A stretch of 64,000 nucleotides of DNA from Phaeosaccion multiseriatum. Taxonomy: Eukaryota > Protista > Ochrophyta, other classes. Below, piece after piece: positions 1-64,000 of this stretch (position 1 is its first letter; each line of letters starts with the position of its first letter). The position numbers and the translations under genes were made by a program. The notes under the pieces are model-generated. The model was not told the origin of the DNA and did not search any database. It was given only the letters and a program-made list of their open reading frames with translations. Where the stretch lies: the NCBI GenBank assembly GCA_965112735.1, contig OZ218962.1, positions 1,054,001 to 1,118,000 of the forward strand, in the 5' to 3' direction.

Positions 1-3000
1 GAAGGCAAGAGGCAGCATTGTGAACGCTTTCGCCCTTCGTGACGATACGAGCGTTGGTAAGCATCAGTCCCTCGACCCAGCAGCTGGCAGCTCCGTAGAG
101 GTGGCAGTGAGGGCCGTTGGGCTGAACTTCCGGGACGTGCTGAATGTGCTGGATATGTACCCTGGAGATCCTGGAGATCCTTGCTCCGAGTTTGCCGGGG
201 AGGTGGTCAGTGTGGGAGCAAGCTCGCGCTTCCGTGTCGGTGATGCAGTGTTTGGCTTTGCGGACGGAGGATGCTTGCGCAGTCATATGACGACGAGTGA
301 TGTGTGTCTGGCCGTGATGCCGGCTGTGCTGAGCTTCGAGCAGGCCGCTGCACTTCCCACCGTGTTCCTCACCGTGAGGAAGGCCCTTGAGGGCCTCAAG
401 GCTGGAGAGAAGGTACTGATTCACGCCGCGTCTGACGGTGTGGGCCTTGCCGCCGTCCAGTATGCTCAGCGGATCGGCGCAGAGGTGTACGCCACTGCTG
501 GTGCTGCTGTGAAGCATGACTTCCTCCGGAGCTTGGGAGTTGAGCACATTGCGTCTTCAAGAGACGCAGAGGCGTTCAAGCAGTCCATGGGGGAGATGAA
601 GGTGGATGTGGTGCTCAACTCTCTGAGTGAAGACTACATTCCCTTCTCGCTGGCCATGCTAAGCCAGGGTGGTACATTCGTCGAGATTGGCAAGCGAGGC
701 GTGTGGAATCACGACGAGATGCGCACCGCCCGGCCCGATGTGAGGTACGAGCTGCTGGCACTGGACAGCATGATTGAGTCTGACTTGTCGGCGGGTGAGC
801 CGGGCTGGATAAGCGACGAGCTGCAGCATCTGGCTGAGGACTGCATGTCTGGCAATGTGAAGCCCTTACCAACCATACCCTTTGACATGAGGGAGGATAC
901 TCAGAAGGCCATGGTACTCATGCACCAAGCGAAGCACATCGGCAAGGTGGTGCTGACCAACCCCTTGTATGGTGTACCAGTGGTGTCCGATGGCACGTAC
1001 GTCATCAGCGGCGGTCTGGGGGCTCTCGGCCTCGTGACTGCTCAGCACCTCGCGTCGAGGGGCGCTCGTCACCTTGTGCTGCTGTCGAGGAGTGGGAAGG
1101 TCGCCGAGAGCATGACAGAACAGTGGCAGCAGCTTCAGAACAAGGTGGAGCTGATCCATACTCCTACTTGTGATGTTGCTGATGCTGAGGCACTTCGGAC
1201 TTGCCTGGGGGGCGTGCTGCCCCTGCTGCCCCCTGTGCGCGGCGTGGTGCATGCTGCCGGGGTGTTGGATGATAAGCTGATGGGAGAGCAGACGGCGGAG
1301 AGCGTGACGAACGTCTTCCGACCGAAGGTGCAGGGAGCGGTCAACTTGCACGAGCTTTCTTTGAGTTGGTCGAGGGAGGAGGATCACGCCTCAAGCCTGG
1401 ATTTCTGTGTGCTTCACATCCATGGCTGGAGTACTGGGCAACGCTGGACAGGCCAACTACGCTGCGGCGAACGCGGCTGTGGATGGTTTGATGCGGCACA
1501 GGCGACACCTCGGCCTCGCAGGGATGTCATTGCAGTGGGGACCGTGGGCTGACGTTGGTATGGCCGCCCAGCTCGACAGTGCGGTCCAAAAGCAGTTTGA
1601 GCTTGCGGGAGTGGGCACGGTGTCAGCTGAGCTGGGTATGGCTGCCTTAGATGCCGCTGTGATGTCGTCAGCGTCTTCAGCGTCTTTGGGTGATGTGTCC
1701 ATCCTGCCTGGGATGGACTGGGCCATGTATGGGAAGGCCACGAGAGGTGGGCGTGTTCACATGCTCGAAGGGCTTTTGGGCGATGTAAAGGGGGATCTGA
1801 AAGCAGGAGAAGGAAATTCGGAGCTACATGAGGAGTTGTTGGACCTGCCACCGGTGGCGCGCCAGGCGATGGTCGTGAACAAGGTGAAGCAGGTTGTGGC
1901 GCACTGCATTGGAGACGAAGGTGGTCTGATTCATGATTCCACGCTCCTCATGGAGGCCGGTGTGGACTCGTTGGCTTCGGTGGAGATTGTCAACCGACTC
2001 TCCGCGTGGGTCGGCTTTAGTCTACCGCCTTCGATTTTGATCGAATACCCGACACCGGCAGATATCGCGCGGCATATACTGGGGCTTCTACTTCCGTTAA
2101 AAGTCAATGGAGGTGTGGGCGTGGTGGTCAAAGCAGACACCAGCGACGCCGCTGCTGTGCGGGAGGACGAGAGGAGAGAGGGCTACCGTGCTCTGGACGC
2201 CAGGGATGCTGACGAGAGAGAAGATGGTGACCGTGCTCTGGACGGCAAGGATGCTGACTACGTTGGCTCGTCCTCTTCCGACATTGTCAGCTTCTGCATG
2301 GGCATCGTGGCGATGGTTTACAGCTCGCTGCTGGTCGCCGCGTCTGCGCTGCCCGGTGTCATCGTCCTTGACTCGATTGTGCTAGACAAGTGGGGCAGGT
2401 GGATTGCGTTGGCCTGTGTACCTCTCGCTTTCCTTTCGTGGGCTATTCTGCTGATGGCAGTGGTGACGCTGACAAAGTGGGTGGTCATCGGCAGGTACCG
2501 GGTGGGGTCTTATCCCATCAATAGCGGGTACTACTTCCGCTGGCTCTTTGTGGATCGCGTGACGGACTTTGCGTTGCAGCGACTGCCGCTGCATGGGAGT
2601 GTGGTGTGGACATGGTGGCTTCGCGCACTCGGAGCAAAGATTGGGCATGGGTGTCGCCTGCATTCGGTGTCGGTATCGGAGTTCGACTTGGTGCACTTGG
2701 GGCGGCAGTCCACTGTGGAGGAGTTTTGTCGGGTTCGGCCTGCGATGATAGAGGACCGCCATCTCCTTCTCCGAAAAATCACGGTTGGCGCAGATTGCGT
2801 GTTGGGGGCATCGTCTCAGGTGTTTGGAGGCACAACCATGGGAGAACTGGTGCGCTTGCGACCGTCAACGGTGGTCAGCGGGCGGTGTGGGCTCCTTGCC
2901 CCTTGCACAGAGTGGGGCGGCTCTCCGGCCAAGCAGTGCGACGACAATGCTGATAGAATGGGGAGCGGCTCCCTGCGGCCCAGTGTGAATGATCCTGCAG

Positions 3001-6000
3001 CTACGACCGTGAAAGACGTCTTGAGAACCGCGATTGGCTTCGCGCTGGCGGCAGTTTGCATGGTGGTCGCGAGTATACCCGCGTACTTTGTCTGGGGAGA
3101 GATGAGTAAAGCGTGGGGACTTTTCACATACGTGCCTCAGCTTGGACGCTACGTGCCGGACTATCGCTCCCTCGACGTGGGCTACCTCGTGGCTGCATGT
3201 GTCGCCACCTTCGATCTGGCGCTGGTGCCGCTGCTTCCCATCGCCCTTGGTTTGGTGGACACTCTTGCGCCGCTGAAGGAGCTGACGACGGAGCAGTATC
3301 TGGCGAAGCCGATGCTGATTCTGGCCTTGTCCTATTCAGTTGCGGGCATCTGCATGACCGTCATGAGTGTCGCTCTGAAGCGATGCTTGGGAGCTCTTAC
3401 TGCCGTCAGCAGCCGCAACAGCAGCGGCAGCAGTGGCCGCAACGTCACCGGGCAAGAGCTCCATGCTGTCGACGTGATGATGCGACTGGTGTACCCCCGG
3501 TACATGGTTCTGCACTCAGGAGGGCCTGGCATGGTCCTCTGGCTTCGTTCTCTGGGCGCTCGCGTCGCCTGGACTGCCAAAGTGGGCGCTCCTTCCCCTG
3601 TGCTGGACCCTTCTTTGCTAGATCTGGGGTCTCACTCTGTGGCGTCGGGGAGCTTCGCCACTCGGGCGCAAGGATACGCAGGGACAGTCAAAATTGGAGC
3701 TTGCGCGGTGACAGCAGCAGGCGCCTGTCTGTGTGCGGGGTCGGAGCTTTGCGATACTTCTTTGGTCGGCCCATTGACGTGTGCTTCGTCATCGACGTCC
3801 TTGGATCCGAAGGTGCGACAGAGAACTCTTCGCAGTGGCGACCTAGTGGCACGAGTCAAGTTCCACAAGCGGCATGATGAGGAGCCTCGGGCGGGTGGGG
3901 GACTCGCGTGGTGGGCTGGTGCTGGAACCATGTTGTACTCGATCGTGGGCCCTGTTGCCATTCTTCTGCTTCAATTCACGAGTGTGTACGCGAGCACCCT
4001 GTTGGCCCAGTGGCTTGTGACTGCGGTGGGTAGGTGGCTGGCTCTGGTCACGTCGCCTGTAATTCTCTTGTCACTCAGCATGGCCCTGATGGTGTGGGCT
4101 GTGTTGCTCAAGTGGGGCGTCGTTGGCCGAGCTCGCGCAGGTTGCTACGCTGCCGTCGGGGGCGTGACGTTCCACAGAGACTTGTTCAGCACTACCTTCA
4201 CGCAGGTAGCCAGACAGAGTGGTGTCAACGGCCTCGCTGGCACTGCAGCGCACTCCTTGTGGTTACGAGCCATGGGAGCTGAAGTGGGCAAAGATGCGGT
4301 GGTGCTTGCAACGGATGGCCTGTCCAGCTTCGATTTGGTGCACTTGGGGGCAGGAAGCGTTGTGGATAGGGACTGCGTGGTCGATGCCCGACGAGTCGTG
4401 CATGTGGAAGGAGGGAGGGGGCCTCCAGCTCACAGCGAGGAAAGCACCACCTGTTGTATTTTATTTGAGAAGGTTCAGGTTGGCCGAAGGGTGACGGTAG
4501 GGGCAGGATCCATTGTTGCTGCCTCGGCGTCTCTTCCCCGTGATTGCGGCGTGTCTCCGGGAACTTTTATTGGTCCTGGGCTGCAGCCGACAGACGATGT
4601 GCTGCTGGAAGGGGTGCCCGCGGTGCGTATGTCGCGCAGAGCCAGCAGTCGCAACGGTGCTGGCGGAGAGTTCGAGGCAGATGTTGTGGGTAAGAGAGAA
4701 GCTCCGGATCTGTGGGCGGACGCGTATCTGCCGAGCGAAATCGCCGCCACGATACGGGAAATGGCGGGGCAGGCATCCGCAGGAGGTGTCAGGTTGAGCA
4801 CACCAGTAGCAGAGGCCATCCTGCTCACAGGCGTGACAGGATTCGTAGGGCGTTATTTGCTGGTGGACTTGCTGCAGGCTCACCCTCAGTCGACTGTGCA
4901 CTGCATTGTCCGCGCTTCGGACGATAAGGACGCCATGCAGCGCACTCTGTTCGGCTTGAAAGAAGCCAACCTCACTCTGCGCGAGTCGGAAAGAGCAAGG
5001 CTGATGGTCTACCAGGGAAATGTCACTTCTCCATCTCTCGGGCTTTGTAAAGAGGTGTATCAGCGCCTGGCCAGCACAGTAACTGTCGTTTACCACTCGG
5101 CCGCTCTCATCAGCTACTCCAAGAGCTATGCACAGCTGTTCGCGCCCAACGTGCTGGGGACTCTTCATGTGCTCAGCTTCGCTGCTACCAACTCTTTGAA
5201 GACGCTGCACATGGTTTCCTCAATAGTTGTTCTCACTCCGGACATGGCCAATGAGGACGGGAGGATGGCAGCCGACGCGCCCTTGGGAGACATGACTGCA
5301 GCTCCTGCCTCGGGGTGCGCGCTTGGCAAGCAGCTTGGGTACTCCCAAAGCAAGGTACGATCAAAGGCAGTACTGCCATACTCTTGCTCGTCCGTCTACC
5401 CTCATATCATGTTATGCTCACCTTCTCGCTGTTTGTCTCGTTTCCCCCCAAAACCCCGCAGTGGGTAGCAGAGAAGCTCGTCACGCAGGCAGCGCAGGAG
5501 GGCCTGGCCGTCAATGTGTACAGAGTCCCACTCGTCGCAGGGCACACCTCCACAGGATTTGCCCCCACGCGCGGTGACGTGTTCACGTCCATGATTGGGC
5601 AGGCGAGCAAGCACGGGGAGGTTGTGGCGCACGCCATGAACGCCACTCCGGTTGACTTGGTGTCGCAGGTCATAGTCCGGCTCAGTGCACGGCCGGGAGT
5701 GGCAAGTGCGGGAGTTGGCAGACGCAGCAGCGATACATCAACAGCACCGACGGTGTACAACGCTGCGTGTGAGGCCTTTACCATTGCACCAGAGACGCTC
5801 CAACTGGCAGTCGAGAGTGCCGGTGGCACACGGCCTCGAATCCTCTCTACAGAAGACTTTCTCGCCTCGAGGAAAATGCTTCCCGCGTTGAGCTACTTCC
5901 TGCGGCCCTTCTTTGACGACATGCCACCGCTACACGACGTCTACACGCCGAGCCCGCTGGCTGAGAGGTGCTTCAAGCAGATTCTGAATGCGCAAGAAGC

Positions 6001-6079
6001 CAGGCACAGCAACTCTAGCTGGAACGGATTGACTCTCGTCTTGACCATGATGAGAGCTCAGCAGGCCCTTCATCAATGA
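1..6079 (+). CDS. Type I polyketide synthase, 3' part: ER-KR-ACP + Pls-like (NRPS terminal, TM/beta-helix x3) domain + thioester reductase; 5'-truncated, frameshift at ~1406-1411, one intron 5355-5461
   Basis: ER: GLNFRDVL, LIHAASDGVGLAA, HIGKVVL. KR: ISGGLGALG, HAAGVLDD (B-type), GQANYAAAN. ACP: GVDSL. Three hydrophobic repeats with WLR(A/S)(L/M)GA; the first and third end in GxPA. R domain: LLTGVTGFVG and GYSQSK|WVAEK, joined by a GT-AG intron. Confidence 0.9.
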
Positions 6080-7219
6080 ATAATTACTGTTCCTTTTCTC
6101 TTGGTCTCTGCGAGCATCATCGTTGTCGCTCCTCCGGCCCCGCTCGCCCGCCCCGGCGGTGGAAGCAAGCTCTCGCCGTTTCGCCGCCGGCCACGTCCCC
6201 GAGCGGCAAAGTCCGCCCCTGCCCCACTCACAGCAGCAGCCAGTAGCTAGTACTCGACGGCTTGGTGGGAGGAATTACAACCCTCCGCAACACTTGTGGT
6301 GATGGGCGGGTCCGTGTGTCTGTCCGTGGGGCGGTCCGTGGGGGTGGTCCATGTGTCCCGTTCCGAGCACCTCCTATAGGGCCAGCCTGTAGCCAGGAGA
6401 TATTACTCTTAGGGCCAGAACAACTTAATTCGTGAGCTGCTATTGGGCGAGGCCAGCACCTGGCTTCTGGCTTCTGGCTCTTGGCTCTTGGCCGCAGGCC
6501 AGCCCTGGCTTTTGGCCTCTGGAAGCGCCCCAGTCCTGCCTGGAGCCGAAGAGTAGCTTCGGTGCTACCCACGATCCCAACGCCTGTATTGCCCTCCCTC
6601 TCCCATGTAAAGGGATTGACAGTGCCTTTCCGTGCATGGACCTTCCGCAGTAGTCACGGAACGCAATAAGACGTTCCGTGAATTACAAGACCTTCCCTAA
6701 TGAGGAAATGGAGAAAATATTTATTCAAAACTAAAAAAAACGAAAGAGTACCCTGCTGATTCACACACGGCCACCATCACAGCGCACACACCATCCACTG
6801 CCACTGCCACGGTCGCCCCCCCCCCCCTCATCCCCTCCTCCTCCTCCTCCTCCTCCTCCTCCTCCTCCTCCTCCTCCTCCTCCTCCTCCTCCTCTCCTGT
6901 CCCTCCTACCACGAGTAGTACAATAACATGTCTCCCTCCACTTTTGCTATGCGATCCAACACAGACAGTCTTGCCTGCACTCCGCCTCGAAAGGAGATAT
7001 TCAAGCACATCCTCCTCTCAAGAGACTTTCCATGACACGTTCTGCTCCAGCACGGCAGGACACTCCTTCTTACTGTGTACACGCTAGTCGGTCGGCAGGC
7101 GCGGAGTTGACGCTGTGCTGTGGCGTCCTTCTAGAGGACCTCTCCCCTCGACTACTCGCTCTACTCCCCTCCCCTCCCCTCCTCTTCCCTTTCCCTCCCC
7201 TTCCCTCCTCTCGCCTTCC

Positions 7220-10054
7220 CTACCCCCGCCCTTCCGTGCCTTCCAACTCAAAGAACACCTCATTGCCAAGGCCCAGGATCTTTGGTCGGAACTCCCACAC
7301 TGCGATGCAAAAGTTCCCCAGCAGGTTCCAGCCCCCATGAGAGTCCATCTGCCGGTAGCCGAATCGGGGCCTTCCTCCCTGTCCAAGTAAAGAGGGTCAT
7401 TGGGGGAGGCGGGTAGCGAGGCACAGAGAGGGGAGGGCAAGGGTGGGTGGGAAGAGAGGGGGTGCATCGACCGGAGAAGGAGTCGGGAAGAAGGGAGGGA
7501 GGGAGGGAGGGAGGGAGGGAGGGAGGGAGGGAGAGAGGGAGGGGGGGAGGGAGGGACGGAGGGAGGGAGAAGAGGGCTCGTTGGGTGCTGAGGAACAGAC
7601 GGGAAAGCGAAAGGACATGGGCACATACATACTTGCGCAAAGCATCATGCGCAGATGCGATGAGGGAGGAAAAGGCCTCTAGAGTATATGAATGTCCACA
7701 TGCTCTTCCTTTTTTATTGGAAGCTGCAGAGATTTTGATTTTATGTTTTGCTATCACCGGCCAAGCGCTTCCCTTTGCAAGTAGGTAAGACATTCATTGA
7801 AAGGGGTTAGGCAAGACACTGATACGAGAAGGAACATGCCTCTATCACACACACTCACACTCACACACACACACACACACACACTCACACACACACGTAA
7901 CGTACCTCTGTGCTGGCGACGCGATAGCCGTCCTTGAGCACTGACTCGTAGAGCTGCTTGCGGATGGGAGTGGCCTCCACGTCCTGCAATCGCACAAATG
8001 TAACCGTAATGTAACCGTCATCAATCGGAGCCAAGGAGAGAGAGGGTGGAGGGGTCGGAGGGGGTAGCGGGTCAAGCGTGAGGGGTGGACGGCGTGGGAG
8101 GTTTAGTTCTGTCCAGGCCATTCCAGTTTGACGGGGCCTGAACCAGCAACGATCCAATCTCCACGATCCGATGTCGACATGCCGATTCTCAATATCGACC
8201 CCCGAAGAAACGGAACAAACCTCACATTGTCACCATCCCCATCATGCTTCGGTCTTGTCTGTGAGGACCCCGAACCCCCAACCCGAATACAAGATAAGGT
8301 GTGATAAGATAAGATAAGATAAGATGGCATCATACCTGCGGGTGCCCATTAAACTTGGCCACTGCCACTGTGCGGTAGCCCTGCTCGGTCAGGGTCAACT
8401 CATCCCCCTCATCTTTGAACAGATCCTTGTTCTTGGCGTTGACGAGGGGCGGCAGCAGGTCCGCCTTCAATCCGAACATGGTCGGCACCAGCACCGACCA
8501 GGTGATCTTGTTCACCTATAGATACATCGTTTGCATGCATCAAGGGAGAGGAGGGCGGGCGGGAGGGGGGTGGAGACAGCACAACGCCGTGTCAGAAACA
8601 CATGAAATGCATGAGGCGGCACTGTACTACAGCCCAAGCTCTTTGTTTGTATTTCGTTATTATTTTCGGGTGCATTTTCTGCGCCGTTTCGCTTGGTGTC
8701 GACGCAAAGCATGGTGGTATGCTACTTCTACATCCACACCCAGCCACGCACCCATCCCATTCACTCACTCACTCACTCTCTCACTCACTGACCCACAAAC
8801 TCATGCAACTCACACACTTACACACTCACTCACTCACCCACCCACCCACTCACTCACTCACTCACTCACTCACCCATCCCACTCACTCACCTGTTTGCGG
8901 ATGACCCCCTCGGGCACAAGGTCCTTGTCCGTGAGGCCCGCGTCCTTCTCCTCCTTGGCCTGCAGGGCGCTGATCAGAGGCTTTCCTCTCACCGGCTTGC
9001 GCTCCAGAATGTCATTCTCCTCCAGAAAGGGCTCAATCTCGACCTCGATACCCGTGGTGCTCATCCACAAGTCGGGCTTCTTGCCTCGGGTGGTAAGGTC
9101 TTTGCCAAACACAAAGTGAGGGAAGAACCGCGCCATGGCTCGCTCTCGGTCATTGGTGCGGTCTACAATACTTGCCTGGAGAATGAGTCGGGGAGGGTAA
9201 CGCCGCACTTCGTAACCGCTGCCTTTCCTCACTACATCGTACGGAATCTTCTCCGCAATTGGGGAACAGAACTGATGCCAAACGTCCCAAAAGCCAAAGG
9301 CGGTGTGGTGTACGATGTTGGCCAGTAGATTGGACTCCCATGCGTCGGTAATGGCCGTGATCTTGCCGTCTTGGACGTCAATGTTGCTCGTGCCGCGAAC
9401 GATGAGGCGGGGTCGCCAAGGCAAGGGCCACGTGCCACTGGCCATCCAATCCACCTTGAGCCCATTGCCGGGGGTCGGCAGTCTTCCCTCACTGCCTTGG
9501 GCACTGGTGTCTTGCGGCAAGATTGTGAGTCGCGGGTCTTCGAAGAAGGCTCCCAAGCCGTCCAGCTCGGTGGCCACGGCGTCTCTGCTGCCGCTGTCCG
9601 AGAGGGGGCCCTTCCATGTGCACTGAGGGGCCATGACCTGCTCCAGCACAGATATATCGCCCCTCAGGGCCTTGTTCACGCCCAGTTCCAGGGCGTCGGC
9701 CAGTGACAGGTCCTTGCCCTCCCCCGACTCCCCTGCTGCAAGTGCAGGTGTCTCCTCCTGCTCCTCCTCCGTCGCCACTCCTGCGGCGGTTGATGCAACT
9801 ACGGCGTCGGAGGGCGAGCTGCTCGTAGTCATCCTCGACAACAACACCCCGCCCCTGCCTCGCACATAGCCCCTTCTTCTATTCACACCCGCGCTGCTGC
9901 TCGTGCTGCTGCTGCTGCTGCTGCTGCTATCTGTATGATGGGCCGTTCGGGTGCCGGTGTTGAATGCACTGTTCCCCAAGCTGCTCTGTCCTATCTGAAA
10001 CCCATCCACACGTGCCTGCAGCGCCAAGACCAGACCGCAGATGATCCCCAACAT
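7220..10054 (-). CDS. DUF2358 (NTF2/SnoaL-like) + SOUL heme-binding protein, probably plastid-targeted; 4 exons
   Basis: Exons 10054-8891, 8515-8336, 7983-7906 and 7378-7220 splice in frame with GT-AG. Motifs WPLPWRPRL...GKITAITDAW, YDVV...YEVRRYP, VAVAKFNG, NEVFFEL. N-terminus MLGIICGLVLALQARVDG-F. Alternative start at 10189. Confidence 0.75.
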
Positions 10055-10520
10055 TCCTTCTCTCCGCCGCCGACGTCGCAGCAGCTGTGGCTGCTGCTGC
10101 TGCTGCTGCTGCTGCTTCTGCTGCTGCCCCAAGGAGTGGAGTGGAGTACATCTCCTACACGCCCCGCCATCTCGCAAGGAAAAGAGCATCCTTCCCTCCT
10201 TCCTCGGCCTTCTGTGGCCAAGCAAGGTATGGAGAGGACCAAGCACTGAAGAGAGAGAGGAGGAGGGGGAAGGGATCGATTTGGTCGGCTCAGGTGCAAG
10301 TGCATCCACTGCCATCGATTACGTAACTTACGGGCCAAACCCCACAGTTTCGTTCGGCGACTTTACTGTCTATCACTCTGCTAGCACCATACTTCCAGCA
10401 GAATCTAATGAAGATTCAATGCTAAGGTGTGCACCGTGTGTTCATCTTGAGCTCGCCGGCAGAGAAGGGCCCTAGCAGACGGGCCAATCGACTACAGAGG
10501 GGAGTCGAGAGGCAAATATA

Positions 10521-13059
10521 ATGAGTGCCATTCAGGACCCCGCCGTGAATAGCCGTGAGTGTCCGAGTCACAGCACATCAGCCCCTTAACACTGCGTCTG
10601 CCTCCAGTCCCCTCCCTGACGCTCTTGTGCTTCACATCCTCTCTGCCTTGACTCGTGGTGTCCTTCCGGTCGGCCTTCTGTGTATCGTTCGGTGATCAGA
10701 CGAGGTGGAGGCGTACGCTGTTTTCCTGAACCGCAGTCTCCACCAAGACCCACTTTGTGATGAGATACTGCCCCTCGATCCGAAGGACGTCGGTGAGGGG
10801 GAAGAAACATGGGAGGACCAATAGAAGGAGAGAAAAGGGGGGAAAGGGAGAGGGACTGGGAGAGGGAGCCACAGTGCAGTCCAGAGCCCTCAGTGGAGCT
10901 ATGTGAGCTCAATATTTCTTCTTCTGCTCTGTTGTCATAGGCAGGCAGCCCTTTCTTCTCTCACACAGCAGCTACCCGTTGCGACTAGGTACTCCACCAC
11001 GTGGAGATGATTCATCCCCTTTGTTCGCCTCCCGCCCCACAGACGCCTTCTTTGAGGCCTTCAAAGACGGCCTTCTTCTCACTGCGCTCGTGAACCTCGC
11101 AATACCCGACACCGTGCCCAGCCAGCAGACCCAGGGGTGCGTTCATAAAGAATACGCTCATCCTTTTGCCAGTTGATCAGTTGGTCACGTACCTCGCCGC
11201 TGATAAATCGTTCCTCTCCCAGCAGGTACGAATCCCACAAGGGCAGGAGGAGGAACAGCGCCGTCGCCTACGACACGGTCATCAGAGTCATCAACGGCTT
11301 GCGGAAGGTGGGTGGCGGCGTGGGGGCGTGCGTGCGTGTGTGTATGCCAATGGGCCGAGATGCCCAGAGTCTCGTGGTCATCTCTCTCTGTATGTGTGTG
11401 AGAGAGAGAGGTGTACTGTCTCAGCCACCCACTTTCGCCTCCTCTTGATGCGTTCAGCAGAGTGACAAGATCCAGCTGCCCCACTTCGACGCGGCGGACG
11501 TGGTCAATGGCGTTACAAAAACTGTCCTGCCTCTGGTGTGGCAGCTCATCAGGGTATCTCTGCTCTCGCTAGGTATGTCAGCTAGAGAGTGAGTATCAGG
11601 ACAGCGAGTGTGGGTGAAGGACTGTAGCCTCGTGTCAGAACAAGTAGCGAAGAGGCAGGCGGAAGCTCTTATCCCGCAGGACCAGAAACCCATCACCGGT
11701 GGGACTCTTGACACAGTACACTCGTCCTACTTGTACGCGAATCCTCACCCCACCATGACACGTCCATCCCCTACTTCGCCTTCCTCCCGCACTGCCTCCT
11801 TGTCCCGCCACACCACTTGTGCCGCACTCCCCGTCCTTCCCCTCCCTCCTCTCTTCGTCTACACAAAAACACCCCCACACCACATCAAAACACACCACGC
11901 AACACCCAACACTGCCGCTCGTGCGTTGACGTACCTTATCTACCTCTGTTGACCTACCTATCTACCTCTGTTGACCTACCTATCTACCTCTGTTGACCTA
12001 CCTACCTACCGATGTTGACCTACCTACCTACCCCTGTTCACCTACCTATCTACCCCTGTTGACCTACCCATCTACCTCTGTTGACCTATCTACCTCTGTT
12101 GACCTACCTGTCTACCTCTGTCCTCCAGTGAACCTCACGCTGCACCCCGAATTGATGCAAATGGTCGAAGACGACGAGCTTATCGCGCCCTTCTACTCAA
12201 AGCCACCGGTGCGTCACAAACGCGTGTGTCATGGGGTGTAAGATTCCAGTCAGTGTGGAGTGGTACTCGCATGCATGTGACAGGGCACAGTGTGGTACTC
12301 CGGTGTGGTGTGGTGTGGTGTGGTGTGGTGTGGGTTTAGTGTACGTGTCGTGCTGCTGGTGTGCGTCGCAAGTCTCTTTACCTGTGTTGGAAGCTTGCCT
12401 GACTGAATGTGGACGCTTTTGGTATGTTTCGCTCTTTGCCTGGAGCTACTGGTTGTCGTCTCTACGCCTACTGACGGATTCTGCCTCTCGTGCATGCATG
12501 TATCCTTCCTCTCTCCCCCGTCCGTCCTTCCTTCCCTCCGTCCTTCCCTCCTTCCTTCCTTCCTTCCCTCCTTCCCTCCTTCCCTCCTTCCCTCCTTCCG
12601 TCCTTCCATCCCCCCGTCCTTCTCTCCCTCCTTGCTACAGGAGGACATGCTGATGCGCTGGGTCAACTATCACATGATAGAAGCAGGCTCCTCTCTGCGG
12701 ATCACCAACTTCGGAAAGGACTTACAGAACTGCGATGTGTATGAGGTAGGATACAACCGGAGGGTGACTTATGATGCTATGCTTGCTTCCATATTCTTCC
12801 ACATGCGTATGTACTTTGCTCCAGACGGACAGTCTATGTTCCCCCAAGACCAGGCAGAGATTCAACGGTGGCCCGTGTCGTGAGATGAGTGAGGGATGAC
12901 CGTTTCGACAGTTACAGCAGCTCCGGCACCACAGTTTTCTCCACCAGTTGTTGCGTTCTGCATCATGTTGCTCTGATCGCCCGCTTCAGCTTTGCCCTCT
13001 CTGCCCTCCTCCTTTTTGAGTTGGCTGTGAGAGGGAGCACTGAGCCCGCTAAGCACACT

Positions 13060-13138
<79 letters not shown>

Positions 13139-14526
13139 TTCCAACAATGGGGACCCTGTTCTTTCTCCTGCGCTGTTCTGTTCGGTTGGCTTGTTGTGCT
13201 TTGTTCAACTTCACTTTGCTTTGCGTTGTAGGTGCTGCTCGACCGTGTGGGCGAGGGCGTGGCGGCTCCCATGAGAGGAGAGACTTCCCTCGCGAGGGCC
13301 GAGGAGGTGGTGAACAACGCGAGGAGACTAGGGGTACAGGACGTGCTAACGCGGGCAAGGTGAGTGGTATGGAGGGGTGGATGGTTGGAGGAGTGGAGCG
13401 AGGAGGGAGTCGAGGGATGGAGGTATAGATGGGTGGATGGGTGGATGGGTGGAGGGGTGGATGGGTGGGTGAGTGGATGGGTGGAGGGGTGGAGGGAGTG
13501 GATGGATGGAGGGGTAAGTGGAGGGGTGGAGGAGAGAAAGGGTGGAGGGTGTGGGGGAGTGGAGGGGGTAGAGGGAGTGGAGGGAGAGAAGGGGTGGAGG
13601 GGTGGAGGGGTGGAGGGGATGGGGATTCACCTGCATACTTATCGCTCGGAGGAGCGGGGGGGAGGGCTCTTAAAGTCTCATCCACCCGTACACACACACA
13701 CGCTGTCACACACGCACCCACACACACTCACGCTCACACACACCTTCAATACTACCCCTGTCCTGACAAAACAGCAGTACAGTGACAACAGTGAGGGGGG
13801 GGAAATAGCCAAGAAACTGAACCTGGCGCTGCTTGTGCATGCACATCTTTCAACGAGCTCTACCCCTGTCCTGACACCGATCGCTGCTGACGTGAAACTC
13901 CGTTTCCCTCACGACTTACTATACACAACACAATACAAATACCCCACCCGTATGTATGTATGGTACACGACATAACAAACAGTGACATCGAGAGCATGGA
14001 TAAGAAGATGAATCTGGCGCTGCTGGTGCAGATCTTCAACGAAGAGACGTGCATGCCCGACCTCACCGAGGCAGAGATCGAACGCCTCATCGCCATCGCC
14101 AAGGAGCAGGGGGCTAAGCTCATTGCGCAAGACTTAAGGGCCCTTCTTGCGCACATCACGGAAAGGGCACGGAGGGTGAGCAAGAGTGTGTGTGTGCGTG
14201 CGCGTCTGTGTGAGCGTGCGCATGAGTGTGTCTGTGTGTGCGTGCGTGTCCGTGTCCGTGCGTGTGTGTGTGTGTGGTTTGGGGGGGGGGGCACACTTCT
14301 GCTGGCGAGAACGGGAATCAAACTTCGAATTTCATTCTTCCTCCCCTCCCTCCCCGCCGGGGGGCAGTCTTCTCGCTGGCATTCTCTTCTGTGCCCATGT
14401 TCAGAGAGGAGGGGAGTGCCGTCTTCTGAATCCATCACCCCTGTTCCACTCCCTCGCTACCGTCCGCACGCACCTATGCACGCACACACGCACACACACA
14501 CACACACACACGCACACACACACACA

Positions 14527-14588
<62 letters not shown>

Positions 14589-15163
14589 CACACGCACGCA
14601 TGCAGTTTGATGACACGATGAGCACCATGTCGATCGCAAGTCCTATGTCCATCGAGCCAAGCCCGAGGCTCAAGACCCACTCAGAGCCCCAAACCATGGA
14701 GGAGTGGGAGGCACAGGCGGACAAGGATGCCCACTTCTCATCAGATGACGAACAAGACGCCGTGGTAAGCGCAACGCGAATGAGGGAGGGAGAGGGAGTG
14801 AAGGAGTGAGTGAGTAAGTAACCTCTCTACCTCCCTCCCTCCCTCCCTCCCTCCATCCCTCCATCCATCCATCCACCTCTCCATCCATCCATCCATCCAT
14901 CCCTCCCTCCCTCCCCCAACTCCCCCACCAAACAGAGGGACTTCGAAAACGTCGACTACGAGAGTGCGGGCGCGTGCGGCCTGGCGTGCAATATCGGCCT
15001 CGACAACTTTATGGGGGGCATCTTCGCTCCTCCCCAGCCCGTAGAGGAAGAGGCCCCTCTGCGACGGAGAAGCTACACGCAGTTACAGAAAAGCTTCAAG
15101 AGGAAGGACAGACAAGAGGCCGTCCACAGGGCACAGCTTGAGGACGATTGTGTTGTCATGTGA
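10521..15163 (+). CDS. Fimbrin/plastin-like protein with a single CH-CH actin-binding domain and C-terminal CaaX (CVVM); ~12 exons
   Basis: [72 protein letters not shown] and [11 protein letters not shown] match plastin CH1/CH2. Exon phases are consistent. Confidence 0.8.
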
Positions 15164-15785
15164 ATCATTGGGAGGAAGACAGTGGAAAGGCTGTGGAAAG
15201 GCTGTGGAAAGACTGTAGGAAAGGCTGTGGAAAGACAGCGTGTCGATCGATCAATCTATCAGTCCAGTCCCGGGTGTATCATTGGGAGAGAGACCGTGAG
15301 TGTGTGGGCCAATCTATCAGCGGTCCCGTGTGTGTATGTAGGTGCTGATGTGCGTTTGTGATTCTGCGATACTGTAGGGGCATGAGAGTTTGAGTTGAAG
15401 TTCAGTTTCTTTGTTTTCGGGTGGGGAGGAAGAGAGAGAGGAGAACGAAGAGCTGCTCATTGTATGTGTTCCTCTGTTGTGAGTAGTGGGAGGTCTGTCG
15501 TAAGTACCTGTAGTGGAAGGGAGCACTTTGCGGCTTGAGGAGGAGAATGGCCTGACTCAGGTCGTGCGAAGCATGAGGGAGGAGAGGAAGGAAGGAGCCA
15601 ACACCACTTCCGCCCTCGCCTATTTTTTAGGAGATTTATGAATAGGGTACGTACGTAAATATGTAAAATACATAATACATAATACCATTGGGCGAACACC
15701 CACACCGCTTGCAGGCAGGCCAGTCAGCAAAAAAGTAAGCAACCAAACAAGCCCGCAACAACAAGAAGAGGGCACTTTTGCTTCG

Positions 15786-17305
15786 TCAACACGGAGCCTC
15801 CCAACTGAAGCCCTCCTCAGAGTCTAACCACCTCACCTCCTGCAGTCCAGGCACCGCACGACAAGCACAAGCACACGCACACACCCCCCCCGGCACTGCT
15901 GCTAACGCTGACTCCGGGGACCCTGACCCTGGCCCTGGCTCTGACCCTGACCCTGACCGTGACCGTGACCCTGGCCCTGGCTCTGACCCTGACCCTGACC
16001 CTGACCCTGGCCCTGACCCTGGCCCTGGCCCTGACCCTGACCCTGACCCTGACTCCGGCCGTGATCCCGACCCTCGCTCTTCTTCCCCATCTAAAGAGGG
16101 TCCGCTGCAGCCGAAGGACGAGGAGGCGCCCCCGTCACCTCCATCTTCATCTCCACCTCTCACTGACGAGGAAGAGTGCGACTCGCAGTCAGAGGGCCCT
16201 GCTGCTGTCCCTGCTGTACCTACTTCCGCTGCTGTCTCCACTGTCCCTTCTGCTTGGGCCTGGGCCTGCGTTGGGGTTTGGTTTGGGCCGCCAGATGGTG
16301 AAACACAGTCGCCAGATGATGAAACGTAGTCCATTCTCAGCTCAAGCATATTGAGCGTGTAGCTTGAATACACATTGGCGGGGCGGGTTTCCAAGTCGAG
16401 AAACTCGGGCAGAAAGTCTTCAGGCCCAATGCTTCGAATGGCAATGCCCAGCTCCCTGGCTGTGGCGTAGAGCAAGGCCGTGGTGGTGTTTGCCCGCTCC
16501 ACATAGCCCAAGTACATGACCGTCTTTGCCTTTGCCACCACAGGCACCACAGGCACTGGAGGTATAGGGGGAGGGGTGCTCTCTTCAGTCTCATCATCGT
16601 CAAGCGGGGCAGTGCTATCACCACCACCACCACCACCACCACCACCGCACTTGGTGACTCCATCGCCTGCCTGCAGCAGCGCCTTGACAGTGACGCAGAA
16701 GGGGCGCACAAAGGAGGGCCAGCATACCACATCTGCCCCCAGCAGCACATCGGGTGGGCCCCACTCCTCTATATACCGCTCAAAGTCCTGTTTGTTGCCC
16801 CACAGCAAGCGAGAGGCCCCCAGGCGGCGTTTCCTTCTCAAGTGTGGTGGTCTCTGTTGGTCCTTCTGAGGCTCTTTAGTTCCATCCCCCCCTTCCCCCT
16901 CCCGGCCCAGATCCAAACAGCCAGAAAGCTCTTGCAGCTCCACATTCTGCCGCAAGAGCTCGAGCACGATTTCATTGCCGTCTGTCAGGCAACAGGACGC
17001 TATTGCAAGCACAACAGCAAGGACGCGACAGCAGCGCGGAGGGCAAAGGGGTTGGCGTTTTGTGTGCATGACAACGATGGGGTTGAAGGTAAGTGCGTGG
17101 GGGGGAGGGGAGAGGAGGGAGGGGTGTGTAACGGCGCTCCTGCGTGGCTTTCACACCGGTCATAGTACTCCTTTCCGTTTCTCTCTCTCTTTCTCTCTCT
17201 CTTTCATTCTTTCTCGTTCTCCCCCTTCTCTCTCTCTCTCTCTCTCCCCCTCTCGCTCACGCTCTGTCTGTCTGTCTGTCCGTCTGTCTATCTGTCTGTC
17301 TGTCC

Positions 17306-17337
<32 letters not shown>

Positions 17338-17832
17338 GTCTGTCTGTCTGTCTGCCTGTCTGCCTGTCTGTGGGTCTGTCTGTCTGTCTGTCTGTCTCTC
17401 TGCCTGTCTGTGGGTCTGTCTGTCTGTCTGTCTGTCTGTGTGCCTGTCTGTCTGTCTGTCTGTGGATCTGTCTGTATGTATGTCTGTCTGTCTGTCTGTC
17501 TGTCTGTCTGCGTGCCTGTCTGACTGCCTGTCTGTCTGTCTGTCTGCCTGTCTGTCTGTCTATCTGTCTGTCTGTCTGTCTGCCTGTCTCCTTCCTCCAT
17601 CTCATCATATGTACCTGTGAATTGAGACGCGACAAGCCCACTCAGGCCCGTTCCACTCCCAAGCTCCACCGCGTTTTTGCCCACAAACTCGCCCCTGTTG
17701 CGCACAACGAACCAAGCGAGGTAGATGGCGATGGGCCACAGCACCTGACCGGTGAGGTCGTGGTCTATTTCATTTTGTATTCGCGTTGATGGTTTGGAGT
17801 TGTGGACCAAGTTTCCAGTTTCAGGTGTAGGC

Positions 17833-17908
<76 letters not shown>

Positions 17909-18935
17909 TGGATGTGTGTGTGGGGGAAGTGTGGGGGGGAGGACAGGGGAGGACAGTATGAGGGAGCGGGGAGGGGGGTGATAAGCATCAGGAGAAGCTG
18001 AGCATTCAGGAAGGAGAATATCCCTGGAGCCAAAACACCGCTCTCTGTGAGGCAGATGCACAGGGTGCAACAGATACAAGTCTAGTGTACCGCAGCTCGG
18101 AGTCACCCTTTCAGGCACTCAGAGGCCTCTACACAGACTGGCACCCCAGGCCTCTCTACCATTCAGTACTGCAGTGCAGCAGGTTGTCATGTGGGTGCAG
18201 TAATGCTTTGAGTACCCAAACAACGCAACCTCCTGATTGGTCGTTTCCACATCCAGTCCTGCCTCGGCCCCGAGCGCCAAGGCCCCCGTCGCCCCGTGCC
18301 CCTCTCACCTGTCTGTAGGGTCGTGTGTGTTTCGGTGTTTCAGGAGTTGATGGCAGCATCAGCATCAGGAGAACAGGGCAAAGAGTAGGTGTTGACGGGG
18401 GAGTGGAGAAGGACAAGGAAGGTGGAGGAGAAGAGCAATGATCCAGCCATGTCACCGCTCTTCTCCTTACCATACGGCGAGGGAAGGGACGGCAGCTCTG
18501 TCCTCTACTGTGGTATCTCTTTTCCCTCTTCGCTGGTGCTTACCGAGGACGCGTGTGATGTGTTGAGCACCTGCGTGATGTCGTCAAAGTGCAGGACATC
18601 TGTGGAGTAATCGAGATTGAGAAAGAGATCAGGGGAAAAGACGTCGGCCTGCCACAGGGGAAGAAAGGGACAGGAGTTACAAGAGAACACGGGCGAGGGG
18701 GGAGGTTAGTGAGGAGGGTCGAGGGGGGTAAAGGAGCGAAAAAAAGGGAATGGGGTGGATGGAGGGGGGTGGCGAGGCGCCCCTCCTCCCGGCCTTGACG
18801 CGTGAACCCTCACGAGAGTTGACTGCACGAGCCCTTCGTCGTTCCTCCTCGGTGAGAGTTGACTGCACGAGCCCTTCGTCGTTCCTCCTCGCTCCATGCC
18901 ATTCGTACGCTCACCTCATCTTCGCTATCGCCCAT
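15786..18935 (-). CDS. Methyltransf_16 (METTL21-like) protein lysine methyltransferase with low-complexity C-terminus
   Basis: DLTGQVLWP, VELGSGTGLSG, LTDGNEIVLELL, LLWG, LLGADVV. Exon 1 is MGDSEDE (18935-18915). The model needs a 4-nt microexon at 18309-18312. The 3' end is uncertain. Confidence 0.85.
17263..17588. repeat. (GTCT)n intronic microsatellite
   Basis: Direct observation. Confidence 0.95.
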
Positions 18936-19090
18936 TGTTGGGTGTTAACTAATGATATTCCCTTGGAGGGACCCGGATCCTCCCGCGTGATCGGCTCTCA
19001 TTAGCTTACTGCCTCCCGATCGCTCCTTATGATGATCAGAAGCTCCTCTGCCGCCTTCCTCTCCACTAGACAGATAAGAGTTAGGGCAGC

Positions 19091-22000
19091 ATGAAGGCCC
19101 AATTCGCGGCAGCAGGCTTGGTCCTGCTCAGCACAACGACGTCCCACGCCTTCGCATTCACGTCAACAATGGCCCCGGCCCTGGCACTGCACACCCACAC
19201 CAGAGTCGGCGCCACCACTAGCCGAGCCGCGAGAAGAAGCAATAGCAGATTAGGAGAGAGCATGTCAATGGCTGCAGAGGAGGGCGAGAAGAAGATTAGG
19301 ATTGCCATCCTGGGTGCGTCGGGCTACACCGGAGCCGAGCTCGTGCGGCTCTTGATCAACCACCCCAATGCCGAGCTCTCCGTGCTCACGGCCAAGTCCA
19401 AGGCGGGCAAGTCTTTCTACGACGTGTTCCCTCAGTACAATTACGCCAGGGTGAGTTGCGTGTGTGTGTGTGTGTGTGTTTGTGTGTGTGTGTAGTGGAG
19501 TTGTGTGTGTGTGTAGAGAGAGAGGAATTGGTCTAAGCAAGTCGCTCGCTACTGCAGGGACGCCTCTCGTACTGAAGATGAGCAACTCTCTCCGCGTCTC
19601 TTCCTCCCTACCTCATCGCGCACTACCGCTCGTCGTCGTCCTCCTCCCCAGAACCTCGGTCTGCCGACTCTGAGTAAGCATGAAGATGCGGACTGGAGCA
19701 AGATTGACTGCGTATTCTGCTGCCTACCGCACGCCACGACGCAGGAAATCATCAAGGCTCTCCCTACTTCCCTCAAGGTACATGGAAAGAGTATCCCCCC
19801 CTCCCTCACGCACCCACTCACTCGCAATTACTCGCTCACTCACTCACTCTCCCTCCCTCACTCACTCACTCACCCGCTCACTCACTCACCCACTCACTCA
19901 CCCACTCACAATTACTCACTCACTCTCCCTCCCTTCCTCCTTCACTCACCCACTCACACTCACTCGCTCATTCACTCAATCACCCACTCACTCACTCACT
20001 CACTCGCCCACATACTCACTCATTCACTCACTCACTCACTCTCCCTTCCCTCTTCCCTCCCTCACCCACTCCCTCACTGACTGACTCACTCCCTCACTCA
20101 CTGACTCACTCCCTCCCAATGCCAATGAAGGTGGTCGACCTCAGTGCGGACTTCCGCCTCAAGGATGTGGACACATATGCCCAATGGTACGCACGGAGGT
20201 GTCTGTTCTGTCTTCGATGTCTGCACTTACTTTCAAATCCCATCTACACCTATCACCTATCTATCAATCCTTTCAACTATGTATGTCACACTTACTATCA
20301 AATCCATCTACCTATCTATCAATCTCTTTGAACTATGTCGTAACTATGTCGTAACTATGTCGTATCGTTCTTTTCCCCCCTGGTCTTCAACTATCTACTT
20401 GTCTTTGTTCCTTTTCTCCCTTTTGGTCTCTCCTCCGTCTCTCTCTATCCATCCATCCATGTATCTATCTGTCTATCTGTCTGTCTATCTATCTATCTAT
20501 CTATCCACCTGTTATATTCTTTCTCTTCGTTCTTTTCTCCCCCTTGGCCCCTCTCCCTGTCAGGTACGGAGGCAAGCACATGGCCCCGGAGCTTCAAGCA
20601 GAGGCCGTGTACGGACTCACAGAGTTCAATAGAGAGGCAGTCAAAGGGGCGAGGCTCGTAGCGAACCCCGGCTGCTACCCGACGGCGGCCCAGCTGCCTT
20701 TGGTGCCTCTACTCAAGGCCGGCAAAGTGCAAAGTAGTGATATCATCATCGACGCCAAAAGTGGTGCCACAGGGGCAGGGAGGGCGCCGAACCAGGGGAC
20801 GCTCTTCTGCGAGGTGGCAGACGGTGAGCGACGGAACGAGGAGGAGGAGGAGGAGGAGGAGGAGGAGGAGGAGGGGGGGGGGGGGGGAGAGCTGAGCGCT
20901 TGGAAAGGGTACACGCACATGCATGAGTTCCCTTCCTTTCCATGTGCTCCCTCTTACCTCTCTCACCGTCCCCCCTCCCACTCTCTCTCTCCTTACAGGC
21001 ATCCACGCCTACGGAGTCGCTAGCCACCGCCACGCTCCCGAGATTGAGCAGGTTGGTACAGCACACAAGACATAATATCGACTATATCGACTTTCTTGCG
21101 GGGATGAAAGAGTCGATCGAAACTTACGCTGGGTCGTGGGGATGTATCTCTTTGGGTTAACATCAAACCATTGAACTCTGACACTGAACCGCACCGAACT
21201 GAACTCGACTGCCGTAACTGCCGTAACTGAACGGAACTGACACCCTCTCTGCATGAAACTGTTGAAAAATCCTCAAAACGTGAACCCGCCCGGAGCAGGG
21301 GCTCATGGAGGCTGCGGCCGGCGAGGAGGAGATTGTGGTGAACTTCACGCCCCACCTTATGCCGATGAGCAGAGGCATTCTCGAATCCATCTACGTCAAG
21401 CTTGCCGATGGGGTTACCGTGGAGGACTGCAAGCAGGTGGGTGGTTGGTGGGTGGGGGAATGTAGTAAGTCGATGGATGGATGGGTGGGTGGGTGTGTGG
21501 GTGTGGGTGTGTGGATGGGTGTGGGTGTGTGGGTGTGTGGGTGGACAAGCAGGCGGGTGGCGGGGTGGGTGACAAGGAGAGGGTAGGGGAGGGGAGGAGA
21601 GTGGGGAGAGGGGGGAGAGGGGCTGGAAGGGGGAGGGGGAGGGGAGGGGAGGGGGCGGTTGTGGGTGGATGGGTCCATGGCAGAGGATGGTTGATGATGA
21701 TGATGATGAATGGTGATGATAGTGATGATGCTGATTCTGATGATGATTCTGCTGCTGCTGCAGCAACCCCCGCACACACGCACGTACTCGAACACGCCTA
21801 CCGTCTTGATGGGGGATGAAGACGTCTCTGCCTGCCTGTCTGCCTCTCTGCCTGTCTGCTTGCCTGCCTGCCTGCCTACTTGTCTGCCTGCCTGCTTGCC
21901 TGCCTCCCTGCCCACATACCCCTGCCTGACGTACCTGTCCCTGCCCATATGCCTGTATACTTACATATGCCTACTCGACGTCCCCACCGTAACAGGAGCT

Positions 22001-22494
22001 AGAGGCTGCCTTCAAGGACGAGTTCTTTGTAACCGTCCTGCCCGACAAGGAGCTGCCTCAGACCAGGCAAGTCACGTGTGGAGCAGCAACCACTCTGCTT
22101 GCTACCTACCTACCTACCTACCTACCTACCTCCCCCCCACCCTCCCTCTCCTTCTCAGATAAGACATGTGTGAGCTCGCTGATTTGGACCGGACCTTAGG
22201 ACCTTAGGTGGCACTTCTAAGCTCCACACGTCTCCCTCCCTCCCCTTTCCCGTCCTTCTCCTCTAAGACCCGACTCCCTTGCCTCCCTCCCTCTCTCCAC
22301 CACACAGACACGTGAGGGGCAGCAACCACTGCTACCTTAACATTGTGGCAGACCGAGTACCCGGCCGAGCCATCATCGTTTCGGCCATCGACAACGTCGT
22401 CAAGGGCGCGAGTGGGCAGGCCGTGCAGAACATGAACGTGCTCTTTGGTGTGCCGGAGCAAACGGGTCTGACCCAAGCGCCTGTCTTCCCGTAG
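19091..22494 (+). CDS. argC: N-acetyl-gamma-glutamyl-phosphate reductase, plastid-targeted; 8 exons
   Basis: ILGASGYTGAELVRLL, FCCLPHATT, VDLSADFRL, VANPGCYPT, DAKSGATGAGR, HRHAPEIEQ, FTPHLMPMSRG, IDNVVKGASGQAVQNMN. Bipartite presequence ...SHA-FAF. The last intron is GC-AG. Confidence 0.97.
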
Positions 22495-22744
22495 GTGATG
22501 TTCCTCTTCGATACGGAGGGGAGGGGGAGGGGGGGGGGAGAGGAGCAAGTTGCTTTGGTTTGATTTTGGTTTTCCCCTTTGCAAAGGATGTTTCTGTCCG
22601 TTTTGCTCTTGTACTGAAAATGTATGTCCAAGAGAGGAGTGCTAGTGCAAACTTATATCATTCGCGGAAGCTTGAAATACTTCGAAGTATTAATTTATTT
22701 TATATAAAGTTCTACCAAGTCATGAGGAAAGAATGGCGGTCGCT

Positions 22745-23199
22745 TCATTGGCTTTGGGTTGCTGGGTGCTCTATTACCCTCCCCCCCCCCGGTTTCTCCT
22801 CCTCCTTCTCTTCCCTCTTGTGCGGCTCCGGCTGCGGCTCTGGCTCCGGCTCCGGCTCCGGCTGCGGCTGCTTGTCTCCTCTGGCTCTGACCGATACCAC
22901 CGGCCTGCGCTTCACAATCACCGATCCTGCCTGAGACCTCAGGCCTGCACCGAACTTGTTACCAAAGCTCAGTGTGCTGCTTTGCTTGGTCTGTTTGGTC
23001 TTGGCTTTGGCCGCGGCGGAAACCTGTCGTCGATAGCACAGCACAGCAGTTGGGGATACAGTGATACAGCGGTTGGATTGGTGATACAGGCACAGCAGTT
23101 GGAGATACAGCTGTACATGGCTGGTGAGAAACAAGCAAGCCCGTGCAGGACCACTCTATCACACACTATCCTGTGTGTCGTTGTGCGTATCTCTCTCTC

Positions 23200-23244
<45 letters not shown>

Positions 23245-25545
23245 GTATGTCTGTGTGTGTCTCTCTCGTTGTGTGTGTTTGTGTTTGTCTGTGTGTGTCT
23301 CTCTTTGTGTGTGTTTGTGTGTGTGTCTGTGGTATTCGATCGATCTCACCCTGAATGTCCGGTATCCACTGAACGCAGTTGGTGCCCCCCCCCTTCCTGC
23401 TGTTGCTCCTGTTGCTCCTGTTGCTGCCCCTCCTCCTCCTCCTCCTCGTGCTACTGCTGTATCACCAGCTGCTGCTGCTACCGCCTCTCCCACAAGCTTC
23501 GTGCGCAGCCCTGATGATGTGTTCGCATCTGCAGGAGAGTCGCCGCCACCCTCCCTGCCACCGATGTTGCTGCTGCTGATGCTGTTGCTGCTGCTCCTCT
23601 CCTCCGATGCTTCGAAGCCCCCTCTTGTCTCGGCCGTAACCTCTCTCGAAGCAGCAGAAGCAGCAGCAGCAGCAGCAGCAGCGGGAGGGTCTTCTCCGCC
23701 CCCCTGGGTGACAATCACCCCCCCCTGGGCCAGCATCATCACCTTGCCACCGCCCCCCTGGGACAATCCCCCCTGGGAGAGCCCCCCCTGGGAGAGGAGT
23801 ATGTTGGCCGCTGCCGCAGTGAGCGGAGACACCACCACCGCAGCCCCCCCTGGAGACCCCACCGGGGGCCGTGGGGTGCGTTCCGCCTTCTTGTCGGTCC
23901 TGTAGCGAGGACTCGGGGCGGGCATGGACAGGCCGGAGGAGAGCAGCAGGAGGGGTCCTCCCTCCTTCCTCTCCCTCGTGTCCTTCCTCTCCCTCCTGTC
24001 CTTCCTCTTCCCCTCCTCTAGCGGGACGATGACGGCTTCTTCTTCGGGCCTCCTCTGTTTGCTCCTCTTGCTCTGCTTGTTGCTGTTGTTGTTGTTGTTG
24101 TTGTGCTTGCCGACTACAGAAGCACGTGAGGCGCTTTGGGCGGCTTCTGCAAGCTTTGAAGCCACCCATTTGTCCTCTTCGTCGCCGCTGTCCGCGTCAG
24201 AGCTGCTGTCGCTGCCGATGCTGCTGTCTTCGCTCAGGGCCGGATCCGCCCTCTCGATACGTCCGCCCTTATTGCTACTACCGGTGCTGCTGCTTCTCCC
24301 GTCTCTACTGACGGCACAACCACTCGTTGCATCAAGAGCCTCCTGCTTGCCGGCATCCGCCCCTCTCTCTTGCAGCTGCTGTATCACCAACTGCTGCTGT
24401 ATCACCAACTGCTGCTGCTGTTGCCCTAAGGCAATGTTGAGCTTGGCCTCCGCCCTTTCGTGCACGGCGCTTCTCTGCCACCCCTCCCCGCCTCCCCTCG
24501 CTCCTCCTCCGCCACCCCCACCACCAGCAGCAGCAGTTGGTGATACAGCAGCAGCGAGAGCAGCGGCCTCTGCTCTCCGCTTCCCCTTGGCGACAAGTCT
24601 CGCCATGTCCAGGCCGAATAGTCCCGAGTCTTCCCCTTCCTCTTCCTGCTCCTTCTCCTCCTCTTCCTCCTCCTCGTCCTCCTCCTGCTGCTGCTCTGGC
24701 GTCTCCATTTGAACGTACTTCGCTGCCCTGCTCACCTCCCCCTCCTTCTTCTCCTTATCCTCCTCCTCTACCTTCTGTAGCTGCTCCTCATCTTCCCCTC
24801 GCTCTCTCCTCTGATGAGGAGAACATGAAGTATCATCACCATCAACATTACCCCATCCACTGCCATCATCGTCGCCCCCCAACCCGTGTTGCCAGCCCTC
24901 CTCCTCTGATGCAGGACCAGCCCGGTCCTTCATCCCACCGCTCTCGCTCTTGTCGTCGCTCTTGCCCTCCCTCTCTCCCACGTCCATGCCCTTACTCTCG
25001 CCTGCCCCCTCGCCCTCACCCTTCCCCTTGCTATCGCTCTTCCTCCTCCTCCCCCCCATGGCGGTGTGAGTACCCTTGCCGGTCGGTGTGCCTGCAGTCG
25101 GCGGCAGTAGGGGCTTGTGAAACATGTCAGAGAAGGACAGGGCTCGTTGGAGCCCTCCGCTCTTCCTTGTCTTTGCCAACGGGCCTCTTCTTCGCCGCTC
25201 CGCTCGACCGGGTACCGTATCACCAACTGCCGCTGATGCTGTTGCTGTTGCTGACACTGTATTACCAACTGCTGCAGTAGCAGCTGCTGCTGTCTTTCCC
25301 CTACCATCCGCAGCAGCAGCACCGTTTGCCTTCGCTGTTGCCCCCTTTCTCCGGTCTGCCTCACGCACGGGATCGGCCGCTGCGACTACTGCACCTCCTT
25401 GCGTGTCCCCCCCCCCCCCCCCGCCCTTCTTGTCAGTAACTGCTCTGCCTTTGGCTCCTTGAGCTCCTTCGGCCTCATTTCTCGCTGCGCTTGAAGCCTT
25501 CTCGACATCCCTCCTCGCCTTCGAAAGACAAGCCTCTGTGTCTCG

Positions 25546-25584
<39 letters not shown>

Positions 25585-28500
25585 CTCCTTCTTCTCCTTC
25601 TGCTGTATCATCCCTCCCTGACGCTGCTGTCCGTTGGCTACCGCTCTCCGCCCTTTGGAACGCCCCTCTGGACATCCCTCCTGACCTGCCTGTCCGTCTG
25701 TCTGCTCCGCCTCTCCTGCCTGCTCTGTGGTGGCCGTCTCCCCTCTCCCCTCCTGTATCACCAACTCCCCCTCCCCCAACCGACCTTGTAGAGCCATCCC
25801 GTAAGGAGGTGCCCCATATGCTTCTTCCTGTGGCTTTGTGTTCCGTGGTCTCCCATCGTGTAGAGAAGGTGGCTCTGGCGGAGGGTCCTCACCTCTTGGT
25901 GACACTAGATGGCCCTCACTTCCTCCTCCCCCTCCTCCTCCTCCTCCTCCTCCTCCTCCTCCTCCTCCTCCTCCTCCTCCTCCTCCTCCTCCTCCTCCTC
26001 CTCCTCCTCCTCCTCCTCCTCCTCCTCCTCCTCCTCCTCCTCCTCCTCCTCCTCCTCCTCCTCCTCCCCTCCTCCTCCTCCTCCTCCTCCTCCTCCTCCT
26101 CCTCCTCCTCCTCCTCCTCCTCCTCCTCCTCCTCCTCCTCCTCCCGCTCTTCTCATTCGTCGCTGCTGCATGCGCACCTCCTTGGACTTCGCGTACCCAA
26201 TAACCCACTCCCCATCCACTGCCATCCCCTCCCCCTCACCCTCCCCCTTCCCCTCATCCTCCCCCGCGTTGCCACCACCCCCTGCCGACGTAGACGCAGC
26301 ATGTGGAGGGACAGCGGCAGTGGCGTCAACAGGAGCGGTAGAAGCACCATCAACATTAGTGGGGGTGCAAATAATAGCCGTAGAGCCATTCCTCCACATC
26401 GCCTCTCCACCCTCTCCTCCTCCTCCTCCTCCTCCTCCTCCTCCTCCTCCTCCTCCTCCTCCTCCTCCTCTTCCTCCTCCTCCTTCTCCTTCTCCTCCTC
26501 CCCGTCGCCGCAGAGGAAGTGTCTTGTGAATCTCGGCCTTGATTGTGGACAAACGGGCCCTCCAATCATTGGCAAGCTCCTCGACGCTCTCCAGGGGGGC
26601 CATCTTCTTCACAGAGCCGTGTCGCAAGGAGGGAGGCTTGGCCACGGGAAGAGCAGACTCCTGGCCATCTTCATCATCTCCATGGTCTGCTGCTGCTCCT
26701 ACTGCTGAGTCTGAAGCCCCTCCTCCCCCTCCTCCCCCTCCTCCCCCTCTTCCTCCTCCTCCTCCTCCTCCTCCTCCTCCTCCTCCTCCTCCTCCTCCTC
26801 CTCCTCCTCCTCCTCCTCCTCCTCCACCACCACCTCCTCCTCCTCCTCCTCCTCCTCCCTCTTCTCGGTCTCGAGCAAGCCTTCCGCGGGCGCTCCTGGG
26901 CCTCGCACTCGAAGGTCGGACCTTACTCTTACCAACCCCGCGTATTGGGGTCGTGGACTGCCATCTGGTGATCCAGTAAGCAGCTGCTGTGGCTGCCGAG
27001 GCGAGCTCTACACGAGGGGCGCCTTCGAGGGCAGAGAGGGGCGGCAAGGCGGTGCATACACCAGGGGCCCAGGAGGAGAAGCTGGAGTGTATGGGGGAGG
27101 GGGGGAGAGGGGAGGAGAGGGGAGGAGAGGGGAGGGGAGGGGAGGGGGCGAGTGGAAGGGGAGAAGGTACAAGGGCGGCGACAGAGAGAGGGGAGCGGGT
27201 CGGGTTTCAGTTTCGGCAGTTTCAGTAACGCTACTTGCTTTCCCTCCCCCCCCCTTCGTGTTATGTGCTTTACTTTACCTGTCCTCTCCGGCGCAGGGGT
27301 TTCCCGCCAAAAACAATTCACAGAGCTCGTTGAGATTGCCCAGCACCGTAAGTACCGCGGGCAAATGTGCCAGCCTGTTGCTCCGAATGTCCACCACGTC
27401 CAGGACCGGGCAGGCAGAGGGCAGGGCATCAATGTCTTCGAGACGATTGAAAGGCACATAGAGTTCTGAGAGGAGCGACAGGGGAGGAAGGGATGCCAGA
27501 GAGGACAAGCAGTTGCGAGGCAGACGCAGACTGGAGAGGCGGGCCAGGCCCTGTTGGTAGGACGGGGGGGGGAGGGGGGGGGTGGAGAAGGGAGGACTGA
27601 GGGAAGGATACGCTATGAGAGGGTGTGAGAAGGACAGGGGGGGGTGGAGGGGCATGTTTTCTTCAAAACGCCTGAAATTAATGCATCATCGGCCGATCCC
27701 GGTGGCCTTCAACTCTTCGTTGTTTTGCCAACTTAACTCTCTCTCTCCCTCCCTCCTCACTCACTCCATTCCCCCCTCCCCCCTTCCCCCTCCCTCCCTC
27801 TCACCCTCCCTCCCTCCCTTTACCCATCCACAATGTCCCTTCCACCTTCCCTCCCTCCCTCTCTCCCTCCCTCCCTCTCTCCCTCCCTCCCTCCCTCTCT
27901 TCCTCCCTCCCTCCCGCCCCACCCTCCCTTCCCTTCCCTTCCTCCCTCCCTCCCTCCTAACCTTAAGTCCTTTGAGGTCATCGATGCGGTTATCCCCGAG
28001 GTGGAGCTCCGTAAGCTTGGCGAGGTGAGTGAGTCCCCTCAGTCCCCTCGGCCCTCCGATGTCGTTACTGGCGAGGCTGAGGCTCTGTAGTTGTACCAAT
28101 CCAGGGGCTACGTCCGTGCTTGTGAGGCCGTTATCGGACACGTCAAGGAGGGTTAGAGAGGGGCAGCCCTGGAGGAGGAGGAGGAGGAGGAGGAGGAGGA
28201 GGAGGAGGAGGAGGAGGAGGAGGAGGAGGAGGAGGAGGAGGAGGAGGAGGAGGAGGAGGAGGAGGAGGAGGAGGGCCAAAGGTTAGGACAATGGTGGAGA
28301 GCGTCTTCCAGCGAGTAAAATATTTTCTTTTCTGTTGGCAAAGCAGGCGCTGAAGTGGAGTGAGGCTCTGATTGTTGATTGTTGTGTGTTGGTGGTGATG
28401 CTTCCAGCACGATGCCAAGCCGTAACCCCCTCCCTAGACTGCCTCGAGCAGGGGTCCTGTTCCATCTCCCTTCTGGAGGACCTTTCCTGTCCGCCCTCTT

Positions 28501-28833
28501 ACCGAGATTTTGAGATGCTCCAACGAGTTTCGATCCAGCCTGAGTGAGGAAAGGGCCAGCCAGCATAGGCAGTAGTAGCAGGCAGCAGCAGAAGACGCAG
28601 CAGCAGCAGCAGCAGCAGGCGAGGAGGAGAAGCCAAGTAGTAGAACGAGAAGGAAGAATCGAAAGTGTCGAAACGAAGTAGGCAGAGAGAGTCAGAGAGG
28701 GATTGTTGAGGATTGCGGGTGAGTGAGAGCAGGACGGGAGTGCGGCGGACGGACAAGACGAGAAAGGCTCCTAAGTCGTGCTTCTCGCCGTCCGGCAGCA
28801 TTTCGCCCGTATGTATCACTCTGTATGTGTATG

Positions 28834-28893
<60 letters not shown>

Positions 28894-29167
28894 CGTGTGT
28901 GTGTGTTTGACGCGTCCTCTCTCGTACCGGAGTGTCTTGAGCTTGGTGAGCCCCTTGAAGGCCCCCGCAGCGACTCTGGAGATGCGATTGGAGTTGAGCA
29001 ACAACACCTCCAGCTTGGTGTTTCTGCTTGCACACAACCGAACATCAGCAGACAAGGGGGTCAACGAGTACGGAGACCATGGGCATGCAAAGGAAGGAAA
29101 GGAAAGAGTGAGGAGAAGTGGTCGTCCAGTGAAAGGAGAGACAGACAGGGCAAGCGAGAGAGGGGGA

Positions 29168-29211
<44 letters not shown>

Positions 29212-29376
29212 GAGAGTGAGAGAGTGAGAGAGAGAGAGAAAGAGAGAGATCGAGAGAGAGGTGTGGGTCTAATTTCGGTCAGGTGGTTGGAGATAGGAAA
29301 GCGGGTCACGCATCCCCGCTTGACACACACACGTATACACACAACACACACACGCACACAGAGGGCTATCTACCTA

Positions 29377-29439
<63 letters not shown>

Positions 29440-30213
29440 GTCCATCGCCCTAGCCATGCGTCCATCCATATGTCTATACCTGGCAAGGTCGGCATCATCC
29501 AGCTGCACAATCTTGTTGCCGTACAACATGAGCTCCCTCAACTCGAGAAGGAGCTTGAGGTCTGGCACGCTGTCATCGAGGCCGGTGAGGGAGTTGAAGG
29601 ATAGGTCCAGAGAGCGTAGCTTGGGCACAGCCTCATGCAGCACTCCGGCGGCCACCCGTTCGAGGCCTTGGTTGTGGGCATCCACAGCAAAAAGGCTCGA
29701 GTTGGGCTCCTCCAAAATGGCGCACTGTTTCGGGAGAAGAATCAGTAAGTGGGGTTGGGGGGAATTGTCCATGGTTACAGGATCTTGTATGGTAGTATGG
29801 TAGTATGGGGAGGGGGGCTAAAGCGGCAGCGATGTCAGGTGTTGGTTGTGTAGTTCTGCTGGGGCCCGTGCTTGCTGGTTATCGAAAGGGAGGGAACGAC
29901 GAGGAGCACTACTACCATCACGGAGGACGCACAGTATAATTTGCGTTTAAGCAGAGAGCCACACTCTCCTCAGGTCGTGCAAGTCTCCCCCCGCAACAAA
30001 CTAGGGAATAACACGCACCAGCAACTTCGCTCCAAGAGTCGTGCATGGTTTGTGCTGCTGCTGCTGCCGATGCTGCTGCTTGGCCGGCCGCCCTTCCCTC
30101 GCCAAGTTTCTCGCCTCGTCCTCTTCCTCCCGCTCCTTACTCTTGCCCGCGGGAGTCCGTATTACTTCGCCTCGGACAGAAGGTTGTCGCTTACTGAGCC
30201 ACCGCCTCTCCAT
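22745..30213 (-). CDS. Leucine-rich repeat protein with long low-complexity C-terminal region
   Basis: LRR units across GT-AG exons: [66 protein letters not shown]. The distal exon structure is less certain. Confidence 0.8.
25922..26143. repeat. (CCT)n microsatellite, probably intronic
   Basis: Direct observation. Similar runs lie at 6834-6892, 26414-26500, 26750-26860, 28171-28273 and 33274-33329. Confidence 0.95.
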
Positions 30214-30537
30214 TGCAGGGCCAGAGGGGGCATGAATTGTCAATTCCCCAGAGATATTTGGTGCTCGCGCTGATGAAGGAGCCCCCCACAGTGGCTGCGG
30301 CTGCTCCAATAGCCCTGCCAGCTGGCTGATAGAGAGTTGGCTGGATAGGACTAAGATAAGGGCGTAGCAAGCACTGGAAAGGATCCTGTTTTGCAGGGAG
30401 AGGAGAGAGCTTTAACGGCGAGGTCCAGCTGTGAATTTATCACCAACTCCCGTTCCCCCTGCCTCATCGGGCATTTCCATATAAAATAAGAGGGAGCCCG
30501 GAAGCGGAGGAGGGGCAGGGCAAGGGAGAGCGTTAGA

Positions 30538-32710
30538 ATGTGGAGGGCGGTGGTTGGCAGGGAAATAGCGGCTTCCATGGAGAATACTGCGGCGGCGAGG
30601 GCGAACAGTGGTGGGGCCCAGAAGGCGGACGTGAAGGCCGTGAGGGAGCTTGGCTTTGTGAAGAAAATGGAAGCCAAGTTCAGAGAGAGGGGCGAGGGGA
30701 CGACGCTGTGCAGAGAGGTGGCGTTCGAGGGGGAGGGCGAAAGCGAAGAGGGCGAGGAGAAGGAGAAGAAGGAGAAGGGGGACGACGAAGAGGAGAAGGA
30801 CAAGCTGCGGGAGAGTGGCCCTAAGGGGAAGCTGGCCGTCACGTACGTTGCGAATGATGGACTCTACTTAGCTGCCGTAGTGCCACCACACCCGCTGCCA
30901 CCTCCAGTAGGGGGAGGGGGAGATGCCGAAAGTGATGGCGGCGAGTGCAGTGAATTCTGGGAGTGCATCATCAGTGAAACCACAGTCAAGAAGCACGTGA
31001 GTAGTTGGGATTATATAAATAGCTGGACATGAATTATTTCCCTTCTACTCTCCTCCATCTCTAAACCCCACATTCTCTCCCCTCCCCCCTCTCTCTCCCT
31101 CTCACTTCCCCGCTCTGTTGCCATTCAGCTGGACGACAACGACGTGGAAGGCCTGAGTATGGATGAGGCGGCAGACATGGTATGGGAGGCTCTCTTCACC
31201 AGCCAAGAGCTCTCCCTATCGTGGGACGAGGACACAAAGGGGGGAGGTGGTGGGCCCGGGCAGAAGCTGTTGAGTGTCAACCTCATGTATGACGCGCTGG
31301 GTACGGGTTGCCTTTACCCGTGGGTGTTGACCAAGAAGCAAGCGGGGTTGACGAGCGCCTTCGTGGACAGCTTGCTCAGACACCTAACTGCCACACCTTT
31401 GGCAGTACCTCAGGCCATGGACGACGAGGTGAGAGAGAGAGCCAGAGCCGGCAAAGGAGGAGAGGAGAGGAGAGGAGCGAGAGGCGGGTGTAGCACACCA
31501 CGTAATTATTGCGTACGTGCGTGCGGCACCATGTACCCCCTGCCTTGCCTATGGCGGGTGGGCGGGTGTGTGTGCCGAGCTCGCTCGGAGAGGAAGACGG
31601 CGTTGGGGAATGGGGGTGTGCTGCTCCTCTGCTCCTTGTGCGACACGACACACACACACACACTATCACCTCCACCACCTCACTCCTTCCCACACCCCTT
31701 CATCTCCTCCTCCCCCCCTCACTCCCTTCCCATTCCCCATTATCCTCTACTCTACCACCCTTACCATCCTCTTCCCCTCCACATCACGCTCCATCAATAC
31801 CACACATACACGCATCTACACATGGTTACAACTTACCTCGAGCGCTCCAATACTGAGCCCATAAGCTCTAATATACATCACACACACACACACACACACA
31901 GACACCGTGCATGTGTGCAGGTGGCCTGCAAATAACTTTTATTGTACTGTTCTTCTCCTCTTACGCACCCCCCCCCACACCCACCCACCGACACACCCAC
32001 CCACGCCACAGAAACATCACGGAAAGAGGGGGGGAAGGGGGCGCCAACCAAGAGAGCGGAAGAAGCGGGCTGTCGACCGCAGGACCACTACCTCCGTAAT
32101 GGCAGCCAAGAACAGGTGCGCTACTTTCATACTTTGTCTCTCCACTCCTCTCGGGACCAAGAGAGCCCATCTGTGGATCAGACTGAAAGAGGAAGATAAA
32201 CGGCTCCGACTCTGTTCGCGCACAGCACACGGACCACTTCCTCCCTCCCCTCTGACGACTGAGTGGTGCTTACATCCCGTCCCTCCCGTGCGTCCGTGCG
32301 TCCGTGCGTTCGTCCTCCGTCCCCCCCTCCCCCCTTGTCTGTCTCTTCTCTTCTATTCTCTTCTCCTCTCTTCTCTTCTCTTCTCTTCTCCTCTCTTCTC
32401 CTCTCTTCTCTTCTCTTGTCTTGTCTTGTCTTCTCTTCTCCTCTCTCCTCTCTTCTCTCTTCTCTTCTCTTCTCTTGTCGTCTCTTCTCCTCTCTTCGCG
32501 GCAACGACAACAGCGCTCCTATGGGGGTCCAGTATTGCACATGACGACAAACTCAAACTTGAGAGGAAGAAGGACCCCCTCGATACGGACCGACTCAGGC
32601 ACGCGATAACAGGTTATCAGGTTTCAGACGGACAGGTCGCAGGCCAACAGGCGGCCGGCGGTGACCGCTGCAGGGCAGGCAGTGGCCGCTGCCGGGAACA
32701 GGGCAGGTAA
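30538..32710 (+). CDS. Hypothetical protein, weak resemblance to XRCC4/XLF/PAXX-type head domain; 4 exons
   Basis: Exons (~30538-30996, 31129-31428, 32012-32115, 32533-32710) splice in frame. The segment FWECIISETTVKKH|LDDNDVEGLSMDEAADMVWEAL recalls the XRCC4-family head. Confidence 0.55.
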
Positions 32711-32896
32711 AGGCAGAGCCAAGAGGGCGATAAGGACTGAAGCTGGGCTGACCTGGACTGAGGCACGCTGCGCGGGCCTATTGGGCTGTCCCTGTGTGAC
32801 ATGTGTTGCACAAGACGCCTTGCCTACGCGCATCAGTCCAGCTCAGCCCAGCTTCAGTCCTTATCGCCCTCTTGGCTCTGCCTTTGCCTGCCCTGT
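32698..32896. repeat. ~70-bp near-perfect inverted repeat (hairpin or MITE-like)
   Basis: 32698-32767 is the reverse complement of 32827-32896 with few mismatches. Confidence 0.85.
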
Positions 32897-34446
32897 GAGT
32901 GGCAAGTGAGCAAGGTGAAGTGTGCGATGACGTGCGCGATGACGTGTGCGATGACGTGTGCGATGACGCGTGCGATGACTTGTGTGGTGACGTGTGAGTG
33001 CGTCAGCTTTCCGACAGAGACATGTCCTCTCTGCCCAGCCGCAACCCTGACCCAAAGCTCAAGCCCAGTGAGCCCTATAGGGCTCTGCCTGCCCCGCAGC
33101 AGTCGTCGCCTGCCTCGTCGCCTCACTGACATTCACCGACATGTATTGATTGCCTACCTCCTCGCCTCACTGACATGTATGAATGTGTATTGATTGCGCT
33201 CCGGAGACGTCAGTCCGGGGGGCTCTTACCGTAGACTCGCGCAAAGTGGAAGAGTTGTTGTTGTTGTTGTTGGAGGAGGAGGAGGAGGAGGAGGAGGAGG
33301 AGGAGGAGGAGGAGGAGGAGGAGGAGGAGGCGTTTCCACTTGTGCGATTAACCCTATGGTCTTTGTATAAACACCACGTCAACTTTGAGGGCGATAAAAG
33401 ATCAGTTAGTTTTCGGAACCATTGATTGTGTTCTCATTCTTCGCATGCGCCTGGCAGTGAAGGAATGGCAGGCCCAGGGCTTGCCCTTGTCGCATCCCCC
33501 CCTACTTTTGCTGCAGTAGACTTCAAACCCTGCCTGACCCTGAGTCGGCCTTGACAAAACGACGTCTTGAAAAAGCACCTCCCTTAAACAAAATGATGCC
33601 TAATCAACTGCAGAGTCCTCCCTTCCTTCGATCAGTCAGGTGCATGGCCTTTAACGACGCCTCCTTCCCCCTCCTCCCGCCAGTCTTCCTTTGTATGGGC
33701 GTGCGTGCTGAGCAACAGCGTTAGCACTCGTAAGATAAAGAGAGTGAGGAAGGCCACTCCTGCCTTTCTTCCCCTCTCGTCTTCGCTCGATGAGCCCGAA
33801 AACAGCCTTGGCGCGTTTGGGATGCTGGAAACGTTTCCGATGTCCGAGATGCCTCTTCGTAGGGCCTTGTTCGCACGAATGGAATAGCGTTTCGCGCGGC
33901 CGTAGCGCAGCCTCTCTCTCTCTCTCTCGAGAAACACTTCCTTGATGCTCGGGTCGGGTCCTCCTTCGTCTCCATCTCCCCCTCTACCTCAAGACCAACC
34001 ACAAGCCACTCCACGGAGCACCTTACGATACATCGAACGGGGGAGGAAGTGCCGCCCTGCAATGACCTTCCAAGCGTCGCCTTAGCATCGCCGGGGAGGA
34101 TGGTGGCAAATATACTCAGGACGGCTTGGACCGGCTGCACGGCAGCGGAAGACACACCCGAAACCTGGCTGTCGTCCGCCCACCCCCGTCCGTTACCTCC
34201 CCAAAGGGAGCCTGCGAGGGCTCTGCCTTGGAAGCTCCGCGTTATCTATTGAAGAATGGACCTTGCCCTTCTCTCGCACGCCCTTTGGATCGCTTAGGAA
34301 ACGGAGGGCCGCAGCCCTGACGTAGAGTGGCATAGGGCGGCACATTCAAAAGGTCTACTTCACTCTTTCCTTCAGAGAAAAAAAGTCGTGGGAGTAGCAC
34401 GTAGGAGCACCTGGTAGTCCAGCCCAAGCTGCCACAGCTACGGAGC

Positions 34447-35271
34447 TCATGCCCCCGGCGTCATGGCACGCGTCCCCTCTGCGGCAGCCTTGGGGCGGAC
34501 TTCCTGCAGTAGAGCCACTCGCTGCTGTCCTGTGCTTGGCCCTGCTGCTGCCGCTGTCGCTGCAACGCGCAAGCTGAAGACGGTGGGGTCCATCCTGCAC
34601 ACAGCCCCCTGCGTCTCGCAAAAGTACACTGCGCTCTCCAGCTCCAGGGGCAAGCTGGACGGCTGTGGAGCGAGCGTGGCTGGGATACGAATCGTCTCCT
34701 CCTGCCCCTCTCGGCCCCGAACTTCCCCCCTGGATACCTCCTGTCCGTCCACCAGTAGTCTCCACTTACTCCTCTTGCCCTCTGTAAAGTGAGAACCTGG
34801 GAGAAGGTCTATCGAGAGAACTAGCGATCCGTCTCGTGCCAGCACAGCATCCACTGCCACGTGCTTGGCTCTGCGCGAGGAGAAGAGCGCAGACGGTGCG
34901 CCACTCTTTGGGGTGGTGAGTTCTGAAGCAACCGAGGCGCGCGAGCTTGTGATGAGAGCTGCAGCTGCAGCAGCTGCTCCTACTCGGTCCCGGACACGGG
35001 ACAATACACCTCGTCTCGAGTACATTGCATTTTCTCTGCGCCTCGTCTTCCCTGCCCGCTTCTCCTCTTGCTGCTGCGATTGCTGCTGCTGCCGCTGGTG
35101 GTGATGCTCCAGCTTCGGGGAGAACAGCGGAAGCGATGTCCGACAAGCTGCTGTTCGTGAATGCACAGGGAAATCCACTCCCTTAAGCGTCGACGGGAGA
35201 ACAAAAGCCTCTGGGCTTCCTCGATGTCCTACTGCTGCTGCCACAACAACAGACCTCGCCTTCATCCTCAT
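34447..35271 (-). CDS. Stand-alone SOQ1/NHLRC2 C-terminal-domain-like protein, possibly thylakoid lumenal; intronless
   Basis: LSIDLLPGSHFTEGKRSKW...VYFCETQGAVCRMD resembles the SOQ1/NHLRC2 CTD. Upstream lie ...EA-F and SRRGVL + Ala-rich stretch + SVA, a Tat-like signal. Confidence 0.65.
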   Translation of the reverse strand: MRMKARSVVVAAAVGHRGSPEAFVLPSTLKGVDFPVHSRTAACRTSLPLFSPKLEHHHQRQQQQSQQQEEKRAGKTRRRENAMYSRRGVLSRVRDRVGAAAAAAALITSSRASVASELTTPKSGAPSALFSSRRAKHVAVDAVLARDGSLVLSIDLLPGSHFTEGKRSKWRLLVDGQEVSRGEVRGREGQEETIRIPATLAPQPSSLPLELESAVYFCETQGAVCRMDPTVFSLRVAATAAAAGPSTGQQRVALLQEVRPKAAAEGTRAMTPGA

Positions 35272-37827
35272 TTTGGATTCACAAAGGGATGAAGGATTGA
35301 GGAAGGAAAGGGAAGGGATATGAAGGACTTCCTTCGCGCAAAACTTATCCCTTCCTCCCTCTCCTCTTCTCCTCCTTCCACGATGGTTAGGGTTTTCACT
35401 GCTCGACGCACGGTCCTTCACCACCTTTTCTTTTTTTTTCCGGATCCGGATCGATCTGGCTTTGCCTTAACGTCGCGAATCTGTCATGTCTGCTGCTTCT
35501 GCTTCCTCTGCGTCTCGCAAAGCCTCTCTGTCCTATCTCAAGCTCCTCTCTGAGTTTGAATTTGAGTTTTCCCCGCGCTATGCCATGTTGTACGGGGAAT
35601 CGAACCCCACCAATTGAAACGCGACGACCTTGTGATTCTTGTACCACCAAGAGCAGTACCTCTTCGCTTGCCTTAATGCACCGTCTTAGGTCTGTGTTGA
35701 GAGTTTCTGAAAGTGGAACACGACGATTTGTGATTTTGTACCACCAAGAAGTGCATCTGGCAAAGTCGGAAAAAGGTCAAGATGATTTCAATCCGGCATG
35801 ATACAGTACAGAGAACTGAAACGCGATGGCGCTGTTATGAACAAACAGGTCAGAGAAGCAAACTCGCTGTAACCCCTCCGCGTACCGTTCTGCAGTTCTT
35901 CATTTTCCTTTCCTTTTCCTCTGATCCTTTTCCCTTCTCTCTCTTCCCTTTTCACTTGCTGCCAAACTTGAGAAGTTGAGAGCAGCGCAGGAGGGGGAGG
36001 AAGGAACGAAAAGTCTTGTGCCTCGCCCTTGCTATCTTCTTGTCCTCATTCCTTTTTCCCCTCCCTCCCACCTTTCATCCCATGATCCCCTGCCTAGTAT
36101 ACCCTGCTTCCTCACGTTTTATGCACCGATTTGACGCAAACAGACGGGCAGCCGAGCGAGTGGGAAGCAGAGACGATGGAGGTGTGGTGTCATGGAGATT
36201 GCCACAAGACCCTGAGCGTGAGTAGCGGACTGGATCGAGCTTGAGGGACCGTAGGGAAGGCAGCAGGTGGAGCACCATCGCTGTCTGTCATCTCCGTCCC
36301 CCCTTTCATCTCTTCTATCCTCCCTCCCCTTGCCCCCCCTTTATCTCTCGAACGCTCTCTCTCTCCCCTCTCTCTTTCCCGTTCATCACTTTTCCTCGTC
36401 TCCCCTCACCCCTCTCCCTCTCACTCACTTTCTCTTTCTCTTTATTTGTTTCTTTTCTGTCTTTCACGCACTCTCACTCTCTCCATCTCTTTCGCTCTCT
36501 CGTACATACTTTCTCACTCATTCTCCCCCCCCCCCCCTCTCTCCTCTCTCTTGCTCTCTCCCCTTTTCTGTTTCACTCCATCCCCCCGTCGTCTGTATCT
36601 CTCTCCCCCCCTCCTCCCCTCCACCCAGCCCCTCCCCAGATGCGGACATATGCACCACACGGTGAGTAGCTTGTGTCAGGACAGGGGGTGGGTGAGTGCA
36701 GGGTGTCAGGACAGGTGTCAGGACAGAGGGCGTGCGAAGAGTGGAAGATTTGCGGTGCCGCAATCGTGGCATTGGACTCTGCGAAGTAATGCATCGGGGC
36801 GGTCACACGTGTGTCTGACTATTCGGATCTGTTGATTTTCATCAAGATCGGGAGGGGGGATTGACTGTTTAACCTCAAGTGTCCTCCCAAGAGCTACACA
36901 AAACATCTTTAGTCTTTATTTCGCAAGCAGCTATATGTTGTTCCTCCTTCACATGCCTCCAAAGAGGAGCGGTTTGAGTCTTTTATCAAGACTCAGCTCC
37001 CACTGCCCCTCTTGAGCGTGAGGCGCTGACACAGCATGACTATCGTCCGCAGCACCACCCCCTCCCCCTCCTCCGTCAGCAGGTGCTCCTTCTGATTGAC
37101 CTGGTCCAGCAGGTCGACCGGCAGGGTGTGAAGCACACTCGTCAGGCAAGTGTCTTGGTTATACGCCTCCCACCTTCTCCCCCACTCGCTTGGTGAGCAC
37201 GGTGAGCAGCACTTGCATACCGCCGATCTTCATGCCTCTGTGCAGCACCACCTCTCCGGCGGTGTCTCCTGTGGAAGGCAGCAAGTGCGTGCGTGGTGCT
37301 ACCTGCTTACCTCCGCTGGCGTCAGCCGGCGTGCTACCTGCTGCCGGCCAGCGGCCAGTAATTTAGTCGGTGGTACTTCAAGGGTCGAACTTAAATGCAG
37401 AAGAATAGAGAAGAGGCGTGGTGTTATAAAGCCAGGGTGGGTGCCAGTCTCGAAAGAGTTGGACCGATGATGACAGAGTTGTGACATGCTGCATGAGAAA
37501 GAGAGGGGGTGGGGTCGTGAGGGAGAGAGATACGAGTACGTGCCCTCCTCCCTTTTCCTTCCGAGAGAGAGACAGAGAGAGTGAATGGCGGAACGTGTGT
37601 ATCGTGCAACACTTCGTTGATTTACCTCCCTCAAGTACTTGCTGAAGACTTGCCCCTTACAAACATGGAAGCGCCAAGGAGGAACTGCAAAGCCCACCCC
37701 CCAGCCCACACTCTTCCGTGCCTACCATTACGACCAATGGATGGCGACGACTACTACCCACCTACCTACGTACCTACCTATTGTACCACCACACCTCCTA
37801 CACCATACAATACACCATCCCAGTCCT

Positions 37828-38898
37828 CTATGCTCTAGGGATCTGCCCCTCCTCCTCTTTGCAAATTGCTGCAAATTCATCGAACAGCTCCTGCGCGGCG
37901 AAGGTACCCGACTTGGGCGGCGAGATGAGGACGCAGCTGGTGGGCCTCTTGGTGCTCGCCGCCCCACCCAAGTCTACTTTGGAGGGCACGTACATGTATG
38001 GCACGCCCTGCTCCTCACAGTACACGGGGAGGTGCGTGATGACATCGAAGGGGGAGATGTCTCCAGCGAGGATGCACACGCCCTTGACTCCCTTTCGCAG
38101 CCCCTTGATGACCTCCTTCACGCCCCGCCGCACGCACTTGGCCCCAGAAGCCTTCTTTACCAGCTTGTGCGCCTTCTTTGTCTGTTGGGTGAGGTGAGGT
38201 GAGGAAGGAGGAGCAGCAGCAGAGGAGAGGAGGAGGAGGAGGAAGCAAATGCGTAACACGACACACGGTGAAAGGTCAGAGGCTGTTCCGCAGTTGAGAA
38301 CGGGGTTCGTTCCGTATTGATTGAGTGCAAGGCTAGCTTCAAAGATACTTCGCCAATAGACCTTTTCTCGGTGGCAGGATAGGCTCCTCACTCCTCGTCC
38401 CTCGCGTCGGCAGTCGCCTCGAATCACGAGTCACTGTTCAGATCGCACGTCTTGCTTCCTCACTGCCCCTTCATCCTCTCTTGCTCCCATGCTTCCCCCA
38501 TCACCCAGACCACCACCAAGAACACCACCAAGAAGGCCCTAAAACGAGCTCACAGATCCTTTGATCTCCTTGGGCAAATCCTTCGGGGGGAAGGGTTCCT
38601 CGAACAAGCGCCCCACAGAGTCCACACAGAGAGAGAGAGAGAGAGGAGAGAGAAAGAGCTTGAGGGAGGGAGAGAGCCTGATCCTTACCTGCTTCTTCCT
38701 GCACATTGGCTTGGCCATGCACGAGCATGCCACTATGCGCTCCTCGTAGGTCTTCTCTCCCTTCTCAGCAGCGGCGTCTTCTGCCTCCTCACTGCCCCCA
38801 ACAGACGCCTTGCGCTTCTTCTTGCTCGATCCCTCCTCCTTCTCTGCGGTGCTCTTCTTCCTCTTCTTGCTGCTCCCGCTGGGATCGCTGCTCCCCAT
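37828..38898 (-). CDS. NHP2: H/ACA ribonucleoprotein subunit NHP2 (L7Ae family); intron 38182-38688
   Basis: MAKPM...KKAHKLVKKAS...VRRGVKEVIKGLRKG...LAGDISPFDVITHLPVYCEE...YVPSKVDLGGAASTKRPTSCVL. Confidence 0.93.
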
Positions 38899-39316
38899 GA
38901 TTCACCCCCCCCAAATCTCCTTTCCCGTCTGCTGCTCTCTACTGCTGCTGCTACTGCTGCTGCTGCTCCTGCTGCTGCTGTTGCTGCTGCTGATGCTACT
39001 CCTGCTTTTTCTCCTTCTGCTACACTGCTCTGTCCTCCTTCTCTGGGGTGTGGACGCCCACCGCAGTGAATTAGTGTCCGGTTTGAGCTTGAGATTCTTG
39101 GTTTCTGCCTCCTCATGGACGTCTACTTCCCTCTGTAACTTTTCCTTGGAGTCTTCTGCATCTCTGTATCTTGCGTCAAGCAGAGCTCTGCTGTGGAGGT
39201 TCCTGTCGGGCTTGTTTATTCGGATGGAGAGCCGAAGAAGCCGTGCCTCGTCATGGAGAGCCGGATACGTCGATGAGGGACCATGACGAGAGCCTCGCTT
39301 GGGAGCATGCCATCTG

Positions 39317-42300
39317 ATGGAAGAGGCAGCAGCAACTGCGTCGGGCTCCTTCCGGCGCGAATGGGAGGTCGACGCCACGCTGCCGCTGCGCCGGCACTGG
39401 GGCTCGACTACGACGAGAAACAGGCCCGTGGTTGTGACTCTTGCTCAACAAAGCGATGTGGGCAGCGGCAGGTCCACGGTATCTGGGGCAGGGCCGCTGT
39501 TCGCCGTGCATTGCGTCAGTAATGCCGTGCATGTTTGTCGGGGAGCGGCATCAGCAGCGGTCCCAGCAGGGGTAGACAGGGCAACAGGAGCAGGAGGAGC
39601 AGCAGCAGCCACAGTGGTGTCCGTAGTGAGCTTTTCATCCGATGTCCTCTGGCTGGCTGAGGCTTCTCCTGACAATGTTTGTCGTGGGGAGGGGGAGGCG
39701 GCTGCAGCTCTCAGCAGCAGCAGGAGCAGCAAGTGCCTCTTTTTGGTAGCGTGTCGCGACGGGAGCGTCTTCCGGGTGCCTTGCTCTGTGCTTGGGACTG
39801 ATACCGGAGAAGGAGGGGTCGCAGCACCAGCTGGAGTGAAGCCGTGCGCGAGAGTGCATGCAGTCTCCTCTTGGAGGGTTTGCATTCACCCTGGAGCGAG
39901 AGTGGGCGTCCCGTTGTGTGTGGGGGATGGGCAGGGATGGACGAAGTGGGTGGTGGTGGCTGGGATACTCGACCAGGCAGCACTGTACTGTGCCGTGGCG
40001 AGCAGCAGTGGCGCAGGAGACGCAAATGTGATGGACATTGCCGGGGGCGGCTCTGAGGAACATTTGGTTGTACAGCAGGAGCAGGAGCAGGAGCACGAGC
40101 AGGAACAGTTCGTGCTACAGCACTTTTTGGCGGAGTTGGATGGGCTCGAGCCGACCTTCATCGCTGTCGTACACAGGGGTGGAGGCAGGGGCAACGACGG
40201 GAAGACAGCAAGGGGGAGGAAAGGGGTGCGTTTAAAGGGCGATGGCAAGGGTGAGGGTGAGAGCGAGGAAACCAAACAGAGTGGCGAAAGCGGTGGGGGG
40301 ATATATGCAGGTCAAGACTGCGTGGGGGGACGGAGGAGCGGCGGTGGCGGCATTTGGCTCTCTCGAAGTGTGTTCGACTCTTTGTTCGGGGCGCGGCAGG
40401 GGCAGGGGCAGGGGAGCTGCTGCGCCAGAAGCGTGGTGGTGATTGGCGACGAAGGAGGTGGAGTCCGTTGGTGTGAGATGACAGTGACCCCACGCAACAA
40501 CAACGACGACGACGCGCAACGGGGGACGACGTCTCCTCCTTGTTGCACTCCTGTGTGCGGGACTCTGAAGGGTATGGGCGAAAGAGTGGTGGCCATTCTG
40601 CCTGCCTATCCGGCGTTCGCGCATGACTTGTCGACAGAGCATGAGAAGGACGACGAAGACGGGGTCGGTGGGGGTGGTAGTAGCAACGGGCGCCGGAACG
40701 CAAAGGGGGGTGGAGAGGAGGAGAGGAGGGGCGAAGTGGGGGCCTTGCATCACCAACACGATACTTCGCTTGCCATTGGCCTGGTGCTCGTGGGACGGGA
40801 AGGACTCGTTCGCATCCATTGCCATCGCGATGTAGTAGGGGGCGCAGGAGCAGGGGAGACGCGTAAGAGGAGCAGAGAAGACACCATAGGGAGGAGTTAT
40901 GACAATAGTAGTTGTGACAGTAGTGACAGCAGTGATAGCAGCGACGGCAGTGGACGCAGCGATGGCTCGTATGATGACGAGGAGGAGGGCGACGAGGGGT
41001 TCGAGGGCGACGACAGTAGGGACGACAACGACGAGCAAGCAGAATCTCGACCTCGAGATGGAGTGTCGAGGAGAGCGCAGCAGCTCGAGTTTAGGCTCGC
41101 GCACACCCCCCTGGAGAGCGTCTTCAGCCTGGCAGGGGGTCTGCTGGTCTTTCTCAGCGGTGGGCGGGTGCGTGTCATCTCGCTTTGGGGACCACCAACA
41201 GGATGGTTCCGGGCGGGGAGGCATGGCCGTGAGAGTGAGGGGAGTCGAGGAGGAGGAGGAGGAGCTCGAGAGGCGTTGCTGCTGCCCCTCAGCAGCAACA
41301 TTGCGGCCATTGGCTGCTTCTCGGCACCGGCCCTGGCTACCCTGCCTTCGGCTTCATCTGCTGAAGAAGAAGTGACGACGACAACAAACAGCAGGAGAAC
41401 TGACGCGGGCATGAATGGGGAGATGGCAACTGCCAGGGCTGCCCCAAATGGCGTTGCTAGAACTGCTGCTGCCGCTGTATCAACGGGCGCTGATGGTCAA
41501 CACAGCGGGGTCCACAGCAAGAACCTGTTGATCTGCCTCACAGGAAAGGGTAGAGTCACTTGCTTCGCCCTTCCTCAGGACCTATCACTGATGGAGGAGT
41601 GGGCGCTTGATGTAGGCAAGGGAGGCGTCCGGGGCGGGGGGCAGGCAGGCGTGGAGAGAAAGGTCAAGGGCCTGCTGCAGAGGCTGTCCGAGGTTGGGTC
41701 GAGGAGAGATGCCCTCCAAGGGGAGGCGGTCCGTCTTGACATGCAGCTGCTGGCCCTGGGTAAGATGCTGGAGGGACTGGAGGTGGTGCAGCGGGGCATA
41801 GGCCATGGGGAGGAGCATGCAGCAGCAGGGGTTGGTACTACATCAGGGGGGGGGGGGGGAGGAGCAGGTGGGCAAAGCCGAGCCCTACAGGATGAGGAGG
41901 CAGTGCGACTCGAGATTCGCATGCGCGCCGCTGCTGTCGCCAAGGAGGAGGACCGGTACAGGTACGGGTGTATGGGCAGGCAGGCATATGGGTAGAGGTG
42001 TATGGGCAGGCAGGCATATGGGTAGAGGTGTATGGGCAGAGATATAGAGGCTTATGGGCAGGTGTATGGGCAGGTAGATAGAGACTTATTGGCAGGTATA
42101 CGGGTAGAAGTGTATGGGCAGGCATATGGGTAGAGGTGTATGGGCAGATAGATAGAGGCTTATGGGCAGGTAGATACAGGCTTATGGGAAGGTAGATACA
42201 GGCTTATGGGCAGGTATACGGGTGGAAGTGTATGGGCAGGCGTATGGGTAGAGGTGTATGGGCAGATAGATAGAGGCTTATGGGCAGGTAGATACAGGCT

Positions 42301-44369
42301 TATGGGCAGGTATACGGGTAGAAGTGTATGGGCAGGCATATGGGTAGAGGTGTATGGGCAGATAGATAGAGGCTTATGGGCAGGTAGATACAGGCTTATG
42401 GGCAGGTATACGGGTGGAAGTGTATGGGCAGGCGTATGGGTAGAGGTGTATGGGCAGGCATAGGATACGCCCCTGGTCCAGTAAGAAGCCTGTCACCTCC
42501 ATCCTGCTACGCACGCACCCATGCATCCACTGCCATTCACCCTGTCGTTACCCGCTCAGGTCCGACGGCGGCGCTGCTCCCTCTTTTTGGGCCGGCGGAA
42601 TTGGTGCCGCCGCTGCCGCTGCCGTGAGCTCTCCCTTCGAACTGAGCACGAGACTCAACGTGAGGCTGCTCCTGCCCGAGAGGGTATGCAGGACACTCAG
42701 TGAGGCGATGGCAGCAAATGGTTCTGGGGTGGGGAGCGGAGCAGGTGGAGGGCAGGGGCGAGGAGGAGGAGCAGGGGGAGGAGGAGGAGGAGGAGGAGGA
42801 GGAGGAGGAGGAGGAGGAGGGGGAGGGGGAGGGGGTGGCGGTGGTGGTGGTGGTGGTGGTGGTGGTGCCTGGGGGAGAGGGGCGCGAGAACAGAGCGGCG
42901 TCAAGTGGGTCCTGGTGGTAACCGTCACCCACACAGACGCAGTTGTTGATACAGCAGCAGGGAGGTGGGGGGGGGATGATAGTAATGACGACGATGATGG
43001 CGATGATGATGATGAGGAGGAGGATGACGATGACGATGATGATGTGGAGGACGAGGACGACGCAGGGCCGGAGCCCTCCCCTGCCCCGCCTGAAGGAGGG
43101 CAGAGCTGGTCCTTCTCGTTCCCCCTCGACCCAGGATATGTCCAGCGACATAACGGTCGGGTGGAGAGCAGCTGGCCGGTGGGGCTGACGTCATCTGCTC
43201 CGGTGGCGGTGACCTGTCTGTTGGAGCTTCATCTCTGGGGGGCGACGCTGTTGTCAGCTGCAGGCGTCGGCGATACACGACGACGAGGAGGAGGGAGCCG
43301 CAACCGTGGCCCTCGCCGCTCTCGCCGTGCTGTGTCGGTCACCCTGGGCAGCAAGAGATTCGATGTGATGGACTGGGGTACCCCGCTCGCCTACTTGCCG
43401 ACGAGCACAGGGGCCTTCAAGGCAGCGGCGGCAGCGGCGGCAGCGACAGGGGCGGCCGCTGCAGAGGTGTCAGGAGGAGGCGCAGGAACCATGGGTGTAG
43501 CCATGGGCTTGGGCATGGGCAGGCGTGGTGGGTTTTGGGGCGGGCCACAGCATATGGTGGGGCTTGCTGGCGTGGCGAGGTATACAGCAGTTGATGGTAT
43601 GCTCCCGTCGTCGTCGTCGTCGTCGTCGTCGCCAGACATGCCAGACTACCCGTCGAGCCGTGTATCCGAGGGGCAGCAACAGCAGCAACCCGTCTCAATT
43701 CATGTCGGGCTTCAGGGTGGTGGTATGTTGACGGACTCCCTCGCAGAGCTTCTGCGGCTCTCAGGAAGGGCTCCTCTTTCAGATGCAGCAGTTGGTGATA
43801 CAGCAGCAGCAGCAGCAGCAGTTGGTGGTACAGCAGCATCGCCGCCTGGAGCTGTTGGAGGGATCCTGTGGGATGGATCCTTCAACGAGGGGGGCACTGC
43901 TGTCGGGGGACACATTGCAACCTTTAGGCTTCTGCGGAGGCCTACAAAGGTCTCTGACAGAGGTCTCGGGCGAGAGCGAGGGGGTGGGTGTGGGGGGGGG
44001 AGTGGGCATGTGGAGGAGTGGAGGGTGAAGTTGACATGTTCGCATGAGTGCTTGATCCCTCGCTTTCGTGAGGCCCTCGCCTACCGCCACGACCTGTTCC
44101 TCCAGCAGCAACAGCAGCAGCAGCAGCAGCAGCAGCGGTTGGTGGTACGGCTCGACCCAGAGTTGCTTTCGTCATCGGCAGCGGCGCTCGTCGAGCTGGA
44201 CGGGGACTTGCGCGCTCTGCGGGGAGGCGCTGCAGCCATAGCCACACACACAGACACGCCCCAAGTACAGCCGTTGGTAGTACAGCCACCACCCCCCCGT
44301 CTGGCGGCCATCGCGCAGGGGAGGGACGTTATGGAACGCCTGAAGGACGTTTACATGCGACTAAGGTGA
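39317..44369 (+). CDS. FAAP100-like (Fanconi anaemia core complex-associated protein 100); intron 41962-42559
   Basis: Collinear blocks resembling FAAP100 as I recall it: VFDSLFG...VVVIGDEGG, LVLVGREG, LICLTGKGRVTCFAL, KVKGLLQRLSEV coiled coil, PVAVTCLL, VTLGSKRFDVM, terminal VYMRLR. Confidence 0.65.
41962..42466 (+). repeat. Intronic G-rich minisatellite (GGTAGAGGTGTATGGGCAG-type units)
   Basis: Visible tandem degenerate repeat filling most of the intron. Confidence 0.85.
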
Positions 44370-44824
44370 TGAAAAGAGCCAAAGAGATCAGAGAGTTAGG
44401 GAGGAAGGGAAGGAAGGAGGGAGGGAGGGAGAGAGAGAGAGGGAGGGACGGTGGACGGAGGGGGACAGGGAGGGAACGGAGGGAGGGAACGGAGGGGGTT
44501 TGGCTCCCCTTGCCGATTTCAACTTGGCCATGGTCCCATTGACTCACCCAGTCAGCACACGACGCCTCGGCTTAAAACAAGATGCAATTTGTTTCCAACT
44601 GTCCGACTCTATATTGTTACTTGCCGGCCGTCTCAGAGTCCACGCTTCAGCCATCGTTGACATATTTGTATCATCAGTTTCAGTGTCAGTGCGCACACCA
44701 CCTCCCCCTGGCAGTCTGTCGGTCGCACATAAATGCGTGGACTATAAGCAAAGGAGGCAGTCATCAAGAGCAGTTACGACAGTTACGAAGTGTGAAAGGT
44801 ACGTGTGCGACATCGTCCCTTTTT

Positions 44825-46807
44825 TCAGTAGTAGTTGTTGTTGTTGGACGGAGGTGGCTGCTGGTTGCTTGCCAGAGGAGGGTACCCCCCTCGGGAGCCC
44901 TGCTGAGAAGAAGATGGAGGAGGCCCGTAGCCCCCTTGATTACTGCTTCCCCGAGGGTTGGCGCTGTTTGGTTGAGTGGGGGAGAAAGACGGTGGGGCAT
45001 GGGCGCCAGAAGGGGGCATCTGCTGCTGCGGCGGCGGCGGCTGCTGCTGTTGGTATTGCGGCTGCTGGTTCTGGTGTTGTTGGGAGGAGGGAGGAATCGA
45101 CGAAGGAGCCGCACCGCCGCCACTGCTGTAGCTCGACTGGCTGCTGAAGGAGGGGTACGGCGCTTGTTGATGTTGCTGAGGCTGCTGTTGCTGGGCGTAC
45201 GGAGGCTGACTGTACTGCTGCTGCTGCTGCGGCTGCTGTACCACCATCTGCGGTGGCTGTCCACCATACGTTGTTGTCTGGGCAGAGGGCTGAGACGGCG
45301 GTTGGTAACCAGACCCACCAGACCCCGATGATGATGAAGGCACAGCAGACTGCGGCTGTACCACCAACTGCTGCGGCTGTTGTCCCGGATAGGCGCCCCC
45401 CACAGAAGGAGGAGGCTGAAAGCCCCCCGAAGACCCCGAAGGCCCCGAAGGCCCCGAAGGCGGAGGCTGATACCCAGAAGATACCAAAGAGGAAGAGGAC
45501 TGAGACGAGGAAGAGGGAGGAGGGGCTGAACCCGAGTACCTGCTTGGCGCTCCCGCCCCCTGGCCCCCCTGGCTTGGGGGCTGGTAGCCCGACATCGGTG
45601 CACTCCCACCCCCACCACCCGTCGTGCTGGAAGGAGGCTGTTGATATCCTGACCCTGACCCTGACCCTGACCCGGACGGAGGCTGATACAAGCCGGCCTG
45701 CTGCGGTGGCTGGGGCTGGCTTGGTGGTTGGCCGGGAGGCTGATATATGGTCGTGGTGGGGGGTGCGTTGCCCTGCATGGGAGGTGGCGCGTAGCCAGAC
45801 GCAGATCCGGACCTGGACCCAGATCCTCCGGGTGCACTATGATAGGCCATGGGTGGTGCCGCCCCTCCCCCCGCCTTGCTCGGCGAAGGCGGTGGTTGGT
45901 ATCCCGAAGAAGACCTCGACCCAGATGGCTGCTGCTGCTGCTGCTGCTGTTGTTGGTGTTGTTGTGGTTGAGGTGGGGTGTAAACAGACCGACTACCCCC
46001 TGCACTGCCCTCGCGACTAGGCGCGGATGAAGCAGAAGAAGACGTCCCAGAGTGTCCAGAGGGCCCTCCACCCCCTCCCTGTGGTGGATACGAATAGCTT
46101 GATCCACCCCCACCCCCTCCCGTATTAGTCGAAGCTGGCGGAGGCAAGTAGGAAGGCGGCACAGCCTGTTGCTGTTGCTGAGAGCGTCGATAGGGGGAAG
46201 AAGACCCAGTGGGGGGGGCGTGGGCTTGTTGTGCTTGCTGTGTGGACTGGGAGGGGGGTGCGTATTGGGCCTGTGAAGTTGGGGCTGCTGCTGGAGCACC
46301 AACTGCTGCAGGAGGCTGGTATAGTGGGACTCCTTGCGGCGCCGTTTGGGGAGGCTGTGTGTAACCTGCTTGTTGGACCGGTGGGTAATAGGAGCTGAAG
46401 GGGGCAAAACAAAAGCGAAGGGGGTAGAGAGAGGTGAAGAGGAAAGGTGAGGAAGGAAGGAAGGAAGGAAGGAAGGAAGGAAGGAAGGAAGGAAGGAAGG
46501 AGGGAATCAGAGTTGAGTGGCTTTGCTCATTCAAAACAGAGACACAAACATCGGTTCCACTCCCCGACCGTGTCTTCTTCTCAATGAAATCTCAGGGCAG
46601 GCAGCGCCAAAGCCATTGAAACAGACACACGGGTGCGGTCCACATCCCTCCCTCCCTCCCTCCCTTCCTCCCTCCCTCCCACCTCACCCCCCCCCCCCCT
46701 GCCATCAATAGACGCACCTGTTGCCATACTGCCCAGTGGAAGCTCCTGCCATTGGTGCCGTCGCTGCTACCGCGGCAGGCGGCGGCTGGTAGACAGAAGA
46801 AGAGTAC

Positions 46808-46839
<32 letters not shown>

Positions 46840-49800
46840 AACAACCAACTGCTCGGGCTGCTGTTGAGGCGGTGGCTGTGAAGCCCCACGCGACACTGGC
46901 CCTCCGCTCAGGGAAGGAGGCTGATACACGGGCCTACTGCCGCTGTTGTTGCCGTTGCTGCCACTGTCTCGATAAGACGAAGAAGACACACCGGAGGACT
47001 GACCGACGCCGGGCCCTCCTACGCCCGCCGGCGGCGTGTACCCAGCCTGACGGGGAGGATACGACTGTGCCGGCGGCTGACGATAGGGGTGCTGCTGGGG
47101 CAGCTCGTAGCGACCTCCTGCTCCTCCTCCTCCTCCTCCTCCTCCTCCTCCTCCTCCATAGGCCCCTGAACCTGAGCCCGGGCCTTGTTGCCCCCCCCCA
47201 CGACCGTATTCATCCCCCCCTCCCCCTCTCGAATCTCCTCTCGTGTCCCGGCTCCGGCTTCTGTCCGCCATGTAGTGACCACCGCTACCACTCCCGCTGC
47301 CGCCGTTCCCATCCCGGAAATCCCTCCTCCCTCGGTCAAAGTGGTCACCACCACCATCACCGCCGCCATACCTGTCCCCCCCCCGCCCAGCCCTTCCATC
47401 GCCCCCTCCCCTGCCACCACCGTGCTGAAAGTCATCTCTGGAGCCGTGTTGATGTCGACCACCACCGCGACCACCCGGACCAAAACCGTGACCACCGTGG
47501 GCGCGTGGATGCCCCTCCTCCCCCTCCTGAAGGGCTTCACACACCAGCTTGACAGCCACGTAGAGCGTGTCGTCGTTGTTGGTGCGTATCACCACCTCCC
47601 TCAGTTTGGCCCCGGGGGGCATGTCGGACTTGTTCTGTACCACAATGCTTGCTCCACTGTCCTGCACAAGCTTACGAATGGTGGCCCCACCTCTACCAAT
47701 CACCGCTCCGGCACACACATCCTCCACAAACAAAACCGCACCCGTGCTGGTGACCTTGATTTGCTCAAGTCCGGGCCCAGTCAGGGTCTGAATGTCCCCT
47801 CCCCCTCCCCCTCTCCCCCCCCCACGCCTATGACCACCACCGCCGCCTCCATAGCGGCCGTGGTCATCATCTCTACCTCCTCCTCCCCCACCATACCGAT
47901 CCCCTCCTCGATCGTCGCGACTGAAGGGCCTTCTCCCTCTCTCAGGGCTCTCGTGTCGACTCCCGCCGCCATAATACCCCCCGCCACCGCGATAGTCATC
48001 CCCCCGCCTGCTTCTGACGTCCCCCTGCTCCCTGCTGTCCCTGTCCCTCCCCCTGCCTCCTCCGCCCCCCCTTCCCCTTCCCCCATCATGATCCCCACCC
48101 CCTTCAGGATCGCGGTCGGGCATAACCAGATCAACCTTAAACTTTGGCAGCGGAACCTCCTTCTCGTCCTTCTTCTTGTCGCTGTCGTGCCCTCCCCCGT
48201 GCCAATCGGGAATGAGGTCGACCAGCAAATGGCGGGCCGCTCTAGCCTTCTTCACATCCTTCTCGGGAATGGTGCCCTTGCCATTGGCCAAGCGAAGCAT
48301 GAGTCGCCACAGCCCTTCACAGATGTCGGTGAAGGTACCCGATAGCACCACCACGCGAGCATCAAGCCAGAGGGAGGGAGAGCCCGAGGAGATAAGAGCT
48401 TCCACGCCAACCCGCATTGCCTCCATCTGCGCATTTGTTTGCGAGAGTGTGTGCGTGTGTGTGATCGGTAGTAGAGTGTGCGTGGGTATGTGTGTGTGTG
48501 TGTGTGTGGAGAGGGGCGGGGGTGCTTTAGGGAGTAGGACACGTACATGGAAATCAGCTTTCGACTAAGGACGCAGCAAGCAAGGCAAGCAAGGCTGATA
48601 CCATAGAGTAGAGGCTCACAACAAGCTGCACGAGCACACCTTTACAAGCTAAGCTCATGTCCATTTAACAAGCGAAGCGTACGCACCTCTTTGGTGAAGG
48701 CCTCATCTACAACGGCGTCCAGCAGATACTCGGGTAGAGGAATCTTCAGGCACCTGAGCAGCAGGATAAGGGGAGGGGACAGTGACAAAGGGCAAAAGGA
48801 AAGAGGCCGGGGGGTGCGGCCGACTACGGTAAGGAGCAGGCACAGAATTGAGAGCGAGCACTCACTCGATTGCATATATACAGCGACAGACACACAATTA
48901 TAAAAAATCACAATCACAGTCACAGTAGACAAACGCAAATCTGACGACGTAACGGTCGTAACTGATACTGTTGGCCGGCACAACACGTCACCATCAGAGA
49001 GATAAGAGACGCAAGCAAAGGACAACCAAGGGGCTCTTGGATCATCTTCCAGCCCCACGAATGCACAAATGCATCCACTCCTCCTACTCCTCTTCAGCCC
49101 CCTCCTCCTCCTCCTCCTTCTCCCCCTCCTCCCCCCCCCCCCCTCCTCCTCCTCCTCCCAACTTACATTCGTGCCTGACTCTGGTCAAACGACTTGTGCT
49201 TAATACTCTTGCTCCCTGCCGCTGCAAACGCCCCCCCGGCTGCCTCTGCCTCCGCCTCCGCCTCCTCCTCCTCGTCGTAGCCCCTCCCCTCCCCAGGATG
49301 GTCGCTTGCCCACGCTTGCTCTACCCCCTTAAGCGCCAACCGCAGGGCGAGATTGGCCGCCGGCGATCCCGTGATGGTCAGCACGCCGTGATGGCTGCCC
49401 AGCGATGGCTCCACGGTGCCTGCATGGATGGATGGATGGATGCATGGACGGATGCATGGATGGATGGATGTACAAGTACACAGGAGAGAAGAGAAGGGGG
49501 GTGGGGACAGCCCATTGCCGTACAGAAGAGAACAAAAATAGGGGGGTGAGGCCAAGAGGCCCATTGTTGAGTCACACTTGCTGTCCTTCGCTGGGCTGTG
49601 CTTTGCTTTGCTGTATCACCAACGGCTGTGCTAGGTGAACTCAACTCACCGAGGTAGGGCCTGATCCCAGCCCCGGTCTTGGTCTCCAGCGCCTTCAGGC
49701 CCTTCCCGTCCTCTCCGTCAAGAGCCTTCAACGCTCTGGCAGCAGGCACAGGGGAGAGAGAGAGAGAGATAGGGAGAGAGTGAGAGAAAGGGAGAGAGAG

Positions 49801-50893
49801 GGAGAGGAGAGAGAGGAGAGATTGAGAGAGAGAAGGCCCACCCACCCACACACCTCCCAACCCACCTGTACTGGACGAACATGGTGGCTACCTCCGGCTC
49901 CTCGTCCCTCATGAGCCTGCCGCCCACCCGAACATCGCTGCTCATCATCGCCATTGCAGCGGCTCTGGACTGCTCTGAGCCAATGAGATAAACGATGCGT
50001 TCGTGCACACGCACGCCCCTCCCCCGCACGTTGCTCTCCTCCATGCTGACGTGTAAGCGGCACCCTGTCGCCTTCTCTACATCCTATACATTGTGGTGGT
50101 GGTGTGGGTGTGGCCGTGGTGGTGATATAGTGATATGATGGTGTTGTAGTGGTGGTGGTGGTGTGGATTTGTTTGGTTTGGTACGGTTTACACGTCGCGT
50201 TGCGGCGAAAGAAAGAAAGGGAGGGAGGGAGGGAGGGAGGGGGGGGGGAGGGAGGGCGAGAGAAAGGGCATGGAAATCCGGTTCAGGGCGAGCCTGGGCA
50301 TAACCAACGGCTCGACACGCCACATCAACGCGAGGACGCCTTCCTCATAACCCACGCCCTCGCTCACACGCAAGCACTCACATGGATTCCGCTGCCGCCC
50401 TTCCCAATTAGCGTCCCGCAGGAGGAATCCGGCACGGCCCAGCGAACCGTTTGCATGTTCGGAACATCTGCCACCCCCTCGGGGACTGCGGACCTTGTCT
50501 CCTCTGGTTTGGTCGCTGCTGCTGCTGCTGCTTGGTCATCAACCGCTACTGCTGCGGCTGCTGCGGCTGCTGTGCCTGCTGTGGCTGCTGCTGTATCACC
50601 AACCGATGAAGGTGCCACGGCACCCTCCTCCTCGTCGTGTTCGTCCATGGCACTGTTTGCTGCATGGCCCCCTGACTCTGAGATGCCGGCCTCCGTCTTC
50701 ACAGCTGCTGTATCACCAACCACTGCTGCTGCTGGTGCTGCAACTGAACTTCCTGCCTCCGCAGAATCGGTCGCACCAGCCGTGTCCACCCCTGTATCCT
50801 CCTTCTTGATGTCTACTGCTGCTGCATCACCAACTGGTCCTGTCCCTTCTTCCACCTTGACCTCTGTTGCTGTCCCTCCTTCCTCTTTCACCT

Positions 50894-50927
<34 letters not shown>

Positions 50928-52265
50928 CTCCTCTCCCTCCTCCACCTTTTTCTCTTTGCCCTCGTCCTTCCCCTCCTCCTCCTTCACAGCAGCAGCAGCC
51001 CCGCCCTTCACCACCACCACCTGCATCTTCTCCTCGATCTCCTCCTTGCCCATCTGCTTCTTCAAAAACCTCTCCATCGGCGACATAACCATTGCCTTGA
51101 GCCGCTTGCTCTCGAGCTTCCCAAACAACTCCTCCGCCGTCCTCTCCACCTGCTTGCGGGTACCTCTGCTCCACACCCCCCTCTCCTTCTTGCCCCGGGG
51201 AATGGAAGGGTTCTCTTGCAAGCCAATATCCCCACCCGACTTGAGTCTTAGGTCCTTCAGTCCCGCCCCTCCTTTGCCAATGACCATGCCTATGGCGTCT
51301 GTGGGCACCATGAAAGTCACTCCCACCACTTCGACCTGTTCAGGCGAGTGAGGCGCTGCCGCCGCCTTCTTCTTGATGGGGGAGGAGGGGGCGCTTTCCG
51401 TTCCCCTCTTGACCCCATCCTCTCTCTTGGTCGCCTCTGCTGCCCCATTTGCTTTGGCAGGCGTCCCTTCCACCTCTACCCGAGCTTTCTTTGCGGCATT
51501 TCCGTCCATCGTCTCGCCACCGTCGGCAGTAGAAGCTGTGCCATCGGCAGCCACATCCATGAGACAGCCCTCGCCCCCCCCCTTGGTGTCAACCACATAG
51601 GGCACGTCGAGGAAAGGAGACCCTGGGCACTCGTCGTCGGAGTTCTCTGGAGGCTCGTATGGCTCATCCACCGCTGCTGCTACTGTATCACCAACTGCTG
51701 CTGCTGCTGCGGTTTGCCCAACCCCCTCCGCCTCCACCTCTGCGATGGTACGTTTCTTGGGGAAAGACACTGCCATTGCGGCTGCTGCAGCTGCTTCCGC
51801 GGCTGCTGCCACCAATGAGGGATCTCCTTCAGCGCTAGGAGTTTCTTCTGCCCCTTCCACCGGAGCAGCTTCGGCTGCCGGTGCTGTTGCCGCCTCTCCC
51901 ACCACTACAGACGCGTAGAGCTCTTCCCCGTCGCCCTCTCCAGCGTCCATCGTGGCCTCCTCTCCTCCTGCTGGCGCTACCCCTGCCCCCGCTTCACCAG
52001 GCTTGTCCCCAGCGTCCATTTTTGGCTCATCGCCTCCTACTGCTGTTAGCGGAGTGGGGAGGAGAGGAGCAGAGCAGAGAAGAGGGGAGGATGAGGGGGA
52101 TGTCGAGAGGGGGGAAAGAGCATTAGCCACCACCCCCCCACCACGTTCTCGTCACCGCACCACACCCGTACCACACCCACCAGTGGCGACAGCAGGGGCG
52201 GTCCCGCTATCCTTGGCGGTGTCTGCTGAAGGTTCTGTCCCATTTGCAACCTCTCCTGTGTCCAT
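44825..52265 (-). CDS. Multi-KH-domain RNA-binding protein with RGG-rich and Q/P/G/S/Y-rich tail
   Basis: KH GxxG motifs IGMVIGKGG, GTLIGKGG and GAVIGRGG. The first exon MDTGEVANG... splices in phase 1 into the 50364-52133 ORF. Confidence 0.85.
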
Positions 52266-52661
52266 ATTTGCCTTGGATACTCTCCTAGGTCGGGCGGTGG
52301 ACTCAAATTAATCGAACCAAGCCCCCCCTTCCCCCTTCCCTCCATACACAGAGAGAACTCGTCCTTCTCTTCAACCGAGGAAGAACTTCCTTCAAGCACA
52401 AAGAAGTGCAGCCTCTGCTGTGTTTTTGCGCGTCGCTTGCCCTGCCCGGGGGGAGAGGGCGTTGAGCTAAAACTAAAACTGACTCACCTCAACCCCAAAT
52501 CAATCCCCCCCCTCCGCACTTGTTCAATTAAAACCTCTGGAGACCTGGTGGGAGCAGAGGGAAGGAGGCCAGCTAAGTGCCATCGTAAGCTTGAACCTCT
52601 GCGTATCTGAGAGCTACAGGAGAAGAGGGCTCCTCCTCGCCGCTTTAAGTGCGATCCAACC

Positions 52662-53066
52662 ATGCGATCGGATATCCTTTCTTACTTCCTTCTCCTCCCC
52701 TCTTGTCTCGGCTTTGCCGTGGTAGGGGGGGCGGGTCCGCGGTGGAGACGCAGGACATCGCTACCGACTCTATTTGCCGAGCCAGAGATGGAGAAAGAGG
52801 CCGCAGGTGGTGTGTCGACCACGCTCCCTCCTCCTCCTCCTCCCCGACCTTCTTCTGCTGTTGGTGCTGCTGCTCCTCCTCCTTCCAGCGATAATGACAG
52901 CAAAAGAAACGGACAACAAGAAGAAAACCCCCGTTTCCAGCAGGCTTTGAAGGACAAGGGGAAAACAAAGGGCGACATGACTTTCGGGTCGGAGCTTAGT
53001 GTTAGTGACGTTATAGCGCTGAGCGGACGGGCTTTAGGTGAGTTGCTCGGTCGCTCGGTGGTGCTT

Positions 53067-53102
<36 letters not shown>

Positions 53103-53431
53103 GTGGGTGAGGGGGTTAGTTGGCTGGTTGGTTGGTTGGTGGGTGGGTTGGTTGGTTGGTGGGTGGGTTTGTTGGTTGGTTGGTTGGTTGGTTGTTAATG
53201 AGGAGCAAAAGCATGACTTGCGGCACCTGCACTGCGCTGCCGTTGTGGTGATGGCAGTGGATGGAGTTATTAGGGAAAGGCAGTGGAATGGGGGGCTGGG
53301 TAGCTGCAAGGCAGGGAATGGTTGTCTCCTACCCACATGTTTGTTTCCTACCAATCTCACACTCATACTCACCCTCGCACTCGCACCACTCACTCCTCGT
53401 CCTCCCACTCTCTCTCTCTATATATATATAT

Positions 53432-53492
<61 letters not shown>

Positions 53493-53759
53493 GTGTCGAA
53501 GATGCCTTCGGCCATTTCACGCGCATGCTGCGGCCCGAGGAAGTGCGTGGACAATGGAGAGTCGATAGTGTGCTCGAGAACCCGAAACCTAGGTGTGTGC
53601 ATGAGGAAGGGGAGGGAGAGGGAGAGAGACAAAGGGGCGGAAGGAAGGACCTTTGTTTCCTCGCACCCCTCCTCCTGACTGACGCCGACTCCCGCTGCCT
53701 GCCTCTCGCCGCTCTGCCTTCTCCCGCCGCCCGTTCCCTCTGCTCTTCTTCTTCTTCTC

Positions 53760-53793
<34 letters not shown>

Positions 53794-56700
53794 GCGCTTC
53801 CTTCTTTCTTTCTCCTACTCCCTCTCCCCCCTACCCTCCCTCAATCTCCCTCCCTCTCCCTCTCCCCCCTCCCTGGTCTACAACACGTGGTAGCCCAGGC
53901 TGGTCATCTTGGGAATGGGCTGGGGGGGACACGCCATCACCAAAGTAATCGACGTGGAGAAGTTCGAAGTCGTGATGGTGTCTCCTCGCTCCCACTTCGT
54001 CTTCACCCCCCTCCTGCCCGGCGTGGCCACCGGAGTCGTGCAGCCCAGGAGCATCACCGAGACAATCAAAGAGGTCAGAGATCTCTAGTATATCTTCCGG
54101 CGACTCGTCTTCTTTTATTTGCCCCCCCCCCTCCCCCCCCTCTCTCTCTCCTCCCCTGCTCATCTTCTCTTTTGGCCGCGCTACCACTGATTGACCGTTA
54201 TATGGTGTGCGAAATTGCTTGCCTCTGCTCGATCAGGCCAACCCCCACATTAACTTCCTCAGCGGCAAGGCCACACACATCGATACGGTGGCCAAGACGG
54301 TGACCGTTGAGACGCAGTCCTCCATTGTAGAGAGAAGGTCAGGGGCAGGGGAAAGGGCGGGGGGCAGCCACGTTGTGCACTCTCCTAGGATGACCGACAT
54401 CAAGTATGAATACCTCGTGTACGGGGTTGGGCAAGAGTCCGGAGACTTCGGCATCAAAGGTGAGGAGGAGGAGGAGGAGGAGGAGGAGGAGGAGGAGGAG
54501 GAGGAGGAGGAGGAGGAGGAGAAGGAGAAATCCTACTGCGTGCCATCTGGTGCATCGCCATCATCATCACCTGTCATAATTCACCTCCCATTGACCTCTC
54601 GCCTGTCTGCGGCCATCCCAAATTCCCTCCTCACTCCTTACTCCTCCTGCTCAGGGGTGAAGCAGTACTGCTACCGCCTCAAAGAGGTGAAAGACGCCCT
54701 TGCCCTGCGCAATGCCCTCCTTAAACAGCTCGACGACGCTTCTGACCCGCTCATTGATCAAGAAACACGCACCAAGCTGCTGTCCTTCGTCGTCGTCGGA
54801 GCAGGACCCACGGGCATCGAGTTCACAGGGGAATTGACAGACCTGGTGAGTGAATACCTACGGACTCCTTCCTTTGCGAGGGAGCAGTGAGTACCTAAGG
54901 ACTCATTCTCACTCCTTTGCTCCCTCGAAGGATTCATTAGCGAGGGAGCAGTGAGTACTTAAGCGCTCTCTCGTTCATTCCCTCCCTCCTCTCCCTCCCT
55001 TCCTCCCTCCCTCCTCCCCTCCCCCCCTCCCCCTCTCTCTCTCTCCCTCTCTCCCTCCCTCGCTCCCTCCCTCCCTCCCTCCCTCCCTCCCTCCCTCCCT
55101 CCCTCCCTCCATGTCTCCTTTTGGTCAGCTGCGCAAAGACGTCTCTCGCTACTATCCCGACCTTGTGCAATCGATCAGTCTCAAAGTGGTGAGCGCATCA
55201 AGTACCATCCTCCCGGCCTTCGACGAGACCCTGCAGGAGAAGGGACTTCAGAGCCTCTCAGACCTTGGCGTCGACGTCCTTCTCAACAAGGTGCGCAAGC
55301 ATGTGTCGATGGCGAGGGTAGTGTTCGTGGGTTTTATCTAGTCTGCACTCACTTACTCACTCACTCACTCACTCACACGCACACTTACTCACACGCACTC
55401 ACTCACTTACGCACTCACTCACTCACACAGTCACTCACGCACGCACTCACTCACTCACTCCTCCCGTACGTCCTGACACCCCTCTTGTGAAGTAAAGGTG
55501 GTGACGGAGGTAACGGCCGATCACGTGCTCGTAGCCGACGCAGCCATCCGACAGAACAGGGACGAACAAGAGGCTTTGGTGGAGATGGACAAGTTGGAGT
55601 ACGGTATTGCGTTTTGGGCGGGAGGAGTGGAGGCCAGAGACATCACCAAGACCCTCGTCAACACCATCCCTGGGCAGGCCGATGAGCAGGGCGCTAAGCG
55701 GTGTGTGTTGGGTGGGTGGGGGTGAATGATGATGCGTGTGTTGTGCCTTTTGCCATACTCACATACGCACTCTGTGGCTGCTGAGGTGACTTGTGATATG
55801 TTGAGTGACGTGCTGATGACTGACACTGACTGACTCGCTGACCGCATCACGCTCTTTTATATGAAACGCTTGTGACTCTGACAGAGGCCAACTAACGGTG
55901 GATGCCCACCTCCGAGTGCTGGGCACAGACGGCTCCATGCTGGCACTAGGGGATGCCTCCAGCATCCAAGGCAACCCTCTCCCTTTTACTGGACAAGTCG
56001 CCGCTCAAGAAGGGGCTTACATAGCCCGTCTCCTCAATCGAGGCTACAATCTCACGACTTCGGCACAGCCGGCAGCAGCGACAACAGCAGCAGCAGTTGG
56101 TGGTAGCGCAGAAGAGGTAGAACACCCCACCACGGCACTCGGCGCGACCACCACGACCACCACCACCACCACCACCACCACCACCACCACTGGCAAGGCT
56201 CCACTGTCGCCCCTTCCTCCGCCCGTGGCGCCGTCGCTTCAAAATGATGCTTTCTCTCTGTGGGCCCTCACCGACTTTTTCCGACTCAGGTACTGTACTG
56301 TACCGACCCGAAGAAGAGGGGCTTACCTAGGCAGGGGGAGGGCTTCAGTTTCAGTTCGTTATACCAAGAGCAAGATGGATCAAAGGGAAGGAAAAGAGAG
56401 ATGTAAATCCTGTCTGTTTCACTCTCTCTCTCCTCTCCCCTGTCTGTATAACTCTCTCTCTGCTCTCTTTCTCACGCTCTCCTCTCACCCTCTCATGCTC
56501 ACTGTCTCCATCTCTCCCCGTCTGTCTCTCTCTCCCTTCTCCCCCTATCTCCCTCCCCGTCTCCCTCTCTACCTCCCCACCCCCTCCCTCTCTCCCACCC
56601 CTCAGAGGTGACATGAGGGCTCGGCAGTTTCATTTCATTGACTTAGGAATCCTCGCCTTCATTGGTGGAGGGCAGGGCCTCGCCAGCATCAAGGCGGGTA

Positions 56701-57274
56701 AAGAATCTCGACTGCTTGACGCCGCCGGGGCAATTGGCTTCTTGCTTTGGCGATCCACATACGTTGTCAAGCAGGTGGGTGGGTAGTAAGTCAATGGGTG
56801 GGTCGGTAGTCAGAGGGTGGGTAGGTGGATGGGTGGGTCGGGTGGTGGGTGGGTTAGTGGGATAGTGTGTGCGTTGGGGGGGGGGGGTGCATTGGCCTGA
56901 GTCTCTGCTCTCTCTCCCTCTCTCTCTCCGTCTCTTTCCCTACTGTCTCTCTATCTTACCCTCTCTCTCCCTCGCTCTCCCTACTCTCTCCATCTCTCTC
57001 CCTCTCCCTCGTTCCCTACTGCCTCTGTCTCTCTCTCCCTCTATCTCTCCATCTCTCTCCCTCTCTCTCTCGTCTCCGTCTCTCTCTCCTGTCTCTCTCT
57101 CTATCTTACCCTACTCTCTTTCCCTCTCATCTCTTTCTCTCCATCTCTTTCTCTCCCTCCCTTTCTCTCCCTCTCTTTTCACAGGTGTCCACCAGCAACC
57201 GCTTCAGTGTGACCGTTGACTGGCTCAAAACTCAGATCTTCGGAAGGGACTTCAGCCGCTTTGATGGGGAATGA
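52662..57274 (+). CDS. Type II (alternative) NAD(P)H dehydrogenase, probably plastid-targeted; ~10 exons
   Basis: LVILGMGWGG, VSPRSHFVFTPLL, YEYLVYGVG, FVVVGAGPTGIEFTGEL, ALGDAS, TGQVAAQEGAY, LLWRSTY, NRFSVTVDWLKTQIFGRD. Signal MRSDILSYFLLLPSCLG-F. Confidence 0.93.
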
Positions 57275-58080
57275 AGGAGACCCCCTGGTCCCCCGCCGCC
57301 TCCCCCTCCCACTTGTCCTCCCTTCCCTCCTCCCTCCCTCCCTCCTTCCCTCGGCGGGCTGGGGATGGAGTGTTTCTCTGTGGTGTGAGAGTTGTGGAAG
57401 AGGGGGCTAGTTGCTTAGTGAGCCCGTGGGTGCAGCTATACCCCAGGGGGGTAGTTGCTTAGTGAGCCCGTGGATGCAGCTATAGTCCGAAAGCCTGCTT
57501 TGGATGCACTTCTAGTCAGATAGCATGTGGACATGGCTCGAGTCAGTCAGCCGAGATTTAGCTAGTGGCCTGTAGAAACCTCTATTAGACAGTTAAGCTA
57601 GTTAGCGACTTAGCGGTGGATGGAGGGGAGCGGGTAGGTAAGCGGCTCGGTGAGCGGCTGACTTGGCGAGGGAGAGAGATGGGAAGGAGGAGAGAGCTGC
57701 GGTATTCGCAGTCAAGCAATAAGCAATGTTATATAAGGTGGGCCATGGGAAGCCACCACAGGAGGAGGGGAGCACTTGGCAATCAGTATAAATAGTCTGT
57801 ACTTATTGTAGAATCGATGGCAGTTGATGCCATAGGCTAGTCTGTACTATATTTAGAATCGATGGCAGTGGATGATGCACTGGTTGAGGAGCTTCTCTTT
57901 TGAGTTGTGGGAAGTATCGAGGCTTCTCAATGAACGGCGGGGGACATAAGAGGAGCACAGCGAGGAGACAGAGGGGTGGCTGGGGGACGCAGCTGTGCCT
58001 GGATTGTCCCGATGGCCTTCTCCACGGATGGATGTGCCCCACACTGTATCATACTCCTCATGCATGTCAGTTGTGAATCG

Positions 58081-58520
58081 TTATACGAGAAACCGTAAGT
58101 AATCCTTCGAAACGGCACAGCCGCACCCAGCAGCGGCGAACACTGTCTATCAGTGAGGAGACAAGGGGATCAGTTCTTCTCATCAGCTCCTCTCCTTTTC
58201 CTTTCCGCATCCTTCCCTCTCCCCCCCCCCCCCTTCTGTCCTCTTTTCTTCGCCCTACCTGCTCGCTCTTCGCTATACTTACGGCTGGAGTATTTGCTTC
58301 CTTCAGAAAACAGGACAAGATGGTTTAATACTTCACTCACAATTTTCTTTTCCATTATACCGTTCGCTTTATCTGTTGAACAAGCTCTCCCCACTCTCAG
58401 ACTCTTCTTTATTCCTTGCTTGTTCAACCAAGCTCTGACCGCCGCTGCGCTCACTCCGCCACAACGAAGTCTCCCCTCTTTCCGCCCCCCCCCCCATTTA
58501 GAAACTCGAGCCTCCATCAT
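58081..58520 (-). CDS. Possible small hypothetical protein (2 exons)
   Basis: The 58170-58520 ORF has a GTAAG donor near 58281, and a CAG acceptor near 58143 restores the frame to a stop at 58081. No recognisable family. Confidence 0.25.
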
Positions 58521-59018
58521 GCCTGTTCTCCAGCCGCCCCCCTCTGAGTGGCCCTCTTCTCTGTCTCTCTCCCTCCCTCTCTTGTCCTCTCCTTCCTACC
58601 CAAGCATGCGCTCTCGCGCTTCTACTGCTGTATCACCAACTGCTGCTGCTGCTGTATCACCAACCGTGTGGCTCTGTCGCCAAGCAGCCCTCCATGCCCT
58701 CTCTACAGAATCATGCGTTCGTTCCCGTCTGGGCGGAGTTAGACGATATGGAGGAGAGTGAAGCACACGCTCGCCCTTCCATACGGTGGTCAGTCTCTCC
58801 TCTCAAGAGCCGGTCGATCGGTTGGTTGTCCGCCGCTCCGTCAGTCAGTCCGTCCGTCGGGTGGTCGGATGGTCGTTAAATCGGTCAGTCGGTCACTCCC
58901 TTCGCGTAGCTAGAGAGACCAGCTCCCTCCCTCCATTCCTCCCTTCCTCCCTCCAACCCTCCCTCCCACCCACTCCCCCTACCAGCGCACGCACGCACGC
59001 ACGCACGGCCACACCTCC

Positions 59019-62000
59019 TCAGCAGCCCCCAGACGATGCCGCTGCCGAAGCCGCAGCCGCATTGAGCATGGTGTCGTTTGCAGCCAGGCAAGTATGCAAG
59101 AACTCGTTAAAGTGCAACCCCACCTCATCATGGCCGCCTCCTTTGCCACTCCCACCCGAGCCTCCCGCCATCATGCTTGGAGGCAGACTGTCGAGGCAGT
59201 CCCTCTTGGCCACTTGTCGGTGGAAACCTCCGTTCTTCGGTCGGTGCCGGTGTGCGGCCACGAGGGTTCTAACGTCGGCGGCGTCGACCGCGACTCCATG
59301 CTTGGCGCACACATCTGAGAAGGCCTTGGCGGACACCACCCCTCTGCGATAGGGGCTCTCGAGCTGCTTGAGCTCGTTCTTGAGTGGCTTGAGGACGCGA
59401 AGCACATCCGACTTCATCAGGCGGTGGATCTCCTGGGTCTTGGGCAATTCCACGGCGGGTCCCAGCGCGGCACCCGCTGCCGCATACCCGGACTCGGAGC
59501 CCCGGTTGTTGTTATTGTTATTGTTGTTGTTGTTGTTGCGGCTGCCTCTCTGCTGATGGAGGTTCGGCTGGCTCTGAGACGCAGCCAGCCCAGCGGCTCC
59601 ACCTGCCGTAGCCAGCAGCTGCTCCAGACGGCGGCTATACCCTACCTGCTGCTGCTGCGTCCTCTCTTGCAGCTGTGGGGTGCTCGCGGACGAGCTCAGC
59701 GGTCGAGTCCTCTTGACCGCGCCTACGCCATCTGTGACACTGTTGCTATTGCGCCCGCCGCCGGAGAGCTTGCCCGTGCTCGTGGAGGGTCGAACCCGCA
59801 TCTTGGCCCGCAACTTGTCATAGCTCCCCATCGCTGCTGCGCCATTGGAGGTGGCGGGGGATCCACCACCATCGCTGGCGACATCCGAAGCACCGACACC
59901 ACCACCACCACTGGCAGTAGCAGATGCTCCGGCGGCGGGGCCTGCCCCGGTGGGGATGGGTAGCTTCCCAATGCAGTTCTTGAGGAAGACGGTGTAGCAA
60001 ATCAGCGAGCCACCCTTGCGCTCGCACTTGTACTCACGCACCAAATCCATCACCCGATCCGCCGTCAAGCCGGCCGCGCGGTAGCTGTGTACCACCACCG
60101 CGATGAAGTATGCTGGCGGCACCACCCCCATACGACGCGTGTCCTTCTCCTGAAAGGCCTTGAGCATCCGCTGCCATCTGACGTAGAGGTTGCCCCGCAT
60201 CGTTCCTGTGCGACTCACCATGCCGGCCTTGTCGGGGATACACAGTCCATTCTTGTGCAGGTCCGCGCTGCTGGCGGTCTTGGGCCTCTCCCGGGACCCA
60301 ACTCCACCCCCCCCACTATTGAGCCGCGAGGCTGCTATCGCCTCTGCCTCTCTGGCCTCCTTCTCCTCCTGCATCTTTCTCCTGGCCTCCTCGCCTCTCT
60401 TGACCTCGTCGAGTCGATAGAACTTCACGAACTCCTTCATGTGCCAGGGGTTGGCTTTGCGCACTCCGAGACTCACGGTGCCTGTCGAGCCTCCGTACCT
60501 GTGAGCGCCGGTTGTCAGGGGTTCGGTTTCGGTTTCGGTTTCGGTTTGAGTTTGAGTTTGAGTTTCCGGTTTCCGTTTTCCGATTCAGTTTCAGTTTCAG
60601 CCCACGGCTGAGGGATGATTTCTTACAAGTCAATAACATGAGAAGGGGGTTTACCGTACACCCAACACACTAATGAGATGATGATTATCGAATATATAGA
60701 CAAGGACAGTGCCGGCTCTACCCCACTTGCTTTCTATACGTCTTCCAACAGGTCGTTATCGAGACTAGAGATCGTACCTTTCCAGGAGCCCTTCGGCGAT
60801 TCGGTCGTCCACCCCGGGGAAGCTATAGAGCAGGAGCGCACCCTTGAGATCGTAAGAGGTGATGACGCCGGAGCTTGCCGAGTCTATGGAGACGAAGGCG
60901 TGCTCGGCCTGTTGGTTGTTCGAGGGGGAGGGAGGGAGGGACGGAGGGTTGGGGAGGAAGGGAGGGGAGGGGAAGGGGAAGGGGAACGCGCTGAGGCCTA
61001 GGCTGAGAAACAGACAGAAAGAGAGACAGACAGAACGTCAGATACATAGACCGACCGACAGGCAGCTGGGCAGGCAGGAAGGCAGGCAGGAAAGCAGGCA
61101 GGCGACCGAGGGCGAGGTCAATACACACAAACACACATACACACGCACCTTGCTACCGAACTTCGCCGCCAGAGCCTTCTGCAGAAAGTTCTCCGCGCGG
61201 CTCACATCCTGGCGAGTGCGTTCATCCAATATGCGTACTTCCTCTGCGGTCAACGGTGCGGGCGGCTTCTCGTTCTCCACCACCAGTTCGACAAACTCCT
61301 GGAAGGAGATTTGGCCCTTCCCCTTGCGGTCGTACAAGAGAAAGAGGTCCTCGCATTGAGAATCGGCCACGTGGAGACCGAAGGAGGCAACCGCGTCGCG
61401 GAAGTCGAGGTAGGTAATGACGCTCTGAAGTGGGGAGGGAGGGAGGGAGGGAGGGAGGGAGGGAGGGAGGGAGGGAGGGAGGGAGGGAGGGAGGGAGGGA
61501 GGGAGGTGTCAGGATCTTGGCCATTGCCATAGACAGGGCCGATGGGTGGCTCCCAGGCGGAGAGGGTGAAGTACGAGAGGGGGGAAATGCTAATCTTGCT
61601 CATCTGTAGCCGAATATCTCAAACAACCACCACCAGTTGGTGATACACCACCACCACTACCACCGGCACCACGGGCAGCAGCAGCAGCAGCAGCAGCACA
61701 GCGAAATGTCCTACTTGGCTTCGCTCGCTTACCGCGTTCTTCCTCGTGATTCTTCGGAAGGCGCGCAGCAGCTCGTGCGGGCCCGACGTGATGGACCCTG
61801 CGATTTTTGCGCGCAGCGTCTAGGGTAGCCAGAGACAAGAGACAGAGACAAAGAGAAAGAGAGAGGGAGATAGAGATAGAGATAGAGAGATAGGGGGATG
61901 GAGAGAGATAGAGAGAGAGGGAGAGAAGATAACAAGGAGAAAGGTTGATGTCAAGCACGGCAGACTACGTGTCAAGCACAAGGGGAGAGCCAAGAGGAGT

Positions 62001-64000
62001 CATACTGAGTGAAGGGGTGGGGATGACTGCGAAACTGCAGCTCCCGCTCGCAGCCCTCTGCAACTCATCTCACACACACTGACAAACACACACACTCTCT
62101 CTCTCTCTCACGCATGCACACACACACCCATGCACACACACACTCTCTCTCATACGCATCCACACACACAGACACACTGCCAAACACATACACACTCTCC
62201 CTCACACACGCACACGCACACACACACACACCCATACACCCGTATACCTGATGCAGAGTCATGACGCTGGAGGTGCTGGGGTTTGGAGGACGGTTGGCGT
62301 TGGCGGAGTGGAGACGATCAGCTCGCTCCTTGGCAGCCGCCATGTTGAGAGCGTGACTATCACCCGTTAGCTGTGTAGGCAGGGGGGGAGGGGGAGGGAG
62401 GGAGGGAGGGAGGGAGGGAGAGGATGGTGCAAACAAGTACCTGATGCGTGAGGGGAGTACCTCTGTCGCGCGAAACGAAACACAAGCAGTGAAGGGGGGG
62501 TTGGAGGCTTCCTCCTTCCTCTCGCCCGCCTGCTTCTCCTCCTCCTCCTCCTCCTCCTCCTCCTCCTCCTCCTCCTCCTCCTCCTCCTCCTCCTCCTCAT
62601 TCTCCCCCTTATCCCCCTCCCCCTCCTCCATGCTCAACCTACGCACCTCCAGCGTGGTGCCCCCCTTGCCGCCGAGGAGCCACTGCCTAAACTCCGCAAA
62701 GTCCACCATTCCACTCTCGTCCTTGTCGAGGCGTTTGAACATCTCCTTCGCCTCCGACTCGGACAGTCCGGTCAGCCCAATCCCTGTGGACAGGTGCATG
62801 GGTAGGTAGGTAGGTAGGTAGGTAGGTAGGTAGGTAGGTAGGTAGGTAGGTAGGTAGGTAGGTAGGTAGGTAGGTAGGTAGGTAGGTAGGTGGGTAGGTA
62901 GGTAGGTAAGTGGGTAGGTCGGTAGGTAGGTAGGTAGGTAGGTAGGTAGGTAGGTAGGTAGGTAGGTAGGTAGGTAGGTAGGTAGGTAGGTAGGTAGGTA
63001 GGTAGGTAGGTAGGTAGGTAGGTAGGTAGGTAGGTAGGTAGGTAGGTAGGTAGGTAGGTAGGTAGGTAGGTAGGTAGTTAGTTAGGTGGGTAGGTAGGTA
63101 GGTAGGTAAGTAGGTAGGTTGGTGGGTAAGTAGGTAGGTTGGTGGGTAGGTAGGTAGGTAGGTAGGTAGGTAGGTAGGAAGGTAGGTAGGTAGGTAGGTA
63201 GGTAGGCAAAAGGGTGGGTAGGTAGACATATGGGGGTACGAGTATGTTAATGAGAGGCACACGCACATGGGCTAGGTAGGCACATAGGCATGGGTATGGG
63301 GTGTAAGCAGGCGTAAAGGTATGGGGGTAGACAGAGGCATACGGGTATGGGGGTAGGCAGAGCCATAAGGGTATGGGGGTAGGCAGAGGCATACGGGTAT
63401 GGGGGTAGGCAGAGGGGTACGGGTAGGCAGAGGCATACGGGTATGGGGGTAGGCAGAGGCGTACGGGTATGGGGGTAGGCAGAGGCATACGGGTATGGGG
63501 GTAGGCAGAGCCATACGGGTATGGGGGGTAGGCAGAGGCATACGGGTATGGGGGGTAGGCAGAGGCATACGGGTTTGGGGGTAGGCAGAGGCGTACGGGC
63601 ATGGCCAGACCAGGTATGAACCAAATCCCTCACCCTAACCCCATAGCCTAACCCACCTTTGAGGCTCTGAAAGAAGTTCTCTCTGGACAAGAGGAGTGAC
63701 TTGGCCTTCTCCGAGTTGCCCGACACAAAGTTGCGATACGCCCTCAGGGACTCCATCGGGCCCCCGTCAATCTTGCACAAGATCCGCTGGCGGAGCTCGT
63801 CATTGTCGAGGGTGAGGGAGGCGTCGCGGATGTTGGACAGCTTCTCCACGCGGTCTTGTGCAGCCTTGATCTTGTCGAGTTGGAGGTTCTTGCCAAGTGT
63901 GAGTCCGGTGCGCATCTTGGCGGGTTCCTCTTCCGCTTCGGCGAGCTTCTCCGCGTTGAGTGCCTCGTCCGCCTTGGCCACGAGCCACGCTCTGAACTCG
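59019..64000 (-). CDS. Multi-EF-hand protein (EFCAB6-like), 5'-truncated by the window end
   Basis: EF-hands [18 protein letters not shown] and [15 protein letters not shown], plus degenerate [14 protein letters not shown], across GT-AG exons. Confidence 0.8.
62800..63600. repeat. (GGTA)n microsatellite followed by a ~26-bp minisatellite (GGGGTAGGCAGAGGCATACGGGTATG), intronic
   Basis: Direct observation. Confidence 0.95.

What the first reader, a model, noticed from the sequence alone, without database searches (positions are those of the whole stretch)
1..6079. PKS module fused to a poly-lysine-synthetase-type membrane domain and a terminal reductase
Seen: ER-KR-ACP is followed by ~780 aa (nt ~2290-4630) of three repeats. 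Each repeat has hydrophobic helices, a WLR(A/S)(L/M)GA motif (~2613, ~3540, ~4260) and a beta-helix-like segment. An SDR thioester reductase follows. Known: this triple TM + C-like arrangement is the C-terminus of epsilon-poly-L-lysine synthetase (Pls, TIGR02353), normally fed by NRPS A-T domains. Inference: a polyketide chain rather than an amino acid is delivered to a membrane ligase/acyltransferase, with a reductase as a second possible release route. The product could be a membrane-assembled polyester, polyamide, wax-like ester or acylated cell-surface polymer in an alga. I do not know of a characterised enzyme with this architecture.
Basis: partly seen in the sequence, partly recalled or inferred. 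Interest (0 to 1): 0.85.

Follow-up and report, generated by a model that had tools for sequence, protein, structure and literature searches.

The report
Algal PKS ending in Pls-type domain plus reductase
The end of a giant fatty-chain-building gene of a stramenopile alga is fused to a membrane-embedded domain, known otherwise from bacterial polylysine makers, and to a reductase; this release unit is unstudied, recurs in other protists, and is broken by a two-base deletion in this copy.

Summary
Window 1-6079 (+) is the 3' end of a roughly 34-kb modular polyketide synthase (PKS) gene with six ketosynthases. It encodes ER-KR-ACP, then three repeats of two membrane helices plus a left-handed beta-helix (LbH), then a thioester reductase (R) split by a 107-nt intron.

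The repeat region matches TIGR02353 (Pls/PosA) at E 4.5e-49, and the WLRxxGA motifs lie at 2616, 3540 and 4260. The match is below the curated cut-off. Only repeat 1 keeps the bacterial family motifs; repeats 2 and 3 have lost them, including QTHLFEDRVMK.

Five further genomic copies keep ACP-Pls-R together (dN/dS 0.33-0.48), so this is not an assembly chimera. Pls-type domains followed by R form one well-supported group, which also includes dinoflagellate NRPS proteins and an environmental PKS.

This copy has a 2-nt deletion in the KR domain relative to its paralogs and may be a recent pseudogene. Contigs that appear RNA-derived still match it exactly and carry the spliced form.

The function is inferred: chain release at a membrane by reduction, acyl transfer or both. 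The fusion type was partly noted in 2012 (Coccomyxa) and 2017 (Karenia), and no member has been characterised. This scan already reported sister copies elsewhere in this genome. Verdict: a new variant of a known kind.

The parts
92..956 (+). Enoyl reductase (ER) domain of the last PKS module. The gene continues upstream of the window to about -28,400.
   Evidence: Pfam ADH_N, ADH_zinc_N and ADH_zinc_N_2 on window:2-1420; upstream modules.
992..1553 (+). Ketoreductase (KR) domain, split over two reading frames.
   Evidence: Pfam KR profile positions 1-124 in frame 2 and 133-180 in frame 3.
1400..1412 (+). Frame break: 2 nt (TT) are missing relative to the paralogs on C15. The window reads GATTTCT|GTGTGC; the paralogs read GATTTCTTTGTGTGC.
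   Evidence: blastn against L002 and L003; sequence. Public contigs did not resolve it.
1881..2078 (+). Acyl carrier protein (ACP) domain with the GVDSLAS phosphopantetheine site.
   Evidence: Pfam PP-binding, E 6e-11; translation.
2283..3000 (+). Pls-type repeat 1: membrane helices TM1 and TM2 (about 2292-2486), the WLRALGA motif at 2616, and LbH C1. This is the best conserved repeat.
2994..3900 (+). Pls-type repeat 2: TM3 (about 2994-3113), a helical insert, TM4 (about 3303-3419), WLRSLGA at 3540, and LbH C2, which is degenerate.
3900..4631 (+). Pls-type repeat 3: TM5 and TM6 (about 3900-4124), WLRAMGA at 4260, and LbH C3. It lacks the bacterial QTHLFEDRVMK motif.
4818..5354 (+). Thioester reductase, exon part 1. 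It holds the NAD(P)-binding motif TGVTGFVG and the catalytic YSQSK.
   Evidence: TIGR01746 E 7.6e-39 and NAD_binding_4 E 4.5e-37. Best solved relatives are MxaA R, the M. tuberculosis NRP R domain and CAR.
5355..5461 (+). Intron of 107 nt with GT..AG ends. Its removal joins ...YSQSK to WVAEK... in frame.
   Evidence: A spliced contig in run X1; sequence.
5462..6079 (+). Thioester reductase, exon part 2, with the TGA stop at 6077-6079.
   Evidence: TIGR01746 positions 171-251, E 6.2e-11; sequence.

Best explanation
Shown: this is the 3' end of one very large, intron-poor nuclear gene of a photosynthetic stramenopile (ochrophyte). The gene encodes KS0-ACP, then KS-AT-DH-ER-KR-ACP, KS-DH-ER-KR-ACP, KS-AT-KR, KS-DH-ER-KR-ACP, and finally KS-AT-DH-ER-KR-ACP. 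The last ACP is fused in frame to a diverged Pls/PosA-type membrane domain and then to an NAD(P)H thioester reductase. The membrane domain has six long helices and three hexapeptide-acyltransferase-like beta-helices, which are modelled as one compact body.

Inferred: Pls-R is a conserved two-part chain-release unit that works at a membrane. The ACP presents a mostly saturated acyl thioester, probably hydroxylated once in mid-chain. The reductase turns some chains into an aldehyde or alcohol. The beta-helix domain, acting mainly through repeat 1, transfers ACP-bound acyl chains onto a hydroxyl or amine acceptor. That acceptor could be the alcohol just made or a membrane or surface molecule. The product would then be an ester- or amide-linked lipid delivered into or across the membrane.

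In this particular copy a 2-nt deletion in KR breaks the frame ahead of ACP-Pls-R. The locus may therefore be a recently disabled copy of a family that has intact members, for example on contig C15.
For: Domain calls are, and the six KS domains. The repeat and helix layout is, and the LbH acyltransferase fold.

The R domain has intact NAD(P)-binding and YxxxK motifs.

Five further copies keep ACP-Pls-R contiguous, with the same intron place and dN/dS of 0.33-0.48. One of them has an open frame of 2876 aa.

All 10 Pls-type domains that are followed by R fall on one side of a branch with aLRT 99. They come from this alga, from dinoflagellate C-A-T-Pls-R proteins and from an environmental KS-AT-FMO-DH-ACP-Pls-R protein. 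This argues that the two domains work together.

X1 contigs identical to this copy, together with the spliced joint, indicate transcription.

In characterised Pls and PosA, this domain joins a carrier-bound acyl group to a free nucleophile (PMC10522769, PMC8506220).
Against: No biochemical data exist for any PKS- or R-linked member.

The TIGR02353 score (167 bits) is far below the curated 423-bit cut-off. Repeats 2 and 3 lack the motifs kept in at least 80% of the bacterial members aligned, and the R-linked group has no conserved histidine. Transferase activity may therefore be lost.

If one domain released every chain, the other would have no substrate, so the coupling I propose is speculative.

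The frameshift means this copy may make no ACP-Pls-R protein at all.

Run X1 is only guessed to be RNA. No contig bridges the whole stretch.
Confidence: 0.45

Rival explanations
1. Reductase-only release. The R domain alone off-loads the chain as an aldehyde or alcohol. The Pls-type region has lost catalysis and serves as a membrane anchor or conduit that places the hydrophobic product in the bilayer.
For: Repeats 2 and 3 lack the bacterial family motifs, and the R-linked group has no conserved His. The R domain looks fully competent. Conservation in the R-linked group is concentrated near the TM2/C1 junction.
Against: Repeat 1 keeps conserved polar residues that it shares with the bacterial enzymes (K63, R84, D133, E155). 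The whole 780-aa domain is under purifying selection. A second class in this genome ends in Pls-type domains with no R, so those enzymes need the domain itself for release.
Confidence: 0.3
2. Pls-like polymerase. The hydroxy-acyl thioester is both donor and, once released, acceptor. The domain therefore builds an oligo- or polyester, primed by an R-made diol or aldehyde, by analogy with lysine polymerisation.
For: One upstream module has KR only, so it should leave a hydroxyl on an otherwise reduced chain. Pls uses free product as the acceptor (PMC8506220). The Pls-R pairing is conserved.
Against: The closest relatives are not proven polymerases, and the family motifs are lost in C2 and C3. 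No polymer is known from this organism. The chain-length prediction is uncertain because some modules lack an AT domain and the starter unit is unknown.
Confidence: 0.12
3. This locus is a dead copy. The 2-nt deletion is real and translation stops at nt 1552, so nothing downstream is made. The finding is then the relic of a family that functions elsewhere in the genome.
For: The deletion is seen against two paralogs. The contigs of X2-X4 laid on the stretch reported no insertion there. Earlier notes of this scan report other damaged copies.
Against: dN/dS of this copy against its paralogs (0.33-0.37) is no higher than among the paralogs themselves. Contigs that appear RNA-derived match the downstream part exactly. 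An assembly error cannot be excluded, because no contig was shown to cross the site.
Confidence: 0.5
4. Assembly chimera or separate genes: ACP, the Pls-type region and R are not one protein.
For: No single public contig spans the whole stretch.
Against: ACP through R exon 1 is one open frame here (1407-5354). The same order is seen in five other genomic copies and in independent proteins of other protists.
Confidence: 0.02

Closest known systems
Epsilon-poly-L-lysine synthetase Pls (Streptomyces albulus) and delta-poly-L-ornithine synthetase PosA (Acinetobacter baumannii)
   Same: The C-terminal region has three tandem units, each with two membrane helices and a hexapeptide beta-helix. It sits directly after a carrier domain and matches the family profile at E 4.5e-49. 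My predicted compact six-helix, three-beta-helix body resembles the published PosA model (PMC10522769).
   Different: Here it is fed by a PKS ACP rather than by A-T domains. It is followed by a reductase rather than being terminal. Identity is only 20-33%, the score is below the curated cut-off, and the C2 and C3 motifs are lost. No polymer product is known.
Coccomyxa subellipsoidea FAS-I-like proteins with an NRPS terminal domain (Blanc et al. 2012, PMC3446292)
   Same: A eukaryotic algal type I FAS/PKS in which the thioesterase is replaced by the NRPS terminal (Pls-type) domain. It is also uncharacterised.
   Different: The host is a green alga. The enzyme is a single FAS-like module, and the paper mentions no terminal reductase. 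I did not compare the sequences here.
Karenia brevis multidomain PKS transcripts with a C-terminal LbH region (Van Dolah et al. 2017, PMC5725682)
   Same: Protist modular PKSs with hexapeptide or LbH regions at or near the C-terminus.
   Different: The paper describes them only as LbH motifs and does not recognise a Pls type, membrane helices or a reductase. I did not compare the sequences here.
Unnamed dinoflagellate C-A-T-Pls-R proteins (Prorocentrum cordatum CAK0807952.1, Symbiodinium pilosum CAE7780214.1) and the environmental KS-AT-FMO-DH-ACP-Pls-R protein (P0194/P0270)
   Same: They share the same Pls-type plus thioester reductase pair, align colinearly over all three repeats, and fall in the same tree group (aLRT 99).
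   Different: Identity is 22-29%. Most are fed by NRPS modules. None has been studied.
Reductive release domains of PKS/NRPS and carboxylic acid reductases (MxaA R, M. tuberculosis NRP R, CAR)
   Same: The R domain is homologous (E 3e-23 to 1e-18), with NAD(P)-binding and Tyr/Lys motifs.
   Different: In those enzymes R follows the carrier domain directly. Here 780 membrane-embedded residues lie between ACP and R.

Membership tests
Pls/PosA family terminal domain (TIGR02353, NRPS_term_dom) | Significant match along the whole family profile | tested here: met
   E 4.5e-49 over profile positions 27-679 of 695. The best database relatives are bacterial A-T-Pls proteins at about E 1e-58.
Pls/PosA family terminal domain (TIGR02353, NRPS_term_dom) | Score reaches the curated family cut-off of 423.1 bits | tested here: not met
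   167.4 bits.
Pls/PosA family terminal domain (TIGR02353, NRPS_term_dom) | Three tandem units, each with a pair of membrane helices and a soluble hexapeptide (LbH) domain | tested here: met
   Hydropathy and motifs; AlphaFold2 model with pTM 0.90; Foldseek matches to LbH acetyltransferases.
Pls/PosA family terminal domain (TIGR02353, NRPS_term_dom) | Fed by an adenylation-thiolation pair (NRPS-like single module) | tested here: not met
   It is preceded by PKS ER-KR-ACP, and no AMP-binding domain was found.
Pls/PosA family terminal domain (TIGR02353, NRPS_term_dom) | It is the last domain of the polypeptide | tested here: not met
   A thioester reductase of about 480 aa follows it.
Pls/PosA family terminal domain (TIGR02353, NRPS_term_dom) | Motifs conserved in at least 80% of 64 bacterial members, such as QTHLFEDRVMK in C3 and the F.AD and G.R.F.GN motifs in C2 | tested here: not met
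   The C1 motifs are kept, while the C2 and C3 motifs are absent here and in the whole R-linked group.
Pls/PosA family terminal domain (TIGR02353, NRPS_term_dom) | Iterative joining of the carrier-bound monomer to a free polymer (homopolymer product) | not testable with these tools
   This needs enzyme assays or product analysis.
Terminal thioester reductase (TIGR01746 / PF07993) | Profile match with the NAD(P)-binding glycine motif and the catalytic Tyr-x-x-x-Lys | tested here: met
   E 7.6e-39 and 6.2e-11 for the two exon parts. TGVTGFVG and YSQSK are present. The domain aligns to MxaA and the M. tuberculosis R domain. Scored exon by exon (134 + 42 bits), each part is below the 213-bit cut-off.
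Modular type I polyketide synthase (highly reducing) | Repeated KS, AT, DH, ER, KR and ACP sets in one gene | tested here: met
   Six KS domains and five reducing modules lie upstream, in long open frames. Two modules show no AT domain.

The most novel reading that the evidence does not exclude
The Pls-R cassette is a new kind of membrane-bound release and polymerisation machine. R makes a hydroxy-alcohol primer, and the pseudo-trimeric beta-helix domain then adds ACP-bound hydroxy-acyl units to it repeatedly. The resulting aliphatic polyester or estolide (a cutin- or algaenan-like surface polymer) is extruded through the six-helix bundle. This would be a polyketide counterpart of polylysine synthesis, shared by stramenopiles and dinoflagellates.
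Probability: 0.1. Interest if true: 0.9.

Novelty: new variant of a known kind. Interest (0 to 1): 0.6.

Why it matters
How the giant PKSs of algae release their products is largely unknown, and most lack a recognisable thioesterase. In this genome dozens of PKS genes end in a Pls-type membrane domain, and one subfamily adds a reductase. The same pair occurs in dinoflagellate NRPS proteins.

If the pair is a working unit, it defines a widespread, uncharacterised off-loading chemistry at membranes. Possible outputs are ester- or amide-linked lipids, fatty aldehydes or alcohols, or a polymer. It would also widen the known role of the Pls/PosA domain beyond cationic homopolymers.

The tridomain is small enough to express and assay, so the question can be tested directly.

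Tried and rejected
- **Solved structures.** A PDB sequence search with the 781-aa region found no Pls-type structure, only weak hexapeptide transferase matches.
- **Literature.** Searches for a PKS plus polylysine synthetase fusion, TIGR02353, IPR012728 and PKZILLA found no description of PKS-Pls-R. The PKZILLA papers name a thioesterase end instead.
- **Close relatives.** None exists among 1.84 billion representative proteins; the best identity is 33%.
- **Neighbouring genes.** ORFs from 6 to 60 kb gave no partner enzyme. Only two KH-domain ORFs and weak SnoaL/SOUL hits appeared, so I do not propose a gene cluster.
- **Frameshift check with public runs.** The result was inconclusive. All runs are contigs and no indel row was reported. 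One clipped contig shows the paralog-like form, and X1 has no depth at the site.
- **Comparison with the no-R class.** I asked whether the genome's KS-ACP-Pls class keeps the bacterial C2 and C3 motifs, which would have favoured loss of catalysis only in the R class. Its later repeats are also diverged, so the test does not discriminate.
- **Haptophyte origin.** This was my first guess and I rejected it. rbcL is 89-91% identical to Vaucheria, Chrysoparadoxa, brown algae and raphidophytes.
- **Assembly chimera.** Rejected on the evidence of the paralogs and the foreign homologues.
- **No complex prediction** was run, because the domains belong to one chain and a pass would not change my odds.
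Full report
**Observation**

Three long open frames on the + strand cover window 1-6079.

Pfam and NCBIfam give the following domains:
- ER at nt ~92-956.
- KR at ~992-1553.
- ACP at 1881-2078, carrying the GVDSLAS site.
- TIGR02353 (Pls/PosA terminal domain), E 4.5e-49, over profile positions 27-679 of 695 (nt ~2376-4574).
- A thioester reductase (TIGR01746, NAD_binding_4) at nt 4818-5354 and 5462-6076.

My hydropathy scan finds helix clusters at nt 2283-2465, 3033-3371 and 3915-4094.

An AlphaFold2 model built on a 75-row alignment has pLDDT 86.9 and pTM 0.90. It shows six long helices and three beta-helical segments. Foldseek's best matches are maltose, galactoside and serine acetyltransferases, which are hexapeptide (LbH) enzymes. 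This agrees with the published model of PosA, in which three beta-helices pack like a sugar-nucleotide acyltransferase trimer (PMC10522769).

First, the frame changes at nt 1406/1407 inside KR. Compared with two paralogs on contig C15, this copy lacks two T residues: GATTTCT|GTGTGC against GATTTCTTTGTGTGC.

Second, the reductase is split by a 107-nt GT..AG intron at 5355-5461. Removing it joins ...YSQSK to WVAEK... in frame. A contig of run X1 carries exactly this spliced joint. Other X1 contigs match this copy without mismatch over stretches of up to 580 nt, whereas the paralogs differ by 5-9%. All the paralogs examined keep an intron-sized gap at this place. The spliced form is therefore most simply RNA, although the run's type is only guessed.

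The public contigs did not settle whether the 2-nt deletion is real.

**The whole gene**

The window is G000:C13:1054001-1118000. Upstream, long open frames run back to about -28,000. They encode, in order:
- KS0-ACP
- KS-AT-DH-ER-KR-ACP
- KS-DH-ER-KR-ACP
- KS-AT-KR
- KS-DH-ER-KR-ACP
- KS-AT-DH-ER-KR, followed by the ACP-Pls-R described above.

Every KS is interrupted at the same profile position (about 222). This looks like a conserved intron inherited by module duplication. Four of the five extension modules are fully reducing and one has KR only. The expected chain on the last ACP is therefore mostly saturated with one mid-chain hydroxyl. This is an inference, because the starter unit, the extender units and possible iteration are unknown.

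**Not a chimera**

The genome holds six close copies of the triple domain: C13 (this one), two on C15, and one each on C2, C10 and C12. In all of them ACP, the Pls-type region and R follow one another, with the intron at the same place. One C15 copy has an open frame of 2876 aa.

Among four copies, dN/dS over the Pls-type region is 0.33-0.48. That indicates purifying selection, and this copy shows no relaxation.

About twenty further PKS genes in the genome end in KS-ACP plus a more distant Pls-type domain without a reductase.

**Relatives elsewhere**

No protein among 1.84 billion representatives exceeds 33% identity to the 781-aa region.

Bacterial A-T-Pls proteins match mainly through repeat 1 of the query, which aligns to each of their three repeats.

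A few proteins align colinearly over all three repeats, and each of them is followed by NAD_binding_4:
- Dinoflagellate C-A-T-Pls-R proteins from Prorocentrum cordatum and Symbiodinium pilosum, plus a EukProt transcript.
- An environmental KS-AT-FMO-DH-ACP-Pls-R protein.
- Two fragments.

A jakobid (Stygiella) PKS ends in a Pls-type domain without R.

In a maximum-likelihood tree, the ten R-linked domains lie on one side of a branch with aLRT 99, apart from all 64 bacterial rows. The branches are long, so the placement needs care. Even so, the simplest reading is that Pls-R is an old, co-inherited pair that has been attached to either PKS or NRPS modules.

**How like Pls is it?**

Repeat 1 keeps the bacterial junction and LbH motifs: KW..GR..G.YP, R.W, the GA..G motif, FDL..G, IED and W.GSPA. 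Repeats 2 and 3 lack the motifs that at least 80% of the bacterial members share, among them QTHLFEDRVMK.

Within the R-linked group, nearly all conserved polar residues sit in repeat 1 (K63, R84, D133, E155), and no histidine is conserved.

The R domain has TGVTGFVG and YSQSK. Its nearest solved relatives are MxaA, the M. tuberculosis NRP R domain and carboxylic acid reductases.

**Mechanism**

What is shown is a carrier domain, a membrane-embedded acyltransferase-like body and a competent-looking reductase on one chain.

What is inferred is that the pair releases the chain at a membrane. I favour coupled use (0.45): R makes an aldehyde or alcohol, and the LbH domain transfers ACP-bound acyl groups to a hydroxyl or amine acceptor. 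Co-inheritance of the two domains argues that both are needed.

The main rival (0.3) is that the Pls-type part is now only an anchor or conduit and R does all the release. A true polymerase is possible but unlikely (about 0.1).

Independently of these, this copy may be a recent pseudogene (about 0.5).

**Organism**

rbcL sits on two small contigs and is 89-91% identical to Vaucheria, Chrysoparadoxa, brown algae and raphidophytes. The host is therefore an ochrophyte stramenopile and not a haptophyte. I found no species-level match.

**Prior knowledge**

- Blanc et al. 2012 noted FAS-I-like proteins of Coccomyxa whose thioesterase is replaced by an NRPS terminal domain.
- Van Dolah et al. 2017 noted LbH regions at the ends of Karenia PKSs.
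- A 2026 preprint mentions an NRPS_term_dom gene family in Symbiodiniaceae.
- The PKZILLA papers report a thioesterase end and no such domain.

None of these describes PKS-Pls-R or tests a function. Earlier notes of this scan reported sister copies and the no-R class on other DNA of this genome. I checked two of their leads myself, the 2012 paper and the stramenopile host, and both hold.

**Verdict**

The feature is real. It is a new variant of a known but unstudied kind, and its chemistry is open. The interest is moderate to high for natural-product enzymology. It is tempered by the frameshift in this copy and by the fact that the class has already been seen repeatedly in this genome.

Noticed in passing
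upstream of the window, C13:1026500-1051300 (loci L016-L021): Each of the six KS domains is interrupted at the same Pfam position (about 222). The interruption is about 100-170 nt, and in two cases it is in frame. This looks like one intron copied along with the module during duplication.
   Followed up: partly
G000 C1, C2, C4, C8, C12, C16 (for example L013:2490-6279 and L015:2219-6280): About twenty other PKS genes end in KS-ACP plus a more distant Pls-type domain with no reductase (TIGR02353 E 1e-17 to 1e-21 on the first exon). This is a second, larger class of Pls-ended PKS in the same genome.
   Followed up: partly
window 1573-1576: Contigs of three runs match up to 1576 and then diverge, and the similarity of the C2 paralog starts at 1573. 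This looks like a recombination or duplication boundary just upstream of the ACP-Pls-R cassette. In the C2 copy, the cassette lies about 3 kb from the nearest ER-KR match.
   Followed up: no
window 6076: Contigs of runs X2 and X4 match up to 6076, just before the stop codon, and then continue for 255 nt of unrelated AT-rich sequence. This may be another haplotype or a near-identical copy with a different 3' flank.
   Followed up: no
window ~4420 (third beta-helix); L008, L009, L010: The three closest paralogs carry a 49-aa insertion in repeat 3 that repeats the neighbouring sequence (a tandem duplication). This copy lacks it.
   Followed up: no
G000:C18:88102-89019 and C21:22185-23102: rbcL is found twice with identical scores, on two contigs. 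These may be plastid inverted-repeat copies or two plastid contigs in the assembly.
   Followed up: no
window 22969-26205 (-), 39299-41992 (+), 42450-44366 (+): Long ORFs of 640-1080 aa lie in regions of strong GC skew (-0.34 and +0.3) and have no Pfam match. Two KH-domain ORFs lie at 46705-48423 (-) and 50364-52130 (-).
   Followed up: no
G000:C2:1610489-1613230 (L023, L024): The HSP90 gene is cut into many small exons, whereas the PKS genes have exons of about 5 kb. Intron density thus contrasts sharply within one genome.
   Followed up: no
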